Shown here one piece after another: positions 1 to 64,000 of a stretch of DNA of 64,000 nucleotides. The position numbers and the translations under genes are program-made. The number at the start of each line of letters is the position of its first letter. Positions within the stretch are counted from its first letter, which is position 1. This DNA is from Octopus sinensis (Eukaryota). The stretch is from the NCBI RefSeq assembly GCF_006345805.1, contig NC_043010.1, forward strand, positions 23,312,001 through 23,376,000. Direction: 5' to 3'. The notes beneath the pieces were generated by a model. The model did not search any database. It had not been told where the DNA came from and worked only from the letters and a program-made list of their open reading frames with translations.

Positions 1-638
1 GAGTTGTCTATGTGGTCCATTCATTCACTAGAAATAGCAGTTAAAATTCCTTCAAATCTCATTCTAGTGTCTTGGAAAGACAAAAAAATGGAAAGGTGTG
101 CAGTAAATATTGTTGTCCTAGATACACACTTTCTGAGGGGAAAATGAAGAAAATAAAGACGAGGATGGCTGGAACGTCGTTGATTCTTGGTCAGTTTGTT
201 TAAAAGTCAGTTTATTTATTAGGTGCAAAATCTACAATTAGAAAAAAAAGGAGACATTTTTTAACAAAGTCAAGCTAGATAAGAAAAAAGTTGGGATGGT
301 CATAATTGGGACACCTTTGATTAAAAGTATACTCAATTAGGAGTAACAACAACGAAACACCATCACACTGTATCGGACCATTCTACACACAACAGACCGT
401 ACAAGACCATGAGCAACAAGCTGTACTACAGGCGCAGGCGCGGCTGCCTGCTAGGAAGCATACTTCCTAATCGCATGGTTCTGGATTCAGTTCCACTGCG
501 TGGCACCTTGGGCAAGTGTCCTCTACTATAACTCCGGGGAGATCAAAGCCTTGTAAATGGATTTGGTAGACAGAAAAGGATAAACAGAAAGGGAACGTAG
601 TCCGTCTTTTATATGTATGTGTGTGTGTGCTCTTTGAT

Positions 639-866
639 CTTTTACTTGCTTCAGTCATGTGACTGTGGCCATGCTGGAGCACCGCCTTTAGTCGAGCACA
701 TCGACACCAGGACTTATTCTTTGTAAGCCTAGTTCTTATTCTATCGGTCTCTTTTGCCGAACCGCTAAGTTACGAGGACGTAAACACACCTGCGTCGGTT
801 GTCAAGCGATGTTGGGGGGACAAACACAGACACACACACACGCGCACGCACACACACAGACACACG

Positions 867-903
<37 letters not shown>

Positions 904-1074
904 CATATTACGACGCGCTTCTTTCAGTTTCCGTCTACCAAATCCACTCACAAGGCTTTGGTCGGCCTGAGGCTATAGTAGAATACACTTGCCCAAGATG
1001 CTACGCAGTGGGACTGAATCCGAAACCATGTGGTTCATAAGCAAGCTACTTACCACACAGCCACTCCTACGCCT
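639..1074 (-). mobile_element. tRNA-derived CORE-type SINE with internal (TA/TG)n and LINE-derived tail
   Basis: On minus: tRNA-like head, CORE-like 'cttgggcaagtgtattctactatagcctc', microsatellite, and tail 'ggcggtgctccagcatggccacagtcacatgactgaagcaagtaaaag'. Many similar copies in the window. Confidence 0.85.
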
Positions 1075-1605
1075 ATATATATATATATATATATTGTGTG
1101 TGTGTGTGTGTGTGTGTGCGTGCGTATGTCTTTATGTCTGTTTGTTCCCTATCACTGCTTGACGACCAGTGTTCGTGTATTGACGACCCCGTAAGCTAGC
1201 GGTTCGGCAAAAGAGTGCGGTAGAATAAATACCAGGCTGTACAAAAATGAGTACTATGGTAAATTCCTTCGACAAAAAATTCTTCTAGGCTGTGCCCCAG
1301 CATAGCTGCAGTCTAATGACTGAAACAAGCAAAATATTAAAGATACCATATTCAATCACGCACAACAGATCACAGCAACCATTCATAACACGCCATACCA
1401 TCGCGTCCCTTACGGATAAACAAATTGTTTCTTCCCCGTCGAGAGAAAATAAAAATCGATCGATTCATTCAGTTCAATACTTGATATTGTTGAAATTCCC
1501 AATGAAATGGCTGTAATGAAGCTTTCGTAGGAAATCGAAACGTTACAGTTTGTGTCAGTTGCGTTGATTAAGGCGAATCAGTTGCCAATTTTGTATTGAA
1601 CTTAA

Positions 1606-1703
1606 CATCGCCATCCATGGCATCGCCATCCATGGCATCGCCATCCATGGCATCGCCATCCATGGCATCGCCATCCATGGCATCGCCATCCATGGCATCG
1701 CCA
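1606..1703. repeat. 15-bp minisatellite (CATCGCCATCCATGG) x6.5
   Basis: Perfect units counted directly. Confidence 0.95.
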
Positions 1704-2757
1704 GTGTCCGCCAGCAGGAACTTCAACGGACAAGCTTTGAAATCCATCTTTAATTGCTGTCATTATTTTTCCTGTTGTAACGAAGCTATAAACTTCTGCA
1801 ACCAATCTTCTAATTAGGCTTCAACGAGAGTTCATTTCATAGCGACAACTTCTCACCTGACCTGAAAAGCACGTCCCTGGTATCTACAGAAGTCTGTATG
1901 TATGTCTCTCTCACTCTCTTCTTTCTCCTCTCCTCTCTCTCTTTCTCTCTCTGGGTTGGTGTGTATGTAAGTATGTGTTTGTATGAGTGTTTGTATGGTA
2001 TACACGTTTGTGCTTGTCTACTACATGCGTATATAGTGATGTGTGAGTGAGTGCTTATATATAATGTATATGTATGTATATATGTATGTATGTATGTATG
2101 TATGCATGTATGTATGCATGTATGCATGTATGTATGTATGCATGTATGCATGTATGTATGAATGTATGTGTGCATTACTACTCGCTTGTGATGTATTTAT
2201 ATAAGTTTGCGTGTATATATATGTGTTTATATAAGTTTGCGTCTTGTCTAAGATGTGTGTGCGTGTCTGTACTACATGTATGCAATGTGATGTGTGTTTA
2301 CGCGTTTGTGTATAATTATATGTGTGTATTCGTATGTGTGTGTAGAACCTGCTTGTGTTGTGTGTATACGTGTTTGTGTATAATTATATGTGTATATGTG
2401 TGTGTGTGCGTAGAACCTGCTTGTGGTGTGTGTATACGCGTTTGTGTATAATAATATGTGTGTATGTGTCTGTGTAGAACCTGCTTGTGTTGTGTGTATG
2501 CGTATCTCTAAGTTTGTGATGACGTGTGTGTATATGGTTTTCTATAAGAGTGTGTGTGCGTGCACATTGAGGTATGTGCGTGCGAGTGTATACTTGTATA
2601 TGTGTATGTATGTGTGCACCTGTTTTTAAGCATGGTTATATATGTGTATGTATATATATATAGAAATGCATGTATATATAAATATATATATGTATGTACA
2701 TGTATCTGTACGTATGTGTATATATGTATATATATATATGTATATATGTGTGTGTGC

Positions 2758-2788
<31 letters not shown>

Positions 2789-3281
2789 GTGTGCGTGCGT
2801 ATGTCTTTATGTCTGTTTGTTCCCTATCACTGCTTGACGACCAGTGTTCGTGTATTGACGACCCCGTAAGCTAGCGGTTCGGCAAAAGAGTGCGGTAGAA
2901 TAAATACCAGGCTGTACAAAAATGAGTACTATGGTAAATTCCTTCGACAAAAAATTCTTCTAGGCTGTGCCCCAGCATAGCTGCAGTCTAATGACTGAAA
3001 CAAGCAAAATATTAAAGATACCATATTCAATCACGCACAACAGATCACAGCAAACCATTCATAACACGCCATACCATCGCGTCCCTTACGGATAAACAAA
3101 TTGTTTCTTCCCCGTCGAGAGAAAATAAAAATCGATCGATTCATTCAGTTCAATACTTGATATTGTTGAAATTCCCAATGAAATGGCTGTAATGAAGCTT
3201 TCGTAGGAAATCGAAACGTTACAGTTTGTGTCAGTTGCGTTGATTAAGGCGAATCAGTTGCCAATTTTGTATTGAACTTAA

Positions 3282-3394
3282 CATCGCCATCCATGGCATC
3301 GCCATCCATGGCATCGCCATCCATGGCATCGCCATCCATGGCATCGCCATCCATGGCATCGCCATCCATGGCATCGCCATCCATGGCATCGCCA
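3282..3394. repeat. 15-bp minisatellite (CATCGCCATCCATGG) x7.5
   Basis: Perfect units; one more than in the first copy. Confidence 0.95.
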
Positions 3395-4443
3395 GTGTCC
3401 GCCAGCAGGAACTTCAACGGACAAGCTTTGAAATCCATCTTTAATTGCTGTCATTATTTTTCCTGTTGTAACGAAGCTATAAACTTCTGCAACCAATCTT
3501 CTAATTAGGCTTCAACGAGAGTTCATTTCATAGCGACAACTTCTCACCTGACCTGAAAAGCACGTCCCTGGTATCTACAGAAGTCTGTATGTATGTCTCT
3601 CTCACTCTCTTCTTTCTCCCTCTCTCTCTTTCTCTCTCTGGGTTGGTGTGTATGTAAGTATGTGTTTGTATGAGTGTTTGTATGGTATACACGTTTGTGC
3701 TTGTCTACTACATGCGTATATAGTGATGTGTGAGTGAGTGCTTATATATAATGTATATGTATGTATATATGTATGTATGTATGTATGTATGCATGTATGT
3801 ATGCATGTATGCATGTATGTATGTATGCATGTATGCATGTATGTATGAATGTATGTGTGCATTACTACTCGCTTGTGATGTATTTATATAAGTTTGCGTG
3901 TATATATATGTGTTTATATAAGTTTGCGTCTTGTCTAAGATGTGTGTGCGTGTCTGTACTACATGTATGCAATGTGATGTGTGTTTACGCGTTTGTGTAT
4001 AATTATATGTGTGTATTCGTATGTGTGTGTAGAACCTGCTTGTGTTGTGTGTATACGTGTTTGTGTATAATTATATGTGTATATGTGTGTGTGTGCGTAG
4101 AACCTGCTTGTGGTGTGTGTATACGCGTTTGTGTATAATAATATGTGTGTATGTGTCTGTGTAGAACCTGCTTGTGTTGGTGTATGCGTATCTCTAAGTT
4201 TGTGATGACGTGTGTGTATATGGTTTTCTATAAGAGTGTGTGTGCGTGCACATTGAGGTATGTGCGTGCGAGTGTATACTTGTATATGTGTATGTATGTG
4301 TGCACCTGTTTTTAAGCATGGTTATATATGTGTATGTATATATATATAGAAATGCATGTATATATAAATATATATATGTATGTACATGTATCTGTACGTA
4401 TGTGTATATATGTATATATATATATGTATATATGTGTGTGTGC

Positions 4444-4483
<40 letters not shown>

Positions 4484-4854
4484 ATATATAAATGTAAGTA
4501 TATATATGTTTGTATATGTATGTATATATGTGTGTGTATGTGTAGGTTATGAAGAAACATCTTTAGGTGTGTGTATGTGTGTGTGTGTGTGGTGAGTTTT
4601 GAGGAGCATGTGTGCGTGTGTATATCCATGTGTATACGCATGTGTGCATGTGTTTGTATGATGGTGTGAGTGCGGTGTCGATGAGATCGTTTATTGAAAT
4701 GCTGTTCCAGATTACATTTAGAACCTCCCCCCCCAAAAAAAAGAAAAGCAGAAAAAATATAAAAAGAGGGAAAAGGAAACAAATTATTCATTTTAGATGT
4801 TTGTAATTAAGGCAACATTAAGATAACGTCAATATGAAGGATAGCAAAATAAAT

Positions 4855-5105
4855 AAAAGAAAGAAAGAAAGAAAACCGAAAGAAAGAAAGAGAGAAAACC
4901 GAAAGAAAGAATTAAAGAAAGAAAAATGAAACAAAGAAAATCCGAAAGAAAGAAAGAAAGAAAGAATGAATGAATGAATGAATGAAAGAAAGAAAGAAAA
5001 AAGAAAAATCGAAAGAAAGAAAGAAAGAAAGAATGAAAGAATGAAAGAAAGAAAGAAAGAATGAATGAAAGAAAGAAAGAAAAATCGAAAGAAAGAAAAA
5101 AGAAA
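4855..5105. repeat. (GAAA)n/(GAAT)n degenerate microsatellite
   Basis: Direct reading. Confidence 0.9.
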
Positions 5106-5655
5106 ATCATGGAAATGAGGAGGAAATACTTAAGATGCCAGCGCCACCTTCAGTCCAGGTAACGGTGTTACACATGTAAGAGAAACTTATTTCACTGAGA
5201 AACTAATCGCGTAATTTGAAAAAGAAGTCAGGTGATTCATTATTCTTTTACACTCTTTAACTGTTTCCACTTATTGAACTCTATCCATGCTGGAGCAATT
5301 TCTGCAGGAGCTTTTCGTCGGTCGAATTAAACATAGTAATTATTTCATCTGATGTATGTGATATCGGCTTCGTTTTTTATCGAATATCTAGGATTTTTTA
5401 ACATGCCAAACTAGAGGAAATGGCAGGGGGGGGGGCTTGATAGATAACATAGATATTAGGATCTTTTCGTCCCAGAGCAGACACGATACTCAGACAGATT
5501 ACGGATGCCACACACCAGAAAGTAGACCGATCCTCAACAGAAAACGTGAATGGAGTAACAACAGACCCAATACCGCCACCACTACAATCCATTTTGCAAC
5601 CTGACAACTGAGGATAGAATGCGGAAAAAATGTCAGGGGTTCAAGTTGTAATATA

Positions 5656-6806
5656 TTGGGTTGGCAACTAAGTTCCCGGCGTATTTTTAAATTAAAATTG
5701 TTTGAAAGTTTTAATAAAAAAAGAATAACAACTAATTAATCAATAATGTATTCACCCTTGTTGTTTACAACTTCTTCCCAACGTTGGTAGAAATTACCCG
5801 ATTTCGACTCGAAAAATTGATCCAACCAAGCTCTCAATTCTACACCAGTATTGAACGAAACTCCGCGCATAGCATTTGAAAGAGATCGAAAGAGGTGGAA
5901 ATCCGTTAATCAGGCGGGTGTGGAAGCACTTCCCAGCCATGCCTTTGAATGGCTTCCTTGGTCATATTGGTGATATGAGGGCGGGAATTGTCGTGCTGCA
6001 GAAGAACTCCATGCTGCCAATTAGGTCTTTTCTCTTAAATAGCCGTGATAAGTCGTTCCATCTGTTGAACATAGAGTTCCGCGTTGACCGTTTGGTTCCG
6101 TTCAAGCAATTCGTAATGGATAATCATTTTCCAGTCTCACCATATGCAGAACATTGTTTTACGCGGATGAAGATCTTGTTTCACGCGCGGTGTCGCTTCA
6201 GGCACCATTTTTCGTCGCCAGTAACGATTCGGTAAGGAAATCGTTGCTTGTGTCCATGAGTTGAGCGGTGACGAGCAAGTAAACCAGCGGAGATTGTGGC
6301 TCGTTGATTTTTATTGTTGTCACTTAAAGCATACTTCTGAACCTTTCCCATCGAGTGAAGATGGTTCTCTATAGCAGTGGGAGAGCATTCCGTTTTCTCT
6401 GTGAGTTCCATTGTGGTTTGACGAAAATTTTCATGCAAAAGTTGGTTTAATCGCTCTTCATCAAATTCAACTGGATGGCCAGAACGAGGTAAAAATTTCC
6501 ATTTTTTAACTTGGCATACCAATCACGTGCGTAATACCAATCACGAGCTATAGCACCCTCTCCATACACAGCACAAATATCGCGAGCAGCTTTTGCGGCC
6601 TTAGAACCTTGATTAAAAGCAAAAAGGTGTCGAAAATGCTCGTTTTTCTTAACTTGACATTCCATTTTAATGATCTGAAAATAAACAAATATTATCTAAA
6701 ATTAACTAGAAAAAAAATAGATTCCAAAATGATTCAAAAATAGAATTCTCGGAAAAATATAGATTCCAAAATTTTTTAAATGGCGGAAACTTACTTGCCA
6801 ACCCAA
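5656..6806 (-). mobile_element. Decayed mariner (Tc1/mariner) DNA transposon
   Basis: TIRs TTGGGTTGGCAA(C/G)TAAGTT at 5656 and 6806, each flanked by TA. Frameshifted transposase on minus from 6665 (MECQVKKNEHFRHL...KAAKAARDICAVYG) with the mariner motif RIVTGDEKW; internal deletions. Confidence 0.93.
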
Positions 6807-7014
6807 TAAAGCCCTTATACAATTGCACATGCCAAACACATAGACATACACACTGATACGGACGTAGGCGTATGCGGAGATAGGGATACAATCCACAGAA
6901 AGACAAAATAGGATAGGACTAGGCCGGAGGGAAGAGGTGATACGAAGAACAGAAAGTCATTGAAAAGGTCACATGAAGTGTGAGGAAAGAACTCTGACAA
7001 ATAAACTAGTTTTA

Positions 7015-7183
7015 AGTTTTGGCACAAGGCCAGCAATTTCGGAGGAGTGGGTAAGTCGATTACATCGACCCTAGTATTAAGCTGGTACGAAAGACAAAGT
7101 CAAACTCAGAATGCAAAGACGGAAGAAATGCCGCTAAGCATTTTGCCCAGCAGCCAGCTCGCTGCCCTAGAACAAATAAACTA

Positions 7184-7218
<35 letters not shown>

Positions 7219-7430
7219 CCTTTCTGCTAAAGACACAAGGCCTGAAATTTTGTGGGAAGTGGACTAGTCGATTACCTCGACTCCAGTGTTTCACTGGCGC
7301 TTAAGTTTTCGACCCCCGAAAAAATGAAAGGCAAAGTCGACCTCGGCGGAACCCGAGCTCAGAATGCAAAGACGGACGAAATACCGCTAAACACTTTGTC
7401 CGCCATGCTAACGATTCTACTAGCTCGCTG
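7015..7430 (-). mobile_element. Two tRNA-derived SINE copies (Meta/MESC-like central domain) separated by (AAT)n
   Basis: Reverse complement of 'gactttgcctttcat...tcggggtcga' and the 'ccttgtgcc' tail. Confidence 0.75.
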
Positions 7431-7461
7431 TCCGACAACAAATAAACCAATAATAATAATG

Positions 7462-7502
<41 letters not shown>

Positions 7503-7774
7503 GCTAAAGTGCGCATGTATATTGGAAAATATAAAGGATCATTCCCATAAAATTCTTGGAGGCGGGTGCTCCCGCTTGGCCGCGGTTTAATGACTGATAA
7601 AAGTAAAACAAAAGATAAAAGATCTAATTTTCCTGTTTATCCTTATTCGTCAAATACCACGCAGTCGCTCAGTGAATCAATGTAGGACAGAAATACGAAG
7701 CTCTATCTCTCCTCCTCCTCCCCCCTCCTTCTCCCCGATTTCGTTTCCTCATGACTTCCGAACAAATACTGTTT

Positions 7775-8125
7775 TACTTGCTTCAGTCATTTGACTGCGG
7801 CCATGCTGGAGCACCACCTTTAGTCGAGCAAATCGACCCCGGGACTTATTCTTTGTAAGCCTAGTACTTATTCTATCGGTTTGTTATTGCCGAACCGCCA
7901 AGTTTCAAGAACGTAAACACACAAGCATTGGTTGTCAAGCGACGCTTGGGAGGGGGAACAAACGCACACATACACACATATACATATATACGATGGGCTT
8001 CTTTCTGTTTCTGTCTATCAAATCCACTCACTTTGGTCGACCCGAGTCTATAGCAGAAGACACTCGCCCAAGATGCCAAGCAGTGGGACTGAACCCAGAA
8101 CCATATGGTTGATAAGCAAGCTACT
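7775..8125 (-). mobile_element. CORE-type SINE
   Basis: Same head, body and tail as 639-1074. Confidence 0.85.
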
Positions 8126-8500
8126 TTATTTCATATAAATTTGCCATAAAAGCATCACAAAGAGTAACTGCTGGCTGGACATATACATTGATAAGTTGAA
8201 TGATGAAATAAGGATGATATTGATGAGAGAAGGCAAAAACGCCCGCCGATTTTCTTCTTCTCTAAAACATTGTTCTTTTTTTTTTAAACAGAATTAACAA
8301 AGCGAGGTATTGAACCTCTCACAACAGTTTTTACAGTTTTTGGACTGTACAAATATTAACATGCAAAAAATATTCAATATACAATCAACACTAGTGCATT
8401 TACAAATGAGGCGCAGGGCCTCTTACACTTTATAACACTGAGGCTTTTCAACCTTTTATCAATTTAAAAAATCAAGGCGGGCTTCGAGTTGGCGTCACAC

Positions 8501-8548
<48 letters not shown>

Positions 8549-8948
8549 ATTTAAAAATAGGATAAAATCTTCATAAGAAATTATCAAGTAGTTAACGTGA
8601 AAAACATCATAAGAGAAAAAATCTGTTAATTTTTTCCACTTGAATATATTTATTTATATTATATAGAAGGCATTATTACACATAAATGCCGCACGCTAGG
8701 AGGGATTCTTAAAGTCAAAACTACCAAAATAAACATATCGTACCGAATGCAAGTCTCGAAGCAAGTCATTTAAAAACAGAATTTAGCTGCAAATCACCAG
8801 TGATTTCGTAATTACCGAAACGCAATTCGAAAAAGGCCGCCATTTACATAGATGTATGAGGGGTGAACCGTTCTATATGCTACGGTGGATACGATGGCTG
8901 TTCGTCTGGTATGTTGATTTTGTTCATTCATTATAAATCTTGAACCAT

Positions 8949-9013
8949 GCTTGCACCGATGAGTAAAGGGCGCAACCACTGCGCTGATTACGAAATCACT
9001 GGTGATCTGCAGC
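8949..9013 (+). ncRNA. Type I hammerhead ribozyme (CCGAUGA variant)
   Basis: gcttgca-CCGATGA-gtaa[agggcgcaaccactgcgctga]ttac-GAAA-tcactggtgaTC-tgcagc; stems I, II and III all pair. Confidence 0.75.
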
Positions 9014-9132
9014 TAAATTCTGTTTTTAAATTACTTGCTTCGAGACTTGCATTCGGTACGATGTTTATTTTGGTAGTTTTGACTAGCGTGCGGCATTTAT
9101 GTGTAATAATGCCCCCTATATAATATATATAT

Positions 9133-9192
<60 letters not shown>

Positions 9193-9332
9193 TATATATA
9201 TATATATAATTCAAAAATATAAGGAATGGCCATAATAGGACATTCGACTCACTAGCAAGAGCAGCCAAACTCAAACCGCTAATAGTTGTAATTCTGAAAT
9301 TGAAAGAGAAATAAAAACGTTTACCCTTTCAA

Positions 9333-9425
9333 CTCTGGACTATGCATAGTTTCGGCAAACTTTAGTAAACAAATTAATTAAATTAAATTAAATTTATTTC
9401 CAACTGGCGTGCCTCGTCAGCAGAG
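9333..9425 (-). ncRNA. Type I hammerhead ribozyme with long stem II insertion
   Basis: ctctg-CTGACGA-ggca[52 nt]tgcc-GAAAC-tatgcata-GTC-cagag; palindromic stem III. Confidence 0.85.
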
Positions 9426-9817
9426 AAGCCAAGGACGAACATATATCCACGAGGCGATGGTAAGGAAGCCTCAAGTCTATATGCTATAAATTTTCAAAAT
9501 CTACCGCAATCGCGCGGTCAACTCAGCAGCAAATATAAACTGCTGATTTAATTTCAAAATTAGCCAAAAAATCATTAATTAATAAATATAAGGCTAGCAA
9601 AATATTCCAGAAAAAATTCTCCGCTACCAGCGGTCCGGTGAGAAGAAAAAGATAGTCAAAAATATAAGGAATGGCCATAATAGGACATTCGACTCATATT
9701 ATATAGTCTTTGACTATCTCTTCTTTCTCACCAGACCGCTGGTAGCGGAGAATTTTTTCTAGAATTTTTTGCTACCCATATATTTATTAATTATATACAT
9801 GTATATGTATACATATG

Positions 9818-9882
<65 letters not shown>

Positions 9883-9991
9883 CATACATACATACATACA
9901 TATAAATATGTGTGTGTGTGTGTGACCGCGTGTGTATCGTTGGCGATTTTCTTTCTCTCTCTTCCCTTCCTTAGACTTTTCCTTTTCCTAT

Positions 9992-10026
9992 TTTTCTGAC
10001 GAAGAGCCCCGCTCGAAACGTTGAAT
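9992..10026 (+). ncRNA. Minimal PLE-type hammerhead motif
   Basis: ttttCTGACGA-a-gagc-ccc-gctc-GAAACGTT-gaa. Confidence 0.65.
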
Positions 10027-10727
10027 CCTTCTTTCTTTCCTTTCCTGAGCGTCCAATAACACTATACTTCTTCCACTTCCTCGCGTTGTTGTGTTTTCTC
10101 TTTGTTATGTTTGGATTAACTATATATACTTACATACATACGTACATATATATATATAATACAGAAATGGGACAAGAACGCAAAATATCCAAACAATTAG
10201 GTGATACAAAAAAGGGGACAACAAAACATCCACACTAACGATACAAAGAAAACAAGGAAGGGTCATTCGGAGTTATCTTCTTCAGTCGAGTTCCAGATTA
10301 TCTTCGCAATTTCGGTTGGTTATACACGCGTGTGTGTGTGTATCTTTTTAATCACATATACTTAATGTATATGCTTCCTGTGTTTATCGGTGGGCGCGGT
10401 GAATTATACTCTCTCTCAAAGCACCGGTTGTTAAAACACCTCGGAGTCATGAATAGGCAAAATAAATCACCTCTAGTCCCTTCTTGCAATGATGTATATC
10501 GATGTTTTACCAGTTTTTTAGGTTGTCAGCATTACGTACACGAAAGGATCGGATGCGAATGATCTCCGCTAGAACACGACGTATATGCTCATGGCTTGCA
10601 GAACCATGTGCGCGTATTCCCGGCAAATGCATACGTATTTGCTGGTGGGCTGCTCCTGGTGCCGTGCGTAATGTCTCAAAGCGCCGGGTGTTAAAACACC
10701 TGAGAGTCATGAACAGCGAGGTGGGGT

Positions 10728-11060
10728 TGACTCCATTCGGTCAAGAATGACCATGGAATTGCATCTAGAAACTTATCATGCGTGGCACAACTCTGGGCAA
10801 GGTTGTTTATGGAAGAGCAGCGGTCGCCCATGTATACCAGCTTCACCTCTCCATGCCACCGATGTTATCCAAGGGAAAGGCAAAGGGGCCGATACAGCTT
10901 GGCACCTGTGACGTCGCAACTCATTTCTACAGCTGAGTGAACTGGAACAACGTAAAATAATGAGTCTTGCTCAAGAACACAACACGCAGCCCGGTCCAGG
11001 AATCAGAACCTCACGATCGTAAGCTTGACGCTCTAACCAGTGACCCATGCGCCTTCACTA
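10728..11060 (-). mobile_element. tRNA-derived SINE (third family)
   Basis: Minus head 'gaaggcgcatgggtcactggttagagcg...gttctgattcctggaccg' with A/B-box-like motifs, then 'gtgttcttgagcaagac'; related head at 51958. Confidence 0.75.
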
Positions 11061-11207
11061 CAGTCGAGGTCCGAAATTGCGAGGATGATCCGGTTCTTGA
11101 CTGAAGATTAAAGGCTTCGAATGACCCAAGCGTGTTTTTGTATCGTCTATCTAGATGTTTTGCATTCTTGTCCCATTTTGTATTTATATATATACACACA
11201 CATATAC

Positions 11208-11266
<59 letters not shown>

Positions 11267-12143
11267 GCATGATCTTGGGAAGAATTAAGCCATAAAGCCA
11301 AGTTTCCGTCTTTCTTCATTCGCAGTGAAGTTTTACTGAATTAAAATCACTTTTGATATACCACAATATGTATGTTCGTCCACACTTAACTATGCGTTAT
11401 TAAAGCAGAAGGTGACAGTGAGATATTTCCTCCGGTCGTTCTTTTAAATGTATTATGGCTTATATTTGTATTCCCTCAGCAGTAATTTCTAGTTATACTT
11501 TAAAGAGAAGTGTAACAATATAAACATATTATTCGCCTTCGGTTAAGTTAATGTATTATGTAACTGAGAACTTTAATATATTTACAAGTATATTGTGAAT
11601 GTTAGATCAATGCATCCAAGAGTTCACAAGTAGGAGTGGTTGATATGATGTACACAGGCGTATTTGACAACGTAATCTTGTCAAGTTCTTATGAAATAAC
11701 TGGTGAAGGAGAAGAAAGGAATCCTTGTTATTCCAACTAAATTCTTACTTCTGTGGTTTCTGTATAAGAAATAAAATGAAATCAAATATAACCACACGAA
11801 ATAAAATAATATGTTGACTACTTAAGTAACGATGAAAGAAACTCGAGTGAATGTCACATTGCAAACAGCGAAACCTTAATAGTTGCTGAGATTAATATAC
11901 GAGAACTGTTCCATGCCAACTTTTCAAGTGAAATCTCTTGCATATCTTCTTTCACACATGCCATGGGCGGCCAACCCAACGCATGTGAACGACAAGGTTT
12001 TCTACAGTTCATTCTGCACTGATATGCCGTCGAGTGAATTCTCTACAGGGGTTGCTAGCATTGCAGCAAACAGCAACCAATCTCTAAAAAGAAATATAAC
12101 ATTTTGAAAAATACAAAAAGATGTTATATAATCAAGACCAGGA

Positions 12144-12308
12144 GGCCCCAATGACGTGCCACAGCTAATACATTGAATAAAATCATAATTAACGGCCCCA
12201 ATGACGTGTCACAGCTAATACATTGAATAAAATCATAATTAACGGATCGTCCTGTATTTTCTTTTACCCGAAGCCAAGAAAACCAGGAACTTTTCAGTAA
12301 TCCCTGTA
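12144..12308. mobile_element. Right end of a mariner-derived MITE with a 50-bp tandem duplication
   Basis: 'ccaggaacttttcagtaatccctgta' resembles the TIR of the 62201-62411 MITE; 12144-12193 is repeated immediately. Confidence 0.6.
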
Positions 12309-13237
12309 TGTGTTTTGTATGTATTGCTTTTATGTTCGTGATACGCCGCTCCTTTGAAGAATTGTCTTGCAAGCAACCGTTCCGTGGTGCAAAAATGGTT
12401 TGAAACCTCTAGTTTTGACCTGCAATCGGCTGTCCAATGGCTGGTTGGCTTATGATTACACTTCTTTCCGATCAGGATTAACCTGCAGCTAAAAGGTAAG
12501 AATGTCCAACACGCTGCTTTTCCTTACACACAATTTATATCTACGAACGGTAAGAAACTGCTTGTGTGGTAACCTGACCGCCAGAAACAGTAGTTAAATT
12601 GCTAAAATTACAACATACGACCTTAAAACAAAAATGCCTTCTTTGACAGTATATACAAGGTGCAACCTATTGAGAAAATACAGGATGGTACATGTAGGAA
12701 TGAGTCTTAAATCTGTTTCTGTCATTAGGCTTCGGAGAGGCTGGGGCACCACACTGAACAATCTTATTCGAACAAATCGACCCCAACACATGTTTTCAAA
12801 AGCCTGATTCTTCTTTTGCGAAGATTCTTCCTTTGACACCAGTTGTCAAGCGGTGGTCGCTGATAAACAGACACAAAACTCACACATAGTTACTGTTAAA
12901 ATTATTCTATAGCAGCTGTATTAATTGTGATTTCTAAAATCAGAAAGGACGTGGGTCTTACTTTTCTTGATGTCGTTTCCATCTTGTCCCATTTTTTTGG
13001 CATCAACTTTCTTCGCGGTTGTTTAGTTTAGGTTTTCTTTTTCACGTTTTTTCTTCTTTTCTGTCTAGCGTCCTTATGTTTTTTAAAATATATCAAATAT
13101 ATAAACAGAGCCTGAAAGAAAGATTACTGGGAGATACATGGAATATTTTATAAATATGCCTGTTTAAAATAGCATCAAAGCATAATACTTTTAGCAGCAC
13201 TTTCGGTTGTCTGTTAAACTGATATTTATCTGTTACA

Positions 13238-13816
13238 AGGCGGCGAGCTGGCAGAAACGTTAGCACCCCGGGCAAAATATTTGGCGGTATTTCGTCTGCG
13301 TTACGTTGTGAGTTCAAATTCCGCCGAGGTCGACTTTGCCTTTCATCCTTTCGGGGTCGATAAATTAAGTACCAGTTACGCATTGGGGTCGATGTAATCG
13401 ACTTAATACCTATGTCTATCCTTGTTTGTCCCCTCTGTGTTTAGCCCCTTGTGGGTAATAAAGAAATAGGTATTTCGTCTGCCGCTATGTTCTGAGTTCA
13501 AAATCCGCCGAGGTCCACTTTGCCTTTCATCCTTTCGGGGTCGATAAATTGAGTACCATTTGTGCACTGGGGTCGATGTAATCGACTTAATCCGTTTGTC
13601 TGTCCTTTGTTGTCCCCTATGTGTTTAGCCCCTTGTTGGTAGTAAAGAAATAGGTATTTCGTCTACCGTTACGTTCTGAGTTCAAATACCGCCGAGATCC
13701 ACTTTGTCTTTCATCGTTTCGGGGTCGATAAATTAAGTACCAGTTGCATACTGGGGTCAGTCTAATAGACTGGCCACTCCTCAAAACTTTGGGCCATGTG
13801 CCTAGAGTAGAAAAGA
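13238..13816 (+). mobile_element. Trimeric Meta/MESC-like tRNA SINE with TSD ATATTTATCT
   Basis: Three tandem body units ('ttcaaa..ccgccgagg..gcctttcatcctttcggggtcgata'); TSD at 13222-13231 and 13817-13826. Confidence 0.85.
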
Positions 13817-14025
13817 ATATTTATCTCTCACTGGATGGAGTTTTTGTTTTGTTGATTCCCCTTATATTAGATATATAATTATAGATCCTATAAGCTATAG
13901 ATCCAACCACATGGTTCTGTATTCAGTCCCAGTGCGTTGGACCTTCGGCAAGTGTTTTCTTGTATAACCTCGGGCTTACCAAAGCCTTGGGTGAATTTAG
14001 TCGACAGAAACTGAAAGAAGCCCGC

Positions 14026-14083
<58 letters not shown>

Positions 14084-14180
14084 ACAAAAGAGGAAAATGC
14101 CACTTGTATTTGAACACTATGCAAATATTCTTTTAAAAACTTTTCTTTAATTTTTTCCAAAATTTAATTGTTTTCCATAC

Positions 14181-14222
14181 TTACAGTTGAAAAAGTCTCA
14201 ATGACTGAAACCGGTACTGAAA
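14181..14222 (+). ncRNA. Decayed hammerhead motif
   Basis: cag-TTGAAAA-agtc-tcaat-gact-GAAACCGGTA-ctg; core has two substitutions relative to CUGANGA. Confidence 0.45.
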
Positions 14223-14485
14223 TGTTTTTTATATAATTATTTTAGCATTTTCTACCTTGCCTGAGTGTCTTTGTGTCTGTGTTTGTCACAGCCCTCCTCA
14301 CTGCTTGGCAACCGATGCTGGCGTGTTTACAAACCCGAAACTTAGCGGTTCGGCAAAATAGACCGATAGAATAAGTACTTGGCTTTAAAATATAATTACC
14401 GGGGTTGATACATTAGACTAAAATTTCTTCAAGGTGGTGTCCCAGCAAGGCTGCAGTTTAATGACCTAAAACAAGTGAAAAAAAT

Positions 14486-14566
14486 ATATCAGGTTGAAAG
14501 CACCGGTTCTCGTCCGAGACTACTTAGTATTTGGGTGACCACTTGGGAAAGCTAGGTGCTGTAAAC
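14486..14566 (+). pseudogene. 5S rRNA pseudogene with internal deletion
   Basis: 'ggttgaaagcaccggttctcgtccga' and 'ttagta..tgggtgacc.cttgggaa..ctaggtgctgta' match the 5' and 3' parts of animal 5S rRNA; the middle (box A region) is missing. Confidence 0.8.
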
Positions 14567-14578
14567 GTCTGTTATTAT

Positions 14579-14753
14579 AGGTGCGGGAGTGGGTTTGTGG
14601 TAAGTAGCTTGCTTAGCAACCAAATAGTTTGAGTTCAGTCCCACTGCGTGGCACCTTGGGCAAGTGTATTCTACTATAGTCTCGGGCAGCCGACCAAAGC
14701 CTTGTAAGTGGATTTAGTGGACGGAAACTGAAGAAGCCGTCGTATATATGTAT

Positions 14754-14809
<56 letters not shown>

Positions 14810-15059
14810 TGTGTGTGTGTGTATGTGCGCGCGCGCGTGTGTGTGTGTGTACGTGTGCGTGTATGTGTCTGTTGGTGTGTGTGTCAGTGTTTGTCCCCTG
14901 CCATCACTTAACAACCGATGTTGGTGTGTTTACTTCCCCATAAGAAGAGACCGATAGAATAAGTATTAGGCTTACAAAGAATAAGTCCTGGGCTCGATTT
15001 GTTCGACAAAAGGCGGTGCTCCAGCATGGCCGCATTCAAATGACTGAAACAAATAAAAG

Positions 15060-15060
<1 letters not shown>
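14579..15060 (+). mobile_element. CORE-type SINE, full length
   Basis: tRNA head, 'gtggcaccttgggcaagtg', microsatellite and LINE-type tail. Confidence 0.85.
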
Positions 15061-15106
<46 letters not shown>

Positions 15107-15134
15107 AGAAAAAAGCAACAAGAATGGATTAGTT

Positions 15135-15226
15135 GTTCAGTACAATTGTTTCATACGAAGAACAGCTTTATTAAAAGCTGCAAATATTGCAGCAAATACA
15201 AGTGTCCCGTATTCATCAGCCAAAAC
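15135..15226 (-). ncRNA. PLE pLTR hammerhead with extended, branched stem II
   Basis: ttgg-CTGATGA-atacggg[~50 nt]ttcgtat-GAAAC-aatt-GTA-ctgaa; same sense as the ORF. Confidence 0.75.
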
Positions 15227-16314
15227 ACTTATGAGTTTTCCAAACATCCTAGCGGGTGAGGCTACACTCATGAAGTATCGAAGAGAGTTCTATAAAAAGC
15301 AAAGTCAGATTGTAAGCAGACTTCAAAAGTTCACTAATGATGCACAGTTTTATAAAAGGTTTTAAAAAAAGTTTGTTAGCTTCACAGAAAAGGTAAATCC
15401 ATCCATAATAATGCAGGTGTAAATTCCGGAGATATGAGGAGATATTTCATACTCAGAGACGATGAATTTATCCATAATAATGTAGATGTAATTTCCTGAT
15501 ATATGAGAAGATGCTGATCACATTTCTATTCATTTCACAAAACTACTATGTTGGAGTTATATTGTCTAAAAGAAGTTAGTGAAGCAGAAAACCGCCCAAA
15601 TAGGGCATTATGGGACAACTGAGAGGAAGGGGTGTAAGTACACAACCTACACAGAATAGTTTATTTCTGTGGTGACAGAAAATCTAGGTCAGAGTTGCAG
15701 GAATCTGAGATTTATAAAAGAGAACATTACTTTTGACCAGCATACAGCTGTTAACTGCCACTTCTACAGAGTTAAAAGCAGATATAAGAATATAAAGAGA
15801 ACAAAAGGAAGTATCAAAGGGGTCAAAGGCTATCAGTAGAGGAAAATACGTTAAGAGGTTTAAGTGCAATACAAGAACAGGAGGTTAATTATTTATTTAT
15901 TTATTTATTATTGTTACTATTTATACAAATGTTTATACATTGTATGACAGACTTTAGGTCTATACCTAGAGGTCAATTAATTTCTATAGTAAAAGGTGTG
16001 AGAGTTTTGTTTATTCAAAAAATAGTGAAAATCATAGTGAAAATTCCTTATATTATTATTAAGGGAGTAGCATTACTTATTAAACTTAGAATAGAATTAT
16101 GAAATATTAGCAACTTATTTGATTTAAGTTGGATTAATTAAATTAGATTAAAATTAGATTAAATTAAATTAACTATATAGTCAATTAAAATTTTTGGTAA
16201 CGTACAAGTACCATTTATTTCTTTGTGTCCTAAAACAGGTACTGTTAGAAAGAAAGAACACCAGTGGAAGAGCTCACAGATATCTATTTAAAATACGATT
16301 ATTCTATACGATTT

Positions 16315-19118
16315 TTATTTAAAATATTTAAGAGTCTTAATTTTCGCGTGAATACAAGATTGACCTAATTCTATACGGTTATTTAACAAATTTTTATTTT
16401 TTCTATGCCTTAGAATTTCATGTCTCCATGGAGCAGAGTTGGCAATCTACCCTGTTATTTCTATAAGGCATCGCTCTTCTAACTATTTCCCAATTAAGGT
16501 TATATTTAATATTATTATTTTTGAGTTCCCAGATCTTACTCGAAAGTGTGGTGCAACCAGCTTTATGACGTAACTTAAATGAGGAGATATGGGTGCTAAC
16601 TCTTTGTTTAAATTTTATAGTACAACCTAAATAAAAAACATTTGCTATTCTCAGTAGTTATGATACATTTATAGATTACGTTATTTACCCCACACAGATC
16701 AGGTGCCGGGCATTTTGACTTAATTCTACAATTACACCTAGGGGGATCATCTTCAGATGTAGAATTATTTAAGGATAAATATCCCATATTGTTGCTATTC
16801 TGATTATTATGAGTATATTTATCGTTATTATAGTTAATGTTGTTATCTAAAGCAGTGTTATCATTTATCGATCCGTTTATACTATCATTCAGTTCTATAG
16901 CCCTATCATAATTACTCACATTATTGGTATTGCTACTATTGTTGCTTGTATTTATATCCGAATGCATATTGCTGTTATAGATATCAATGTTGTCTTCATT
17001 CCCGATATTGTCTCTATTAGCATTGCTCATATTATTAACATTATTAATCCTATTAATATTAATATTATTATTAGTTATTCCATGGTTATTGATGCTACCT
17101 TTGTTTTGATAGTTACTATTATTGTGGTTATTATTTTTATTTTTGATAATATTATTACAATTGTTATTGGTATTCATGTTGGTATTAGTCTTATTATTCC
17201 TGGCTAGCTTAATGTTTTTATTATTAATCTTAGCTATTATAGTGGACATATTTGGGAGGGTTGAATAAGAAATCCTAACCGTTCTTTTAGAAATTATTCT
17301 ATGATATTTATGAGAGGCTGGGAATTTTTTTTCTAGAATTACTTTGAATCTGCCTTGTATATTCGATAAAATCGCACAGTTGAAAGGAATATTCAGCCAG
17401 ATTATATCTTTCTTATTAAATTTCCTTAAATTAGAATTAGGGTTAGTTGAATTATTACTAATCCCACCAGAGCTATTATATTTATTACTATTATTTGTAT
17501 GCTTTTTTTGATTTATCTAAATTGGTTTTATCAGAGTTACCTATGCTCTGGTCTATATTTTTATTCTTATGATTAGGCTTGTACGTTAGATTTGTTGCCA
17601 TCGTAAATCTATTTCTACTTTTATTTCGGGCGCGATCTATATTGTTGTTTACGTGGTTACTGCTACCTCCTTTGTTAGGAATATGTAAGCTCTCCTTATC
17701 AATAAAGGTAATCTTTTGGTTGTATCCTGCCTTAGATAACGCCGCATTATAATGCTCAGAATGAGAGTTAAATATATCATTATTAGATGATAATTTAGAG
17801 ATTCTTAAGGAAATATTTCTAACCAAAGATTTAATTATATTTGGGAGATGATTGGATAATTTATTTACGTATCTCGTGATTTCACCTTCCTTTCTAAATG
17901 GGTAATGCAGCTTAGAGTTAAGGTCTAATGTAATATCTAGGAAATTGACTATTTTAGTGCCAGGTTCATAAGTTATGCTAAGGTTGAAATCTTTAAAGAA
18001 CCTATTAATTTTCTTTCTAATCCGTTCAATGCTAGATTTATTATTACCAGGAATAACAAACAGAGCATCATCCCTGTATAGACCACCTTGTAATTCCGGG
18101 ATCTCCTTTTTTATGCACTTTAATATATACGCACCTACCAAATAGTTACCACAGCCGAATCACTAGAACCCTTGGGTATATCGAAATTATTAGGGGTATC
18201 TGCTCTAGTCCATAATTTTCCTTCAAATTCTATAAATGTTTTTCTAGCTAATAGCACTATGTCGATTTCCTCTCTAGATATGAGGGAGCGATTCATAGCA
18301 AATATAAGTGATTTATTTAGCAAAATGGGGGAAATACTAGAGTAATAATTATTCATGTCGAACTGAATAAAGGAAAGACTACTAGTATTAGTTAGAGAGT
18401 TAAACCATTTTAATACTTCATCGGTATTTAGCCAGAGACTTAAGGGAAGAATCGGGGTTATTTGGGGTAGAACAGTATCCAGGATAGATATACTAAGCCG
18501 GCCAATATCTGACTTACCGAAGGGTTTTCCATGAAATTCCTTTTGTGGTCCTTAAGGTTGATTCTAGGTTCACATGGTTTAAGCGCTCCGTTCTATCCGT
18601 TAAATTGTATCTTTCCGTAATTTCCTTCATTTCTAGGTTTATTTTTTCAAATTTTTCTTTGTAGTAATTATATATTTGGAGTTGAGTTCCTTCTTAATTA
18701 GCTTGCTATAAAGAGTGTAGTCTACTCTATACAGATTACCAGTTTTATCCGCTGGCACTAAGATTCCTTGTTTATTCCGAGTTGAATAAATAAAGTTTCT
18801 GAGATGTTTGAGGTGAGGGTTGTATCTTAACGGGTGTTCTTTGAATTTAATATCTTCTATAAGATTCAGTAAATCTTTTTCGAAATTTTCCAGGAGTGGG
18901 TTCGGAGGCGGGCTCTTTCTGCTTCTAAATATTCTCCCATAGTTCTTATCAGTATTCCTTACTTGAGGATCCTTTTTCCGCTTGACATCAAAATGGTAAG
19001 TTTTCCATTTAATTCTTCTAATGAAGTCATTAATCCTATGGATAAGTAGCCAGATATATTCATCCTAACTCTGTAAGGGGATGTCTTTAGGGGAAAACTC
19101 TATGTTTACTTTCTCCAT
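16315..19118 (-). pseudogene. PLE RT-GIY-YIG ORF, disrupted by stops and frameshifts
   Basis: MEKVNIEFSPKDIP...FIRRIKWK, VPADKTGNLY, PKGSSDS, GGLYRDDAL, VNFLDITLDL, CNCRIKSKCP...C, VIYKC...YLGCT, LNNRIELGQSCIH. Confidence 0.88.
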
Positions 19119-19201
19119 TCTTGTTGAGAAATTAAGTACCAGAAAAACATACAGACTATATGGGAATATATTTTCAGTAAAAACAATTAAGATTCAAGTG
19201 A

Positions 19202-19293
19202 GTTTTGGCTGATGAATACAGGACACTTGTATTTGCTGCAATATTTGCAGCTTTTAATGAAGCTGTTCTTGGTATAAAACAATTGTACTGAAC
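19202..19293 (+). ncRNA. Inverted, mutated copy of the pLTR hammerhead
   Basis: CTGATGA at 19209; GAAA has become AAAA. Confidence 0.55.
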
Positions 19294-19456
19294 AACTAAT
19301 CCATTCTTGTTGCTTTTTTCTTGTTTATAATCACCCCACATTATTTTATGTTTAATACCATATAGATTTCTGGTGCATCTAAGTTAAGTACTGCATTCAT
19401 GTGAATTCATTGGAATTCACTTGAATCTTAATTGTTTTAATGAATATATATATCTA

Positions 19457-19581
<125 letters not shown>

Positions 19582-20304
19582 AAATGAACGTCTTTCACTT
19601 TCCGTCTACCGAATCCAGTCACGATAGTTGGGCTGCCTAAGGATATAGTAGAAGACATATGCCCAAGGTACCACGCAGCGGGACTGAACCTGGAACTGTG
19701 TGGTTCTTACCAAACAGCCACACCTGCGCCCGTATGTAACAAGAAAAAAAAAAGGAAAAGAGAATATATTCTTTTAATGTTTTACATAGAATTTCCACTG
19801 TTTTGATGCAACATTTCAATGATTTATGTATTATTCATTTGCGCGTAATCTTAGTTGCTGGTTTGTAAAATGCTTCCGGTTATCTTTTTGCTTTTTGGTT
19901 GTTTTTTAAATATCCTTTAACCACAAACGGATGAATAGGTTTATCAGAATTATCTCAGATAAATCAAACAAAGGACTAGCAGCAGCTAAGCCAGGCTGCA
20001 GGCAGGGCAGACAGACGGTTATGGTAAAGTCTAGCCCTATATGAAAGGTCTTCAAATAAACATCAAATATGAAAGGTTTCTGCAGAAGACAATCGGGAGA
20101 GCGGAAGCACTGGAGTGTCTTCTAAGATGGCGGCTGTTCTTAATTCCAGCTTGCACAATTTTCCAGACTATATCACACGTCATACAACAGCTGCCTCAGG
20201 CATTTTTGTTCAATAAATACTGAACATTATTACCACCCCTCTCTCCTCTACTTTTCTTCTTCCCTATCTTTTCTTTTTCTATATTTTTCCCTATCTTCAT
20301 CATC

Positions 20305-20339
<35 letters not shown>

Positions 20340-20344
<5 letters not shown>

Positions 20345-21615
20345 CCACCACAACCACCACAACCACTACCACCATCATCATCATCATCATCATCATCATC
20401 ATATTTTCTTTTTTGTCTTCTTTTCCTTCTTTTTCCTTCTGCTCGTCGTTGTCCTATAATCTAACCCTGAAAATAGAATTGTAATGTATAGTCAACCTGA
20501 TTCCCTTTTTTCCCTATTCATTTATAAGTTTCATATTTTGATTATAATTGTATTTTGTCTCTAACTACACCTATGGGTTTACTTTTGCTTGTAAACTGCT
20601 GGAAATGACACATCACTTTGAGTAAACATGCTTACATGATGGTAAGATCTAACGAAAGACTTATTTAAACATTCATCTGAAGAAGTGCATTTTAAACTTT
20701 TCAAATGCATTATAATGATAACACAACATCTCAACAATGTACTAAGGAGGTAAAAAGATATCGAAACAATTGTAGAAATTTTAAAATAAAGAATTTCTTT
20801 CATTTCATTCGTGGCTCTTATAAGTTTGTTTTCAATACATATATATACCTGCAATTATTGGGGCCCTGGGATATGTAACACACTGCCAAAATACCAATCT
20901 TGAGAAATTAGGCATTCTCAAAACCAGAAAGGAGAAACCTGATTCGAAGACTACAGATCTAATCCATTACTGGAACTGTAAAAATCTTTGGAACTTGCCA
21001 GAAGTTTATCATTTAAATACATATGAGCATGTCTAGATATGCAAATGTATGCATGAGAATACATATATGAAACAAAGCATACAAATCTGCACACATAAAA
21101 CAAATCTGCACACATATATAAAATACACAAATCTCGTTGTTGATGTTGAAATTCCAATGAAGCACATTTGGGTCGAGGTTAGAAACCGGCTTTTTCTCTG
21201 CATACATACATACATACATACATACATACATACATACATACATACATACATACATACATACATACATACATAAACTTTCAGTCCATACACGCCAAATCAA
21301 TTTGAATCTTTCTCAGTCGAAAGACTATACCATGTTCTCCGTTTGTTTGTTTCTTTATTTTTGGGGGATATATTTTTTTTGTCTTTGCACTTAGCTTAGA
21401 CTTTTTTGGGGACAACAAGATCGAACCATCTCAAGTATAACTGTTCTCCGAAACGGTCGTGACTTCTGGTACATGACTGCAGAATGAAAGCCAAGAATGA
21501 CCCGTCTTTTTCTGCCTGCCCTTCTAAATATTGTTTCTCTAGAATGCCTTTCTGTCGCCTATCCGTCCGTACGTTTTAGTGCCCTCTATTGCGTTTTTGT
21601 CCTATTTATACATAT
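20340..21615. repeat. Left arm of a ~1.3-kb inverted duplication
   Basis: Reverse complement of ~26715-27995; mirrored ORFs in the track. Confidence 0.92.
20818..21270 (+). mobile_element. 3' end of an RLE-type (R4/Dong-like) non-LTR retrotransposon ending in (CATA)n
   Basis: Translates IPAIIGALGYVTHCQNTNLEKLG...IRRLQI*SITGTVKIFGTCQKFII* (stop 21014-16), typical of the restriction-like endonuclease C-terminus; 3' UTR followed by (CATA)n. Confidence 0.7.
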
Positions 21616-22396
21616 ATGTATATATGTGAACAGGAATTAATCTTCTCTCTTCGCTCTAATATGCCATTTGGTCTCAACTCTCCCCCTCCACATCTAACCC
21701 CCCTCTCCCCCCTCCTCATCTAACCTCCCCCCCGACTCCTACTTCTCTTCAGTCCTTCATCCTTTCACCCCTAAACCTCTTCCCTTCTTCCCTCTTTCTC
21801 CCTCCCTCCTTCTTCCCTCTTTCTCCCTCCCTCCTTCTTCCCTCTTCCCCTTCCCTCTGCTCCCTCACTCCCCTTCTCTCTCTCTCCCCCTCTCCCTCTA
21901 TCCTCCCTCCTCCCCTCCCCTCCCCCCCTCTCCTTCCTTCTCCTCTCCTTCCTTCTCCTCTCCTTCCTTCTCCTCTCCATCCTTCTCCCCCCTCCCCTCC
22001 CTCCTCTTCTCCTCTCTACACTACACCATACGACTTTACACATCATATATACATACACACGTCTAGACCTCTCATACGCACTAATACCCCCTCTTCTCCT
22101 CTCTCTACACTACACCATACGACTTTACACATCACATCATATATACATACACACGTCTAGACCTCTCATACGCACTAATACTCTCTCATACACACACACA
22201 CACTCTTCTCATACACACACACACACTCTTATGTTTGAGCGGGGGTCATTCAACCCTATTATCTCCCCTAATTTCGCTCTTGCGTCTCATGTTTGATCTT
22301 TGACTTCTGGCCGAAATCAGATCGCCATGTTGATTCGCTAGCTTTTGCACGCATACTTTTTTCTCTCCTTCTTTCTGTGTTTTTTTTCTCTGTGTA

Positions 22397-22434
22397 TCTT
22401 TCTGTTGAAGAGCGTAGGCTCGAAACGTTAAAGA
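22397..22434 (+). ncRNA. Minimal PLE-type hammerhead motif (CUGUUGA core)
   Basis: tcttt-CTGTTGA-a-gagc-gtag-gctc-GAAACGTT-aaaga; same family as 9992. Confidence 0.55.
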
Positions 22435-22698
22435 CTTGTTTCATTTATATTTCCTGAGCGCCATACTAATACAATTGTTGTTTGTATTCCACCTGCCTTC
22501 GTCTTTTGTCTATTTTCCTAAAGCTTACCGTTATATATATATGTATACGTATATATATATGTATATATATATATGTATATATTTATATGTATATATGTAT
22601 ATAAATATATATATATGTCTATATATGTATAATATATGTATATATATGAATATATATATGTTATATATATATATGTATATATAATGTATATATATATG

Positions 22699-22756
<58 letters not shown>

Positions 22757-22781
22757 TATATGTTATATATATATATAATAT

Positions 22782-22833
<52 letters not shown>

Positions 22834-23025
22834 TATATATGTATATATATGTACCTTGTTTTTCTGTTGTAACAAAATGGCTGTTCCGTTTTCGTTCCTG
22901 TTGAGTTTTACGTCTATTTGTGGTGTCCTGTACGTATATATATTTATACATGCATGTATATATACATGTAGATGTCGGTACGTACATATATGTTTGTATG
23001 TATGCATATATTTTATTTATTACAC

Positions 23026-23095
<70 letters not shown>

Positions 23096-23233
23096 GAGGC
23101 GCAATGGCCCAGTGGTTAGAGCAGCGGACTCGCGGTCATAGGATCGCGGTTTCGATTCCCAGACCGGGTGTTGTGAGTTTTTATTGAGCGAAAACACCTA
23201 AAAGCTCCACGAGTCACCGGCCGGGGGTGGTGA
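23096..23233 (+). mobile_element. 3'-truncated tRNA(Arg-like) SINE
   Basis: 'ggaggcgcaatggcccagtggttagagcagcggactcgcggtcataggatcgcggtttcgattcc'; full copy at 55412. Confidence 0.8.
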
Positions 23234-26200
23234 TCACTCCTGTACTCTTGCAAACACTTTAATGATGTGGGAGGTGAGTGAGATTGGGCGATAGTTGACT
23301 GCGAGGGATCTGTTTCCCTGTTTGAAAACCGGGATGACCGACTGGGTTAGAAACTGTTTCGGTATATAACCTGCGTCTAACGAATTTCTCCAGAGGTTGG
23401 TCAGAGGGACTGCAAGTTGGTGTCTACATTCCTTCAGGAGACTAGCGGGGAATCTATCAGGGCCTACAGCAGAGTAGTATTTGACCTCATTTATTGCTGC
23501 TACGATGTCAGTAGCAGTGAAGGTTATGTCTGAGATTTTATGTTGGGAGTTAACTTCGTTCGCTTCTCTTACGTCAATATCAGTGGGAACACTGAAGACA
23601 GAGCAGTATTGTTTCTGCAGTATTTCTGCCATTTCTTTAGCAACGTGTTGGGGAATGCCGTTATCATCAATCAATGGCCCAATGGGTGAGACAGTAGTTC
23701 TATGTTTATTTGCATTAGAATAGAACACTTTTGGGTTCTGTTTGATGTTTTTGATTACCCACTGTTCCTCCACAGCTCTTTGATTTTCAATGGAGGTTTT
23801 CATGTCGGTCTGCAGATGAAGTTTTTCCAGCTCTAGTCTTTTCATTGTTGTTGAATGTGGATGTTGTGTGTGGGAATATTTTAATTGGTTGATTTTTTGT
23901 TGAGTCTTTTGATGCGCCTGATGAGTGTTTTTTTCTTTTTAGGGAGCCGGTTTCTGCTTGTGTTAGTAGATTTCGTGGGAGCGTGTTTAGAGCATGTATA
24001 GGTGACAATGTTTTCAAAGTACTGCCACGCGGTCTCAATATGGGAGGAATTGAGAGTAAAAGACCAGTCGATGGAAGACAGATCCTTTCTGATTGCTCCC
24101 CAGTCCGCTTTGTGGAAGTTTATGTTGTCAAATGGTTGCCATGGAGTGGGATTGGCTGGTTTGGTTTTTATATGACGGGAATTAAAATTGCAGAGTACCA
24201 TGTCGTGGTCTGAGAGAAGAGTTTTTTCAACTAAAATACTGTGAACGAAGCTAGAATGATTGGTCAATACCAGATCCGAGGTCGTTTTATTCTGCCTCGT
24301 TGGTTCGAGCTCTAGCTGAGTCAGGAAATACTCATCCATCAGATTAAAGAGCAGTTCTGCTGCTGTTCTATCTGATGTAGAGCACTTGCCTAACTTCAGA
24401 GTATTTGTGGGCCAGTTCACATGAGGGAGGTTAAAATCACCCATCACTAGTATGTTAGCGGAGTGGTACTTCCGAAGGACGGACTTGACTTTGCTAAGGC
24501 ACTCTTCAAAGCACTTTAGAGGTGCCTGGGGAGGCCTGTAAAGACCAACAATGATTATGTCCTTGGCCTTGCTGAATACTGATACCGATTCACAGTAGCC
24601 ATTGGAAAATATGTCCTCGGCATCAAGTGAAAAGGAGTCATGGATAAAAATGGCTGTCCTTCCCATATTTCGGTCTGTGCGATCCGCACGAACAATGTTG
24701 AAATCTTTTATTTTCACCTCGGCGTCCATATGGGTGTTGTTCAAGTGAGTCTCTGTAGGGATAAAGAAAGGGAAGCAATGTGCCATTTCGGCAACCAACT
24801 CTCTATTTATGGGAGCTTCCATTTTTGGGCAGTAATTCATGGGTTGATGCGACGTACATTTAACAGGAATGTCGAGGTAAGGGAAGTTGATGTTTGCATT
24901 GTTCTAAGTTATGTTTTATGTTGTTCAGTGGTACGAATGTGGGTAGTTCTTGTATGGAGCTGTGTGTGTATGATTTTCTTGTTGGTAATGGGTGTGTGGT
25001 CCTTGTGATTTGCATAGGTGGTTGCTGATAGCTCGTTGGATCTCCTGGCTTAGGTCGGCCTTCATATTTTCTAGGTAAGTTAGTAAAAAAGAGTTACCTC
25101 TTTGGTTTGCCACTTGGTCAGAGGATGCATATTTCATATTGGTGTTATTTGGTGTTACGGTTTTTTCATGGTTCTGTCTACGTTGTTTGATAGTAGGAGG
25201 GGGGAACGTGGTTGTATTTTGTTCTTGTTGTTGTCTTAGATTTCCTCTGTTGCTGTTTAAATTTATTCAGGCTGTAGTAGCAGTAGTATTAGAGTGTTGT
25301 TGTTGTTGTTGTTGCTGTAGCAACAGTGAAACTTGACTTGTAGCAGAGTGTTGTTGTTGTTGTTGTAGCAACAGTGAAACTTGACTTGTAGCAGAGTGTT
25401 GTTGTTGTTGTTGTAGCAACAGTGAAACTTGACTTGTAGCAGAGTGTTGTTGTTGTTGTTGTTGTTGTTCTTGTAGCAACAGTGAAACTTGACTTGGTCA
25501 CAAACTGTGCCAAACTTCTGTGTCACAAAGGATGTACCTGAACCCAGAATGCAACCACCATCATCTGAAGGTCAGTTGTTTGTTGCTGTTGAAGTGTCTC
25601 CTGACCTGTTGGAATTTGGTCATTTGGTGCACTGCATTCATTGGCAAGAATGGCTTCTAGTGTTGCCATGTGCGCGTGGAAAATAGGAAATATTCTTTTA
25701 ATCTCTTATTTTATTTTCGTCCTGTTTTACAGATCTGTAAATGGATTGTTTCGTTAAGTCCTCTGTTATTTTACTGTAAACATTAGCTTCGTTGTGATGA
25801 ATGAACCAAGCGTTTATCATTGCAGTAATTTCATTTTCAACCCAGCGGCGTTTTGAATATTATTGGCCATATTCAGTGGGACAGTATTGTATAATATATA
25901 TATGTATGTGTATGCGTGTATATGTATATGTACACCAGTTATTGATGGCTTGATGTAAAATAGTGAATACGTCGTTGAAAAGTTTGTGTCGATATACTCG
26001 GTATATACTTGTGTGTGGGAGAGCTCTGTGTATTTAGTACAATCAGGATGAGCGGTGTGTTTAATAGAGATCAAGGAAAAAGAATGAAGAATTGTACTCA
26101 CGGGACTAGTTTTAGAACTAGTCTTGGGTTTAGTTTTGGTTTATATTTCTTTCTCCAGGTTGTATATAGATTTGTATAAATTAATCCTCGGATGGTAGTA

Positions 26201-26370
26201 AAAAAGTAGAATATTAGGATTGTAGAATTCAAAAGTTTTGAGACTAAAAACAAGGAGAGTTTCTGTTGGCTTGAGTTGAAATATGCTTCTTTGGTTACTG
26301 ACGGGAGCTGTGAAAAGATATTGACGGGAGCTATGAAAAGTACGTCTTGTCACGACGAATGCATAAAATG
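23234..26370 (-). mobile_element. CR1-type LINE, 5' portion (5' UTR, ORF1 remnant, AP endonuclease, start of RT)
   Basis: TETHL, VRADR, GLYRPP, MGDFNLPH, SDHD endonuclease motifs; GPD...NYRPISLTS start of RT; frameshifted. Confidence 0.9.
25290..25496 (-). repeat. ~48-57-bp tandem repeat x4 inside the LINE ORF1 region
   Basis: Unit 'caagtcaagtttcactgttgctacaacaac...actctgcta', reading as LLQQQQQHSATSQVS in one frame. Confidence 0.85.
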
Positions 26371-26714
26371 TATGTATATAATGCATATATAGTTATATTC
26401 TCTGTGTGAGTATATATCTATGTATATATATATATGTATATATATGTATGTATATATAATATGTATATATATATGTATATATATGTAATATATATGTATA
26501 TATATGATATATATATTTATATAATATACATATATATATATATACATATATATATATACATATATATATACATATATATTCATATATATACATATATAAC
26601 ACATATATATTTATATACATATATACATATAAAATATACATTATCTATATATATATATATATATATAATATATATATATCTATATATATATATATTATAT
26701 ATATACATATATAT

Positions 26715-27995
26715 ATATATGTATAAATGGAACAAAAACGCAATAGAGGGCACTAAACATACGGACGGATAGGCGACAGAAAGGCATTCTAGATAAAATA
26801 TTTAGAAGGGCAGGCAGAAAAAGACGGGTCATTTTGGCTTTCATTCTGCAGTCATGTACCAGAAGTCACGACCGTTTCGGAGAACAGTTATACTTGAGAT
26901 GGTTCGATCTTGTTGTCCCCAAAAAAGTCTAAGCTAGTGCAAAACACAAAAAAAAATATATCCCCCAAAAATAAAAGAAACAAACAAACGGAGAACATGG
27001 TATAGTCTTTCGACTGAGAAAGATTCAAATTGATTTGGGCGGTATGGACTGAAAGTTTATGTATGTATGTATGTATGTATGTATGTATGTATGTATGTAT
27101 GTATGTATGTATGTATGTATGTATGTATGTATGTATGTATGTAGTATGTATGCAGAGAAAAAGCCGTTTTCTAACCTCGACCCAAATGTGCTTCATTGGA
27201 ATTTCAACATCAACAACGAGATTTGTGTATTTTATATATGTGTGCAGATTTGTTTTATGTGTGCAGATTTGTATGCTTTGTTTCATATATGTATTCTCAT
27301 GCATACATTTGCATATCTAGACATGCTCATATGTATTTAAATGATAAACTTCTGGCAAGTTCCAAAGATTTTTACAGTTCCAGTAATGGATTAGATCTGT
27401 AGTCTTCGAATCAGGTTTCTCCTTTCTGGTTTTGAGAATGCCTAATTTCTCAAGATTGGTATTTTGGCAGTGTTTTACATATCCCAGGGCCCCAATAATT
27501 GCAGGTATATATATGTATTGAAAACAAACTTATAAGAGCCACGAATGAAATGAAAGAAATTCTTTATTTTAAAATTTCTACAATTGTTTCAATATCTTTT
27601 TACCTCCTTAGTACATTGTTGAGATGTTGTGTTATCATTATAATGCATTTGAAAAGTTTAAAATGCACTTCTTCAGATGAATGTGTTTAATAAGTCTTTC
27701 GTTAGATCTTACCATCATGTAAGCATGCTTACTCAAAGTGATGTGTCATTTCCAGCAGTTTACAAGAAAAAGTAAACCCATAGGTGTAGTTAGAGACAAA
27801 ACAATTATAATCAAAATATGAAACTTATAAATGAATAGGGAAAAAAGGGAATCAGGTTGACTATACATTACAATTCTATTTTCAGGGTCAGATTATAGGA
27901 CAACGACGAGCAGAAGGAAAAAGAAGGAAAAGAAGACAAAAAAGAAAATATGATGATGATGATGATGATGATGATGGTAGTTGTTGTGGTGGTGA
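26715..27995. repeat. Right arm of the ~1.3-kb inverted duplication (includes a minus-strand copy of the RLE-LINE 3' end)
   Basis: Reverse complement of 20340-21615 with scattered substitutions and indels. Confidence 0.92.
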
Positions 27996-28403
27996 TTGGA
28001 GTGGTGGTGGTTGTGGTGCTTCCTCGTCGGAAACCATGTTGGGTGTCAGGCAGCAAGTCATTTTCTCAATCTTATATATATATATAATATATATATACAT
28101 ATATATATACATATATATATACATATATACTAATATATATATATATATTATACATCTATATATACATATATACAATATATATATATATATATATATTATA
28201 TAATACCTATATATATATATATATACATATATACATTATATATATAACATATATACATTATGTACCTTATAACATATATACATATATACATATATATACA
28301 TATATGCATATATTTAATATATGTATATATATATGTATATATGTATATATTTAATATATGTATATGTATATATATATATGTATATATGTATATATGTGTA
28401 TAT

Positions 28404-28439
<36 letters not shown>

Positions 28440-28734
28440 GTATAATATATGTATGTATATATATATATATATATGTTTATATATATATATGTATGTATAT
28501 ATATATACGTTTTACATATATATATACATATATATATATACATACATATATATATATATATATACATACATATATATATATATACATACATATGTATATA
28601 TATATGTATATATATATATATATGTATGTATATATACATATGTATGTATATATATATGTATGTATATATATATATATGTATGTATATATATATATATATG
28701 TATATATGTATACGTATATATGTATATATATATA

Positions 28735-29133
28735 TAAAACATTATTGCTGAATTGAAGAAATGGAGCTGAACGCAGATTGAACAGAAATCGTTTTATTTC
28801 ATTCTACACGTGTTTCGAAAGGCACAAATTACCAAAATCCGATTGAATAATGGGACCATATTGTGTCTTTCTCTTCAGGAAGAAAATAGGAAATCCGTTT
28901 CGCCATGGGCTCTTAGGAGCATAGTTCGATTTGTTTTTGCTCCGCCTCTGTTCTGTTTTTGTTTTTCCAACGGATTTCCTATTTTCTTCCTGAAGAGAAA
29001 GACACAATATGGTCCCATTATTCAATCGGATTTTGGTAATTTGTGCCTTTCGAAACACGTGTAGAATGAAATAAAACGATTTCTGTTCAATCTGCGTTCA
29101 GCTCCATTTCTTCAATTCACCAATAATGTTTTA
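28735..29133. repeat. 165-bp near-perfect inverted repeat (28735-28899 / 28969-29133), 69-bp spacer
   Basis: One mismatch seen by eye; identical ORF starts on both strands in the track. Confidence 0.95.
28980..29073 (+). ncRNA. Type I hammerhead with extended stem II (mirror copy on minus at 28795-28888)
   Basis: tattttcttc-CTGAAGA-gaaagacacaa[...]ttgtgcctttc-GAAAC-acgt-GTA-gaatgaaata. Confidence 0.85.
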
Positions 29134-29353
29134 ATTTCAATTATCCGCACCAACGCACGGTTGCAACACCATATGGTTGTACCTCCAACCGTGCTGTTTA
29201 CTGCTGTGATTTTTGCTACTAAGGTATCGGTTAAACTTTGATTAATCTACTACAAGATTATTCATCTTTCTATTTCACATAATATATATATATATATATA
29301 TAATATATATATATATATATAATATATATTATATATATGTAATAATAATAATA

Positions 29354-30240
29354 TGCAGGATAATTATATGCAGTTTAATGCTGAAACGTTCCAGGCCCTG
29401 CGCTACCAGCATCCAGAACTAAATATTAAACTTACAGGATACAGCGGTCCACAGGGAATTTCAATCCCAGAGCCTAAGTCTGTGAGGGACCTGGGTATCG
29501 ACATGAGTGATGATACCTGTTTCCAAGTGCACATTACCAGGATGGCGACAAAGTGCAGACGACTGGCTGGGTAGATCCTAAGAACATTCAGAACCAGAGA
29601 TAAGGAAACCATGATGGTCATCTGGTGGACATTCGTTCTCAGCCGCCTCGTTTACTGCTCACAGCTATGGTCATCCACCAGTGTAAAATTAACAGCGGAC
29701 CTTGAAGCCATCCAGAGAAGATTCACAAAGAAGATCGTCTCTTTGCAACAGCTCAGCTACTGGGAAAGGTTGAAACAGCTAAGACTCTACTTCCTGGAGA
29801 GAAGACGGGAGAGGTATGCGGTAAAATATATACCTGGAGGATCCTGGAAGGAATTGTGCCAAATTTTGGCATTGTAAGTTACACCAATGCTAGAACGGGA
29901 CCAAACTGCATAGTGCCAAAGATCCCAGCAATGCCATCACGCTTCAGGATCAGTTTCTGCAACAGCCTGGGTTTCAAAGGCCCACAGCTTTTTAATATTC
30001 TCCCAGAGAGTCTGAGGAACTTGCACAAAGTAGATGTAGCGGTTTTTAAATCAAGCTGGACATGTTCCTGTCAAGAGTCCCAGATGAACCTACTTCACGG
30101 CAAGAGGTGCAAATGGGAGTAGCTATATCAAACTCCATTCTTCACCAAGTGCCACATATTAGACGAGGTTCTTCGTAATAACAGTGTAGCACAAAACGGC
30201 GGTGCATCAGCATGGCCGCAGCTCAGAGCTAAAACTAGAG
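29354..30240 (+). mobile_element. CR1-type LINE 3' fragment (family B)
   Basis: MQFNAE..VRDLGI, YCSQLW, LERRRERY; ends 'ggcggtgcatcagcatggccgcagctcagagctaaaactag'. Confidence 0.88.
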
Positions 30241-30323
30241 GGAAAAAATATATATATGTATGTATGTATATGTATGTATATCTATATGTGTATATATATA
30301 TATATGTATATATGTATATATGT

Positions 30324-31779
30324 ATACTTTGATACTTTGATACTTTGATAGGTTTCGGCCATTATTGGCCCAGGCCATGTCTAACTTAATAGCACCACCT
30401 GGTGAAGTCTTTCAAGTCAGAATTTGGGCACTATGGCCCACTCAAGTAGAGAGTTATTGTTTACAGAGACATATCCGGGTGTAGGGGGTTTATCCGGGAT
30501 TTCTTGAAGGAATCTGTCCAAAGACTTCTTGAACCCTATAGGGTCAGTTTCTTTTTTAATGTGTTTTGGTGTAATGTTAAAGAGAGCGGGGCCAATTGAA
30601 GGTGAAATAATTGTGCCGTATTGTTGTTATGCGATGAGAGTGCGATTTTTGTTTTGGGCGGATGGCACGGGGCCCAAGCCTTGGATGTACCTTAAAGGTG
30701 ATGCCAACATCATTTGGGCAATGCTGATGGAATATTTTCCACATCATGCAGATGATGTAGCGCTCACGACGACGTTGGAGAGAATAGAGTTTTAGCTTTT
30801 CTAGTCGACCCCAATAGTCGAGGCCTATCATGCCATCTATCTTTTTTGTGATTGCCCTTGAGGTGCTTCAACTTTTATGATACCTTGTATTGTGTGGGGA
30901 GACCACAGTGGACAACAAGTATCAAGGTGGGGTCGGGAAAAAGTGGAGAAGAGAAGGATAATGGTGTGGATATCTCTCGACTGGAAAGTTCTGAGAATCC
31001 AGGAACAATTCTGCGGGCCATGTCAACTTTGGTGTTTATATGAGTGGCCCAGCTTACGGTTGTCCCACACTCCCAAGTCTCTGATGTTGTTGGACGCCGC
31101 GAGAGTTTCACCTGAAGGAAGGGAGTATGGGAGTTTCAGGGCATCCTATTTCCAAAGTGGATTAATTCAAATTTATCCTCGTTCAGCAGCATATTGTTTT
31201 TTTCTGCCCATTGGATAACAGCCAGTAGATCTGACTGAAGGCATGTCCGGTCACTCGCCTCATTTATGACCTTCTGTAGCTTGGAATCATCTGCAAAGAT
31301 TTTTATGTTGCTGTACTTGATGATGTCATAATGTCATTAATGTAATGATGAAAAGAAGTGGGCCCAGCACAGTGCCTTGCGGAACGCCACTACTGACTTT
31401 GGCTGGGCTTGATTTTAACCCCTTCAACTACAACATGTTGAGATCTGTCTGTCAGGAAACACTTGATCCTTTCAGTAACTTTCCAGAGACACCAATGTTG
31501 GATAGTTTTTTCAATAGGATCTTGTGATCGACCCTGTCGAAGGCCTTACTGAAATCAAAGTAATGACATCGGTGTTGGAGCCCTCTCCCAAAGCTCTCAA
31601 AATGTCATCAAAGTGATGCAGGAGCTGCGTTAGGCAGTCCCTTCCATTACGGAACCCATGTTGGTTAGAGATCAGCCGTCTGTTGCTTTCCAGAAATTGG
31701 GTTATTCGAGATCTCACCACCCTCTCAAATATGCTTTCCAGAAATTGGGTTATTCGAGATCTCACCACCCTCTCAAATA
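30324..31779 (-). mobile_element. CR1-type LINE 3' fragment (family A-related) with (TCAAAGTA)n tail
   Basis: [38 protein letters not shown]; 3' UTR shared with 49740-49800. Confidence 0.88.
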
Positions 31780-31817
31780 TATATATTATATATGTATATA
31801 TTATGTATATATATATG

Positions 31818-31848
<31 letters not shown>

Positions 31849-32012
31849 TATATGTATATATGTTTATATATATATATATGTATATATGTATGTATATGTA
31901 TATATATATATATGTATATATATGTATATGTATATATATATGTATATATATGTATATATATATGTATATATGTATATATGTATATATATGTATATATGTA
32001 TATATGTATATG

Positions 32013-32044
<32 letters not shown>

Positions 32045-32181
32045 CTATACATATATACATATATACATATATATATACATATATATACATATATATATAT
32101 ATACATTATACATATACATATAGTATATGTAGTAAATATAATATATTATATGTATATATGTATATATATATGTATATATAT

Positions 32182-32213
<32 letters not shown>

Positions 32214-32231
32214 GATATATATATATATATC

Positions 32232-32262
<31 letters not shown>

Positions 32263-32282
32263 TAGTGTATATATATATATAT

Positions 32283-32402
<120 letters not shown>

Positions 32403-33790
32403 GAGAAAATAACTTGCTGCCTTATACCCAACATGCTTTCTGACCAGAAAGAAGCTGCTTAACTCAACTCCTACAACACTATGACTGGGTGCTGAAACGA
32501 CTGCTCAACCACTCAAATGTTGAAGTGATATATCTCGACTTTGTAAAGGCCTTTGATAAAGTCGATCACGGAATGATATGTCACAAACTGCGTGATCTTG
32601 ACATAGTTTGAAAATTGGGAGAATGGCTTCATGACTTTCTGAAGGATAGAAGTCAGGTGGTAGTAGCCAATGGGGCCACTTCCATTAACACACAAATAGT
32701 GAGCGGTGTTCCGCAAGGCACTGTTATGGGACCTTTACTGTTGATAATGGCCCTCTCAGACATGCCCTCAGCCACGCAGAGAGTCACGATCACAAGTTAT
32801 GCAGATGATACAAAAGTTTCACAGGCAATACAGAACCCTGAAGTCACTAAGCACCTGCAATGTTAGCTGGACAAAATATACAAGTGGGCTGAAAAGAATA
32901 GCATGCAGTTCAATGCTGAAAAGTTTCAAGCTTTATGCTATCAACATGCAAAACTAAATGCAATACCCAATGAATACACTGGACCTGGAGGGATTGCAAT
33001 CCCAGAGGCACAATCAGTGCGAGACCTGGGTATTTACATGAGTGATGATGCAACCTTTCATGTGCATGTTGCTAAATAGGCAATGAAATGTAGGTGGCTG
33101 ACCGGATGGATTCTTAGAACCTTTAGAACAAAAGACCAGGAAACCATGATGGTCCTCTGGAGGACACTTATCCTAAGCCACTTTGACTATTGCTCTCAGC
33201 TATGGTCACCATCCAGTGTCAAGTTAATCACAGAACTTGAGGTGATCCAACGAAGCTACACGAAGAAGATAGCCTCTATGTAGCATATAAGCTACTGGGA
33301 AAGACTCAAGAGATTAAGACTCTATTCCTTAGAGCATAGGCGAGAAAGATATGCCATAATATACATCTGGAAGATCCTAGAAAGACTTGTCCCAAACTTT
33401 GGCATCGAGAGTTACACATATGCCAGAGCTAGGCGCCACTGCATAGTGCCAAGGACTCCAAATTTGCCATCAAGATGTAGGACGAGATACTGTGATAGCC
33501 TGGGCTTCCGAGGCTCACAGCTCTTCAATATCCTCCCGAAGAACCTAAGAGACCTGCATGGGGTGGATGCAGATGTCTTTAAAATAAAACTAGATCTCTT
33601 CTTGTCAGGTGTTCCAGATGAACCAACTTCACGGTAGGAGGTGCAGATGAGGGCAGCTGCATCGAACTCTCTCATGCACCAAATGGCAGTTGCTAAAAAG
33701 CATTCGTGAAGTAAAATCATGTAGCAACACCAAATGGCGGTGCCCCAGCATGGCCGCGGCTTGTGATCTGAAACTAGATAAAAATAAAAA
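32403..33790 (+). mobile_element. CR1-type LINE RT/3' fragment (family B-related)
   Basis: [31 protein letters not shown]; multiple stops. Confidence 0.9.
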
Positions 33791-33902
33791 CTAAAAAAAT
33801 TATATATATATACACACATATATATGCGGTGCCCCAGCATGGCCGCGGCTTGTGAGCTGAAACTAGATAAAAATAAAAAATTAAAAAAATAATAATATAT
33901 AT

Positions 33903-33948
<46 letters not shown>

Positions 33949-34181
33949 TATATATATATGTATGTAGCAATACCAAATGGCGGTGCCCCAGCATGGCCGC
34001 GGCTTGTGAGCTGAAACTAGATAAAAATTTTAAAAAATTATATTATATATATATATATATGTATGTGTATGTATGTATATATATATGTATGTATGTATGT
34101 ATATGTATGTATGTATATATATATATATACATATATATATATGTATGCATATATATATACATGTATGTATATGTATGTATG

Positions 34182-34223
<42 letters not shown>

Positions 34224-34505
34224 CATATATATGATGTATGTATGCATATACATATACATATACGTATATGTATGTATGTATGTATATATATATATATAAT
34301 ATACATATATATATGTATGTATGCATATACATATACATATACGTATATGTATGTATGTATATATATATACATAAATACATATATATATATATACATATAT
34401 ATATGTATGTATGCATATATATATACATGTATGTATATGTATGTATGTATATATATATAAACATACATACATATACATATATATATGTATGTATGTATAT
34501 GTATG

Positions 34506-34538
<33 letters not shown>

Positions 34539-34550
34539 GTATGTATGTAT

Positions 34551-34720
34551 GAACCAGAGATAAGGAAACCATGATGGTCCTCTGGCGGACATTCGTCCTC
34601 AGCCGCCTGGATTACTGCTCACAGCTATGGTCACCCACCAGTGTAAAATTAACAGCGGACCTTGAAGCAATGCAGAGAATATTCACAAAGAAGATAGTCT
34701 CTTTGCAACAGCTCAGCTAC
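34551..34720 (+). mobile_element. Short CR1 family B fragment
   Basis: Closely matches 29592-29761. Confidence 0.8.
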
Positions 34721-34849
34721 TGAGCCTATTTGGATTCGCCTGTCTATATAAATGTGGAGATGCTGGCAGACCATTAGATCGTTCGATGTTGCCTGATCGA
34801 GCCGGTGTAGTGGATGAGTTTCCCTAGCATTTCTAGATTTATAGGAAAT

Positions 34850-34908
34850 ATTATATTGACAAGGAAATGAACCTCTGGTTCTAATCCAGAAACGATTTCG
34901 TCTATAAT
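34850..34908 (+). ncRNA. Decayed hammerhead motif
   Basis: attata-TTGACAA-gga..gaacctctggttc..tcc-a-GAAACGATTTCGTC-tataat; perfect 6-bp stem I. Confidence 0.5.
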
Positions 34909-35124
34909 TAATCCTAATTGGCTGGGGTTTAGTTGTTTTCTTTCTCTTTACCATATACGGGTTGAAAATTCTGTTTGTTTGTGGAGACTTTTTTTACTAG
35001 TAGGAGAAATGGTGACCTATTTTGGCTGCCATTTCTAATATTTTCGGTATGTGGTTTTGAGCAACACACACACACACACACACACAACACCACACACACA
35101 TATATAATATATATATATATATTA

Positions 35125-35617
35125 TATATAATAACTCAACTTGTGTGTCTGTGTGTGTATCTGTGTGTGTGTCTCTGTGTTTAACTTCCTGGCACATCTC
35201 CTCCTAACCAACAAATCGTAGAACCACCAAAAATAGGTCACTTAAAGTTTAGGCGAATGAAAATTGAACTGTGCTATTTCTGTTCCGAAATTCATCTCGC
35301 AAGTGCAAAAATCGATAATGTGTTTTTTTAGGCCTTATCCATGCATTGAATAGTGAACTTTACTCAGTCAGCTGTTTGACGTGAACTGTGTTCACCACGC
35401 GTGCAAGCATGCGTAAATTGCGTGAAAAATAAAAAAAATCGCCGTAAACATTGTAAAAATTCGGCAAAGAAATGAATTTTCGGGATGTAGCCTGGAAGTT
35501 TTTTCGTTTAATATATATATATCATTATATATATATATGTATTATATATATATGTATGAATATATATATAGTGTATATATATTATATATATATATATATA
35601 AATATATATTATGTATG

Positions 35618-35666
<49 letters not shown>

Positions 35667-35679
35667 TATATATATATAC

Positions 35680-35715
<36 letters not shown>

Positions 35716-36008
35716 AATACACTATATATATATATATATATGAGAGTATGATAGAGGAAGGCTATTTCTCCTTCCGTAGAAGAAAAATTCAAATCGGACC
35801 ATGTTAACACCAAAAACTATTTACATCAAAAAGGTGCTTTTTTTCTATGAAAATCCCTATTTTTACGATGTTTTGACTGCTGTGACGTCATTTTTCGGTG
35901 TATTTCACTTAAAGAGAATAACAAGGTACATACTGCCAAATTTTTACTTTTCAAAAATTCCAATTCTAAAGAGTCTAAACAAACCGCAACGCCGAGCGAT
36001 ACTGCTAG
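35125..36008 (+). mobile_element. Non-autonomous Helitron-like element interrupted by (TA)n
   Basis: 5' (TGTG/TCTG) tract; 3' end 'ccgcaacgccgagcgatactgCTAG|T' (degenerate GC hairpin plus CTAG). Confidence 0.55.
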
Positions 36009-36516
36009 TATATATATATATATAAGGCGTTTTTCAGCCCAAGTCCATAGTAGAAGACACTTTCTCAAGCTGCGAGGCAGTGGGACAGAACCCGGATCCA
36101 TATAAGGAACCCTATAAGGATCCTGTAAGACTTTCTTTATTCTTTTTAATAAACATTTACTTGTTATCTGGGACAGATTTCTAACCAGGTAAGCAAGCTC
36201 GTAGGAGTTCCCTATATGAGTCAGAAATTCATAGAGTCTCCCCACTTGGTTCAAATCATCCCCGTAGGAGCATATTTTTATAGCGGGCGGCACCTGAGCA
36301 CAACGTACACACAGAAAGAAATAGATTGGCCGAATCGGTAGAGTGGCTGGGATAGTATGTCACGGGGCACAGTTCATTACCTTTCCATTCTGAGCTCAAA
36401 CCTCGCCGAGTTACACTGTCTTTCGTCATTCTAAAACTGATAAAATAAGATATCAATTACGTATTGAGTGCAATCTTATCTACATTTCTATCTTGAAAAT
36501 TATTTGTAATTCATAA

Positions 36517-36915
36517 AGCGGCGAGCTGGCAGAAACGTTAGCACGCCGGGCGATATGCGTAGCCGTATTTCGTCTGCTGTTACGTTCTGAGTTCAAATTC
36601 CGCCGAGGTCGACTCTGCCTTTCATCCTTTCGGGGTCGATTAAATAAGTACCAGTTACGCACTGGGGTCGATGTAATCGACTTAATCTGTTTGCTTGTCC
36701 TTGTTCGTCCTCTCTGTGTTTAGCCCCTCGTGGATAGTAAAGAAATATGTATTTCGTCTGTCTTTATGTCCAGCGTTCAAATTCCACCAAGGTCGACTTT
36801 GCTTTTATCCTATCGGATTCGATAAAAAAAATGCATCAGTTAAGCACTTAGGTCGTAGTAATCGATTTGCCCCACTACCCTGAAATTACTAGCCGTGTGC
36901 CAAAATCTGAAACCA
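36517..36915 (+). mobile_element. Dimeric Meta/MESC-like SINE
   Basis: Same head and body as 13238. Confidence 0.8.
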
Positions 36916-37019
36916 ATATTTGTACATTCATAAATGCCACCATGCTGTATGTGCCTAGAGAGAAATAGATGAGAGATTAAAGAGAGAGAGGAGGAGAGAG
37001 AGAGACTGAGGAAGAGAGG

Positions 37020-38520
37020 CACTATGACAGAGAAAGAGAAAGAGACTGAGCAAGAGAGGGACTATGAGAGAGAGAGAGAAAGCGAGAGTGAGAGTGAGTG
37101 AGAGAGGGGGAGCAATGTAGCAAGCAAGAAATTCAATAGAAACGAGTAACGGCAATAGAAGAGCTAAGAGGATGCCATGTTTTATCATGGCTACATTTAT
37201 AAACTAATTTTGATGGACAGAAATAAAAACAAAATAAAACGATATTAACGTCTTATAGAATAACGAGTGTATATTTAATTATCATTGACCATTTTTTATT
37301 AGTATTTCTACTATTTTACTCAACAACAAACACGTTATTAGTACTTTATAGTCAAGTTAAGGAATTTTGATCCATCCTCTCAAAGAGAAAATAAACTTGT
37401 GTTTTTGATGAGTTTCGTAAAGTCGGGACAGCCTTCATTAATCATAATTTAAATCTAATTATCATTCGCTGTTGTCGTTGTTATTGTTAATGGCCACACG
37501 CCCCCCTCCTGGCTCTTACACCCCTGTCTCCTTCAAAATAACCAGCTTTATCGGTTTGTACTAGTTGCAACAGTAAATGACGCAATAACATAAAACCAAA
37601 AGAGTTGAACACAAATCTTGCAGTGAATCGATCAATAAGAAAATCGAACCAACTGAGAGAGGAACAAATGGGAAAGAAGAAGCACACTGAGTGAAACATC
37701 GCTTTAATTAGATGTTGACACACAAGTNNNNNNNNNNNNNNNNNNNNNNNNNNNNNNNNNNNNNNNNNNNNNNNNNNNNNNNNNNNNNNNNNNNNNNNNN
37801 NNNNNNNNNNNNNNNNNNNNNNNNNNNCACTATGACAGAGAGAGAAAGAGACTGAGCAAGAGAGGACTATGAGAGAGGAGAGAAAGCGAGAGTAAGAGTG
37901 AGTGAGAGAGGGGAGCAATGTAGCAAGCAAGAAATTCAATAGAAACGAGTAACGGCAATAGAAGAGCTAAGAGGATGCCATGTTTATCATGGCTACATTT
38001 ATAAACTAATTTTGATGGACAGAATAAAAACAAAATAAAACGATATTAACGTCTTATAAATAACGAGTGTATATTTATTATCATTGACCATTTTTATTAG
38101 TATTTCTACTATTTTAACTCAACACAACACGTTATTAGTACTTTATAGTCAAGTTAAGGAATTTGATCCATCCTCTCAAGAAAAATAAACTTGTGTTTTT
38201 GATGAGTTTCGTAAAGTCGGGACAGCCTCATTAATCATAATTTAAATCTAATTATCATTCGCTGTTGTCGTTGTTATTGTTAATGGCCACACGCCCCCCT
38301 CCTGGCTCTTACACCCCTGTCTCCTTCAAAATAACCAGCTTTATCGGTTTGTACTAGTTGCAACAGTAAATGACGCAATTAACACTAAAACCAAAAGAGT
38401 TGAACAAATCTTGCAGTGAATCGATCAATAAGGAAAATCTGAACCGAACTGAGAGAGGAACAAATGGAGAAAGAAGACACTGAGTGAAACATCGCTTTAA
38501 TTAGATGTTGACACACAAGT
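37020..38520. other. Assembly gap (100 N, 37728-37827) with unmerged ~700-bp overlap on both sides
   Basis: 37020-37727 is repeated at 37828-38520, differing mainly by small indels. Confidence 0.9.
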
Positions 38521-38664
38521 AAAGTAGTGTTGATGCCGTTGTTTACTTGTCTAATTTTATTTCTTTTATTGCTGTGTCTGTTTTCTTTTTCTGTTATTTA
38601 TTTATTTATCTTTTCTTTTTAAAAATAATATAACACGCAAAAAAAGATTCTATAATATTTAAAT

Positions 38665-38723
<59 letters not shown>

Positions 38724-38942
38724 CTACACATATATAAAATTTAGAGGACTGACCACTAAAAGTGGACAGCCTATATGCTAGATATAGATGTCAAATCGCT
38801 ATTTTCCACGAAGAATGTGTTTGTCCACTTTTAGTGGTCAGTCCTTTAATTTTTAATCTTCAATTTTTTTAAATATGCTAGGCCACTGGTTTTAATTGAT
38901 TAATATCAATTTTTCCCATTTTACTTATAATATATATATAAT

Positions 38943-38978
<36 letters not shown>

Positions 38979-39160
38979 ATATATATATCAACATACATAC
39001 ATATACACATACGTACATACAACATACAGACGCACGCACACACATATGCATACATACGTACATACATACATACATACATACATACATACATACATACATA
39101 CATACATACATACGTACAAATAAGCATAGATATGTATATTTTTAGACAAGAATATTATTG

Positions 39161-39205
39161 ACAGTGACTATGGAGTTCCGGCAAGTTAAGCCATCGTCAG
39201 ACTGC
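39161..39205 (-). ncRNA. Hammerhead motif (A13G) inside a longer hairpin
   Basis: gcagt-CTGACGA-t-ggc-ttaactt-gcc-GGAACTccatAGTC-actgt. Confidence 0.55.
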
Positions 39206-39743
39206 TTAACGGCTTCGAAGTCACTATCAATGACATTCCTGTTGAAAAATATTAAACTTTTACTCTACAAAAGTACAAAGATTCATATAAATTTCTTTAT
39301 GTAACTGAGCGTAAAAACAAACATTAACACATTGTATATATGTGTGTGTGTGTGGTGTGTGTGTGTGTGTGCGTGTGTGTGTGTGTGTTTGTGTGTGTGT
39401 ATGTGTGTGTGTAGCATTCACTATCTTTCTCCTCGTTCAGGTTTAACGACCCTCCATGCTTGTTTTCGTTCGGTTTCTTTCTATGTCTCCACTGTCCTGT
39501 TTTTGATCCTTTGACCCTCCATAAATCCAAAATTTTATTTTGGTATTATTGGGACCAACTGTCTTCGAAATGAGAAATAGATAGACAGGCGACAACTGAT
39601 GAAAGGTCATTCTTTAAGTTACTTGTCCTGTTTTCCATTGTTTTCTCTCGTTGTTTGCGTATTGAACACATTTGTTTTCGTATTTAATGTTGTTTCCTGT
39701 TGGTGACGTCCTATACCCATATATGCATATGAATGTATATATT

Positions 39744-39795
<52 letters not shown>

Positions 39796-40524
39796 TCCAA
39801 ACATGAAACACAAAGAGAAAACATGTATATATATATTATTTATATTATTGTATATATATGTATGTATGTGTATGTATGTATGTGTATGTATGTATATTGC
39901 TCCGTTCTTTATTTCGCACATTCTCATCAACCCAACAATATATCGTAAACGGAATTATATTCTTTGAAGGAGGAAAGAAGACATGTTACCTTCTCTTCTC
40001 TGTCCATTTTTCATTGTCCTTCTCCTCCCATTTCTTTGTTCACTTCACTTCTCGTTAGTCTGTCCATGGTCATCTATTGTTCGTATTATTATGGTTATTG
40101 TTGTTGTTCTTCTTCTTGGTGGTGGTGTAGGTGATGGTGACGGTATGGCGGTTGTGTTCTTATTGATGATCATGATGTTATACACGTGCTGTTTTGTTTT
40201 CATTTCATTTGCCAAGGAAATGAAGGAAAAGTATTTTCAAGACATTTTTCTTTATTTTATTTTATTTTTTTAGTTTTCTAATTTGATTCAATCTGTTCTG
40301 AAATTTAGTCAATCTGACAACTTGCATTGTCATTCCCTCTTAATTACAAAGGTGTTAACATTTATTTGGCTTCTGTTTTGAAGCGTTTTCCTTTGCTATT
40401 AATGACTAAAGTAAGCTAACACGCAGAAGCTTGAAGGCGTGGTTAAGAAGTACGTTTCACAGTCACGTTGTTACGCGTTCGATTCCACTGTAGGACAAAG
40501 AGGGTAATATTTATCTGTTACATA

Positions 40525-41096
40525 AGGCGGCGTGGTGGCGGAAACATTAACACACCAGGGGAAATGCTAAGCGGTATTTTGTCTGTCTTTACGTTCTGAG
40601 TTCAAATTCCGCGGATGTCGACTTTCCCTTTCATCCTTTCGGGGTCGATAAATTAAGGACCAGTTACGCACTGGTATTGACTTAATCCGTGTGTCTGTCC
40701 TTGTTTGTCCCCTCTATGTTTAGCACCTTGTGGGTAGTAAAGAAATAGGTTTTTCGTCTGCCGCTACGTTCTGATTTCAAATGTCGCCGAGGTCGACTTT
40801 GCCTTTCAACCTTTCGGGGTCGATTAAATAAGTACCAATTACGCACTGGAGTCGATATAATCGACTTAATCCGTTTGTCTGTCCTTGATTGTCCTCTCTG
40901 TGTTTAGCCCCTTGTGGGTAGTAAAGAAATAGGTATTTTGTCTGTCTTTACGTTCTGAGTTCAAATTCCGCGGAGGTCGACTTTGCCTTTGATCATTTCG
41001 GGGTCGACAAATTAAGTACCAGTTGCGTACTGGGGTCGATCTAGTCGACTAGCTCCCTCCACAAAAATTTCGGGCCATGTGCCTAGAGTAGCAAAG
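40525..41096 (+). mobile_element. Trimeric Meta/MESC-like SINE with TSD AATATTTATCTG
   Basis: TSD at 40506-40517 and 41097-41108. Confidence 0.85.
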
Positions 41097-41407
41097 AATA
41101 TTTATCTGCTACTTATTTTAGTCATTAGACTGCCACCACGCTGGAGCACCACACTGAAGGAGTCTTTAGTTGGATAAATCTACTCCAGTACTATTTTTAG
41201 ACCTGGTAATTATTTAATCGGACTCTTATAACAAACCGCTAGATTACGGGGTCGTAATCACACCTCCATCGATTGACAAGCAGCGGTAGAAGACAAACAC
41301 AAATACGCGCACGCGAACATGCACACACATATCAACATACATATACGCACACGCGTGCGCGCGCACACACATGTACAAACACACACACGAATATAAATAT
41401 ATATATA

Positions 41408-41443
<36 letters not shown>

Positions 41444-41724
41444 TTTGAATATGTAGTTGAAAGCGCTCGCGCAAACTAGAATGTAACTTTTTCCAAAACC
41501 GGTCAGTGACGTTCTAGTAAAGAATTAACAACTGTTTTTTAAAAAGTCTTTTTTAAAGCTGTTTCAAATGATTTTCACAAAATCCGCAAGATTCCGAGTT
41601 CGATTCCAAGCAGTGACCTGAAAAACAACAGCAATAATAATAATAACAATAATAACGGCGGTGCATCAGTTGGCCGCAGCTCTAAGCTGAAACTACAGAT
41701 ATATATATATATATATATATATAT

Positions 41725-42160
41725 GTTCTAGTCATTTGACTGCAGTAATGCTGGAGCACCGCCTTTCGCTGAACAAATTGAACCCAGGACACATTCTTTA
41801 TAAGCCTAGTACTTATTCTATCGGTCTGTTTTGCCAAACCGCTAAGTTACGGGGACACAAACACACCATCATTGGTTGTCAAGCGATGTTGGGGGAACAA
41901 ACAAACACACACACACACACATATATATCTGTGCGTATCCGTGTGCGTTTTTGTGTCTCTGTTTGTCCTCCCACCACCATCGCTTGACAACCGATGCTCG
42001 TGTGTTTACGTCCCTGTAACTTAGCGGTTCAGCAAAAGTGACCGATGGAATAAGTACTTGGTGTACAAAGAATAAGACCTGGGTATGATTTGTTCGGCTA
42101 CAAGGCGTTGCTCCATCATGGTTGCAGTCAAATAACCGAAACGGGTCAAAAAATAAAAGA
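41725..42160. mobile_element. Two CORE-SINE 3' halves in inverted orientation
   Basis: Minus copy ~41725-41915; plus copy ~41950-42160. Confidence 0.75.
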
Positions 42161-42487
42161 AAGGAAAGACAATGACCGATCCCAGACTGTAGTAGAAGAT
42201 TGTTGCTCAAGGTACCGCGCAGTGGATTCGAACCTAAAACAACGTGGATACAAAGCGAGTTATTCTATACATACCATTTTAAAAATCTCATTTGATCTTT
42301 TTTCATTGAAGCTTTATGTAAAACATCACTTGTTCTAAGTTCGATACTACTGGCAGGCGAGGCAACTTGGGCGAGTATCACCTACTCTAGCCTTCACCGA
42401 CCAAAACCTTCTGAGTGGAATTGGTAGATGGAAACTAAAAGAAGCCTGTCGTGTATATATTATATATTTATATATATATTATATATA

Positions 42488-42537
<50 letters not shown>

Positions 42538-42698
42538 ATATATTATATATATATATATATGTATATGTATATATATATGTATTATTATATGTATATATAT
42601 ATGTGTATTATATATATATGTGGTAATGCTATATATATGTATATATGTATAAATATGTATATATATAATATGTATATATGTATATATATGTATATATG

Positions 42699-42729
<31 letters not shown>

Positions 42730-43619
42730 TATATGTATATATATATGTATATATATATATGTATATATATATGTATGTATATGTGTGTGTGTATGTATGT
42801 ATATGCGTGCGCGTGTATTTTTGTGTCTTTGTCCCCCACCACAGCTTGGCAACTGGTGTTGGTGTGTTTACGTCTTCCTGTCTTAGTGATTTGGCAAAGA
42901 AAGCCAGGCTAAAAAAAACCCCAAAAACGAAGAACAGTAGGGTCGATTCATTCGACTAAAATATACTTCAAGCCGTTGCTCCAGCATGACCGCAATCTAA
43001 TGACTGAAACAAATACTAGACAAAAGATAAAAGACAATTATTCTCCCTTGTCTCTGTAATGTCCCGCTTCATTCGGCGCCCTTCAAACAGACGAAAGAAC
43101 TAATTACTCCTTTGTAGGGCGAATGGATGGAGTAACAAGCAGAGCGGCGTCTAGAGCGCATTATCGTATTGAGTTACGCCCCTTCGAATTTCATCGCTGA
43201 AATACCACTAATTGCAATTTCACCTTTTATAATTCTCGGAGCATTAAAACAAATACCAGCCAAATATTGCGAGATTAAAAACGTTCCGGCAATTATACCC
43301 AACCAATATATGCCCCACCAATGTACCCGACTATAACTTTTTTGTTTTGTTTTGTTTTGTTGCTGTTTTGTTATTGGAACATTCTGTACTGATTTATATA
43401 TTTCGGGTCTCGGTCGCTTACATATTTAAATTCCATTAGTTATGGTATGTAACAGACTTGGTGCCTACTTTACCCACCCACCCCTCCATCTCCCATTATC
43501 CCCCTCAACCTCACCCCAACCCTCTCTGCATTCAATTTCATTTACTACCCTTTCCTCACCAAACTGCTTACACCCGTTTTAATTTTCAAACTGTTTTATT
43601 TCTTCATTTTCGTTTTACT

Positions 43620-43666
43620 CCTTTCTTTCTTTTTTCTTTCTTTCTTTCTTTCTTTCTTTCTTTCCT

Positions 43667-43698
<32 letters not shown>

Positions 43699-43985
43699 TA
43701 TTTATTTATTTTTATCCTTTTCTTTTTCTCTTTCTTTCTTTTTCTTTCTTTCTTTTCCATTTCCTTCTTTTCCTTCTTTCTTTCTTCCCTCTTTCCTTCT
43801 TCCTTCATTTCTTTCTTCTTTTCTTTCTTTTATCTTTCTTTCTTACGTTGTTTCTTTCTTCTCTTCTTCCTTTCTTCCCTTCTTCCTTTCTTCCCTTCTT
43901 CCTTCTTCTTCCTTTCTTTCTTCCCTCCTTCCTTTCTTTCTTTTTCCTTCTTTTTCCTTCCTTCCTTCCTGTTTTCCTTTCTTCT
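43620..43985. repeat. (CTTT/CTT)n polypyrimidine tract
   Basis: Direct reading. Confidence 0.9.
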
Positions 43986-45343
43986 TAATTCCTCTCATTC
44001 ATCATCGGTGTTAGGGGACCACAAAGATGTGATGTTTTCGACGACATTTCCATTTCAGCCGATTACGATAATTTTTTTTAATTTTCTTCCTCTTCATGAA
44101 ACCTCTCCTCATCTTATGTTGACAAAACCCAGCCCATGGCATCGGACATCACCCCTCCTAACTCCAATCTCAATCTCTCCGCACAAAATACCAAATAAAT
44201 AGTAATAATAATAATAATAATAATGATAATAATAATAATAGTAATAATAATAATAATGATGATGATGATTTCTTTAATAACCACAAGGGTTTACATTAAG
44301 AAAAGCATTATGGGCAGAACAGGACAAAACAAAGAATGTATGTGTGTAAATAATTTCGTTATCTGCCACCAGGGCGGCGGATATAGAGTGTGGGGACTTA
44401 CATAAATGAAATATAAAGAAGTATAAATGATATACAATATTAACAAACAAAAAGAGAATAATGATCGTAATAATGATAATGAAACAAAAAAAAATCATAA
44501 GAAGAAAAAGAGGGTGGGGAAGGAAAATGAAAAAAACGATAAAAGAAAATAAACAAAATCTCAAAAACATATATTAATAAAAAAAGTAGTCTTCAAAAAC
44601 AAAAGATGGCGTGACCACGTGATCCGTGACATCGACATAGGCATGTCTTTCATTCACATTTGAAGGTCAAAGGAGTTATGGTGGTGGTGGTGGTGGTGGT
44701 GGAGAAGCGGTGTTGGAGGTGGCGGCGCGGCAGATAATTAAAGTAGATGCTACCATTTCAAGAATGACCTTGATTATTTCGCCATCCATCATCGATTCAG
44801 CAAATGCAGAAAAGATGCAAAATTCGTAAATGTTTGATACACTATCACAAACTGTTTTGGCGTCCATTACAGAGAAAAAGAGAAGGAGAGAGAGAAAGAA
44901 AGAGAGGGAGAGAGAAGGAGAGAGAGAGAGAGACTGACAGACAGACAGAGACAGAAAGACGGAGAGAGATGCAGACACAGAAATATTTGCTCGTTCTTAA
45001 TGTCTTTTATTTCAAAAATTTGACCTTCATTCTTCCATAAACATTCCGTTTGCCTTCTCTCCTCGCCCTGTTTCTCTCGCTCCACCCGTCCGAGTGTGGG
45101 TGCATCTTTCAGTATGACAGATTCTGATTATCAAACATACATTTCTCACCCCCACCCAGAATGGTGACTGAATGCATGAAACTAAATATATATACATTTA
45201 GGCGCATCATTTTCGAATACATACACTGAGCACACTCAAGTATTTTATATATGTGTATATGTGTTTGCGTGTGTGTGACTATGTGTGTGCATCCATACAT
45301 ACATACATACATACATACATACATACATACATACATACATACA

Positions 45344-45377
<34 letters not shown>

Positions 45378-45595
45378 ACTAATGTAGGATTTTTTTTTTT
45401 TCGGGAAAAAAAATTTTATCAATGGCCAGCATATCAAAAAATACCTTTAAAGGTTAAATTTATAAATAATTTACAAGATAAGGGTAAAAGAAAAATTCTA
45501 ATGCCAAATATGCCGAAAAAAAGACAAGACTTTTCAATAACCGTTATAATTTATGCGTCTCGAAACAAACCGATAGAAATCTCTAAAAAATTCGT

Positions 45596-45658
45596 TATTA
45601 CCGTATTGGTCCAATTTCGGGGTTAATTAATAAGTTTTTCCCTCTTCAGCGGCAAATA
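45596..45658 (-). ncRNA. Type I hammerhead ribozyme
   Basis: tatttgccg-CTGAAGA-ggg[aaaaacttattaattaac]ccc-GAAA-ttggaccaa-TA-cggtaata. Confidence 0.75.
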
Positions 45659-45920
45659 CGCGAGATATAAATGAAATACTTACTCATACCCATGGAAAAA
45701 GCAAGCACCAAGTCCAGAGCAGACCTAAGTACCCCAAATATATCCAAAATAGAAAAATCTTCGGCACATCTCGAGAGACACGTATGATTCGAACTAGAAA
45801 CTTTCACAGAATGAGAGAATCCGGAAGTGAAACACTATTCAATTTATAACTAATGTAGGATAAAATTATTTTTGTTTCCGGAAAAAAATTATACATATAT
45901 ATATCTATCTCTATTATCTA

Positions 45921-46306
45921 TTACTTGTTTCAGTCATTTGACTGCGGCCATGCTGGAGCACCGCCTTTAGTCGAGCAAATCGACCCCGGGACTTATTCTT
46001 TGTAAGCCCAGTACTTATTCTATCGGTCTCTTTTTTTGCTGAACCGCTTAGTGACGGGGACGTAAACACACCAGCATCGGTTGTCAAGCAATGCTAAGGG
46101 GACAAACACAGACTCACAAACACACACATATATACATATATACGACAGGCTTCTTTCAGTTTCCGTCTACCAAATCCACTCACAAGGCATTGGTCGGCCC
46201 GGGGCTATAGCAGAAGACACTTGCCCAAGATGCCACGCAGTGGGACTGAACCTGGAACCATGTGGTTGGTTAGGAAGCTACTTACCACACAGCCACTCCT
46301 GCGCCT
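45921..46306 (-). mobile_element. CORE-type SINE, full length
   Basis: Same family as 639-1074. Confidence 0.88.
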
Positions 46307-46384
46307 ATATATAAATTTTATTTCGTAATGAGATAAAAAAAACCAAGGCTGTGTAGATTTTAGAACATTTATAGATAGAAAATT

Positions 46385-46430
46385 ATACAGTTGTTTCCAG
46401 GATATTTATTATATCCCTTCATCGGAGACG
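46385..46430 (-). ncRNA. Hammerhead motif, CCGAUGA variant, stem I decayed
   Basis: CCGATGA-agggatat-aataa-atatcctg-GAAAC-aact-GTA. Confidence 0.5.
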
Positions 46431-46577
46431 GTGTGACAGGATGGTTAAGAAACAGTTAATTTAGATAAGGTATAATATAGACAGTGAGGAGGAGGAAATA
46501 AAAGAAAATAGATGCGGTCCATCTATAGCACTTATTCATCATTATCTGACACCATTACCTCTCATATATATATATAT

Positions 46578-46621
<44 letters not shown>

Positions 46622-46625
<4 letters not shown>

Positions 46626-46736
46626 CCACATGATCCCCAGTTCAGTCCCACTGCGTGGCAACTTGAGCAAGTGTCTTCTACTATAGCCTCGGGCCGACCG
46701 AAGCCTTGTGAGTGGATTTGGTTGACGTAAAGCAAA

Positions 46737-46813
<77 letters not shown>

Positions 46814-46815
46814 TG

Positions 46816-46846
<31 letters not shown>

Positions 46847-47095
46847 ATATATATATGTATGTATACATATATATGTATGTGTGTGTATGTTTGTGTGTCG
46901 GTGCTTCCCCACCATCACTTGACAACTGATGTTGATGTGTTCACGTCCCCGTTATCTAGCGGTTCGACAAAAGACACCGACAGAATAAGTCCTAAGCTTA
47001 CAAAGAATAAGTCATGAGGTCTATTTGTTCGACTAAAGACGGTGCTTCAGCATGGTCGCAGTCAAATGACTGAAACAAACAAAACAGCAAAAGAA
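46622..47095 (+). mobile_element. CORE-type SINE with expanded internal microsatellite
   Basis: Head at 46622-46735; tail at 46890-47095. Confidence 0.8.
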
Positions 47096-47120
47096 TATAT
47101 ATATATATATATATATATAT

Positions 47121-49818
47121 GTTGGTCTTTACAGGCCTCCCCAGGCACCTCTAAAGTACTTTGAAGAGTGCCTTAGCAAAGTCAAGTCCTTCCTTCGGAA
47201 GTACCACTCCGGAAACATACTAGTGATGGGTGATTTTAACCTCCCTCATGTGAACTGGCCCACAAATACTCTGAAGTTAGGCAAGTGCTCTACATCAGAT
47301 AGAACAGCAGCAGAACTGCTCTTTAATCTGATGGATGAGTATTTCCTGACTCAGCTAGAGCTGGAACCAACGAGGCAGAATAAAACGATCTTGGATCTGG
47401 CACTGACCAATCACTCTAGCTACGTTCACAGTATTTCAGTCGAAAAAACTCTCCTAGCAGACCACGACATGGTACTCTGCAATCTTAATTCCCGACATAT
47501 AAAAACCAAACCAGCCAATCCCACTCCATGGCACCTATTTGACAACATAAACGTCCACAAAGCGGACTGGGGAGCAATTAGAAAGGATCTGTCTTCCATC
47601 GACTGGTCTTTTACACTCAATTCCTCTCATATTGAGACCGCGTGGCAGCACTTTGAAAACATTGTCACCTATACATGCTCTAAACACGCTCCCACGAAAT
47701 CTACTAACACAAACAGAAACCGGCTCCCTAAAAAGAAAAAAAAAACACTCATCAGGCGCATCAAAAGACTCCAGAAAAAAATCAACCAATTAAAATATTC
47801 CCACACACAACATCCACATTCAACAACAATGAAAAGACTAGAGCTGGAAAAACTTCATCTGCAGACCAACATGAAAACCTCCATTGAAGATAAAAGAGCT
47901 GTGGAGGAACAATGGGTAATCAAAAACAACAAACAGAACCCAAAAGTGTTCTATTCTTATACAAATAAGTATAGAACCACTGTCTCACCCATTGGGCCAT
48001 TGATTGATGATAACGGCATTCCCCAACACGGTGCTAAAGAAATGGCAGAAATACTGCAGAAACAATACTGCTCTGTCTTTAGTGTTCCCACTGATACTGA
48101 CGTAAGGGAAACGAACGAAGTTGACTCCCAACACAAAATCTCAGACATAACCTTCACTGCCACCGACATCGTAGCAGCAGTAAATGAGGTCAAACATTAC
48201 TCTGCTGTAGGCCCTGATAGATTTCCCGCTAGTCTCCTGAAGGAATGTAGATACCAACTTGCAGTCCCTCTGACCAACCTCTGCAGAAATTCGTTAGACG
48301 CAGGTTATATACCGAAACAGTTTCTATCCCAGTCGGTCATCCCGGTTTTCAAACAGGGAAACAGATCCCTCGCACTCAACTATCGCCCAATCTCACTCAC
48401 CTCCCACATCATTAAAGTGTTTGAAAGAGTGTTAAGATCAAGGATAGCTGACTTCCTGGAGACCCACAAACTCCTAAATGCAAATCAGCATGGCTTTCGC
48501 TGTGGCAGGGACTGTCTAACACAGCTCTTACACCACATTGAAGATGTACTCAAAGCCTAGGGAACAGGTTCGAACTCTGACGTCATATATCTTGACTTCA
48601 GTAAAGCGTTCGACAGGGTAGACCATAACATCCTACTCTCAAAATTGGCAAACGTTGGAATCCGTGGAAAAGTTCTACACTGGATTAAGTATTTCCTGGC
48701 GAATAGAACACAACATGTTGTAGTTGATGGAGTCCACTCAAACCCAGCAAAAGTCACCAGCAGTGTTCCCCAGGGAACTGTTTTGGGTCCGCTACTCTTC
48801 ATAATTTACGTAAACGACCTTTCCAGTGTCGTACATTACTGCAAAGTGAAAATATTTGCTGATGACACTAAGCTCCAGCAAATCGTCAATGAAGAAGAAG
48901 ACCGAACTCAACTCCAGTCTGATCTATATGCTGTGAGTCAATGGGCAGACAGAAACATAATGCAACTGAATGAGGGAAAATTTGAGCTGATGCATTTTGG
49001 AAGAAATTCCTCACTAAAACCACCATACTCTCTTCCTTCAGGGGAACCGCTCACAGCCTCTAACAATATCATAAACCTGGGTGTAATTGTTGATGACGAT
49101 CTCAGTTGGAGTGCACACATCAACAAGAAGGTCGATATAGCTCGTAGGATGAGTTCCTGGATCTTAAGAACTTTCCGGTCCTGAGAACAAGGTGTCATCA
49201 TACCACTTTTTTCCTCCTTTGTACGGCCACACCTTGAATACTGCTGCCCACTGTGGTCTCCTCACACAAGACAAAACATCTCAGAATTGAGTCACCCAAG
49301 AGGGCACTCGCTAAACAAATTGAAGGCATGGCTGCTCTCGATTATTGGGATCGCCTTAAAGCCTTGACACTTTACTCCCTCCAGCGTCGACGTGAGCGGT
49401 ACATCATTTGTACGATGTGGAAAATATACCGCCAACTTTGCCCAAACGACCTAAACATTAGCTTCAAGGTTCATCCAAGACTTGGACCACGGGCTATACC
49501 CAATTCAAGATCACAACATACATGTACACTGCAACATAATTTCTTTTCCTCAACAGGCCCTGCCCTATTTAACATTGTCCCGAGGGAGATCAAAGAGGAA
49601 AAGGATCCCATCAACTTTAAACGGAGTCTGGATAGATTCCTTCAAAGAATACCAGATAAGCCACCCATAATTGGATACCATTTACCCAACAAGAACTCAC
49701 TACTTGAACAAAACTTGACTTAAACAGGATTCGAATAATCCTATCAGGTGGTGCTATTAAGTTAGACATGGCCTGGACCAATCTTTGGTCGAAACATATC
49801 TAAGTTTATCTAAGTCTA

Positions 49819-49823
<5 letters not shown>
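47121..49823 (+). mobile_element. 5'-truncated CR1-type LINE (family A), ORF2 pseudogene
   Basis: Endonuclease C-half, RT ([29 protein letters not shown]); in-frame stops at 48558 and 49182; short repeat tail 'tatctaagtt'. Same family as 23234-26370. Confidence 0.93.
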
Positions 49824-49855
<32 letters not shown>

Positions 49856-50515
49856 ATATATATATATATATATGATATTTGCCGTCTGATAAACACAATA
49901 CGGTATGATATGAGATCTCTGTTGACAGATCACTAAATATGTTTTGTACGACTCAATCTGAGGAGACTGCTAATTGACGTTGAAAAATGTGATGTCACAA
50001 ATTCTCTCTGTCTCTACTTAGACGTACACAAACACACACAGGCACGCACACATACGTAAGCACGCACACGCATATAGGTACAACTTTTAAGCGTAGTAAC
50101 ATCTAGACACTTACTGATGCCATTAATCTGTATACTTTGCGAAGTCAAATTTATTATGAAGATCGAGTTGACTAGAGAGAGAGAGAAAGAAGGGGAGAGA
50201 GAGAAAGAAGGGGAGAGAGAGAAAGACAGACAGATAGACAGATATATAGATGAATAGCTTCGAGTAAACCATTGGTTCGTTTTGTTATCTTACTTTATTA
50301 TCATCTTATAATCATGTCATAATAATGACCATTATGGCTCGTATTACTACCTCAGTCAATCTAATTGTATATATTTATCGCTACCTGTCATAAATAGCCT
50401 TTTTCTATTTGCAATATGCATTTTCGTTGATTTTTCATATTTTACCTTTACATTTCCACGTGTATTTTATATTTTCTTTTCGTAACATATTTCTACTATA
50501 TATATATATATATAT

Positions 50516-51369
50516 ATAAGAAATATTGAATTTCTAAATCTCTCGTAGAGACATGTACGGTGGTGGGGCGATAGAATGGTTGTATACTGTCAATCTAACA
50601 AGAACGTGACAGTAGGGGGTACACCACCGCTGTATAGCCCTAGGAAGCATCGAACGCCTCATGATAGCTTTGACACATTTTTTCCCTGTGTCCTTATATA
50701 CATATACGAAGGGGAGACAAACACCCCCGGCCGCCGGAACTGCATCTAGGGACACCGTGTTTCAGGATCATTGTCCTTCATCGGCCTAGAGTAGCAGACA
50801 CCGGTCAGCTGGTGATATTTGCCTCGACTTCGTAATTGTATATATGTAAACTCAGTGAAGTCTATTCACTGATTATCAAAATAAGAAATATTGAATTTCT
50901 AAATCTCTCGTAGATACATGTACGGTGGTGGGGCGATAGAATGGTTGTATACTGTCAATCTAACAAGAACGTGACAGTAGGGGGTACACCACCGCTGTAT
51001 AGCCCTAGGAAGCATCGAACGCCTCCTGATAGCTTTGACACATTTTTTCCCTGTGTCCTTATATACATATACGAATCAGTGAATAGACTTCACTGAGTTT
51101 ACATATATACAATTACGAAGTCGAGGCAAATATCACCAGCTGACCGGTGTCTGCTACTCTAGGCCGATGAAGGACAATGATCCTGAAACACGGTGTCCCT
51201 AGATGCAGTTCCGGCGGCCGGGGGTGTTTGTCTCCCCTTCGTATATGTATATAAGGACACAGGGAAAAATGTGTCAAAGCTATCAGGAGGCGTTCGATGC
51301 TTCCTAGGGCTATACAGCGGTGGTGTACCCCCTACTGTCACGTTCTTGTTAGATTGACAGTATACAACC

Positions 51370-51372
<3 letters not shown>
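50516..51372. mobile_element. Hammerhead-bearing fold-back element: 365-bp unit + partial repeat + 300-bp inverted tail
   Basis: 50516-50880 restarts at 50881-51075; 51074-51372 is the reverse complement of 50575-50874; lies within (TA)n. Confidence 0.88.
51151..51208 (+). ncRNA. Type I hammerhead (CCGAUGA); mirror copy on minus at 50740-50797
   Basis: ctgctactctagg-CCGATGA-agga-caatga-tcct-GAAA-cacggt-GTC-cctagatgcag. Confidence 0.85.
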
Positions 51373-51405
<33 letters not shown>

Positions 51406-51576
51406 TAATAGACAGACAGATAAATGAGTAATGTATGTATGCATGTAAATATTTATATGCAAAAATAAGAGCACATATACGTAACTGCATATATATATCT
51501 ATATGTATATATATGTATATATATATATGTATATGTATATATATATAAATATATATACACACACTCACACACACAT

Positions 51577-51628
<52 letters not shown>

Positions 51629-51634
51629 ATAATA

Positions 51635-51958
51635 GGCACTCCGTCTGTTGCGACGACGCGGGCTCCAGTTGGTCCGATCAAGGGAACAAACTGCTCGTGA
51701 AATTAACGTGCAAGTGGCTGAGTATGAGACCGACACGTGTAACCCTTAACGTAGTTCTCAAGGATATTCAACCTGATACGTAATGTGGCAAGGCTGGACC
51801 CTTTGAATTACATGTACTACTCATTTCTGCCATGTGAGTGGAATGGAGTAACGTGAAATAAAGTGTCTTGCGTAAGGACGCAACGCGCCGCCAGAAATCG
51901 AACTGTCGACCTTAGATCGTGAATCGATTACGCTAACCACTAAACCATGCGCCTTCAT
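51635..51958 (-). mobile_element. tRNA-derived SINE
   Basis: Head like 11060; tail like 55680-55795. Confidence 0.75.
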
Positions 51959-52624
51959 ATATAATACACACACACACGTACTTATGTGGGTTTAAAGATG
52001 CTTGAAGTATATTTGAACTGTAAGAAGTTCGTATTCATATATATATATAAACACGGATTTTTTTATACAGCCATATATACATGGATATAAACACATATAT
52101 ACATACATACATACATATACACAGATTCGTGGATACATATATACACAGATTCGTACATACATACATACATACATACATACATACATAAACGCAAACACGC
52201 TTTCCTGTTTTAAAGTTCACGAAAACAGCCAGAGAACCGACCAACTTCTATTTCTCTCGTCCTGCGTACAACGCTTCCTTCTCTCAGAAGCGATGTCTGT
52301 CTGAATGGAATGTAAATAAACAAACGACTTTAGCAAAAAGCATGAAGATAGTGAGAGAGATAGCGATGGCTTAAAATAATATTAAGAATCCAGATTTGTC
52401 GCTGTCGTCTACATAGATCGGCTATCCACGAATTTCATGTTTTTCTTTATTTTCTTTTGTCTCGCTCACTTTTACTTGTTTCTGCTATTGGAGCACGGTC
52501 AAGCTGCAGCTCCGTCTCGTGTGGTTCTTAGTTGATTGTATGTGCAGTACTTTTCTTAGAATTATCGACCAGTGTTAGTGAGGTTACGAAATGCAAACAG
52601 ACTTTCGGTTGCGAGTTATGTAAC

Positions 52625-53435
52625 TCTTTTCTACCCTAAGTACAAGGCCAGAAATTTTGGGGGAGGGGGGACAGTCGATTAGATCAACTCCAGTACACAA
52701 CTGGTACTTAATGTTTCGACCCCGAAAGGATGAAATGTAAAGTCAACCTCTGCGGTATTTGAACTCAGAACGCAAAGACAGACGAAACACCGCGAAGCAT
52801 TTCGTCCTGCGTGATAACGTTTCTTATCTCTTTATTGCCCACAAGGGGCTAAACATAGAGGGGACAAACAAGGACTGACAAAAGAATTAAGTCGATTACA
52901 TCGACCACAGTGTGTAACTGGTACTTAATTTATCGACCCCGAAAGGATGACAGGCAAAAATCAACCTCGGCGGAATTTGAACTCAGAAGCATTTCGTCCG
53001 GCGCCCTACCGTTTCTGCCAGCTCGCCGCCTTAAGGGTTATGTAACTCTGTCGAATAATGAATACCGTTGGTCATTTTCCGCTCAGATGTATCGGTTTTT
53101 ATCCACTCCATACCGATATAAACGTGATACTCATACACACATATGCACTGACATTTGCACACACACACTCACACACACATTGTGTCTGTGAGTGCGTGCA
53201 CATATGTAAGTTTACTATCAAACCATTTGACATTTTGGCACAGAGCAGCAATTTAGCGGGAGGGAGCAGTTAAGTTCATCGACCTCAGTGTTCAATTGGT
53301 TCTTATTTCATCGATCCCGAAAGGGCAAAAATCAAAGTCGACTCGAACGAAATTTGAACTGCAAACGCAAAGACGAATGAAATGGCGCTAAGCATTTTAC
53401 CCGGCGCTCTAACGATTCTGCCACCTCACCGCTTT
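52625..53435 (-). mobile_element. Cluster of Meta/MESC-like SINE copies
   Basis: Copies at ~52625-53035 and ~53232-53435. Confidence 0.75.
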
Positions 53436-53825
53436 ACCGTTTACTATAGTTTAGCATTGCATCATACAACTCTTCTCTGATAATTTGAAATACAGGGCAC
53501 ATCTTTTTTAAATATAAACATACAATGTTAGCTTGCCGTGAAAATTAAACAAAGTAGCTCGTATTTGTATGCTTGAGTGAAACAAGAGAACCTACTATGA
53601 CTCCGTAGAGATAACGAGTTTTCTGTGATTATGCAAGCAACAAATTTAAAGAACTTACTAAATGATGAAGAAAGAAGATACCAAGGAGATGGCCACCACC
53701 TCATAACTTGAATGTCTACAATGCAGACGGAATATGAGACTGAATATGTTTCTTTGCGATCAGTTCAGACTTAAGATAAATACTGACCACAATAATACAG
53801 TTGGTAATATTTCTTGTGGAGGTAA

Positions 53826-54790
53826 AGCGGCGAGCTGGCAGAAACGTTAGCACCCCGGGTGAAATGCTTAGCAGTATTTCGCCCGTCGCCATGTTCTGAG
53901 TTCAAATTCGCTGAGGTCGACTTTGCCTTTCATCCTTTCGGAGGTCGATAAATTAAGTACCAGTTGCGTACTGGGGTCGATCTAATCGACTGGCCCCCTC
54001 CCCTAAAATTTCGGACCTTGTGCCTAGAGAAGAAAAGAATATTTCTTGTGGAGGCCTAGTGTTTAGAGCAGCGGTCTCACGGTCGAGGGATCGCGTGTTC
54101 GAATCTCAGACCGAGTGATGTGTGTGTTTATGAGCGAAACACTTAAGCTCCACGCGGCTCCAGCATAAGGTAATGCTGAACTCCTGCTGAGCCTTTCGCC
54201 ACACCTTTCTCTCATTCTTTCCTCCTGCATCTAACAGCTCACCTGTGACGGACCGGTGACCCGTCCAGGTGGGGAAGCTATACGCCACTGAAACTGGGAA
54301 ACAGGCCCGTATGAACCAAGCATGGCTCGAGAAGGAACAAACAAGAACAACAACATTTCTTGATGTTAAGGCGACGAGCTGACAGAATCGTTAGTAAAGC
54401 GGGCGAAATACTTAACGTTGTGTAGTCTTTGCATTCTGAGTTGAAATCCTGCCAAGATTGACTTTGCCTTTCTTCTTTTTAGCGTCGATAAAATAAGTAC
54501 CAGTTGAGTATTGGGGTTGATGTAATCGACTCAACCCCTCCCCCGAAATTTCTGGCCTTGTACCAAAATTTGAAGCCAATATTCCTTGATATTAAGGTGG
54601 CGAGCTGGCAAAATCGTTAGAGCGCCGGAAAAAAGAAGCTTAGCGGCATTTCCTCCGTTTTTATGTCCTGCGTTCAAATTCCGCTGATGTCGTCTCAGCC
54701 TTTCATATATTCGGGGTCGATGAAATAAGAACCAGTTGAGCTCTGGGGCCGATGAAATCAGCTTACTTTCTTCCCTAAACTTGCTAGCCT
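53826..54790 (+). mobile_element. Nested SINE cluster (Meta-like with 17-bp TSD, tRNA-Arg-like SINE, two older Meta-like copies)
   Basis: TSD AATATTTCTTGTGGAGG at 53806-53822 and 54038-54054. Confidence 0.8.
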
Positions 54791-55411
54791 TGTGATGTGA
54801 ATCTCAATTTAAATACATCCCTATATTTTCTTGTAAAGACCCTTACGCAAACGAGATAATGCCCCAAAAATCCTAAACAACTTGAAATTCCAACAAATGG
54901 ATAGAATAAAGAAATACATCTAGCGCCAAAAACTACTACTTTGTTTGTGGTCCCATATATTTTTCTACCAAAAGGACTCGTTAACCTGTCTCATGGTTTC
55001 AGTTGACAAAGTATAAAAGGCGTTGTATCGGAGAATGGCGAAGGGGTTGCGCTGGAACGGCAGCTCTGAGTCACAGGCTTTACACTTGCGGATAGCCATC
55101 TCCGACTAGATAACTGTGAGCAAGGAAGTAGTCGGTAGGGAAGGGTGAGAGAATGCTGGAGGCCTCAACTACCACAAGGCTCTACCACAAACCCTTTCAG
55201 AGACGGCCAAAGCTTTGATAGTTTGCCCTTCTCGGGTAGATGAATAGTGGAGCCTGGGCTGATAGCTGAACACACCAAGTTTCCGAAGGTGTAGCAATAT
55301 ATGGAAACCCGGTTGAGAGACCTACCACGATAGAAAGGGAAAATTGCCATACCGTCAGGTGTAGTCCATCTTGTTGCATTTTTTATTTCCTTAAACCGTT
55401 CCTTACCATAC

Positions 55412-55801
55412 TTGTGGAGGCGCAATGGCCCAGTGGTTAGGGCAGCGGACTCGCGGTCGTAGGATCGCGGTTTCGATTCCCAGACCGGGCGTTGTGAGTG
55501 TTTATTGAGAGAAAACACCTAAAGCTCCACGAGGCTCCGGCAGGGGATGGTGGTGATCTCTGCTGTACTCTTTCACCACAACCTTCTCTCACTCTTACTT
55601 CCTGTTTCTGTTGTACCTGTATTTCAAGGGGCCGGCCTTGTCACTCTCTGTGTCACGCTGAATATCCCCGAGAACTACGTTAAGGGTGCACGTGTCTGTG
55701 GAGTGCTCAGCCATTTACACGTTAATTTCACGAGCAGGCTGTTCCGTTGATTCGGATCAACCGGAACCCTCGTCGTCGTAACCGACGGAGTGCTTCCATC
55801 A
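55412..55801 (+). mobile_element. Full-length tRNA(Arg-like) SINE with 12-bp TSD
   Basis: TSD TCCTTACCATAC at 55400-55411 and 55802-55813; A and B boxes in the head. Confidence 0.9.
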
Positions 55802-56033
55802 TCCTTACCATACAGCAACAACCTAAGCTTTCCACTCCCGTTAGTACTAGTTGGTCACCGTCCACTCAAGTAATTTCTTGACATCATGAGTCCGTCTTAT
55901 TTCATGACTGAACTGCAAGGGTGCCGTCATGGCACCACGGCCTATATCTGCTGGAATTCATCTCTCTCCATGTCTTACTGTGGTGCATTTCTTCTTCTTC
56001 TTCTCTTCTTCTTCTTCTTCTTCTTCTTCTTCT

Positions 56034-56064
<31 letters not shown>

Positions 56065-56152
56065 GAAGAACCAACGAGTATTATATTTATCGAGCCTGAT
56101 GGGAAGAAAGTTTAAAGTTGATTCTTCGAGATATGAACTCGCATTGCAGCGG

Positions 56153-56202
<50 letters not shown>

Positions 56203-56923
56203 TAGACAGACAGACAGACATACACACAGAAAGCTGTTCTAATACTTGATTAATATTCTATAACGATGAAAAGCAAAGTCAACTTTCGGCGGGATTCGAA
56301 CTCAGAATGAGTCGCAACAACTAACACAAAGTCATTTTGACTGACGCTCTACCGACTCTGCCGACTCTGTTTCTCCCAATATTTTGGCTCTAAATTTCCC
56401 TTGACTCTCTCCTTCTCCTTCGAGACTCTCTCTCTCTCTCTCTCTCTCGCTCTCTCTCCCTCATATCCTACATAACTCTCACCACCAACTTTCCTTTTCT
56501 ATCCTCCATTATCGTTTTACTTGTTCTTCACTTTCACTGTCGTTATTCTTGCTGTTGTTGATGTTGAAGTCGTTGTCATTGCCATTGATTTCAATGTTGT
56601 GATTGTTCTTATTGTTGTTGTAGATATCTATATTGCTGATATTGATTTTGTTGTTGCTACTGATTTCATGTTATTACTGGCGTTGTTGTTGTTGTTGTTG
56701 TTGTTGCTGTTGTTGTCGTTATCGTCATTGTCACTTGTGTTCATTCCAACCTATTTTGACCCTGAGTCATTCCCAATGAAAACCCATTAATCTCTATCAT
56801 TTTATGTCTTCTCATTGCTTACCTTTTCGTTTTTCTTTTCTCCTCTTCTTACTTTCGCTTTAACGTTGTTATCTCCAGCAGCTATTCAACATCGCCCTTC
56901 TTCTTCTTCTTCTTCTTCTTCTT

Positions 56924-56954
<31 letters not shown>

Positions 56955-56969
56955 TTATTATTATTATTA

Positions 56970-57025
<56 letters not shown>

Positions 57026-57299
57026 TATTATCACACCGTTTATTTATTTCATTTATTTATTCATTTATTCTTTTATCAAAAACAAAACAAAAAAATGCAT
57101 CTCTTCATTCATTTCTCTCTACTTTTGTTTTTTTCTTTCGAATTTTTTTTCTTTCAGTGAATTGGCTGAAGCATTAGAGCGTCAGATGGTTATGATTCGC
57201 AGCTCCTAGAGTTCAAATCTGGGCTGCGATCAACTCAGAATTTCTTTTTTTAGACTCGACAAATAAAAAAAAAATGCTAAACCGGTGGAAATATAAGAA

Positions 57300-57502
57300 C
57301 GGCGAGCTGGCAGAAACGTTAGCACGCCGGGCGAAATGCTTAGCTGTATTTCGTCTGCCGTTACGTTCTGAGTTCAAATTCCGCCGAGGTCGATAAATTA
57401 AGTACCAGTTACGCACTGGTGTCGATGTAATCGACTTAATCCCTTTGTCTCTCCTTGTTTGTTCCCTCTATGTTTAGCCCATTGTGAGCAATAAAGAAAT
57501 AA
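57300..57502 (+). mobile_element. Meta/MESC-like SINE with internal deletion
   Basis: Head as at 13238. Confidence 0.8.
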
Positions 57503-57914
57503 GGAAATATAAGCACGTCGGTCGGATGCTTTGCGGTCTTTGCTATGACTTCTTCCTTTCTGGGTTCAAAATTCACATCTCTTATTTAAGCGTCTATAGC
57601 TGTAGCGCAAGTGAAGTTAGGCCGAATGTAATGGCGTCTTCATGCATGTAGATAAATAACGACGTCTGACGAGAATCAGTGATGTCGTAATATAGGGATT
57701 CCCAGTCTCCTCACACTAGTGGACCAAGAATCGTATAAAGACACATTCGTCTGAACAGAGAAGTTATTCTCCAACGACGAAATACAACAGCGATTAGCAT
57801 ATTACAGTTCGAATCTGCTGTAACGTACAAAGAATGAAAATATACGTCATCACTGTGCGCAAGGCAATATATTACCGTATAGCGAAAATGCTACCGAGTT
57901 TTGTACTTTGTCTC

Positions 57915-58265
57915 AGGCACAGGCATAGCTGTGCGGTACGAAGATTGCTTCGCAACTAAATGGCTGCAAGTTCAGTCCCACTGCATGCCAATTGCGACAA
58001 GTGTCTTTTACTATGGCCTCAGGCCGACCAAAGTCTAGCGAGTGAATTTGTTTAGGCGGAGACTAAAAAAATCGTTTTCGTATAATTGTGTGTATGTGTG
58101 TGTGTTGGTTTACATACATCCCTGTAACATAGCGGTTCAACAAAGTTTCCGACAGAAAATGTATTGCACTTAAAAAGTTCAGAACAGGACTCAATTTGTT
58201 CGACTAAGTACTTGAAGGCCGTACCCCGGCATGGCCACATTCTAATACCTGAAGCAAGTAAGAGA
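57915..58265 (+). mobile_element. Diverged CORE-type SINE
   Basis: Recognisable head, CORE and tail. Confidence 0.7.
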
Positions 58266-58334
58266 TGAGATACCATACATGCAAGAACACACATACACAC
58301 ACACATATATACATACGCACACATACGGACATTA

Positions 58335-58413
<79 letters not shown>

Positions 58414-58584
58414 TATATATGTATATACATATATATATAATATTGAAATTATATAATGATTATTAATTTAATTATATTCTAATTAATCATTATGGTTACA
58501 TAATGATCTAATTAATTACATAACCGATTCGCGTATTACTTGCAAATCAGAAAGTCAGAAATACTTATGTTTTATCCTGTTACT

Positions 58585-58632
<48 letters not shown>

Positions 58633-58636
58633 ATAC

Positions 58637-58689
<53 letters not shown>

Positions 58690-59369
58690 TAACATCCTGA
58701 AACAATACCAGGCAGTGGCTCTCATAACTTCTGATCTTATTTCATTGGAAGTGTTAGCATGTACATTGTTTTGTCTTGGTGTGAAAGATGGGCTACAGCA
58801 AATATTCTGCTCAATACCACAGATGTCCCTTAGTGATTGACAATTTGTGCATCAAGTTTTACAAGCTTGCTTCCCTACCATATGGTTCCGGGTTCAGTCC
58901 CACTGCGTGGCACATTGAACAAGTGTCTTCTACTATATCCTCGGGCTGACCAGAGTCATATGAGTGAATTTGGTAGACGGAAACTGAAGGAAGACCATCC
59001 GCGAATCGGGGACGTGCGATACAAGTATATATCGTATATATACAAGTATATATCGTATACAAGTTTATATTGTATATATCGATACAAGTATATATCGTGC
59101 ATGCGCCAGTCAGCTCGTAGGATCGACTGCCTACGTCTGGCTAGCGCAGACGCGCGTCTGCGCGTGTGCGCAAACCGGAACCAGTCTAACAGCATTAATG
59201 AGCGAAATTTTTTTTGCCTTCACAAATTGGCGTACACTTTCTCTAGATTTAAATAACATCTAATTCTTCTACCAGTAACCTTTTAGCATTCATCTACATA
59301 GGACTGTACTATTGGTTCTTACAATTTATAATTTATAACTTTTGTGTCTCCATGTATGTGTTCTATATT

Positions 59370-59439
<70 letters not shown>

Positions 59440-59694
59440 ATACAAGGCACAAAAAGAAAATGACTCTCCCCAGACTGTCCCCCACCCCCATTGCTTGACA
59501 ACCGATGTTGGTGGTTTACGTCACCGTAACTTAACTTCAAATGCAGGATCTTTGTTTCAATTAATTTGAAAATAATATATAATTCTGAAGTTGGGGTTTG
59601 GAACATTAATTATTATGGAATTCCGATAGCTGTTCTAAAGTTATGTCACTTTAACCCTTTTGTTACCATATTTTTGTTGGAATACACTAAATTT

Positions 59695-59929
59695 ACATTA
59701 TTTACATTACTTACATTTGAATAATATTTGTCCTCATCTTCTTTGTTAACACAACGTTTCGACTGATATACCCTGCAGCTTTCATCAGGTGTCTTGGGGA
59801 AATTTCGAATCTGGGTGCTCATTCCTAATGCTGGAGAGTCTATCAGCCGAAACAACAAACAAGATGAGGACAAATATCCGTCAAATGTGATTAATGTATA
59901 TAATTCCTCATCTCTTAAATACAGAACTG
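59695..59929. mobile_element. 235-bp hammerhead-bearing fold-back insertion with 12-bp TSD
   Basis: TSD TACACTAAATTT at 59683-59694 and 59930-59941; inverted arms ~59705-59780 and ~59829-59900. Confidence 0.8.
59748..59793 (-). ncRNA. Minimal PLE-type hammerhead
   Basis: acac-CTGATGA-a-agctg[cagggtatat]cagtc-GAAACGTT-gtgt; base of stem II imperfect. Confidence 0.7.
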
Positions 59930-60344
59930 TACACTAAATTTGTTTCAATTTATTTTGAAGGTAATGAGTGATTTAGTAAAACAACTTTGCCAATCTTAAG
60001 CTGGGACTGAAGCATAAAATTAAAATGGAACTTTGATGGAAAGTTTAAATTTAGTTCACAATAAAACAGAAAGTTTTTATCATTGAATCAGGGACAGCAT
60101 TTACTTTTTATTTTCTGCTTAAAAAATTATAATTTATGGCGTTAGTTTGGAAAGGTCCTGCCTCTGTTGCTTACCCAGAGGACAAGTCTCCCTCACTCAG
60201 TAATCGGAAGTTTCTCGCATATGAATGGATATGTATGCTAGCATTTTCATAGATCAAAGATAGAACTACATCGATTGACCTTTAACACAACTGGAATATT
60301 AATTAAGTTTATTCAAAAATACTTGTAGTATATTATTACATACA

Positions 60345-60390
<46 letters not shown>

Positions 60391-61699
60391 TGTGTTTAGT
60401 TCTAGTGAACCAAACGCTTACATTAATTCTACTGCTCTCAAATTGATCTATATAAAATACAAAAAAAAAAGCAATTTTGTTTTGTGATCCCTCAAATGTC
60501 ATAAACAGAAATGGTAAAAAATTAACCGCAATGATGCAATTAGGTAAACCATCTGACATTAAAATTAGCTCAAATTTTGTTGTAAACCCCAAACGTGGAG
60601 TTGCTGTTTAATTCCCGGTGAATTCTGGTTCAGCAAAACAATTATTAAAGACGTTCAGTCTATAAGCGTCTCGTTTTGTTTTTCGTGGAGATGTAACATC
60701 TGTAGGACTTCATTAAGTCTTTCTACTTCAGGCACAAAACCCCGAAATGTTGTTGGGATGCGCAAGTCGATTATATCACCACACTCAGAGCTCAACACGT
60801 TCTTATTTTATCAAGCCGAAAAGAGGAAAAGTAAATTCGACCTCGGCAACAGGAATTCAAGACGTAAAACCGAGATAAATACCGCTAGACCAGCGCGGTA
60901 AGCAGTCTGCCTTGACTGCTCCTTGACTTAGGACTACCTTAATTAATTAAGGTCCTTCTTGTTATTTGGTCCTAGAACAACTTTGATTGAACAGACTTCT
61001 AATGAAAGGTATTCCAGCTTTTAGACTCCCTCTTTCATTGAAGCACAGTATCTCTAAATCTACATTATCCAATAAATTTGACAGTGTAATGTACTGGTTT
61101 CAGATTTTGCTACGAGGCCAGTAATTTCGGGGAAGGAAGTAGGTCGATTACATCGACTCCAGTATTTTACTGGTACTTATTTTATCGACCCCCAAAAGGA
61201 CGAAAGGCAAACTCGAGCTCGGTAGAATTTGAACTCAGAACGTGAAGAAAAATGAAATGGTGCTAAGCATTTTGGTCTACGTGCTAACGATTCTGCTTTT
61301 ACAGTTCCTTAGAAGCTAATATACTAAGGAACTGAATAGTTGGATCGTCGTTGGTGCTACCGACATGCACGTGGCGTGGTTTCGCTAAAGTTACAATGAA
61401 ACGTTGTAATCAGTTCAAATGTGGGAAAGTTCTTTGTTATAAACTAGCCAAAACCGGTGGATTTCAACCCGGAAGGAGCGTTTAATAAATGTTGGAATAA
61501 GTTTGATCGATGTTTCTCAAACAACACAAGGAAAAGAAAATTCCAATTTGACCAGGGGAGTACATTTAACAACAAATCTAAAACGTGTTTATTATTTACT
61601 TAAAAGGGCACCTATCATTTCACCTGACGTTTCGATACACGCATGCACACATACACAGATACATACGCACACACATACGCATACGCCTGCGCATTCAGT

Positions 61700-61915
61700 C
61701 ATTCTCGCAGACACTATAAAAATCTATAAAACTTTCCACAAGTTTATCATTTAAATTTATATGAACATGTCTAGATATGCAACTCTATGCATGAGAATAC
61801 ATACATAAAGCAAAACATACAAATCTGCACATACATACATACATACATACATACATACATACATACATACATACATACATACATACATACATACATACAT
61901 ACATACATACATACA
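61700..61915 (+). mobile_element. Third RLE-LINE 3' end with (CATA)n
   Basis: TIKIYKTFHKFII* plus a UTR similar to 21004-21110, then (CATA)n. Confidence 0.65.
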
Positions 61916-62200
61916 TGCATCCCAGCGGATGTGAATGTAACACCGAAAGCAATGCTCTTTCCCGCCTCTACTGCCATTCGGAATCAAGAACTGTTTCGTT
62001 ATTGAGCAAGCAATATGCCCGGCCTTCTACCTTTGCTGTTTGACTTTTATTATCAGGAAATACTAGAAGGCTTTCTTCAGTATGGTTGTTTCTTAGCTTT
62101 GAAGGAACGACCAAGTATTCAACATACAAGGACCAACTCTTCGCCTCCTTAAAGTGCAATCATGTATCCACACACACACACTAGCACACATGCACATATA

Positions 62201-62411
62201 CAAAGGGGTGCTGAAAATTCTTTGCTTTAAGGGTATCGCGAAAGGCTTGGTTGGCGACCCAACCTTCCGAGTTCTCATTCAGGGTTTAGAAAAACTGAAG
62301 GACCACTGCAATAAATGTGTGAATCTGTGAATATGTCGAAGAAACTCATAATTAAATGATCCTCTTGTATTTTAGTTTACCCCAAGCCAGGAATTTTTCA
62401 GCACCCCTTCG
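62201..62411 (+). mobile_element. Mariner-derived MITE
   Basis: TA-flanked TIRs C(A/G)AAGGGGTGCTGAAAA; internal remnant GLEKLKDHCNKCV resembles the mariner C-terminus. Confidence 0.8.
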
Positions 62412-62454
62412 TACGTATGGACATCTATCTTTTTATCTATCTATCTATCTATCC

Positions 62455-62582
<128 letters not shown>

Positions 62583-62620
62583 GTTTGTCTGCCTGCCTGT
62601 CTCCCCGCTCTCTCTCTCTC

Positions 62621-62651
<31 letters not shown>

Positions 62652-62711
62652 CAAGATATGTTAAAAATACTTTGTCTTTCCATCATTTGGTGTGTGTTTA
62701 TATATATATAT

Positions 62712-63085
62712 ATGGCTGTGTGGTAAGTAGCTTGCTTACCAACTACATGGTTCGGGTTCAGTCCCACTGCGTGGCACTTTGGGCAAGTGTCTTCTACTAT
62801 AGCCTCGGGCCGACCAAAGCCTTGTGAGTGGATTTGGTAGACGGAAACTGAAAAAGCCTGTCGTGTATATGTATATATTTATGTGTGTGTTTGTGTCTCT
62901 GTGTTTGTCCTCCCAACATCGCTTGCCAACCGATGCTCGTGTGTTCATGTCCCCGTAACTTAGCGGGGACATGAACAGTAGAATAAGTACTAGGCTTACA
63001 AAGAATAAGTCCTGGGGTCAATTTGCTCGACTAAAGGCGGTGCTCCAGCATGGCCGCAGTCAAATGACTGAAACAAGTAAAAGAG
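62712..63085 (+). mobile_element. CORE-type SINE, near full length
   Basis: Same family as 639-1074. Confidence 0.88.
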
Positions 63086-64000
63086 CAAAAAGAGAGAGTA
63101 AGAGTATATATATATATACATGTATGTATGTATGTATATGTCAATGGTGACTCCGGCAATCTGGTTGTTCGGGCTTAACCCGAGTATAAATTTAGTAATG
63201 TGAACGTGTATTTGCAGGCTGATTTAATTTCTGCCAACACTGGCTTCAAATATGTAATTTCAGCCAATAACTCGGGCTCTTTTTATTGAGCCTAGTCGCA
63301 GTTCAACTATTTTCCGTCAGCATCTGGCGGTCGACTTAGAGGTGCCCTGTCTCAAAAAATATCATTCGTAGCAGATGTTCTCATGACATCGTTCACACGC
63401 GTCTGAAGTTACAGCCCTAGTTCTTATCTATAATCGTAATAATTAAAAGTAATTGAAATTCGATGATTTCTTGAAATGATAAATTTCTATAGAGATTAGG
63501 ATTTAAATTTCAATCTACGAATAGTTTCCGTTCTACAATATTCGAAAAGGAACGAAAAATCCAGCAACTCGGGTTGATACGAACAAGCCTGGTAGGTAAA
63601 AAGACTAACTGACATATCTTGTCTGGAGAAAGTCGGATCGGTGATGTTTGTTGTGCACTCTGCTTTCATTATTTGATTGCTGTTATACAGTAACTCGGGT
63701 TAATACGAACGAGCCTGGTAGGTGAAAAGGTCCAACTGATATCTCGTATCAAGAGTACACTCGCCAATCAGATCGCTGATGTTTGACGCTCACTCCGCTT
63801 TTATTATTTGATTGCTGTTTTTCTGTGCATCTGTGTGTAAAGGTCAGTTGTATTTTGCATGGTTGTCTTATTTTATCCTTAACTTAGAAATGGAGAAAGA
63901 CATGGTGCTAGATATAAAAAAATAAGCCATTTGGGGTTAGAAATATTGCGGTAAAACGCGAGGCATTCTTTCGTTTGAAGCAGCAAACTTGCTTACTGTT

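Follow-up and report, generated by a model that had tools for sequence, protein, structure and literature searches.

Penelope-like elements (PLEs) of the Hydra clade carry a type I hammerhead on the sense strand near their 3' end, with a palindromic helix III and a stem I of 4-5 bp (PMC8557442; PMC4209133; PMC3846280), and PLE insertions are described as partial tandems with an inverted 5' copy and a bias for TA targets (PMC8557442). Besides the palindromic helix III, PLE hammerheads are reported to show low activity as monomers and folding as dimers (PMC4209133; review PMC6765202). In vitro, the PLE protein of an anole cuts AT-rich DNA, extends both strands and starts at two internal sites of the RNA; its hammerhead cut only with the protein, and cleavage was dispensable for insertion (PMC11167929). 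Metazoan retrozymes measure 170-400 nt, those of mussel 350-390 bp (PMC7229834), and retrozymes, solo monomers included, have been presented as non-autonomous PLE derivatives (bioRxiv 10.64898/2026.07.22.740005).

The locus described here is an insertion at positions 9209-9793 of a 64-kb stretch of DNA that was analysed as a whole (the window). It is a dispersed copy of a multi-copy, non-coding family with a canonical type I hammerhead, and likely a non-autonomous derivative of PLEs, whose enzymes would have copied it into TA microsatellites. It shares with the Hydra-clade PLEs the sense-strand hammerhead near the 3' end, the palindromic helix III and the short stem I, as well as the partial tandem, the inverted 5' copy and the insertion in (TA)n, but it has no ORF for a reverse transcriptase (RT) and GIY-YIG endonuclease. 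Its helix III comprises 12 nt, versus 4-10 nt in Hydra-type motifs, most of which have an extra unpaired nucleotide after A9 that is missing here, and its inverted extension of ~97 nt compares with a tail of 30-40 bp described for PLEs (PMC8557442; PMC4209133; PMC3846280).

The metazoan non-LTR retrozymes resemble it in being non-coding units of a few hundred bases, with less than 45% GC, one type I hammerhead, a well-paired structure and a proposed mobilisation by PLEs (PMC7229834; bioRxiv 10.64898/2026.07.22.740005), whereas the inverted 5' piece of PLE type and the helix II of 60 nt set the locus apart, which moreover is known as a single unit. The PLE-X1 elements of Selaginella have PLE hammerheads with an enlarged helix II, marked as non-canonical in File S2, but belong to a plant, lack the endonuclease, target 28S rDNA and code for protein, and their helix II as tabulated is not AT-rich (PMC8557442). 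Finally, the putatively non-autonomous PLEs of Chlamys such as MRC1 are likewise short, with pseudo-LTRs and head-to-tail copies, and depend on autonomous PLEs; being green algal elements that as a rule share their 3' end with a partner (PMC8557442), they differ from the insertion, for which none was found.

Layout and setting of the insertion

The following parts were distinguished.

9209-9793 (minus strand): whole insertion, 585 bp, non-coding, flanked by TA-rich microsatellites, from repeat and microsatellite maps
9211-9251 (minus strand): downstream copy of repeat D, forming the last 41 nt at the 3' end of the element and 100% identical to 9656-9696
9656-9696 (minus strand): repeat D, upstream copy, a terminal redundancy and remnant of the preceding unit (41 nt, 100% identity, spacing 445)
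9426-9655 (minus strand): leader of the unit, 5' of the hammerhead, from contigs joining leader to hammerhead
9697-9793 (plus strand): inverted copy of the first ~97 nt of the leader, facing the main unit head to head and identical to the inner copy at 72 of 80 nt
9177-9208 (no strand): (TA)n microsatellite, 3' flank, likely insertion target
9794-9909 (no strand): TA-rich microsatellite, 5' flank, likely insertion target

A preliminary description of this DNA had proposed a 41-bp terminal direct repeat defining a 445-bp unit, followed by an inverted tail. Both repeats were found as described, the copies of repeat D being identical and 445 bp apart, and the inverted arms (9576-9660 and 9709-9793) extending over 85 nt with 91% complementarity. 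The 445-bp spacing is real at this locus, but it is probably specific to it, since the unit of the family is probably longer (see below). The GC content of the unit is 36%. An ORF for RT and GIY-YIG, as in an autonomous PLE, is absent from the insertion, in which the largest ATG-ORF has 51 aa. A target duplication was not discernible at 9209-9793, the longest word common to both flanks being 6 nt of TA. The tRNA-like head of tRNA-derived SINEs was not found either, as ARAGORN detected no genes in the window and Rfam gave no such match in 9205-9700. Neither a second copy of the element nor a second hammerhead unit is present within the 64 kb.

The insertion thus combines several traits of non-autonomous PLEs, namely the partial-tandem terminal repeat, the inverted 5' copy, the insertion in (TA)n without clear duplication and the fixed 3' end. 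A non-autonomous PLE derivative is the most likely identity because the terminal redundancy, the inverted 5' piece, the TA target and the palindromic helix III match PLE insertions.

The wider window is eukaryotic DNA rich in microsatellites, with LINE-type and other repeats in a state of decay and a repeat landscape reminiscent of octopus. Two of the decayed LINE-type copies, at 47070-49723 (plus strand) and 23234-24903 (minus strand), have endonuclease domains, and one of them also has an RT domain (Pfam). Repeats of 184 bp, in tandem and belonging to one SINE-like family, occupy 13286-13758 and 40573-41050 with 2.6 copies at each site. The segments 1606-2786 and 3282-4529 form a ~1.69-kb local duplication; they agree in their microsatellite pattern, and the duplication may have arisen in the assembly. 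A fold-back element at 8645-9137 adjoins the insertion; it has TA flanks and imperfect inverted arms of 55, 24 and 90 nt (91-100%), and the descriptor scan found no hammerhead in it. A second short non-coding element stands between microsatellites at 45376-45899 (minus strand), with an imperfect terminal direct repeat of ~50 bp spaced by ~471-476 bp and a type I hammerhead (45655-45598) with a 24-nt helix II, a near-palindromic helix III and an AUA site. Its kinship with the insertion was rejected: shuffled sequences scored as well in 4 of 300 cases under loose scoring and in 218 and 268 of 300 under two stricter schemes.

Anatomy, detection and predicted folding of the hammerhead

The hammerhead and its parts, all on the minus strand, are as follows.

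9333-9425 (minus strand): type I hammerhead motif, 93 nt, from descriptor scan and sequence
9421-9425 (minus strand): stem I, 5' strand, 5 bp, pairing with 9337-9333
9414-9420 (minus strand): catalytic core CUGACGA, read off the sequence
9354-9413 (minus strand): helix II, 60 nt, a G-C-closed 4-bp basal stem and a predicted irregular AT-rich hairpin
9350-9353 (minus strand): catalytic core GAAA, read off the sequence
9339-9350 (minus strand): helix III, a perfect 12-nt palindrome
9337-9338 (minus strand): predicted cleavage site, 3' of C9338 (GUC), from the hammerhead consensus

The motif has the CUGANGA, GAAA and NUH elements of a type I hammerhead around three helices, open at helix I, and both the G10.1-C11.1 closing pair and the A15.1-U16.1 pair are present, so that the canonical core (CUGACGA, GAAA, GUC) with a 5-bp stem I previously proposed for 9425-9333 is borne out. 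Most other copies could form a sixth pair in stem I (9426-9332), as position 9332 differs from that of the locus at nearly all depth in all four runs analysed below. A strict descriptor matched once in the window, at this motif, and a relaxed descriptor three times, while neither matched in 200 block-wise dinucleotide shuffles; a chance origin of the motif is excluded.

Basal helix II is formed by 9413-9410 and 9357-9354 (4 bp), and the 52 nt between the two strands are 81% AT. These 52 nt, which had been regarded as a very long loop, are indeed of that length and composition, but they are predicted to be mostly paired, in an irregular hairpin of -12.9 kcal/mol, and a loop is therefore the wrong picture. 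The 12-bp palindromic stem III proposed earlier also needs qualification: the palindrome of 12 nt is real, but the monomer would form 4 bp closed by a tetraloop, and the 12-bp duplex (predicted at -15.9 kcal/mol) only between two molecules. Stem I is predicted to have a distal extension, and a short loop II of the usual kind is missing. In the predictions the active fold differs from the ground state, lying 2.5-2.6 kcal/mol above the ensemble in pieces of 93-131 nt and 7.5 kcal/mol above it in the 445-nt unit. A 106-nt piece alone folds no better than shuffles (z -0.9), the whole unit far better on the hammerhead strand (z -4.5, 0 of 100 shuffles) and with z -2.0 on the opposite strand. Cleavage after C9338 is predicted to be weak in the monomer and better in a dimer formed through the 12-nt palindrome or with the help of a protein.

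The expectation that the motif would escape standard searches held in that Rfam reported no hammerhead, either among the two matches in 9205-9700 at E<=10 or, at 9425-9333, among the 150 of 198 matches listed for the whole window. However, the short-armed hammerhead at 45655-45598 is likewise absent among those 150 of 198, and the length of helix II alone therefore cannot account for the miss. Matches to miRNA and snoRNA families were rejected, as their scores fell well short of the threshold and are attributable to composition or to the inverted repeat. Exact core patterns had no match in viral and metagenome contigs.

Other copies and the extent of the family

Contigs aligning to 9195-9800 at 80% likeness were obtained from four of the 24 runs listed, X1, X3, X10 and X11 (983, 929, 326 and 30 contigs, respectively), most of them with 90-99% identity. 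The four runs belong to four studies under three organism labels, X11 being RNA by a guess; as the data are contigs only, their depth is not copy number and is mute on strand and expression. Loose ends at 9209 lead into mixed, AT-rich letters (16 and 13 contigs, agreement 0.66-0.68), which indicates that the 3' end is constant and the insertion sites vary. Opposite-strand joints (9209-9710, 9209-9701 and 9220-9710) occur in X1, X3 and X11, with one contig each per run, and letters resembling the 3' end of the element stand before 9696 in 11, 2 and 1 contigs of three runs. In other copies, therefore, the 3' end is followed by 9697-9793 read on the plus strand, so that these contig joints identify 9697-9793 as leader in sense orientation and the head-to-tail junction as a family trait. 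If, as we infer, the family junction includes 9697-9713, the unit would measure 464-465 bp and the locus would be short by 19-20 nt between identical 5-nt words; the family unit is thus probably ~465 bp.

The same joints might suggest a true non-LTR retrozyme, in which tandem-array transcripts would be cut by consecutive hammerheads into ~465-nt monomers, circularised and reverse transcribed, the locus being a product of 1.1 units. We regard this as unlikely. Joints of the 3' end to the leader in other copies, including those of the run guessed to be RNA, agree with it, the size, 36% GC and high pairing recall described metazoan retrozymes (PMC7229834), and the terminal redundancy, which is not in register with the cut site, is what a circular template would produce. 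Yet the joints are also present in DNA runs and need no circle, the locus has one hammerhead with no second copy in 64 kb, no dimer occurs among the contig pieces listed, the longest of which covers 224 nt, and the inverted piece is a trait of PLE insertions. The insertion is classed as a non-autonomous PLE derivative or a solo retrozyme-type unit rather than as a retrozyme proper, which would call for arrays and circles.

Contigs running from leader to hammerhead, with no room for an ORF, were found in three of the four runs among the pieces listed. The hammerhead motif is spanned by 6 of the 32 contig pieces listed (2,279 further pieces exist), whose total length differs from that of the locus by 0, 0, -5, -6, -6 and -14 nt. 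Because these pieces keep nearly the full length, the long helix II is common to the family and, in contrast to what a locus-specific insertion would imply, not private to this copy. One joint in X3, from 9264 to 9553, omits the whole hammerhead, and some copies therefore lack it.

Added up over the contigs, depth on the leader and on the last ~120 nt exceeds that in the middle several-fold. One contig of 475 nt aligns over 9363-9281 only, with 392 unmatched letters upstream, and two contigs depart from the leader at 9470 into other sequence. Such a pattern is what might be seen if the locus were a one-off remnant left by an autonomous PLE, reduced to its 3' end by 5' truncation or internal deletion, rather than a member of a mobile short-unit family. 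This is distinctly improbable, however, as the middle is still found in many contigs (up to 17 per variant, at 9473) and the leader is joined to the hammerhead in three runs, while contig depth does not equal copy number and is also lowered by the greater variability of the middle. The skipping joint, the 475-nt contig and the low depth of the middle rather point to longer or divergent relatives that probably share the ends of the element. Contig e1-7788996 had suggested that many copies might be stubs that begin at the cut site; this was rejected because there is no depth step at 9337 in X3 (47,467 then 47,908) and X10 (2,563 then 2,535), the step being confined to X1 (33,414 then 18,741).

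Variation among the copies was assessed on 38 variable positions, taken from the 40 of 83 variant rows that were listed, the other 43 rows being weaker and contigs below 80% likeness falling outside the comparison. None of the 38 lies on the 15 core nucleotides. Within 9320-9475, an interval picked after the data had been seen, the 41 core and stem positions hold one of the 19 variable positions listed, against 6.7 expected (P=0.0015); the depletion has P=0.011 within 9300-9530 and is not significant over the whole element (1 versus 2.9 expected, P=0.20). Conservation of the core in other copies, on which the preliminary description depended, is thus seen at the listed positions but not as an element-wide effect, and local constraint on the hammerhead core is suggestive only.

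These positions also bear on whether the locus could be a dead relic whose long AT-rich arm arose by slippage of a short AT repeat and disabled the ribozyme. The arm does hold tandem 5-nt AT units and varies by ~5-6 nt between copies, and the predicted ground-state fold differs from the active one; nevertheless, all 15 core positions are canonical and free of listed variation, pairing is predicted for the arm, a non-repetitive arm of equal length exists in an unrelated PLE (see below), and the 0 of 200 shuffles exclude chance. We therefore consider a dead relic highly improbable.

Long helices II, the neighbouring Penelope-like element and the proposed mode of insertion

A frameshifted Hydra-type PLE lies inside (TA)n at 15099-19430 (minus strand). 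It has RWK-like and DKT motifs, a CxCx5C linker, CxxC and CxH, which are marks of the Hydra clade (PMC8557442), and a search with its RT piece gave 3,153 relatives at E<=0.001, a consensus of 30 of which bears the same marks. An inverted copy of 141 nt of its 3' end (19189-19329) is extended by ~100 nt into the leader, to 19430. The region after its ORF is unusually long (~1.2 kb), and between the RT part and the endonuclease linker it has a long asparagine-rich in-frame stretch (16760-17250, minus strand), similar to N-rich inserts known from Penelope families of Adineta (PMC3846280). Pfam recognised none of four broken frames of this PLE, pairwise comparison with a LINE-type RT gave nothing, and its protein, alone or as an alignment, had no relative in viral contigs.

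The insertion and this PLE have the TA target, the inverted 5' copy and the palindromic helix III in common. Derivation of the one from the other was nevertheless rejected, as 9209-9793 has no significant sequence match with the 3' or 5' ends of the PLE, which is for this reason an analogue and not the shown partner. A comparison with 77 metagenomic Hydra-type loci gave no significant match either, the one hit being an AT-rich match of 37 nt (E=0.01), so that no autonomous partner was found among the neighbouring PLE and these 77 loci.

The 77 distinct loci, obtained with an alignment of eight proteins from the best 80 of 460 confirmed matches, also served as a baseline for helix II; selected for their similarity to a single protein, they do not represent independent lineages. 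With up to 150 nt allowed for helix II, a hammerhead at a stem score of at least 12 was found in 50 of the 77, and the 51 distinct motifs had helix II spans of 10-25 nt (median 17, none of 30 nt or more). A looser scan of the other 27 loci gave spans of 10-29 nt in 7 and nothing in 20, with one weak candidate of 135 nt that has a 2-bp helix II. Three loci (L004, L045 and L077) hold two different hammerhead motifs each, 137 nt apart in L077. The 60-nt helix II at 9354-9413 is thus more than twice as long as those of the 51 measured motifs, and the unrelated PLE ~6 kb away has a hammerhead (15224-15136) likewise with 60 nt between its core halves. The 26 rows of Hydra-clade hammerheads in File S2 of PMC8557442 have loops of 3-10 nt, and two Selaginella PLE hammerheads have ~54 and ~48 nt between the core halves, as counted from the table, so that a long arm has published precedent. 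The literature searched, which mostly did not extend to subscription journals, yielded no account of the family and no animal PLE with 60-nt arms; the supplements of PMC4209133, PMC7229834 and 10.64898/2026.07.22.740005 might hold such motifs.

The 60-nt helix II most likely represents a hairpin expansion that the whole family tolerates in place of the usual short loop II. It seems rather doubtful that unrelated PLE families of this lineage grew helices II of ~60 nt independently and that the arm has a job, either replacing the contact of loop I with loop II or docking the protein of the element, cleavage then depending on the pairing of two RNAs or on the protein. If so, many such ribozymes would be invisible to short-loop searches, and PLEs regarded as hammerhead-less or as having half a core would include active long-armed ribozymes. 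As two unrelated 60-nt helices II occur in one 64-kb window, versus at most 25 nt in 51 motifs, short-loop descriptors may undercount hammerheads in genomes of this sort. In itself the long helix II is a modest variant, and since this kind of element has already been described, it is mainly one family that is added.

For the non-autonomous PLE derivative that we favour, mobilisation in trans, a long template and a second priming event are suggested by the data on the anole PLE (PMC11167929). The template would be an RNA longer than one unit, either a tandem read-through transcript or a circle, to which a PLE reverse transcriptase/GIY-YIG protein would bind in trans and nick the TA repeat. A cDNA would be primed at the 3' end of the family (9209), and copying of one unit plus 41 nt of the preceding unit would yield the terminal repeat. 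A second cDNA, on the other strand and with an internal start ~97 nt into the leader, would produce the inverted piece, the two cDNAs meeting head to head; alternatively, this inversion could arise by self-priming on an antisense template (PMC3846280). The insertion at 9209-9793 would thereby constitute a compact natural record of the two-start-site model of PLE insertion.

Follow-up and report, generated by a model that had tools for sequence, protein, structure and literature searches.

Architecture of the element

The window, that is the whole stretch of DNA that was analysed, comprises 64,000 nucleotides of Octopus sinensis (contig NC_043010.1, positions 23,312,001 to 23,376,000 of the forward strand; positions below are counted from its first letter). 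An inverted repeat at 28735-29279 consists of two 165-nt arms separated by a 69-nt spacer. The arms are identical at 164 of 165 positions, and their sole mismatch (28748 versus 29120) lies 14 nt from the outer end, which bears out the arm length and single mismatch that an earlier sequence-only reading of this DNA had given. The element, referred to below as the stub, and its flanks contain the following features.

28073-28734, no strand: long, degenerate (TA)n microsatellite forming the left flank, likely the insertion target
28735-28899, minus: left arm, a short copy of the 3' end of the element, abutting (TA)n with TA common to the junction
28795-28888, minus: type I hammerhead motif identical to the plus copy, with C3 at 28878 and a predicted cut after 28805
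28900-28968, plus: spacer, T-rich on the plus strand (AT skew -0.68), which is likely additional 5' sequence of the plus copy
28969-29133, plus: right arm
28980-29073, plus: type I hammerhead motif, with a predicted cut after A29063 (GUA)
29055-29062, plus: palindrome ACACGUGU, which gives a 2-bp helix III closing an ACGU tetraloop in a monomer and an 8-bp duplex (-10.3 kcal/mol) between two molecules
29134-29279, plus: extension of 146 nt that only one copy has, likely the tail of a Penelope-like retrotransposon (PLE)
29155-29194, plus: 9-bp stem-loop in the tail
29280-29340, no strand: (TA)n microsatellite forming the right flank

The minus copy abuts the long TA repeat; the plus copy continues for 146 nt and then meets the second TA repeat. 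Helix I is predicted to extend further, through pairing of 28969-28974 with 29082-29087, and the base of this extension falls at the inner end of the right arm. The spacer is T-rich on the plus strand, as is the sense strand of the arm and tail, and therefore it likely belongs to the plus copy. The tail folds at a z of -3.0. Its small hairpin, previously placed at 29157-29196, starts at 29155, and nine pairs were reached in 6 of 500 shuffles. No PLE reading frame is present in the stub, in which the longest stop-free frame has 97 codons; the two open frames of this length are mirror images across the arms. Further copies of the family of the stub were not found within the 64-kb window. The insertion is likely young, as had been proposed, but one mismatch in 165 positions could equally reflect repeat homogenization or assembly.

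Hammerhead motifs of the two arms

A type I hammerhead requires CUGANGA, GAAA, and NUH, and both arms contain CUGAAGA, GAAA, and GUA. In the plus motif, the CUGAAGA core occupies 28990-28996, GAAA occupies 29052-29055, and N17 is A29063. Helix I is formed by 28980-28989 and 29064-29073, with nine pairs and one C-U mismatch. Helix II, formed by 28997-29007 and 29041-29051, has ten pairs including G10.1-C11.1 and one A-C mismatch, and closes a 33-nt loop II. Helices I, II, and III can form with 9, 10, and 2 pairs, respectively, with helix I open. The presence of a hammerhead motif in each arm, as previously claimed, is thus confirmed by the complete core and the three helices. The description of the motifs as intact and canonical holds for the sequence only, since helix III is short and palindromic and the active fold is rarely predicted. 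The stem II of about 11 bp with a long loop needs only the correction to ten pairs and one mismatch; the stem III that had been drawn does not form in a monomer, where two pairs are available, and its eight pairs arise only between two molecules.

A hammerhead descriptor matched the window five times, whereas 100 block shuffles averaged 0.07 matches, with at most one. Shuffled arms matched in 5 of 20,000 cases, and in 0 of 20,000 when helix III had to be palindromic. Hammerhead models of Rfam gave no match at gathering score in the whole window and none at E <= 10 in 28700-29320. At gathering score they also missed the other hammerhead motifs of the window, and therefore the models do not cover this variant. 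The 15 Rfam matches at E <= 10 near the element include no hammerhead and are all under gathering score; the miRNA matches, far under it, were rejected, because TA repeats and a long hairpin account for them.

Metazoan PLEs carry type I hammerheads that, as the available part of PMC4209133 presents them, share with those of the stub the full core, the G10.1-C11.1 pair, a long helix II, and a palindromic helix III. By contrast, the motifs of the stub, which are known from sequence alone, have no bulged base before helix II, a 33-nt loop II, and a helix I of 9-10 pairs.

Related structures inside and outside the window

Three more similar structures are present in the window, and no significant shared sequence was found between them and the stub.

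15099-19445, minus: decayed near-full-length PLE with several frameshifts and stops
50516-51376: partial tandem and inverted copy between TA repeats, young, with arms 99% identical and a tail of about 55 nt
59697-59904: older back-to-back pair belonging to another hammerhead-bearing repeat, with arms 69% identical

Alignment of homologs to 15099-19445 follows the order RT, cysteine linker, and endonuclease-like region, with a tblastn E of 4e-92 to an intact homolog, and an asparagine-rich stretch lies near 16750-17200. Pfam named neither the frames of this neighbouring PLE nor six of their homologs, and the assignment of this element to PLEs therefore rests on motifs and tblastn. Searching with 120 homologs by tblastn gave no match in the window outside 16.0-19.5 kb. 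We read the element as probably Neptune-like from the linker described in the accessible text of PMC8557442, rather than from a tree. Its 3' hammerhead (C3 at 15219) ends in (TA)n, and a 96% identical inverted copy of the hammerhead at 19202-19329 has a core broken by a change of G12 to A. The tail is about 115 nt long, and the beginning of the main body recurs in its last 22 nt. A similar overlap between tail and spacer was not found in the stub, where the longest shared stretches are 8 and 5 nt. The 50516-51376 structure contains two identical outward-facing hammerhead-like motifs (51164, plus; 50784, minus) with CCGAUGA in place of CUGAUGA. In the 59697-59904 pair, the core is kept in the minus copy and the plus copy is damaged.

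A scan of 34 aligned homologs against a genome contig collection identified 16 PLE loci (L001-L016). The loci are located on contigs in bacterial assemblies, eight of them in a single assembly, and are likely contaminating animal host DNA. In seven of the 16, a sense-strand hammerhead lies 97-200 nt after the ORF match; a match in L007 looks spurious and was excluded from this count. Back-to-back hammerhead pairs occur in three of the loci, and several of the contigs carry TA microsatellites. The structure at L010:6035-6315 is nearly a twin of the stub: its two 105-nt arms differ by a single mismatch, one of them ends in (TA)n, and the other is extended by a tail of about 60 nt. Nearly the whole of contig L001:1-3734 is one inverted PLE duplication (1519 bp, 92%). 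Searches for a prokaryotic or phage origin were negative: an exact 26-nt pattern had 0 matches in the genome contig collection, and blastn of the 380-nt copy gave no match in plasmids or phages.

A covariance model was built from seven outside motifs only, after three of the ten first aligned had been left out (two misaligned and one with an insertion). Double changes affect 6 of its 15 pairs, a count as high being reached in 0 of 500 shuffles, which cannot be read as a probability, given the relatedness of the sequences. The two motifs of the stub are the first of four matches of the model in the window (18.7 bits; E about 0.02, which is weak and roughly calibrated). The third match, at 45587-45666 (17.0 bits), is probably due to chance, and the model missed the hammerhead of the neighbouring PLE at 15219.

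Origin of the inverted repeat

The stub is very probably a recent, heavily 5'-truncated PLE insertion in a TA microsatellite, with two outward-facing hammerhead-bearing ends, one of which is 146 nt longer than the other. The traits of PLE insertions that it displays are a head-to-head inverted 5'-truncated copy, a one-sided tail, and (TA)n at both ends. To these are added the palindromic helix III of PLE-type hammerheads and the weak first two matches of the covariance model. The stub contains no PLE frame and has no significant DNA match to ORF-bearing copies (best E of 1.2 in the window and 0.36 in the 16 outside loci), and therefore its assignment to PLEs, which we regard as probable, rests on architecture and motif type. 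An autonomous PLE was rejected because the stub has no frame for a telomerase-like RT and GIY-YIG endonuclease. A target-site duplication is unreadable inside the TA repeat.

The architecture has precedents in the cited papers, which are represented here and below by the available parts of their texts. PLE insertions are described as biased to microsatellites and 5'-truncated, often with an inverted truncated copy and a one-sided tail of 30-40 bp (PMC8557442). Head-to-head is the commonest kind of PLE inversion (PMC3846280), dual hammerheads of Schistosoma lie on opposite strands about 100-700 bp apart (PMC4209133), and inverted pseudo-LTRs with 3' extensions are routine features in curation (PMC8969392). 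Penelope families are listed in Octopus vulgaris (PMC13282606). The endonuclease-bearing Neptune, Poseidon, and Nematis (PMC8557442, PMC3846280) share with the stub head-to-head inverted 3' ends with a hammerhead each, a tail on one copy, and microsatellite flanks. The stub differs from them in having no ORF, in the absence of a palindrome at the junction, which the rotifer cases have, and in its 146-nt tail, which is much longer than the published 30-40 nt, the ORF-bearing neighbour having one of about 115 nt. Helix II and its loop span 55 nt in the stub, compared with 11-24 nt in the convincing outside motifs. The arrangement is already in print, and the stub probably adds another PLE example. 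The sequence-only reading had treated the locus as a stand-alone curiosity: its motifs and duplex stand, but the hairpin matches the end structure known from PLE insertions, and three more of the kind lie in the window.

It is also conceivable, but improbable, that the 380-nt plus copy represents one complete monomer of a non-autonomous retrozyme (a circular RNA), which PLE proteins inserted together with a partial copy in inverted orientation. Animal non-LTR retrozymes (PMC7229834; 10.64898/2026.07.22.740005) resemble the stub in their type I hammerhead with a 2-bp helix III, in being non-coding, and in a size of about 380 nt, which is within the published 170-400 nt and close to the mussel repeats of about 350-390 bp (PMC7229834). 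Furthermore, an origin of retrozymes from PLE ends is argued for in a preprint (10.64898/2026.07.22.740005). However, retrozymes are arranged in head-to-tail tandems, and the stub is inverted: none of the 367 14-mers of the plus copy recurs on the plus strand in 26000-32500. The folding model does not point to a highly self-paired circle either, since the circular fold of the plus copy is not unusually stable (z of -1.3, or -1.1 with the spacer assigned to the other strand; 60 shuffles each).

A chimeric read or an assembly artefact is a very unlikely source of the hairpin. The assembly of the window looks imperfect, with a gap of 100 N at 37728-37827 and adjacent duplications of 98% and 96% identity, and repeat collapse could homogenize near-identical arms. 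Nevertheless, the arms stop sharply, the flanks are not mirrored, the 69-nt spacer is unique, and the outer ends differ in that only one has a tail. The same layout with diverged arms (96% and 69%) is found elsewhere in the window, and it recurs in other assemblies.

Still less probable is that the locus is a hairpin RNA adopted by the host, or an antisense-locked ribozyme switch, and is kept by selection. The predicted duplex is very stable, both cores are unmutated, and PLE copies of rotifers yield small RNAs (PMC3846280). However, a fresh insertion would give high identity anyway, the older examples in the window have decayed arms and the broken core at 19202-19329, and a scan of 26 ORFs of the window identified no host gene. 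A foldback (miniature inverted-repeat) DNA transposon, with the arms as 165-bp terminal repeats and TA as its target, is hardly credible. Such an element would fit the long inverted repeats, the short spacer, the missing ORF, and the TA at both outer ends, which is indistinguishable from the microsatellite. It leaves unexplained the hammerhead and the element-like 146 nt by which the right arm continues to the second TA repeat, and the neighbour that has an ORF and shares this layout encodes an RT and no transposase.

Proposed mechanism of insertion

On AT-rich DNA, the purified PLE protein of a lizard nicks both strands and extends them, and it begins reverse transcription at two RNA sites bounding the tail (PMC11167929). 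It uses uncut RNA, has no need of hammerhead cleavage, and assists this cleavage (PMC11167929). The PLE insertion at the stub could have proceeded in a similar manner. A PLE protein made elsewhere would nick both strands of the TA repeat, and each nick would prime reverse transcription on the uncut RNA of the element, from two start sites 146 nt apart (corresponding to 29133 for one cDNA and 29279 for the other). Both cDNAs would cross the uncut hammerhead and end upstream of the core, at distances of 21 and 90 nt, before being joined head to head. According to an alternative model, PLE inversions arise by self-priming on an antisense template (PMC3846280). Because the stub has a unique spacer, self-priming fits palindromic junctions, such as that of L010, better than it fits the stub.

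We suggest, tentatively and as a rather doubtful extension of the PLE reading, that stubs record how PLEs insert. In such twin priming, both strands of the TA repeat would prime one RNA, each at its own start site, and the shorter copy would stop at the base of helix I, where the template begins or is blocked, so that the fold of the ribozyme, and not its cleavage, sets the breakpoint. In the twin priming of LINE-1, two primers from the two target strands produce an insertion with an inverted part. The inverted part of LINE-1 insertions is a different stretch of the RNA, whereas both parts of the stub copy the same hammerhead region from two start sites. The 22-nt overlap of the tail of the neighbouring PLE with the start of its main body is as twin priming predicts. 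In four of the seven pairs measured, the match between the copies is lost no more than 21 nt upstream of the core (at 21, 7, 9, and 15 nt); the sample is small, and it is biased because the pairs were found through their hammerheads. The values for the other three pairs are 41, 60, and 660 nt, of which 41 and 60 are underestimates compared to BLAST; the pair at 50.5 kb shares about 90 nt. If the breakpoint is set in this way, each insertion is a ready-made hairpin that could silence its own family.

A literature search, which covered mostly subscription-free texts and had supplements (where the family may be listed) outside its scope, found no paper on the family of the stub. By title, nothing on the topic was found in the literature on hammerhead ribozymes and cephalopods, and the term twin priming is absent from the PLE-focused papers that the search returned.

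Predicted folding and activity of the RNA

The whole element has a predicted fold of -324.5 kcal/mol (z of -30.8), in agreement with the 165-bp duplex foreseen from the sequence. The following estimates concern secondary structure, with tertiary contacts omitted from the model. In the isolated segment 28975-29080, which had been suggested for a cleavage assay, the active fold is predicted for 0.5% of molecules. Helix II has a pair probability of about 0.99, helix I of 0.1-0.2, and helix III of 0.02, and in the lowest-energy fold the core is paired with the strand of helix I. In the full hairpin the active fold is predicted at about 1e-89, the duplex being favoured by about 126 kcal/mol. With loop II open in both, an active dimer is predicted at -31.7, compared with -16.6 for two active monomers. 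Because the arms carry their motifs on opposite strands, a single transcript never has two sense copies that could pair with each other. The earlier statement that a transcript of either strand carries one ribozyme preceded by its antisense is correct if transcription starts outside the element.

Read-through RNA would, according to the folding model, hide the sense motif in the duplex. The palindromic helix III is predicted to favour cleavage as a same-sense dimer. Small palindromic helices III impede cleavage of monomers, and the motif of a Schistosoma PLE without helix III was cut only as a dimer or trimer, and weakly (available text of PMC4209133). Hammerheads with a 2-bp helix III are described in invertebrates, and a cloned mussel retrozyme repeat is cleaved at about 0.1 per min (excerpts of PMC7229834). 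By analogy to this repeat, whose motif type has a 2-bp helix III, an isolated arm of the stub may cut slowly. After insertion, the ribozymes at the locus are predicted to be passengers, and read-through RNA that folds into the duplex could be edited or diced.

As a locus the stub matters little, being one of four similar structures in 64 kb with a published layout. It is, however, a clean and short specimen for studying the formation of inverted ends and the role of the hammerhead, which are open questions in the available parts of PMC8557442 and PMC11167929. Where a genome has many young stubs of this kind, thousands of copies would be available for counting breakpoints, tail lengths, and the output of small RNAs.

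Other sequences of the window

The window is animal DNA with many repeats, and also contains a SINE that we take to resemble octopus SINEs. LINE-type fragments are located at 23244-24903, 29368-30239, 30273-31729, 32903-33778, and 47070-49872, and several of them adjoin TA repeats. Endonuclease and RT domains were detected by Pfam in the frames at 23.9-24.9 and 47.1-49.2 kb; the other fragments were recognized by DNA similarity or appearance only. The near-identical adjacent duplications occupy 1075-4483 (98%) and 37020-38520 (96%, around the 100-N gap) and are possibly assembly redundancy. A 1.3-kb sequence is present as an inverted duplicate at 20343-21627 and 26705-28009 (95.5%). Its GAAAC-AAUU-GUA motif is hammerhead-like but did not pass the test for helix II, and the sequence is possibly an old PLE end. 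Its use as an empty-site control was rejected because it ends before the TA tract.

Two further hammerheads lie at 9-10 kb. The motif at 9330-9430 (minus) is single and well formed, with a GUC site, a helix III that is a 12-nt palindrome, and a loop II that is long and AT-rich; inverted repeats are present near it at 8645-9137 and 9576-9793. The minimal hammerhead at 9990-10030 (plus), with CUGACGA, a short helix II, and an ACGU palindrome, belongs to a pyrimidine-rich repeat that follows a microsatellite.

Follow-up and report, generated by a model that had tools for sequence, protein, structure and literature searches.

Penelope-like element (PLE) insertions have been described as carrying partial tandem copies, an adjoining inverted and 5'-truncated copy and a tail of 30-40 bp at one end, and as lying in microsatellite targets (Craig et al., 2021, PMC8557442). 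They are usually 5'-truncated, and their tandem and inverted structures are known to trouble assemblies (PMC8557442). Among the EN+ PLEs, the Hydra clade is defined by WK, DKT and CxCx5C motifs, and nearly all of its families target (TA)n. Its elements, 2-3 kb in length, combine the tandem, the inverted copy and the tail with a type I hammerhead near the 3' end (PMC8557442). By our own count of the published PLE ribozyme table, a 4+1+4 helix III occurs in 17 of 26 Hydra-clade rows, and core position 4 is U in 34/34 rows and C in 0/34 (PMC8557442). Hydra-1_Obim, with a (TA)n preference, is listed for Octopus in the supplement of the same study, and the entry for Penelope-13_HM gives an inverted copy and a hammerhead on either strand, as found here (PMC8557442). 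The Penelope elements of Adineta vaga share an inverted pseudo-LTR (pLTR), a tail and microhomology at the 5' junction; palindromes are frequent at their inverted junctions and have been read as a sign of self-priming, and non-coding or foreign cargo is mobilised in trans (Arkhipova et al., 2013, PMC3846280). In algae, the Chlamys elements (e.g., MRC1) are small, ORF-less and putatively non-autonomous, form pLTRs and head-to-tail insertions, and have a 3' end that resembles that of an autonomous partner (PMC8557442). An anole PLE studied in vitro cuts the two strands of AT-rich DNA and extends them, with an uncut RNA as template; reverse transcription begins from two internal sites in an AC-rich region, delimiting the tail (Frangieh et al., 2024, PMC11167929).

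A second group of relatives is formed by the animal non-LTR retrozymes, which are non-coding and highly self-paired, with a length of 170-400 nt (350-390 bp in mussel units) and a GC content of at most 45%. Their hammerhead is of type I, with 6 bp in helix I and 4 bp in helix II, and requires a dimer (Cervera and de la Pena, 2020, PMC7229834). The dimer-requiring arrangement with a palindromic helix III is known from metazoan type I hammerheads, as are pairs of hammerheads on opposite strands at distances of 100-700 bp (Cervera and de la Pena, 2014, PMC4209133). PLEs were considered strong candidate helpers for retrozymes in 2020, with the enzyme left open (PMC7229834), and it has since been argued from co-occurrence and pLTR similarity that animal retrozymes are non-autonomous PLE derivatives (Li et al., 2026, bioRxiv 10.64898/2026.07.22.740005). 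In that work an 'active' retrozyme has two consecutive ribozyme units, and among Xenopus retrozyme dimers in vitro cleavage was seen in 1/9 (10.64898/2026.07.22.740005).

The locus described here lies in a stretch of 64,000 nucleotides from Octopus sinensis (contig NC_043010.1), referred to as the window. It represents a recently inserted copy of a mobile repeat that is small and non-coding, carries a ribozyme and sits inside a TA microsatellite. A protein search with a reading frame near the locus gave Octopus proteins as its four best hits (61-71% identity). The RNA sense of the 365-bp unit is the minus strand, with the 3' end of the element at 50516. Its features are as follows.

50497..50515, no strand: left half of the target microsatellite, a (TA)n run of 19 nt
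50516..50574, minus strand: tail of 59 bp, present in the tandem part and missing from the inverted copy
50516..50880, minus strand: complete non-coding unit of 365 bp, GC 45%, seen as a repeat at offset 365
50693..50846, minus strand: predicted imperfect rod of 154 nt that extends helix I and bears the hammerhead at its tip (MFE and centroid structures)
50745..50790, minus strand: candidate type I hammerhead from descriptor scans and folding, predicted cut 3' of 50751
50852..50872, no strand: hairpin with an 8-bp stem and a 5-nt loop, near the unit boundary
50881..51075, minus strand: second copy, 195 bp, 5'-truncated, the equivalent of a pseudo-LTR, seen as a repeat at offset 365
51074..51075, no strand: microhomology of 2 nt (AA) at the head-to-head junction
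51074..51372, plus strand: inverted 5'-truncated copy, equivalent of 50575-50874
51076..51096, no strand: second occurrence of the hairpin, at the inverted segment's inner end
51158..51203, plus strand: second candidate hammerhead, identical to the first and within the inverted copy, with cleavage predicted 3' of C51197
51373..51403, no strand: right half of the target microsatellite, a (TA)n run of 31 nt

On the ribozyme strand these parts run in the order inverted copy, 5'-truncated copy, full unit and tail. The initial annotation had described a 365-bp unit present one and a half times together with a 300-bp inverted copy, and its coordinates were correct (1.53 units, 99% identity). The two tandem copies (50516-50710 and 50881-51075) differ by two substitutions in 195 bp, at 50550 and 50661, both of which are transversions. 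The inverted copy (51074-51372) is the reverse complement of 50575-50874 apart from one substitution and one homopolymer indel, and its BLAST alignment spans 304 columns at 99.0% identity (E 6e-153). At the 50661 position, copy 2 agrees with the inverted copy and copy 1 differs. This near identity, with three differences among the three segments, supports a recent insertion, as had been proposed from the sequence. The first 3 nt of the element (ATA) may equally derive from the target, no target-site duplication is readable within the microsatellite, and (TA)≥5 tracts make up 4.4% of the window. The 64-kb window holds no further copy of the unit, and GTDB genomes hold no exact 28-nt match to it.

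All five features of the PLE-type layout that were tested are found at this locus. The tandem is partial, with the 195-bp copy lying on the 5' side of the 365-bp one, as read on the hammerhead strand; the inverted 5'-truncated copy adjoins the 5' end head to head; there is a one-sided tail, which at 59 bp is longer than the published 30-40 bp; TA runs flank the insertion on two sides; and a predicted hammerhead with a palindromic helix III lies in the terminal repeat. The inverted copy stops at the equivalent of 50575, so the outer 59 bp are absent from it. The published description of the layout (PMC8557442, PMC8969392) is matched point by point, and we regard an insertion of PLE type as very probable. 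The locus is not itself an autonomous PLE because it has no ORF: the longest open frame in the unit is 75 aa, and no reading frame for a reverse transcriptase (RT) and GIY-YIG endonuclease was found. When 120 PLE-type proteins were compared by tblastn with an 857-nt search space, no credible match emerged; one protein at E 0.004 and one at E 0.01, with stops, were taken as chance rather than as a PLE coding remnant. An origin from a tRNA or SINE was also considered and set aside, as there is no tRNA gene and no A-box, and the B-box-like match at 50655 occurs in 8.5% of shuffles.

The hammerhead consists of a helix I of 6 bp, a helix II of 4 bp with a 6-nt loop, and a palindromic helix III in the 4+1+4 arrangement, with C51197 in the C17 position. 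Fold prediction gives pair probabilities of 0.86-1.0 for helices I and II. Helix III is unformed in the predicted monomer, and the self-dimer has a predicted energy of -10.7 kcal/mol; by these predictions, the hammerhead is of the dimer type, in which helix III requires a dimer. A relaxed hammerhead scan of the window returned eight motifs versus 0-2 in each of 10 shuffles, and a stricter scan returned four versus 0-1 in 10 shuffles; motifs with a helix I of at least 6 bp and a helix II of at least 4 bp did not occur in any of 10 block shuffles of the window. In Rfam, the whole window gave no match at the gathering threshold, and at E≤10 the 31 matches around the locus included no hammerhead family and were mostly TA-repeat miRNA look-alikes. 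The putative ribozyme call therefore rests on descriptor scans and folding.

The core reads CCGAUGA, with C at position 4, and in this departs from the canonical core. Because C4 is present in both copies, the change was presumably already present in the mobilised template. As a natural viroid variant, U4C is much slower in vitro, yet viable (PMC3088659). A-to-I editing was considered as the origin of C4 and is unsupported; the two other substitutions are transversions. Among the papers covered by our literature search, with most subscription papers outside it, there was no report of octopus retrozymes or of a C4 core in animal elements. Neither 'inverted' nor 'octopus' occurs in the main text of PMC7229834. 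Lunse et al. (2017) reportedly treated PLE hammerhead variants, and that paper, or the supplements of PMC7229834 and 10.64898/2026.07.22.740005, may describe C4 cores or inverted retrozyme copies.

The earlier observation of hammerheads on both strands holds: there is a candidate at 50745-50790 (minus) and another at 51158-51203 (plus), but only one per strand, with the C4 core and without an Rfam match. The partial second copy ends 41 nt before the next hammerhead cut site, so that the tandem has a single hammerhead rather than two consecutive hammerhead-bearing units. The 300-bp potential duplex that had been anticipated is borne out by folding, and in the predicted read-through transcript of either strand the hammerhead is buried in it. 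Because there is one hammerhead per strand, each buried in the predicted duplex, the locus itself cannot release a 365-nt monomer, and the 365-nt RNA that the initial annotation had proposed to look for is not expected from this copy.

The unit is 365 nt long with a GC content of 44.7%, and 62% of it is predicted to be paired. The fold of the hammerhead strand has a z of -7.4 as a linear and -7.7 as a circular molecule, with 0/100 shuffles as good, compared to -4.4 for the opposite strand, a lowest value of -4.5 among 20 background windows, and -4.9 to +0.2 for four other element bodies in the window. Pairing across the unit boundary is absent from the predicted circular fold. In size, composition, self-pairing and helices the unit agrees with the non-LTR retrozymes, and the placement of 365 bp within the range of animal non-LTR retrozymes (170-400 nt; PMC7229834), made in the initial annotation, was sound. 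The locus differs from them in its core and in its number of units, having less than two units and one ribozyme per strand where an active retrozyme has two consecutive ribozyme units (10.64898/2026.07.22.740005). An inverted copy with a tail, as seen here, is not discussed in the available text of PMC7229834 or of 10.64898/2026.07.22.740005.

Going by these sequence features, the unit is best filed with the non-autonomous PLE/retrozyme kind, and the locus exemplifies an element type that is already known and is not a new system. We consider it probable that the 365-bp unit is a non-autonomous PLE, the same thing as an animal non-LTR retrozyme, inserted in trans by the RT and GIY-YIG endonuclease of an autonomous PLE, most likely of the Hydra clade with its (TA)n targets. 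Taken separately, the non-autonomous status of the unit is likely, and the assignment of the helper to the Hydra clade is somewhat favoured. The likeness to this clade extends to the tandem, the inverted copy, the tail, the (TA)n target, the type I hammerhead near the 3' end and the 4+1+4 helix III (PMC8557442). The differences are that Hydra-clade PLEs have a length of 2-3 kb, a tail of 30-40 bp and U4, whereas the locus has 365 bp, no ORF, a 59-bp tail and C4 (PMC8557442). Compared with the ends of the window's PLE and with six other element regions of the window, the unit scored within the shuffle range in 7/7 cases, showing no similarity, and four 12-13-nt probes from it are absent from the text of the Craig et al. 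supplement. For the algal Chlamys elements, in contrast, a resemblance to the autonomous partner is described at the 3' end (PMC8557442).

The neighbourhood of the locus is rich in comparable structures. A hammerhead-like motif was found in 7/10 regions picked for local repeats and in none of the other three, and the seven regions correspond to six elements: the locus itself (50516-51372), a decayed PLE, and the elements at 8549-9130, 9211-9791, 28735-29270 and 45374-45888. An inverted piece is present in 5/6 of these. Besides the locus and the PLE, there are four more hammerhead elements in TA-type microsatellites, the majority with inverted pieces. The smaller elements and their features are as follows.

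8549-9130: TA-flanked element with a 144-bp inverted repeat (139/144 identical), the inverted copy having a tail of about 100 bp
8951-9012, plus strand: predicted hammerhead of the element at 8549-9130, with C at core position 4 and a sequence unrelated to the 365-bp unit
9211-9791: TA-flanked unit of 445 bp in 1.09 copies with a short inverted piece, a hammerhead-like motif at 9420 (minus) and a fold z of -4.9
10159-11195: older TA-flanked inverted repeat (89/105 aligned bases) with an internal direct repeat at 260-bp spacing; the scan yielded no hammerhead
28735-29270: young element flanked by TA, with inverted arms of 165 bp (164/165 identical), a tail of about 137 bp and predicted hammerheads at 28990 (plus) and 28878 (minus)
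45374-45888, minus strand: unit of about 471 bp in 1.09 copies between microsatellites, with no inverted piece
45598-45655: predicted canonical-core hammerhead of the element at 45374-45888

Because five of the six hammerhead elements have an inverted piece, hammerheads on both strands together with inverted copies are the norm in this neighbourhood. The inverted piece at 9211-9791 ends in fold-back-like filler. The decayed Hydra-clade PLE (about 15105-19450, minus strand) has its RT and endonuclease in several broken frames, separated by a stretch rich in Asn, a feature also described in Adineta Penelope. RWK-like/WK, DKT and CxCx5C motifs are retained, as is an endonuclease region at the C terminus, and by eye the element parallels the Hydra-1_Obim of the Craig et al. 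supplement. It has (TA)n at its two ends, a hammerhead with a long helix II in its 3' pLTR (15219, minus) and another in its inverted pLTR (19209, plus); the two are identical at 122/126 aligned bases. The window also contains near-intact LINE copies with endonuclease and RT domains at 47070-49723 (plus; Pfam PF14529 and PF00078) and 23234-24903 (minus), with additional fragments at around 29.7 and 31.5 kb. A possibly SINE-like repeat family, abundant and with tandem units of ~180 bp inside it, occurs in both orientations (13286-13771, 40573-41050 and 52625-54793). Two direct duplications, at 1123-4271 (period about 1.68 kb, 98-99.8%) and 37108-38520 (about 0.8 kb, 92%, close to a 100-N gap), are possible assembly effects.

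The head-to-head junction deserves closer attention, as the initial annotation had placed the start of the inverted segment exactly at the hairpin and proposed a template switch guided by its structure. The position holds to within 2 nt, since the inverted copy reaches the hairpin after the AA microhomology; the direction does not, as in terms of cDNA the segment ends there. The hairpin is the unit's only perfect Watson-Crick stem of at least 8 bp with a short loop, and its DNA fold of -6.7 kcal/mol was equalled in 0/200 shuffles. As a single post-hoc case, its coincidence with the junction has a P of 0.011 per end, or 0.022 for two ends, under the strictest definition; reasonable definitions of hairpin and of 'at' give 0.02-0.22 for two ends, and looser ones 0.07-0.6, with 0.64 as the loosest. 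An equally good competing coincidence is that the inverted segment ends 7 nt from the unit boundary (phase 358 versus 365), with a P of about 0.04. Palindromes at such junctions have, moreover, been reported before for Penelope (PMC3846280). Structure-guided switching is not supported as a reading of the overall layout, because an inverted copy with opposite-strand hammerheads is the ordinary PLE arrangement (PMC8557442, PMC4209133), of which the window holds several more. A simple fold-back at the hairpin is ruled out, the arms of the inverted repeat being 199 nt apart.

The known activities of PLEs suggest how such a structure could have formed. A PLE protein would first bind an RNA that is circular or longer than one unit and is uncut at the ribozyme; the template must have been uncut or religated, because both cDNAs cross the intact cut site. 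The protein would then cut the two strands of the (TA)n tract in which the element is found, as the anole PLE cuts in vitro. Each target 3' end could prime a cDNA at an internal start, and the two starts, which lie 59 nt apart in the observed geometry, would produce the one-sided tail. The first cDNA would start at 50516 and extend for 560 nt (1.53 units), and the second would start 59 nt further in, extend for 300 nt and stop just past the hairpin, 7 nt before the unit boundary. Annealing of the cDNA 3' ends over the 2 nt of microhomology found at the junction, followed by fill-in, would yield the tandem with its inverted copy, and we hold this joining of two cDNAs to be moderately probable. 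Short TA-like matches to the target are seen at both starts, and the second (50575) adjoins the most AC-rich 15-mers of the unit, an observation made post hoc. The second cDNA may have stopped by pausing at the hairpin, by arriving at the unit boundary 7 nt on, or by chance, and one locus cannot separate the three. A rule that would end the inverted cDNA at the first start site fits 2/5 inverted elements judged by eye and is not claimed. The unit boundary is crossed by just one of the two cDNAs, and a circular or tandem template is for that reason not proven by the locus. The new copy, with one ribozyme per strand, is probably a dead-end product that could form just long double-stranded RNA.

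Other origins have to be weighed against this one. The '365-bp unit' might be no more than the length of a first cDNA, after which synthesis jumped to the 3' end of a second RNA; the locus would then hold three truncated cDNAs, copied from the 3' end of a longer, autonomous PLE or of a ~365-nt linear RNA, and no circular or tandem retrozyme. PLE insertions are, as noted above, usually 5'-truncated (PMC8557442), and segment 1 and the inverted segment have ends no more than 7 nt apart, just past the hairpin, which by chance has a probability of about 0.04 and fits a strong stop or an RNA 5' end; the circular fold without pairing over the unit boundary points the same way. We nevertheless consider this origin unlikely. 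The unit has no coding remnant (the best tblastn hit, E 0.004 for 1/120 proteins, contains stops), and its fold (z of -7.4 to -7.7) lies beyond 20/20 background windows and the four element bodies. The window also holds two more ORF-less hammerhead units of 1.1 copies (445 and about 471 bp), in one of which the inverted piece passes the unit boundary by 5 nt.

It is less likely still that a retrozyme cDNA switched template at the hairpin, whether guided by structure or by self-priming, without the dual priming specific to PLEs. Self-priming has been proposed for the junction palindromes of Penelope (PMC3846280), the junction here is 2 nt from the best hairpin, with its low P only under the strictest definition, and the filler at the inverted junction of 9211-9791 resembles a fold-back. 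In contrast to the Adineta case (PMC3846280), the inverted repeat is not centred on the hairpin, the arms being 199 nt apart, and the hairpin's loop is in the template orientation, so that there was no fold-back. Such a switch would also leave the one-sided tail and the two-sided (TA)n unexplained, and within the preferred PLE model the hairpin may still have served as a pause site. That the structure arose in assembly, from a read that was chimeric or folded back, or by rearrangement of a satellite copy at the DNA level, is the least probable of all. One of the differences is a homopolymer indel and PLE structures are difficult for assemblies (PMC8557442), but the inverted copy is not a mirror of the adjoining sequence, each segment has distinct substitutions, and five other inverted structures of the same plan occur in the window with about 85% to 99% identity, as expected of insertions of different ages.

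Taken alone, the locus adds another repeat insertion to a genome rich in repeats. Modest novelty lies in the footprint of PLE integration on a unit of retrozyme type, in the C4 core, which is shared with the unrelated hammerhead at 8951-9012, and in the cephalopod host. A PLE footprint on a retrozyme-sized, ORF-less unit is a different kind of evidence that PLEs mobilise retrozymes, and the C4 core is a natural variant that is easy to assay. With a unit this short and a copy this young, genome-wide breakpoints would make the formation of the tandem and inverted ends of PLEs testable. More tentatively, Octopus genomes could carry several unrelated retrozyme families that form circular RNAs, some with a U4C core inherited through transposition, whose integration by Hydra-clade PLE proteins would involve dual priming on a single circular template. 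If this were true, such insertions would be direct structural proof that retrozymes use the PLE machinery, and their breakpoints, with starts 59 nt apart and a stop at a hairpin by the first start, would map the unsolved second half of PLE integration.
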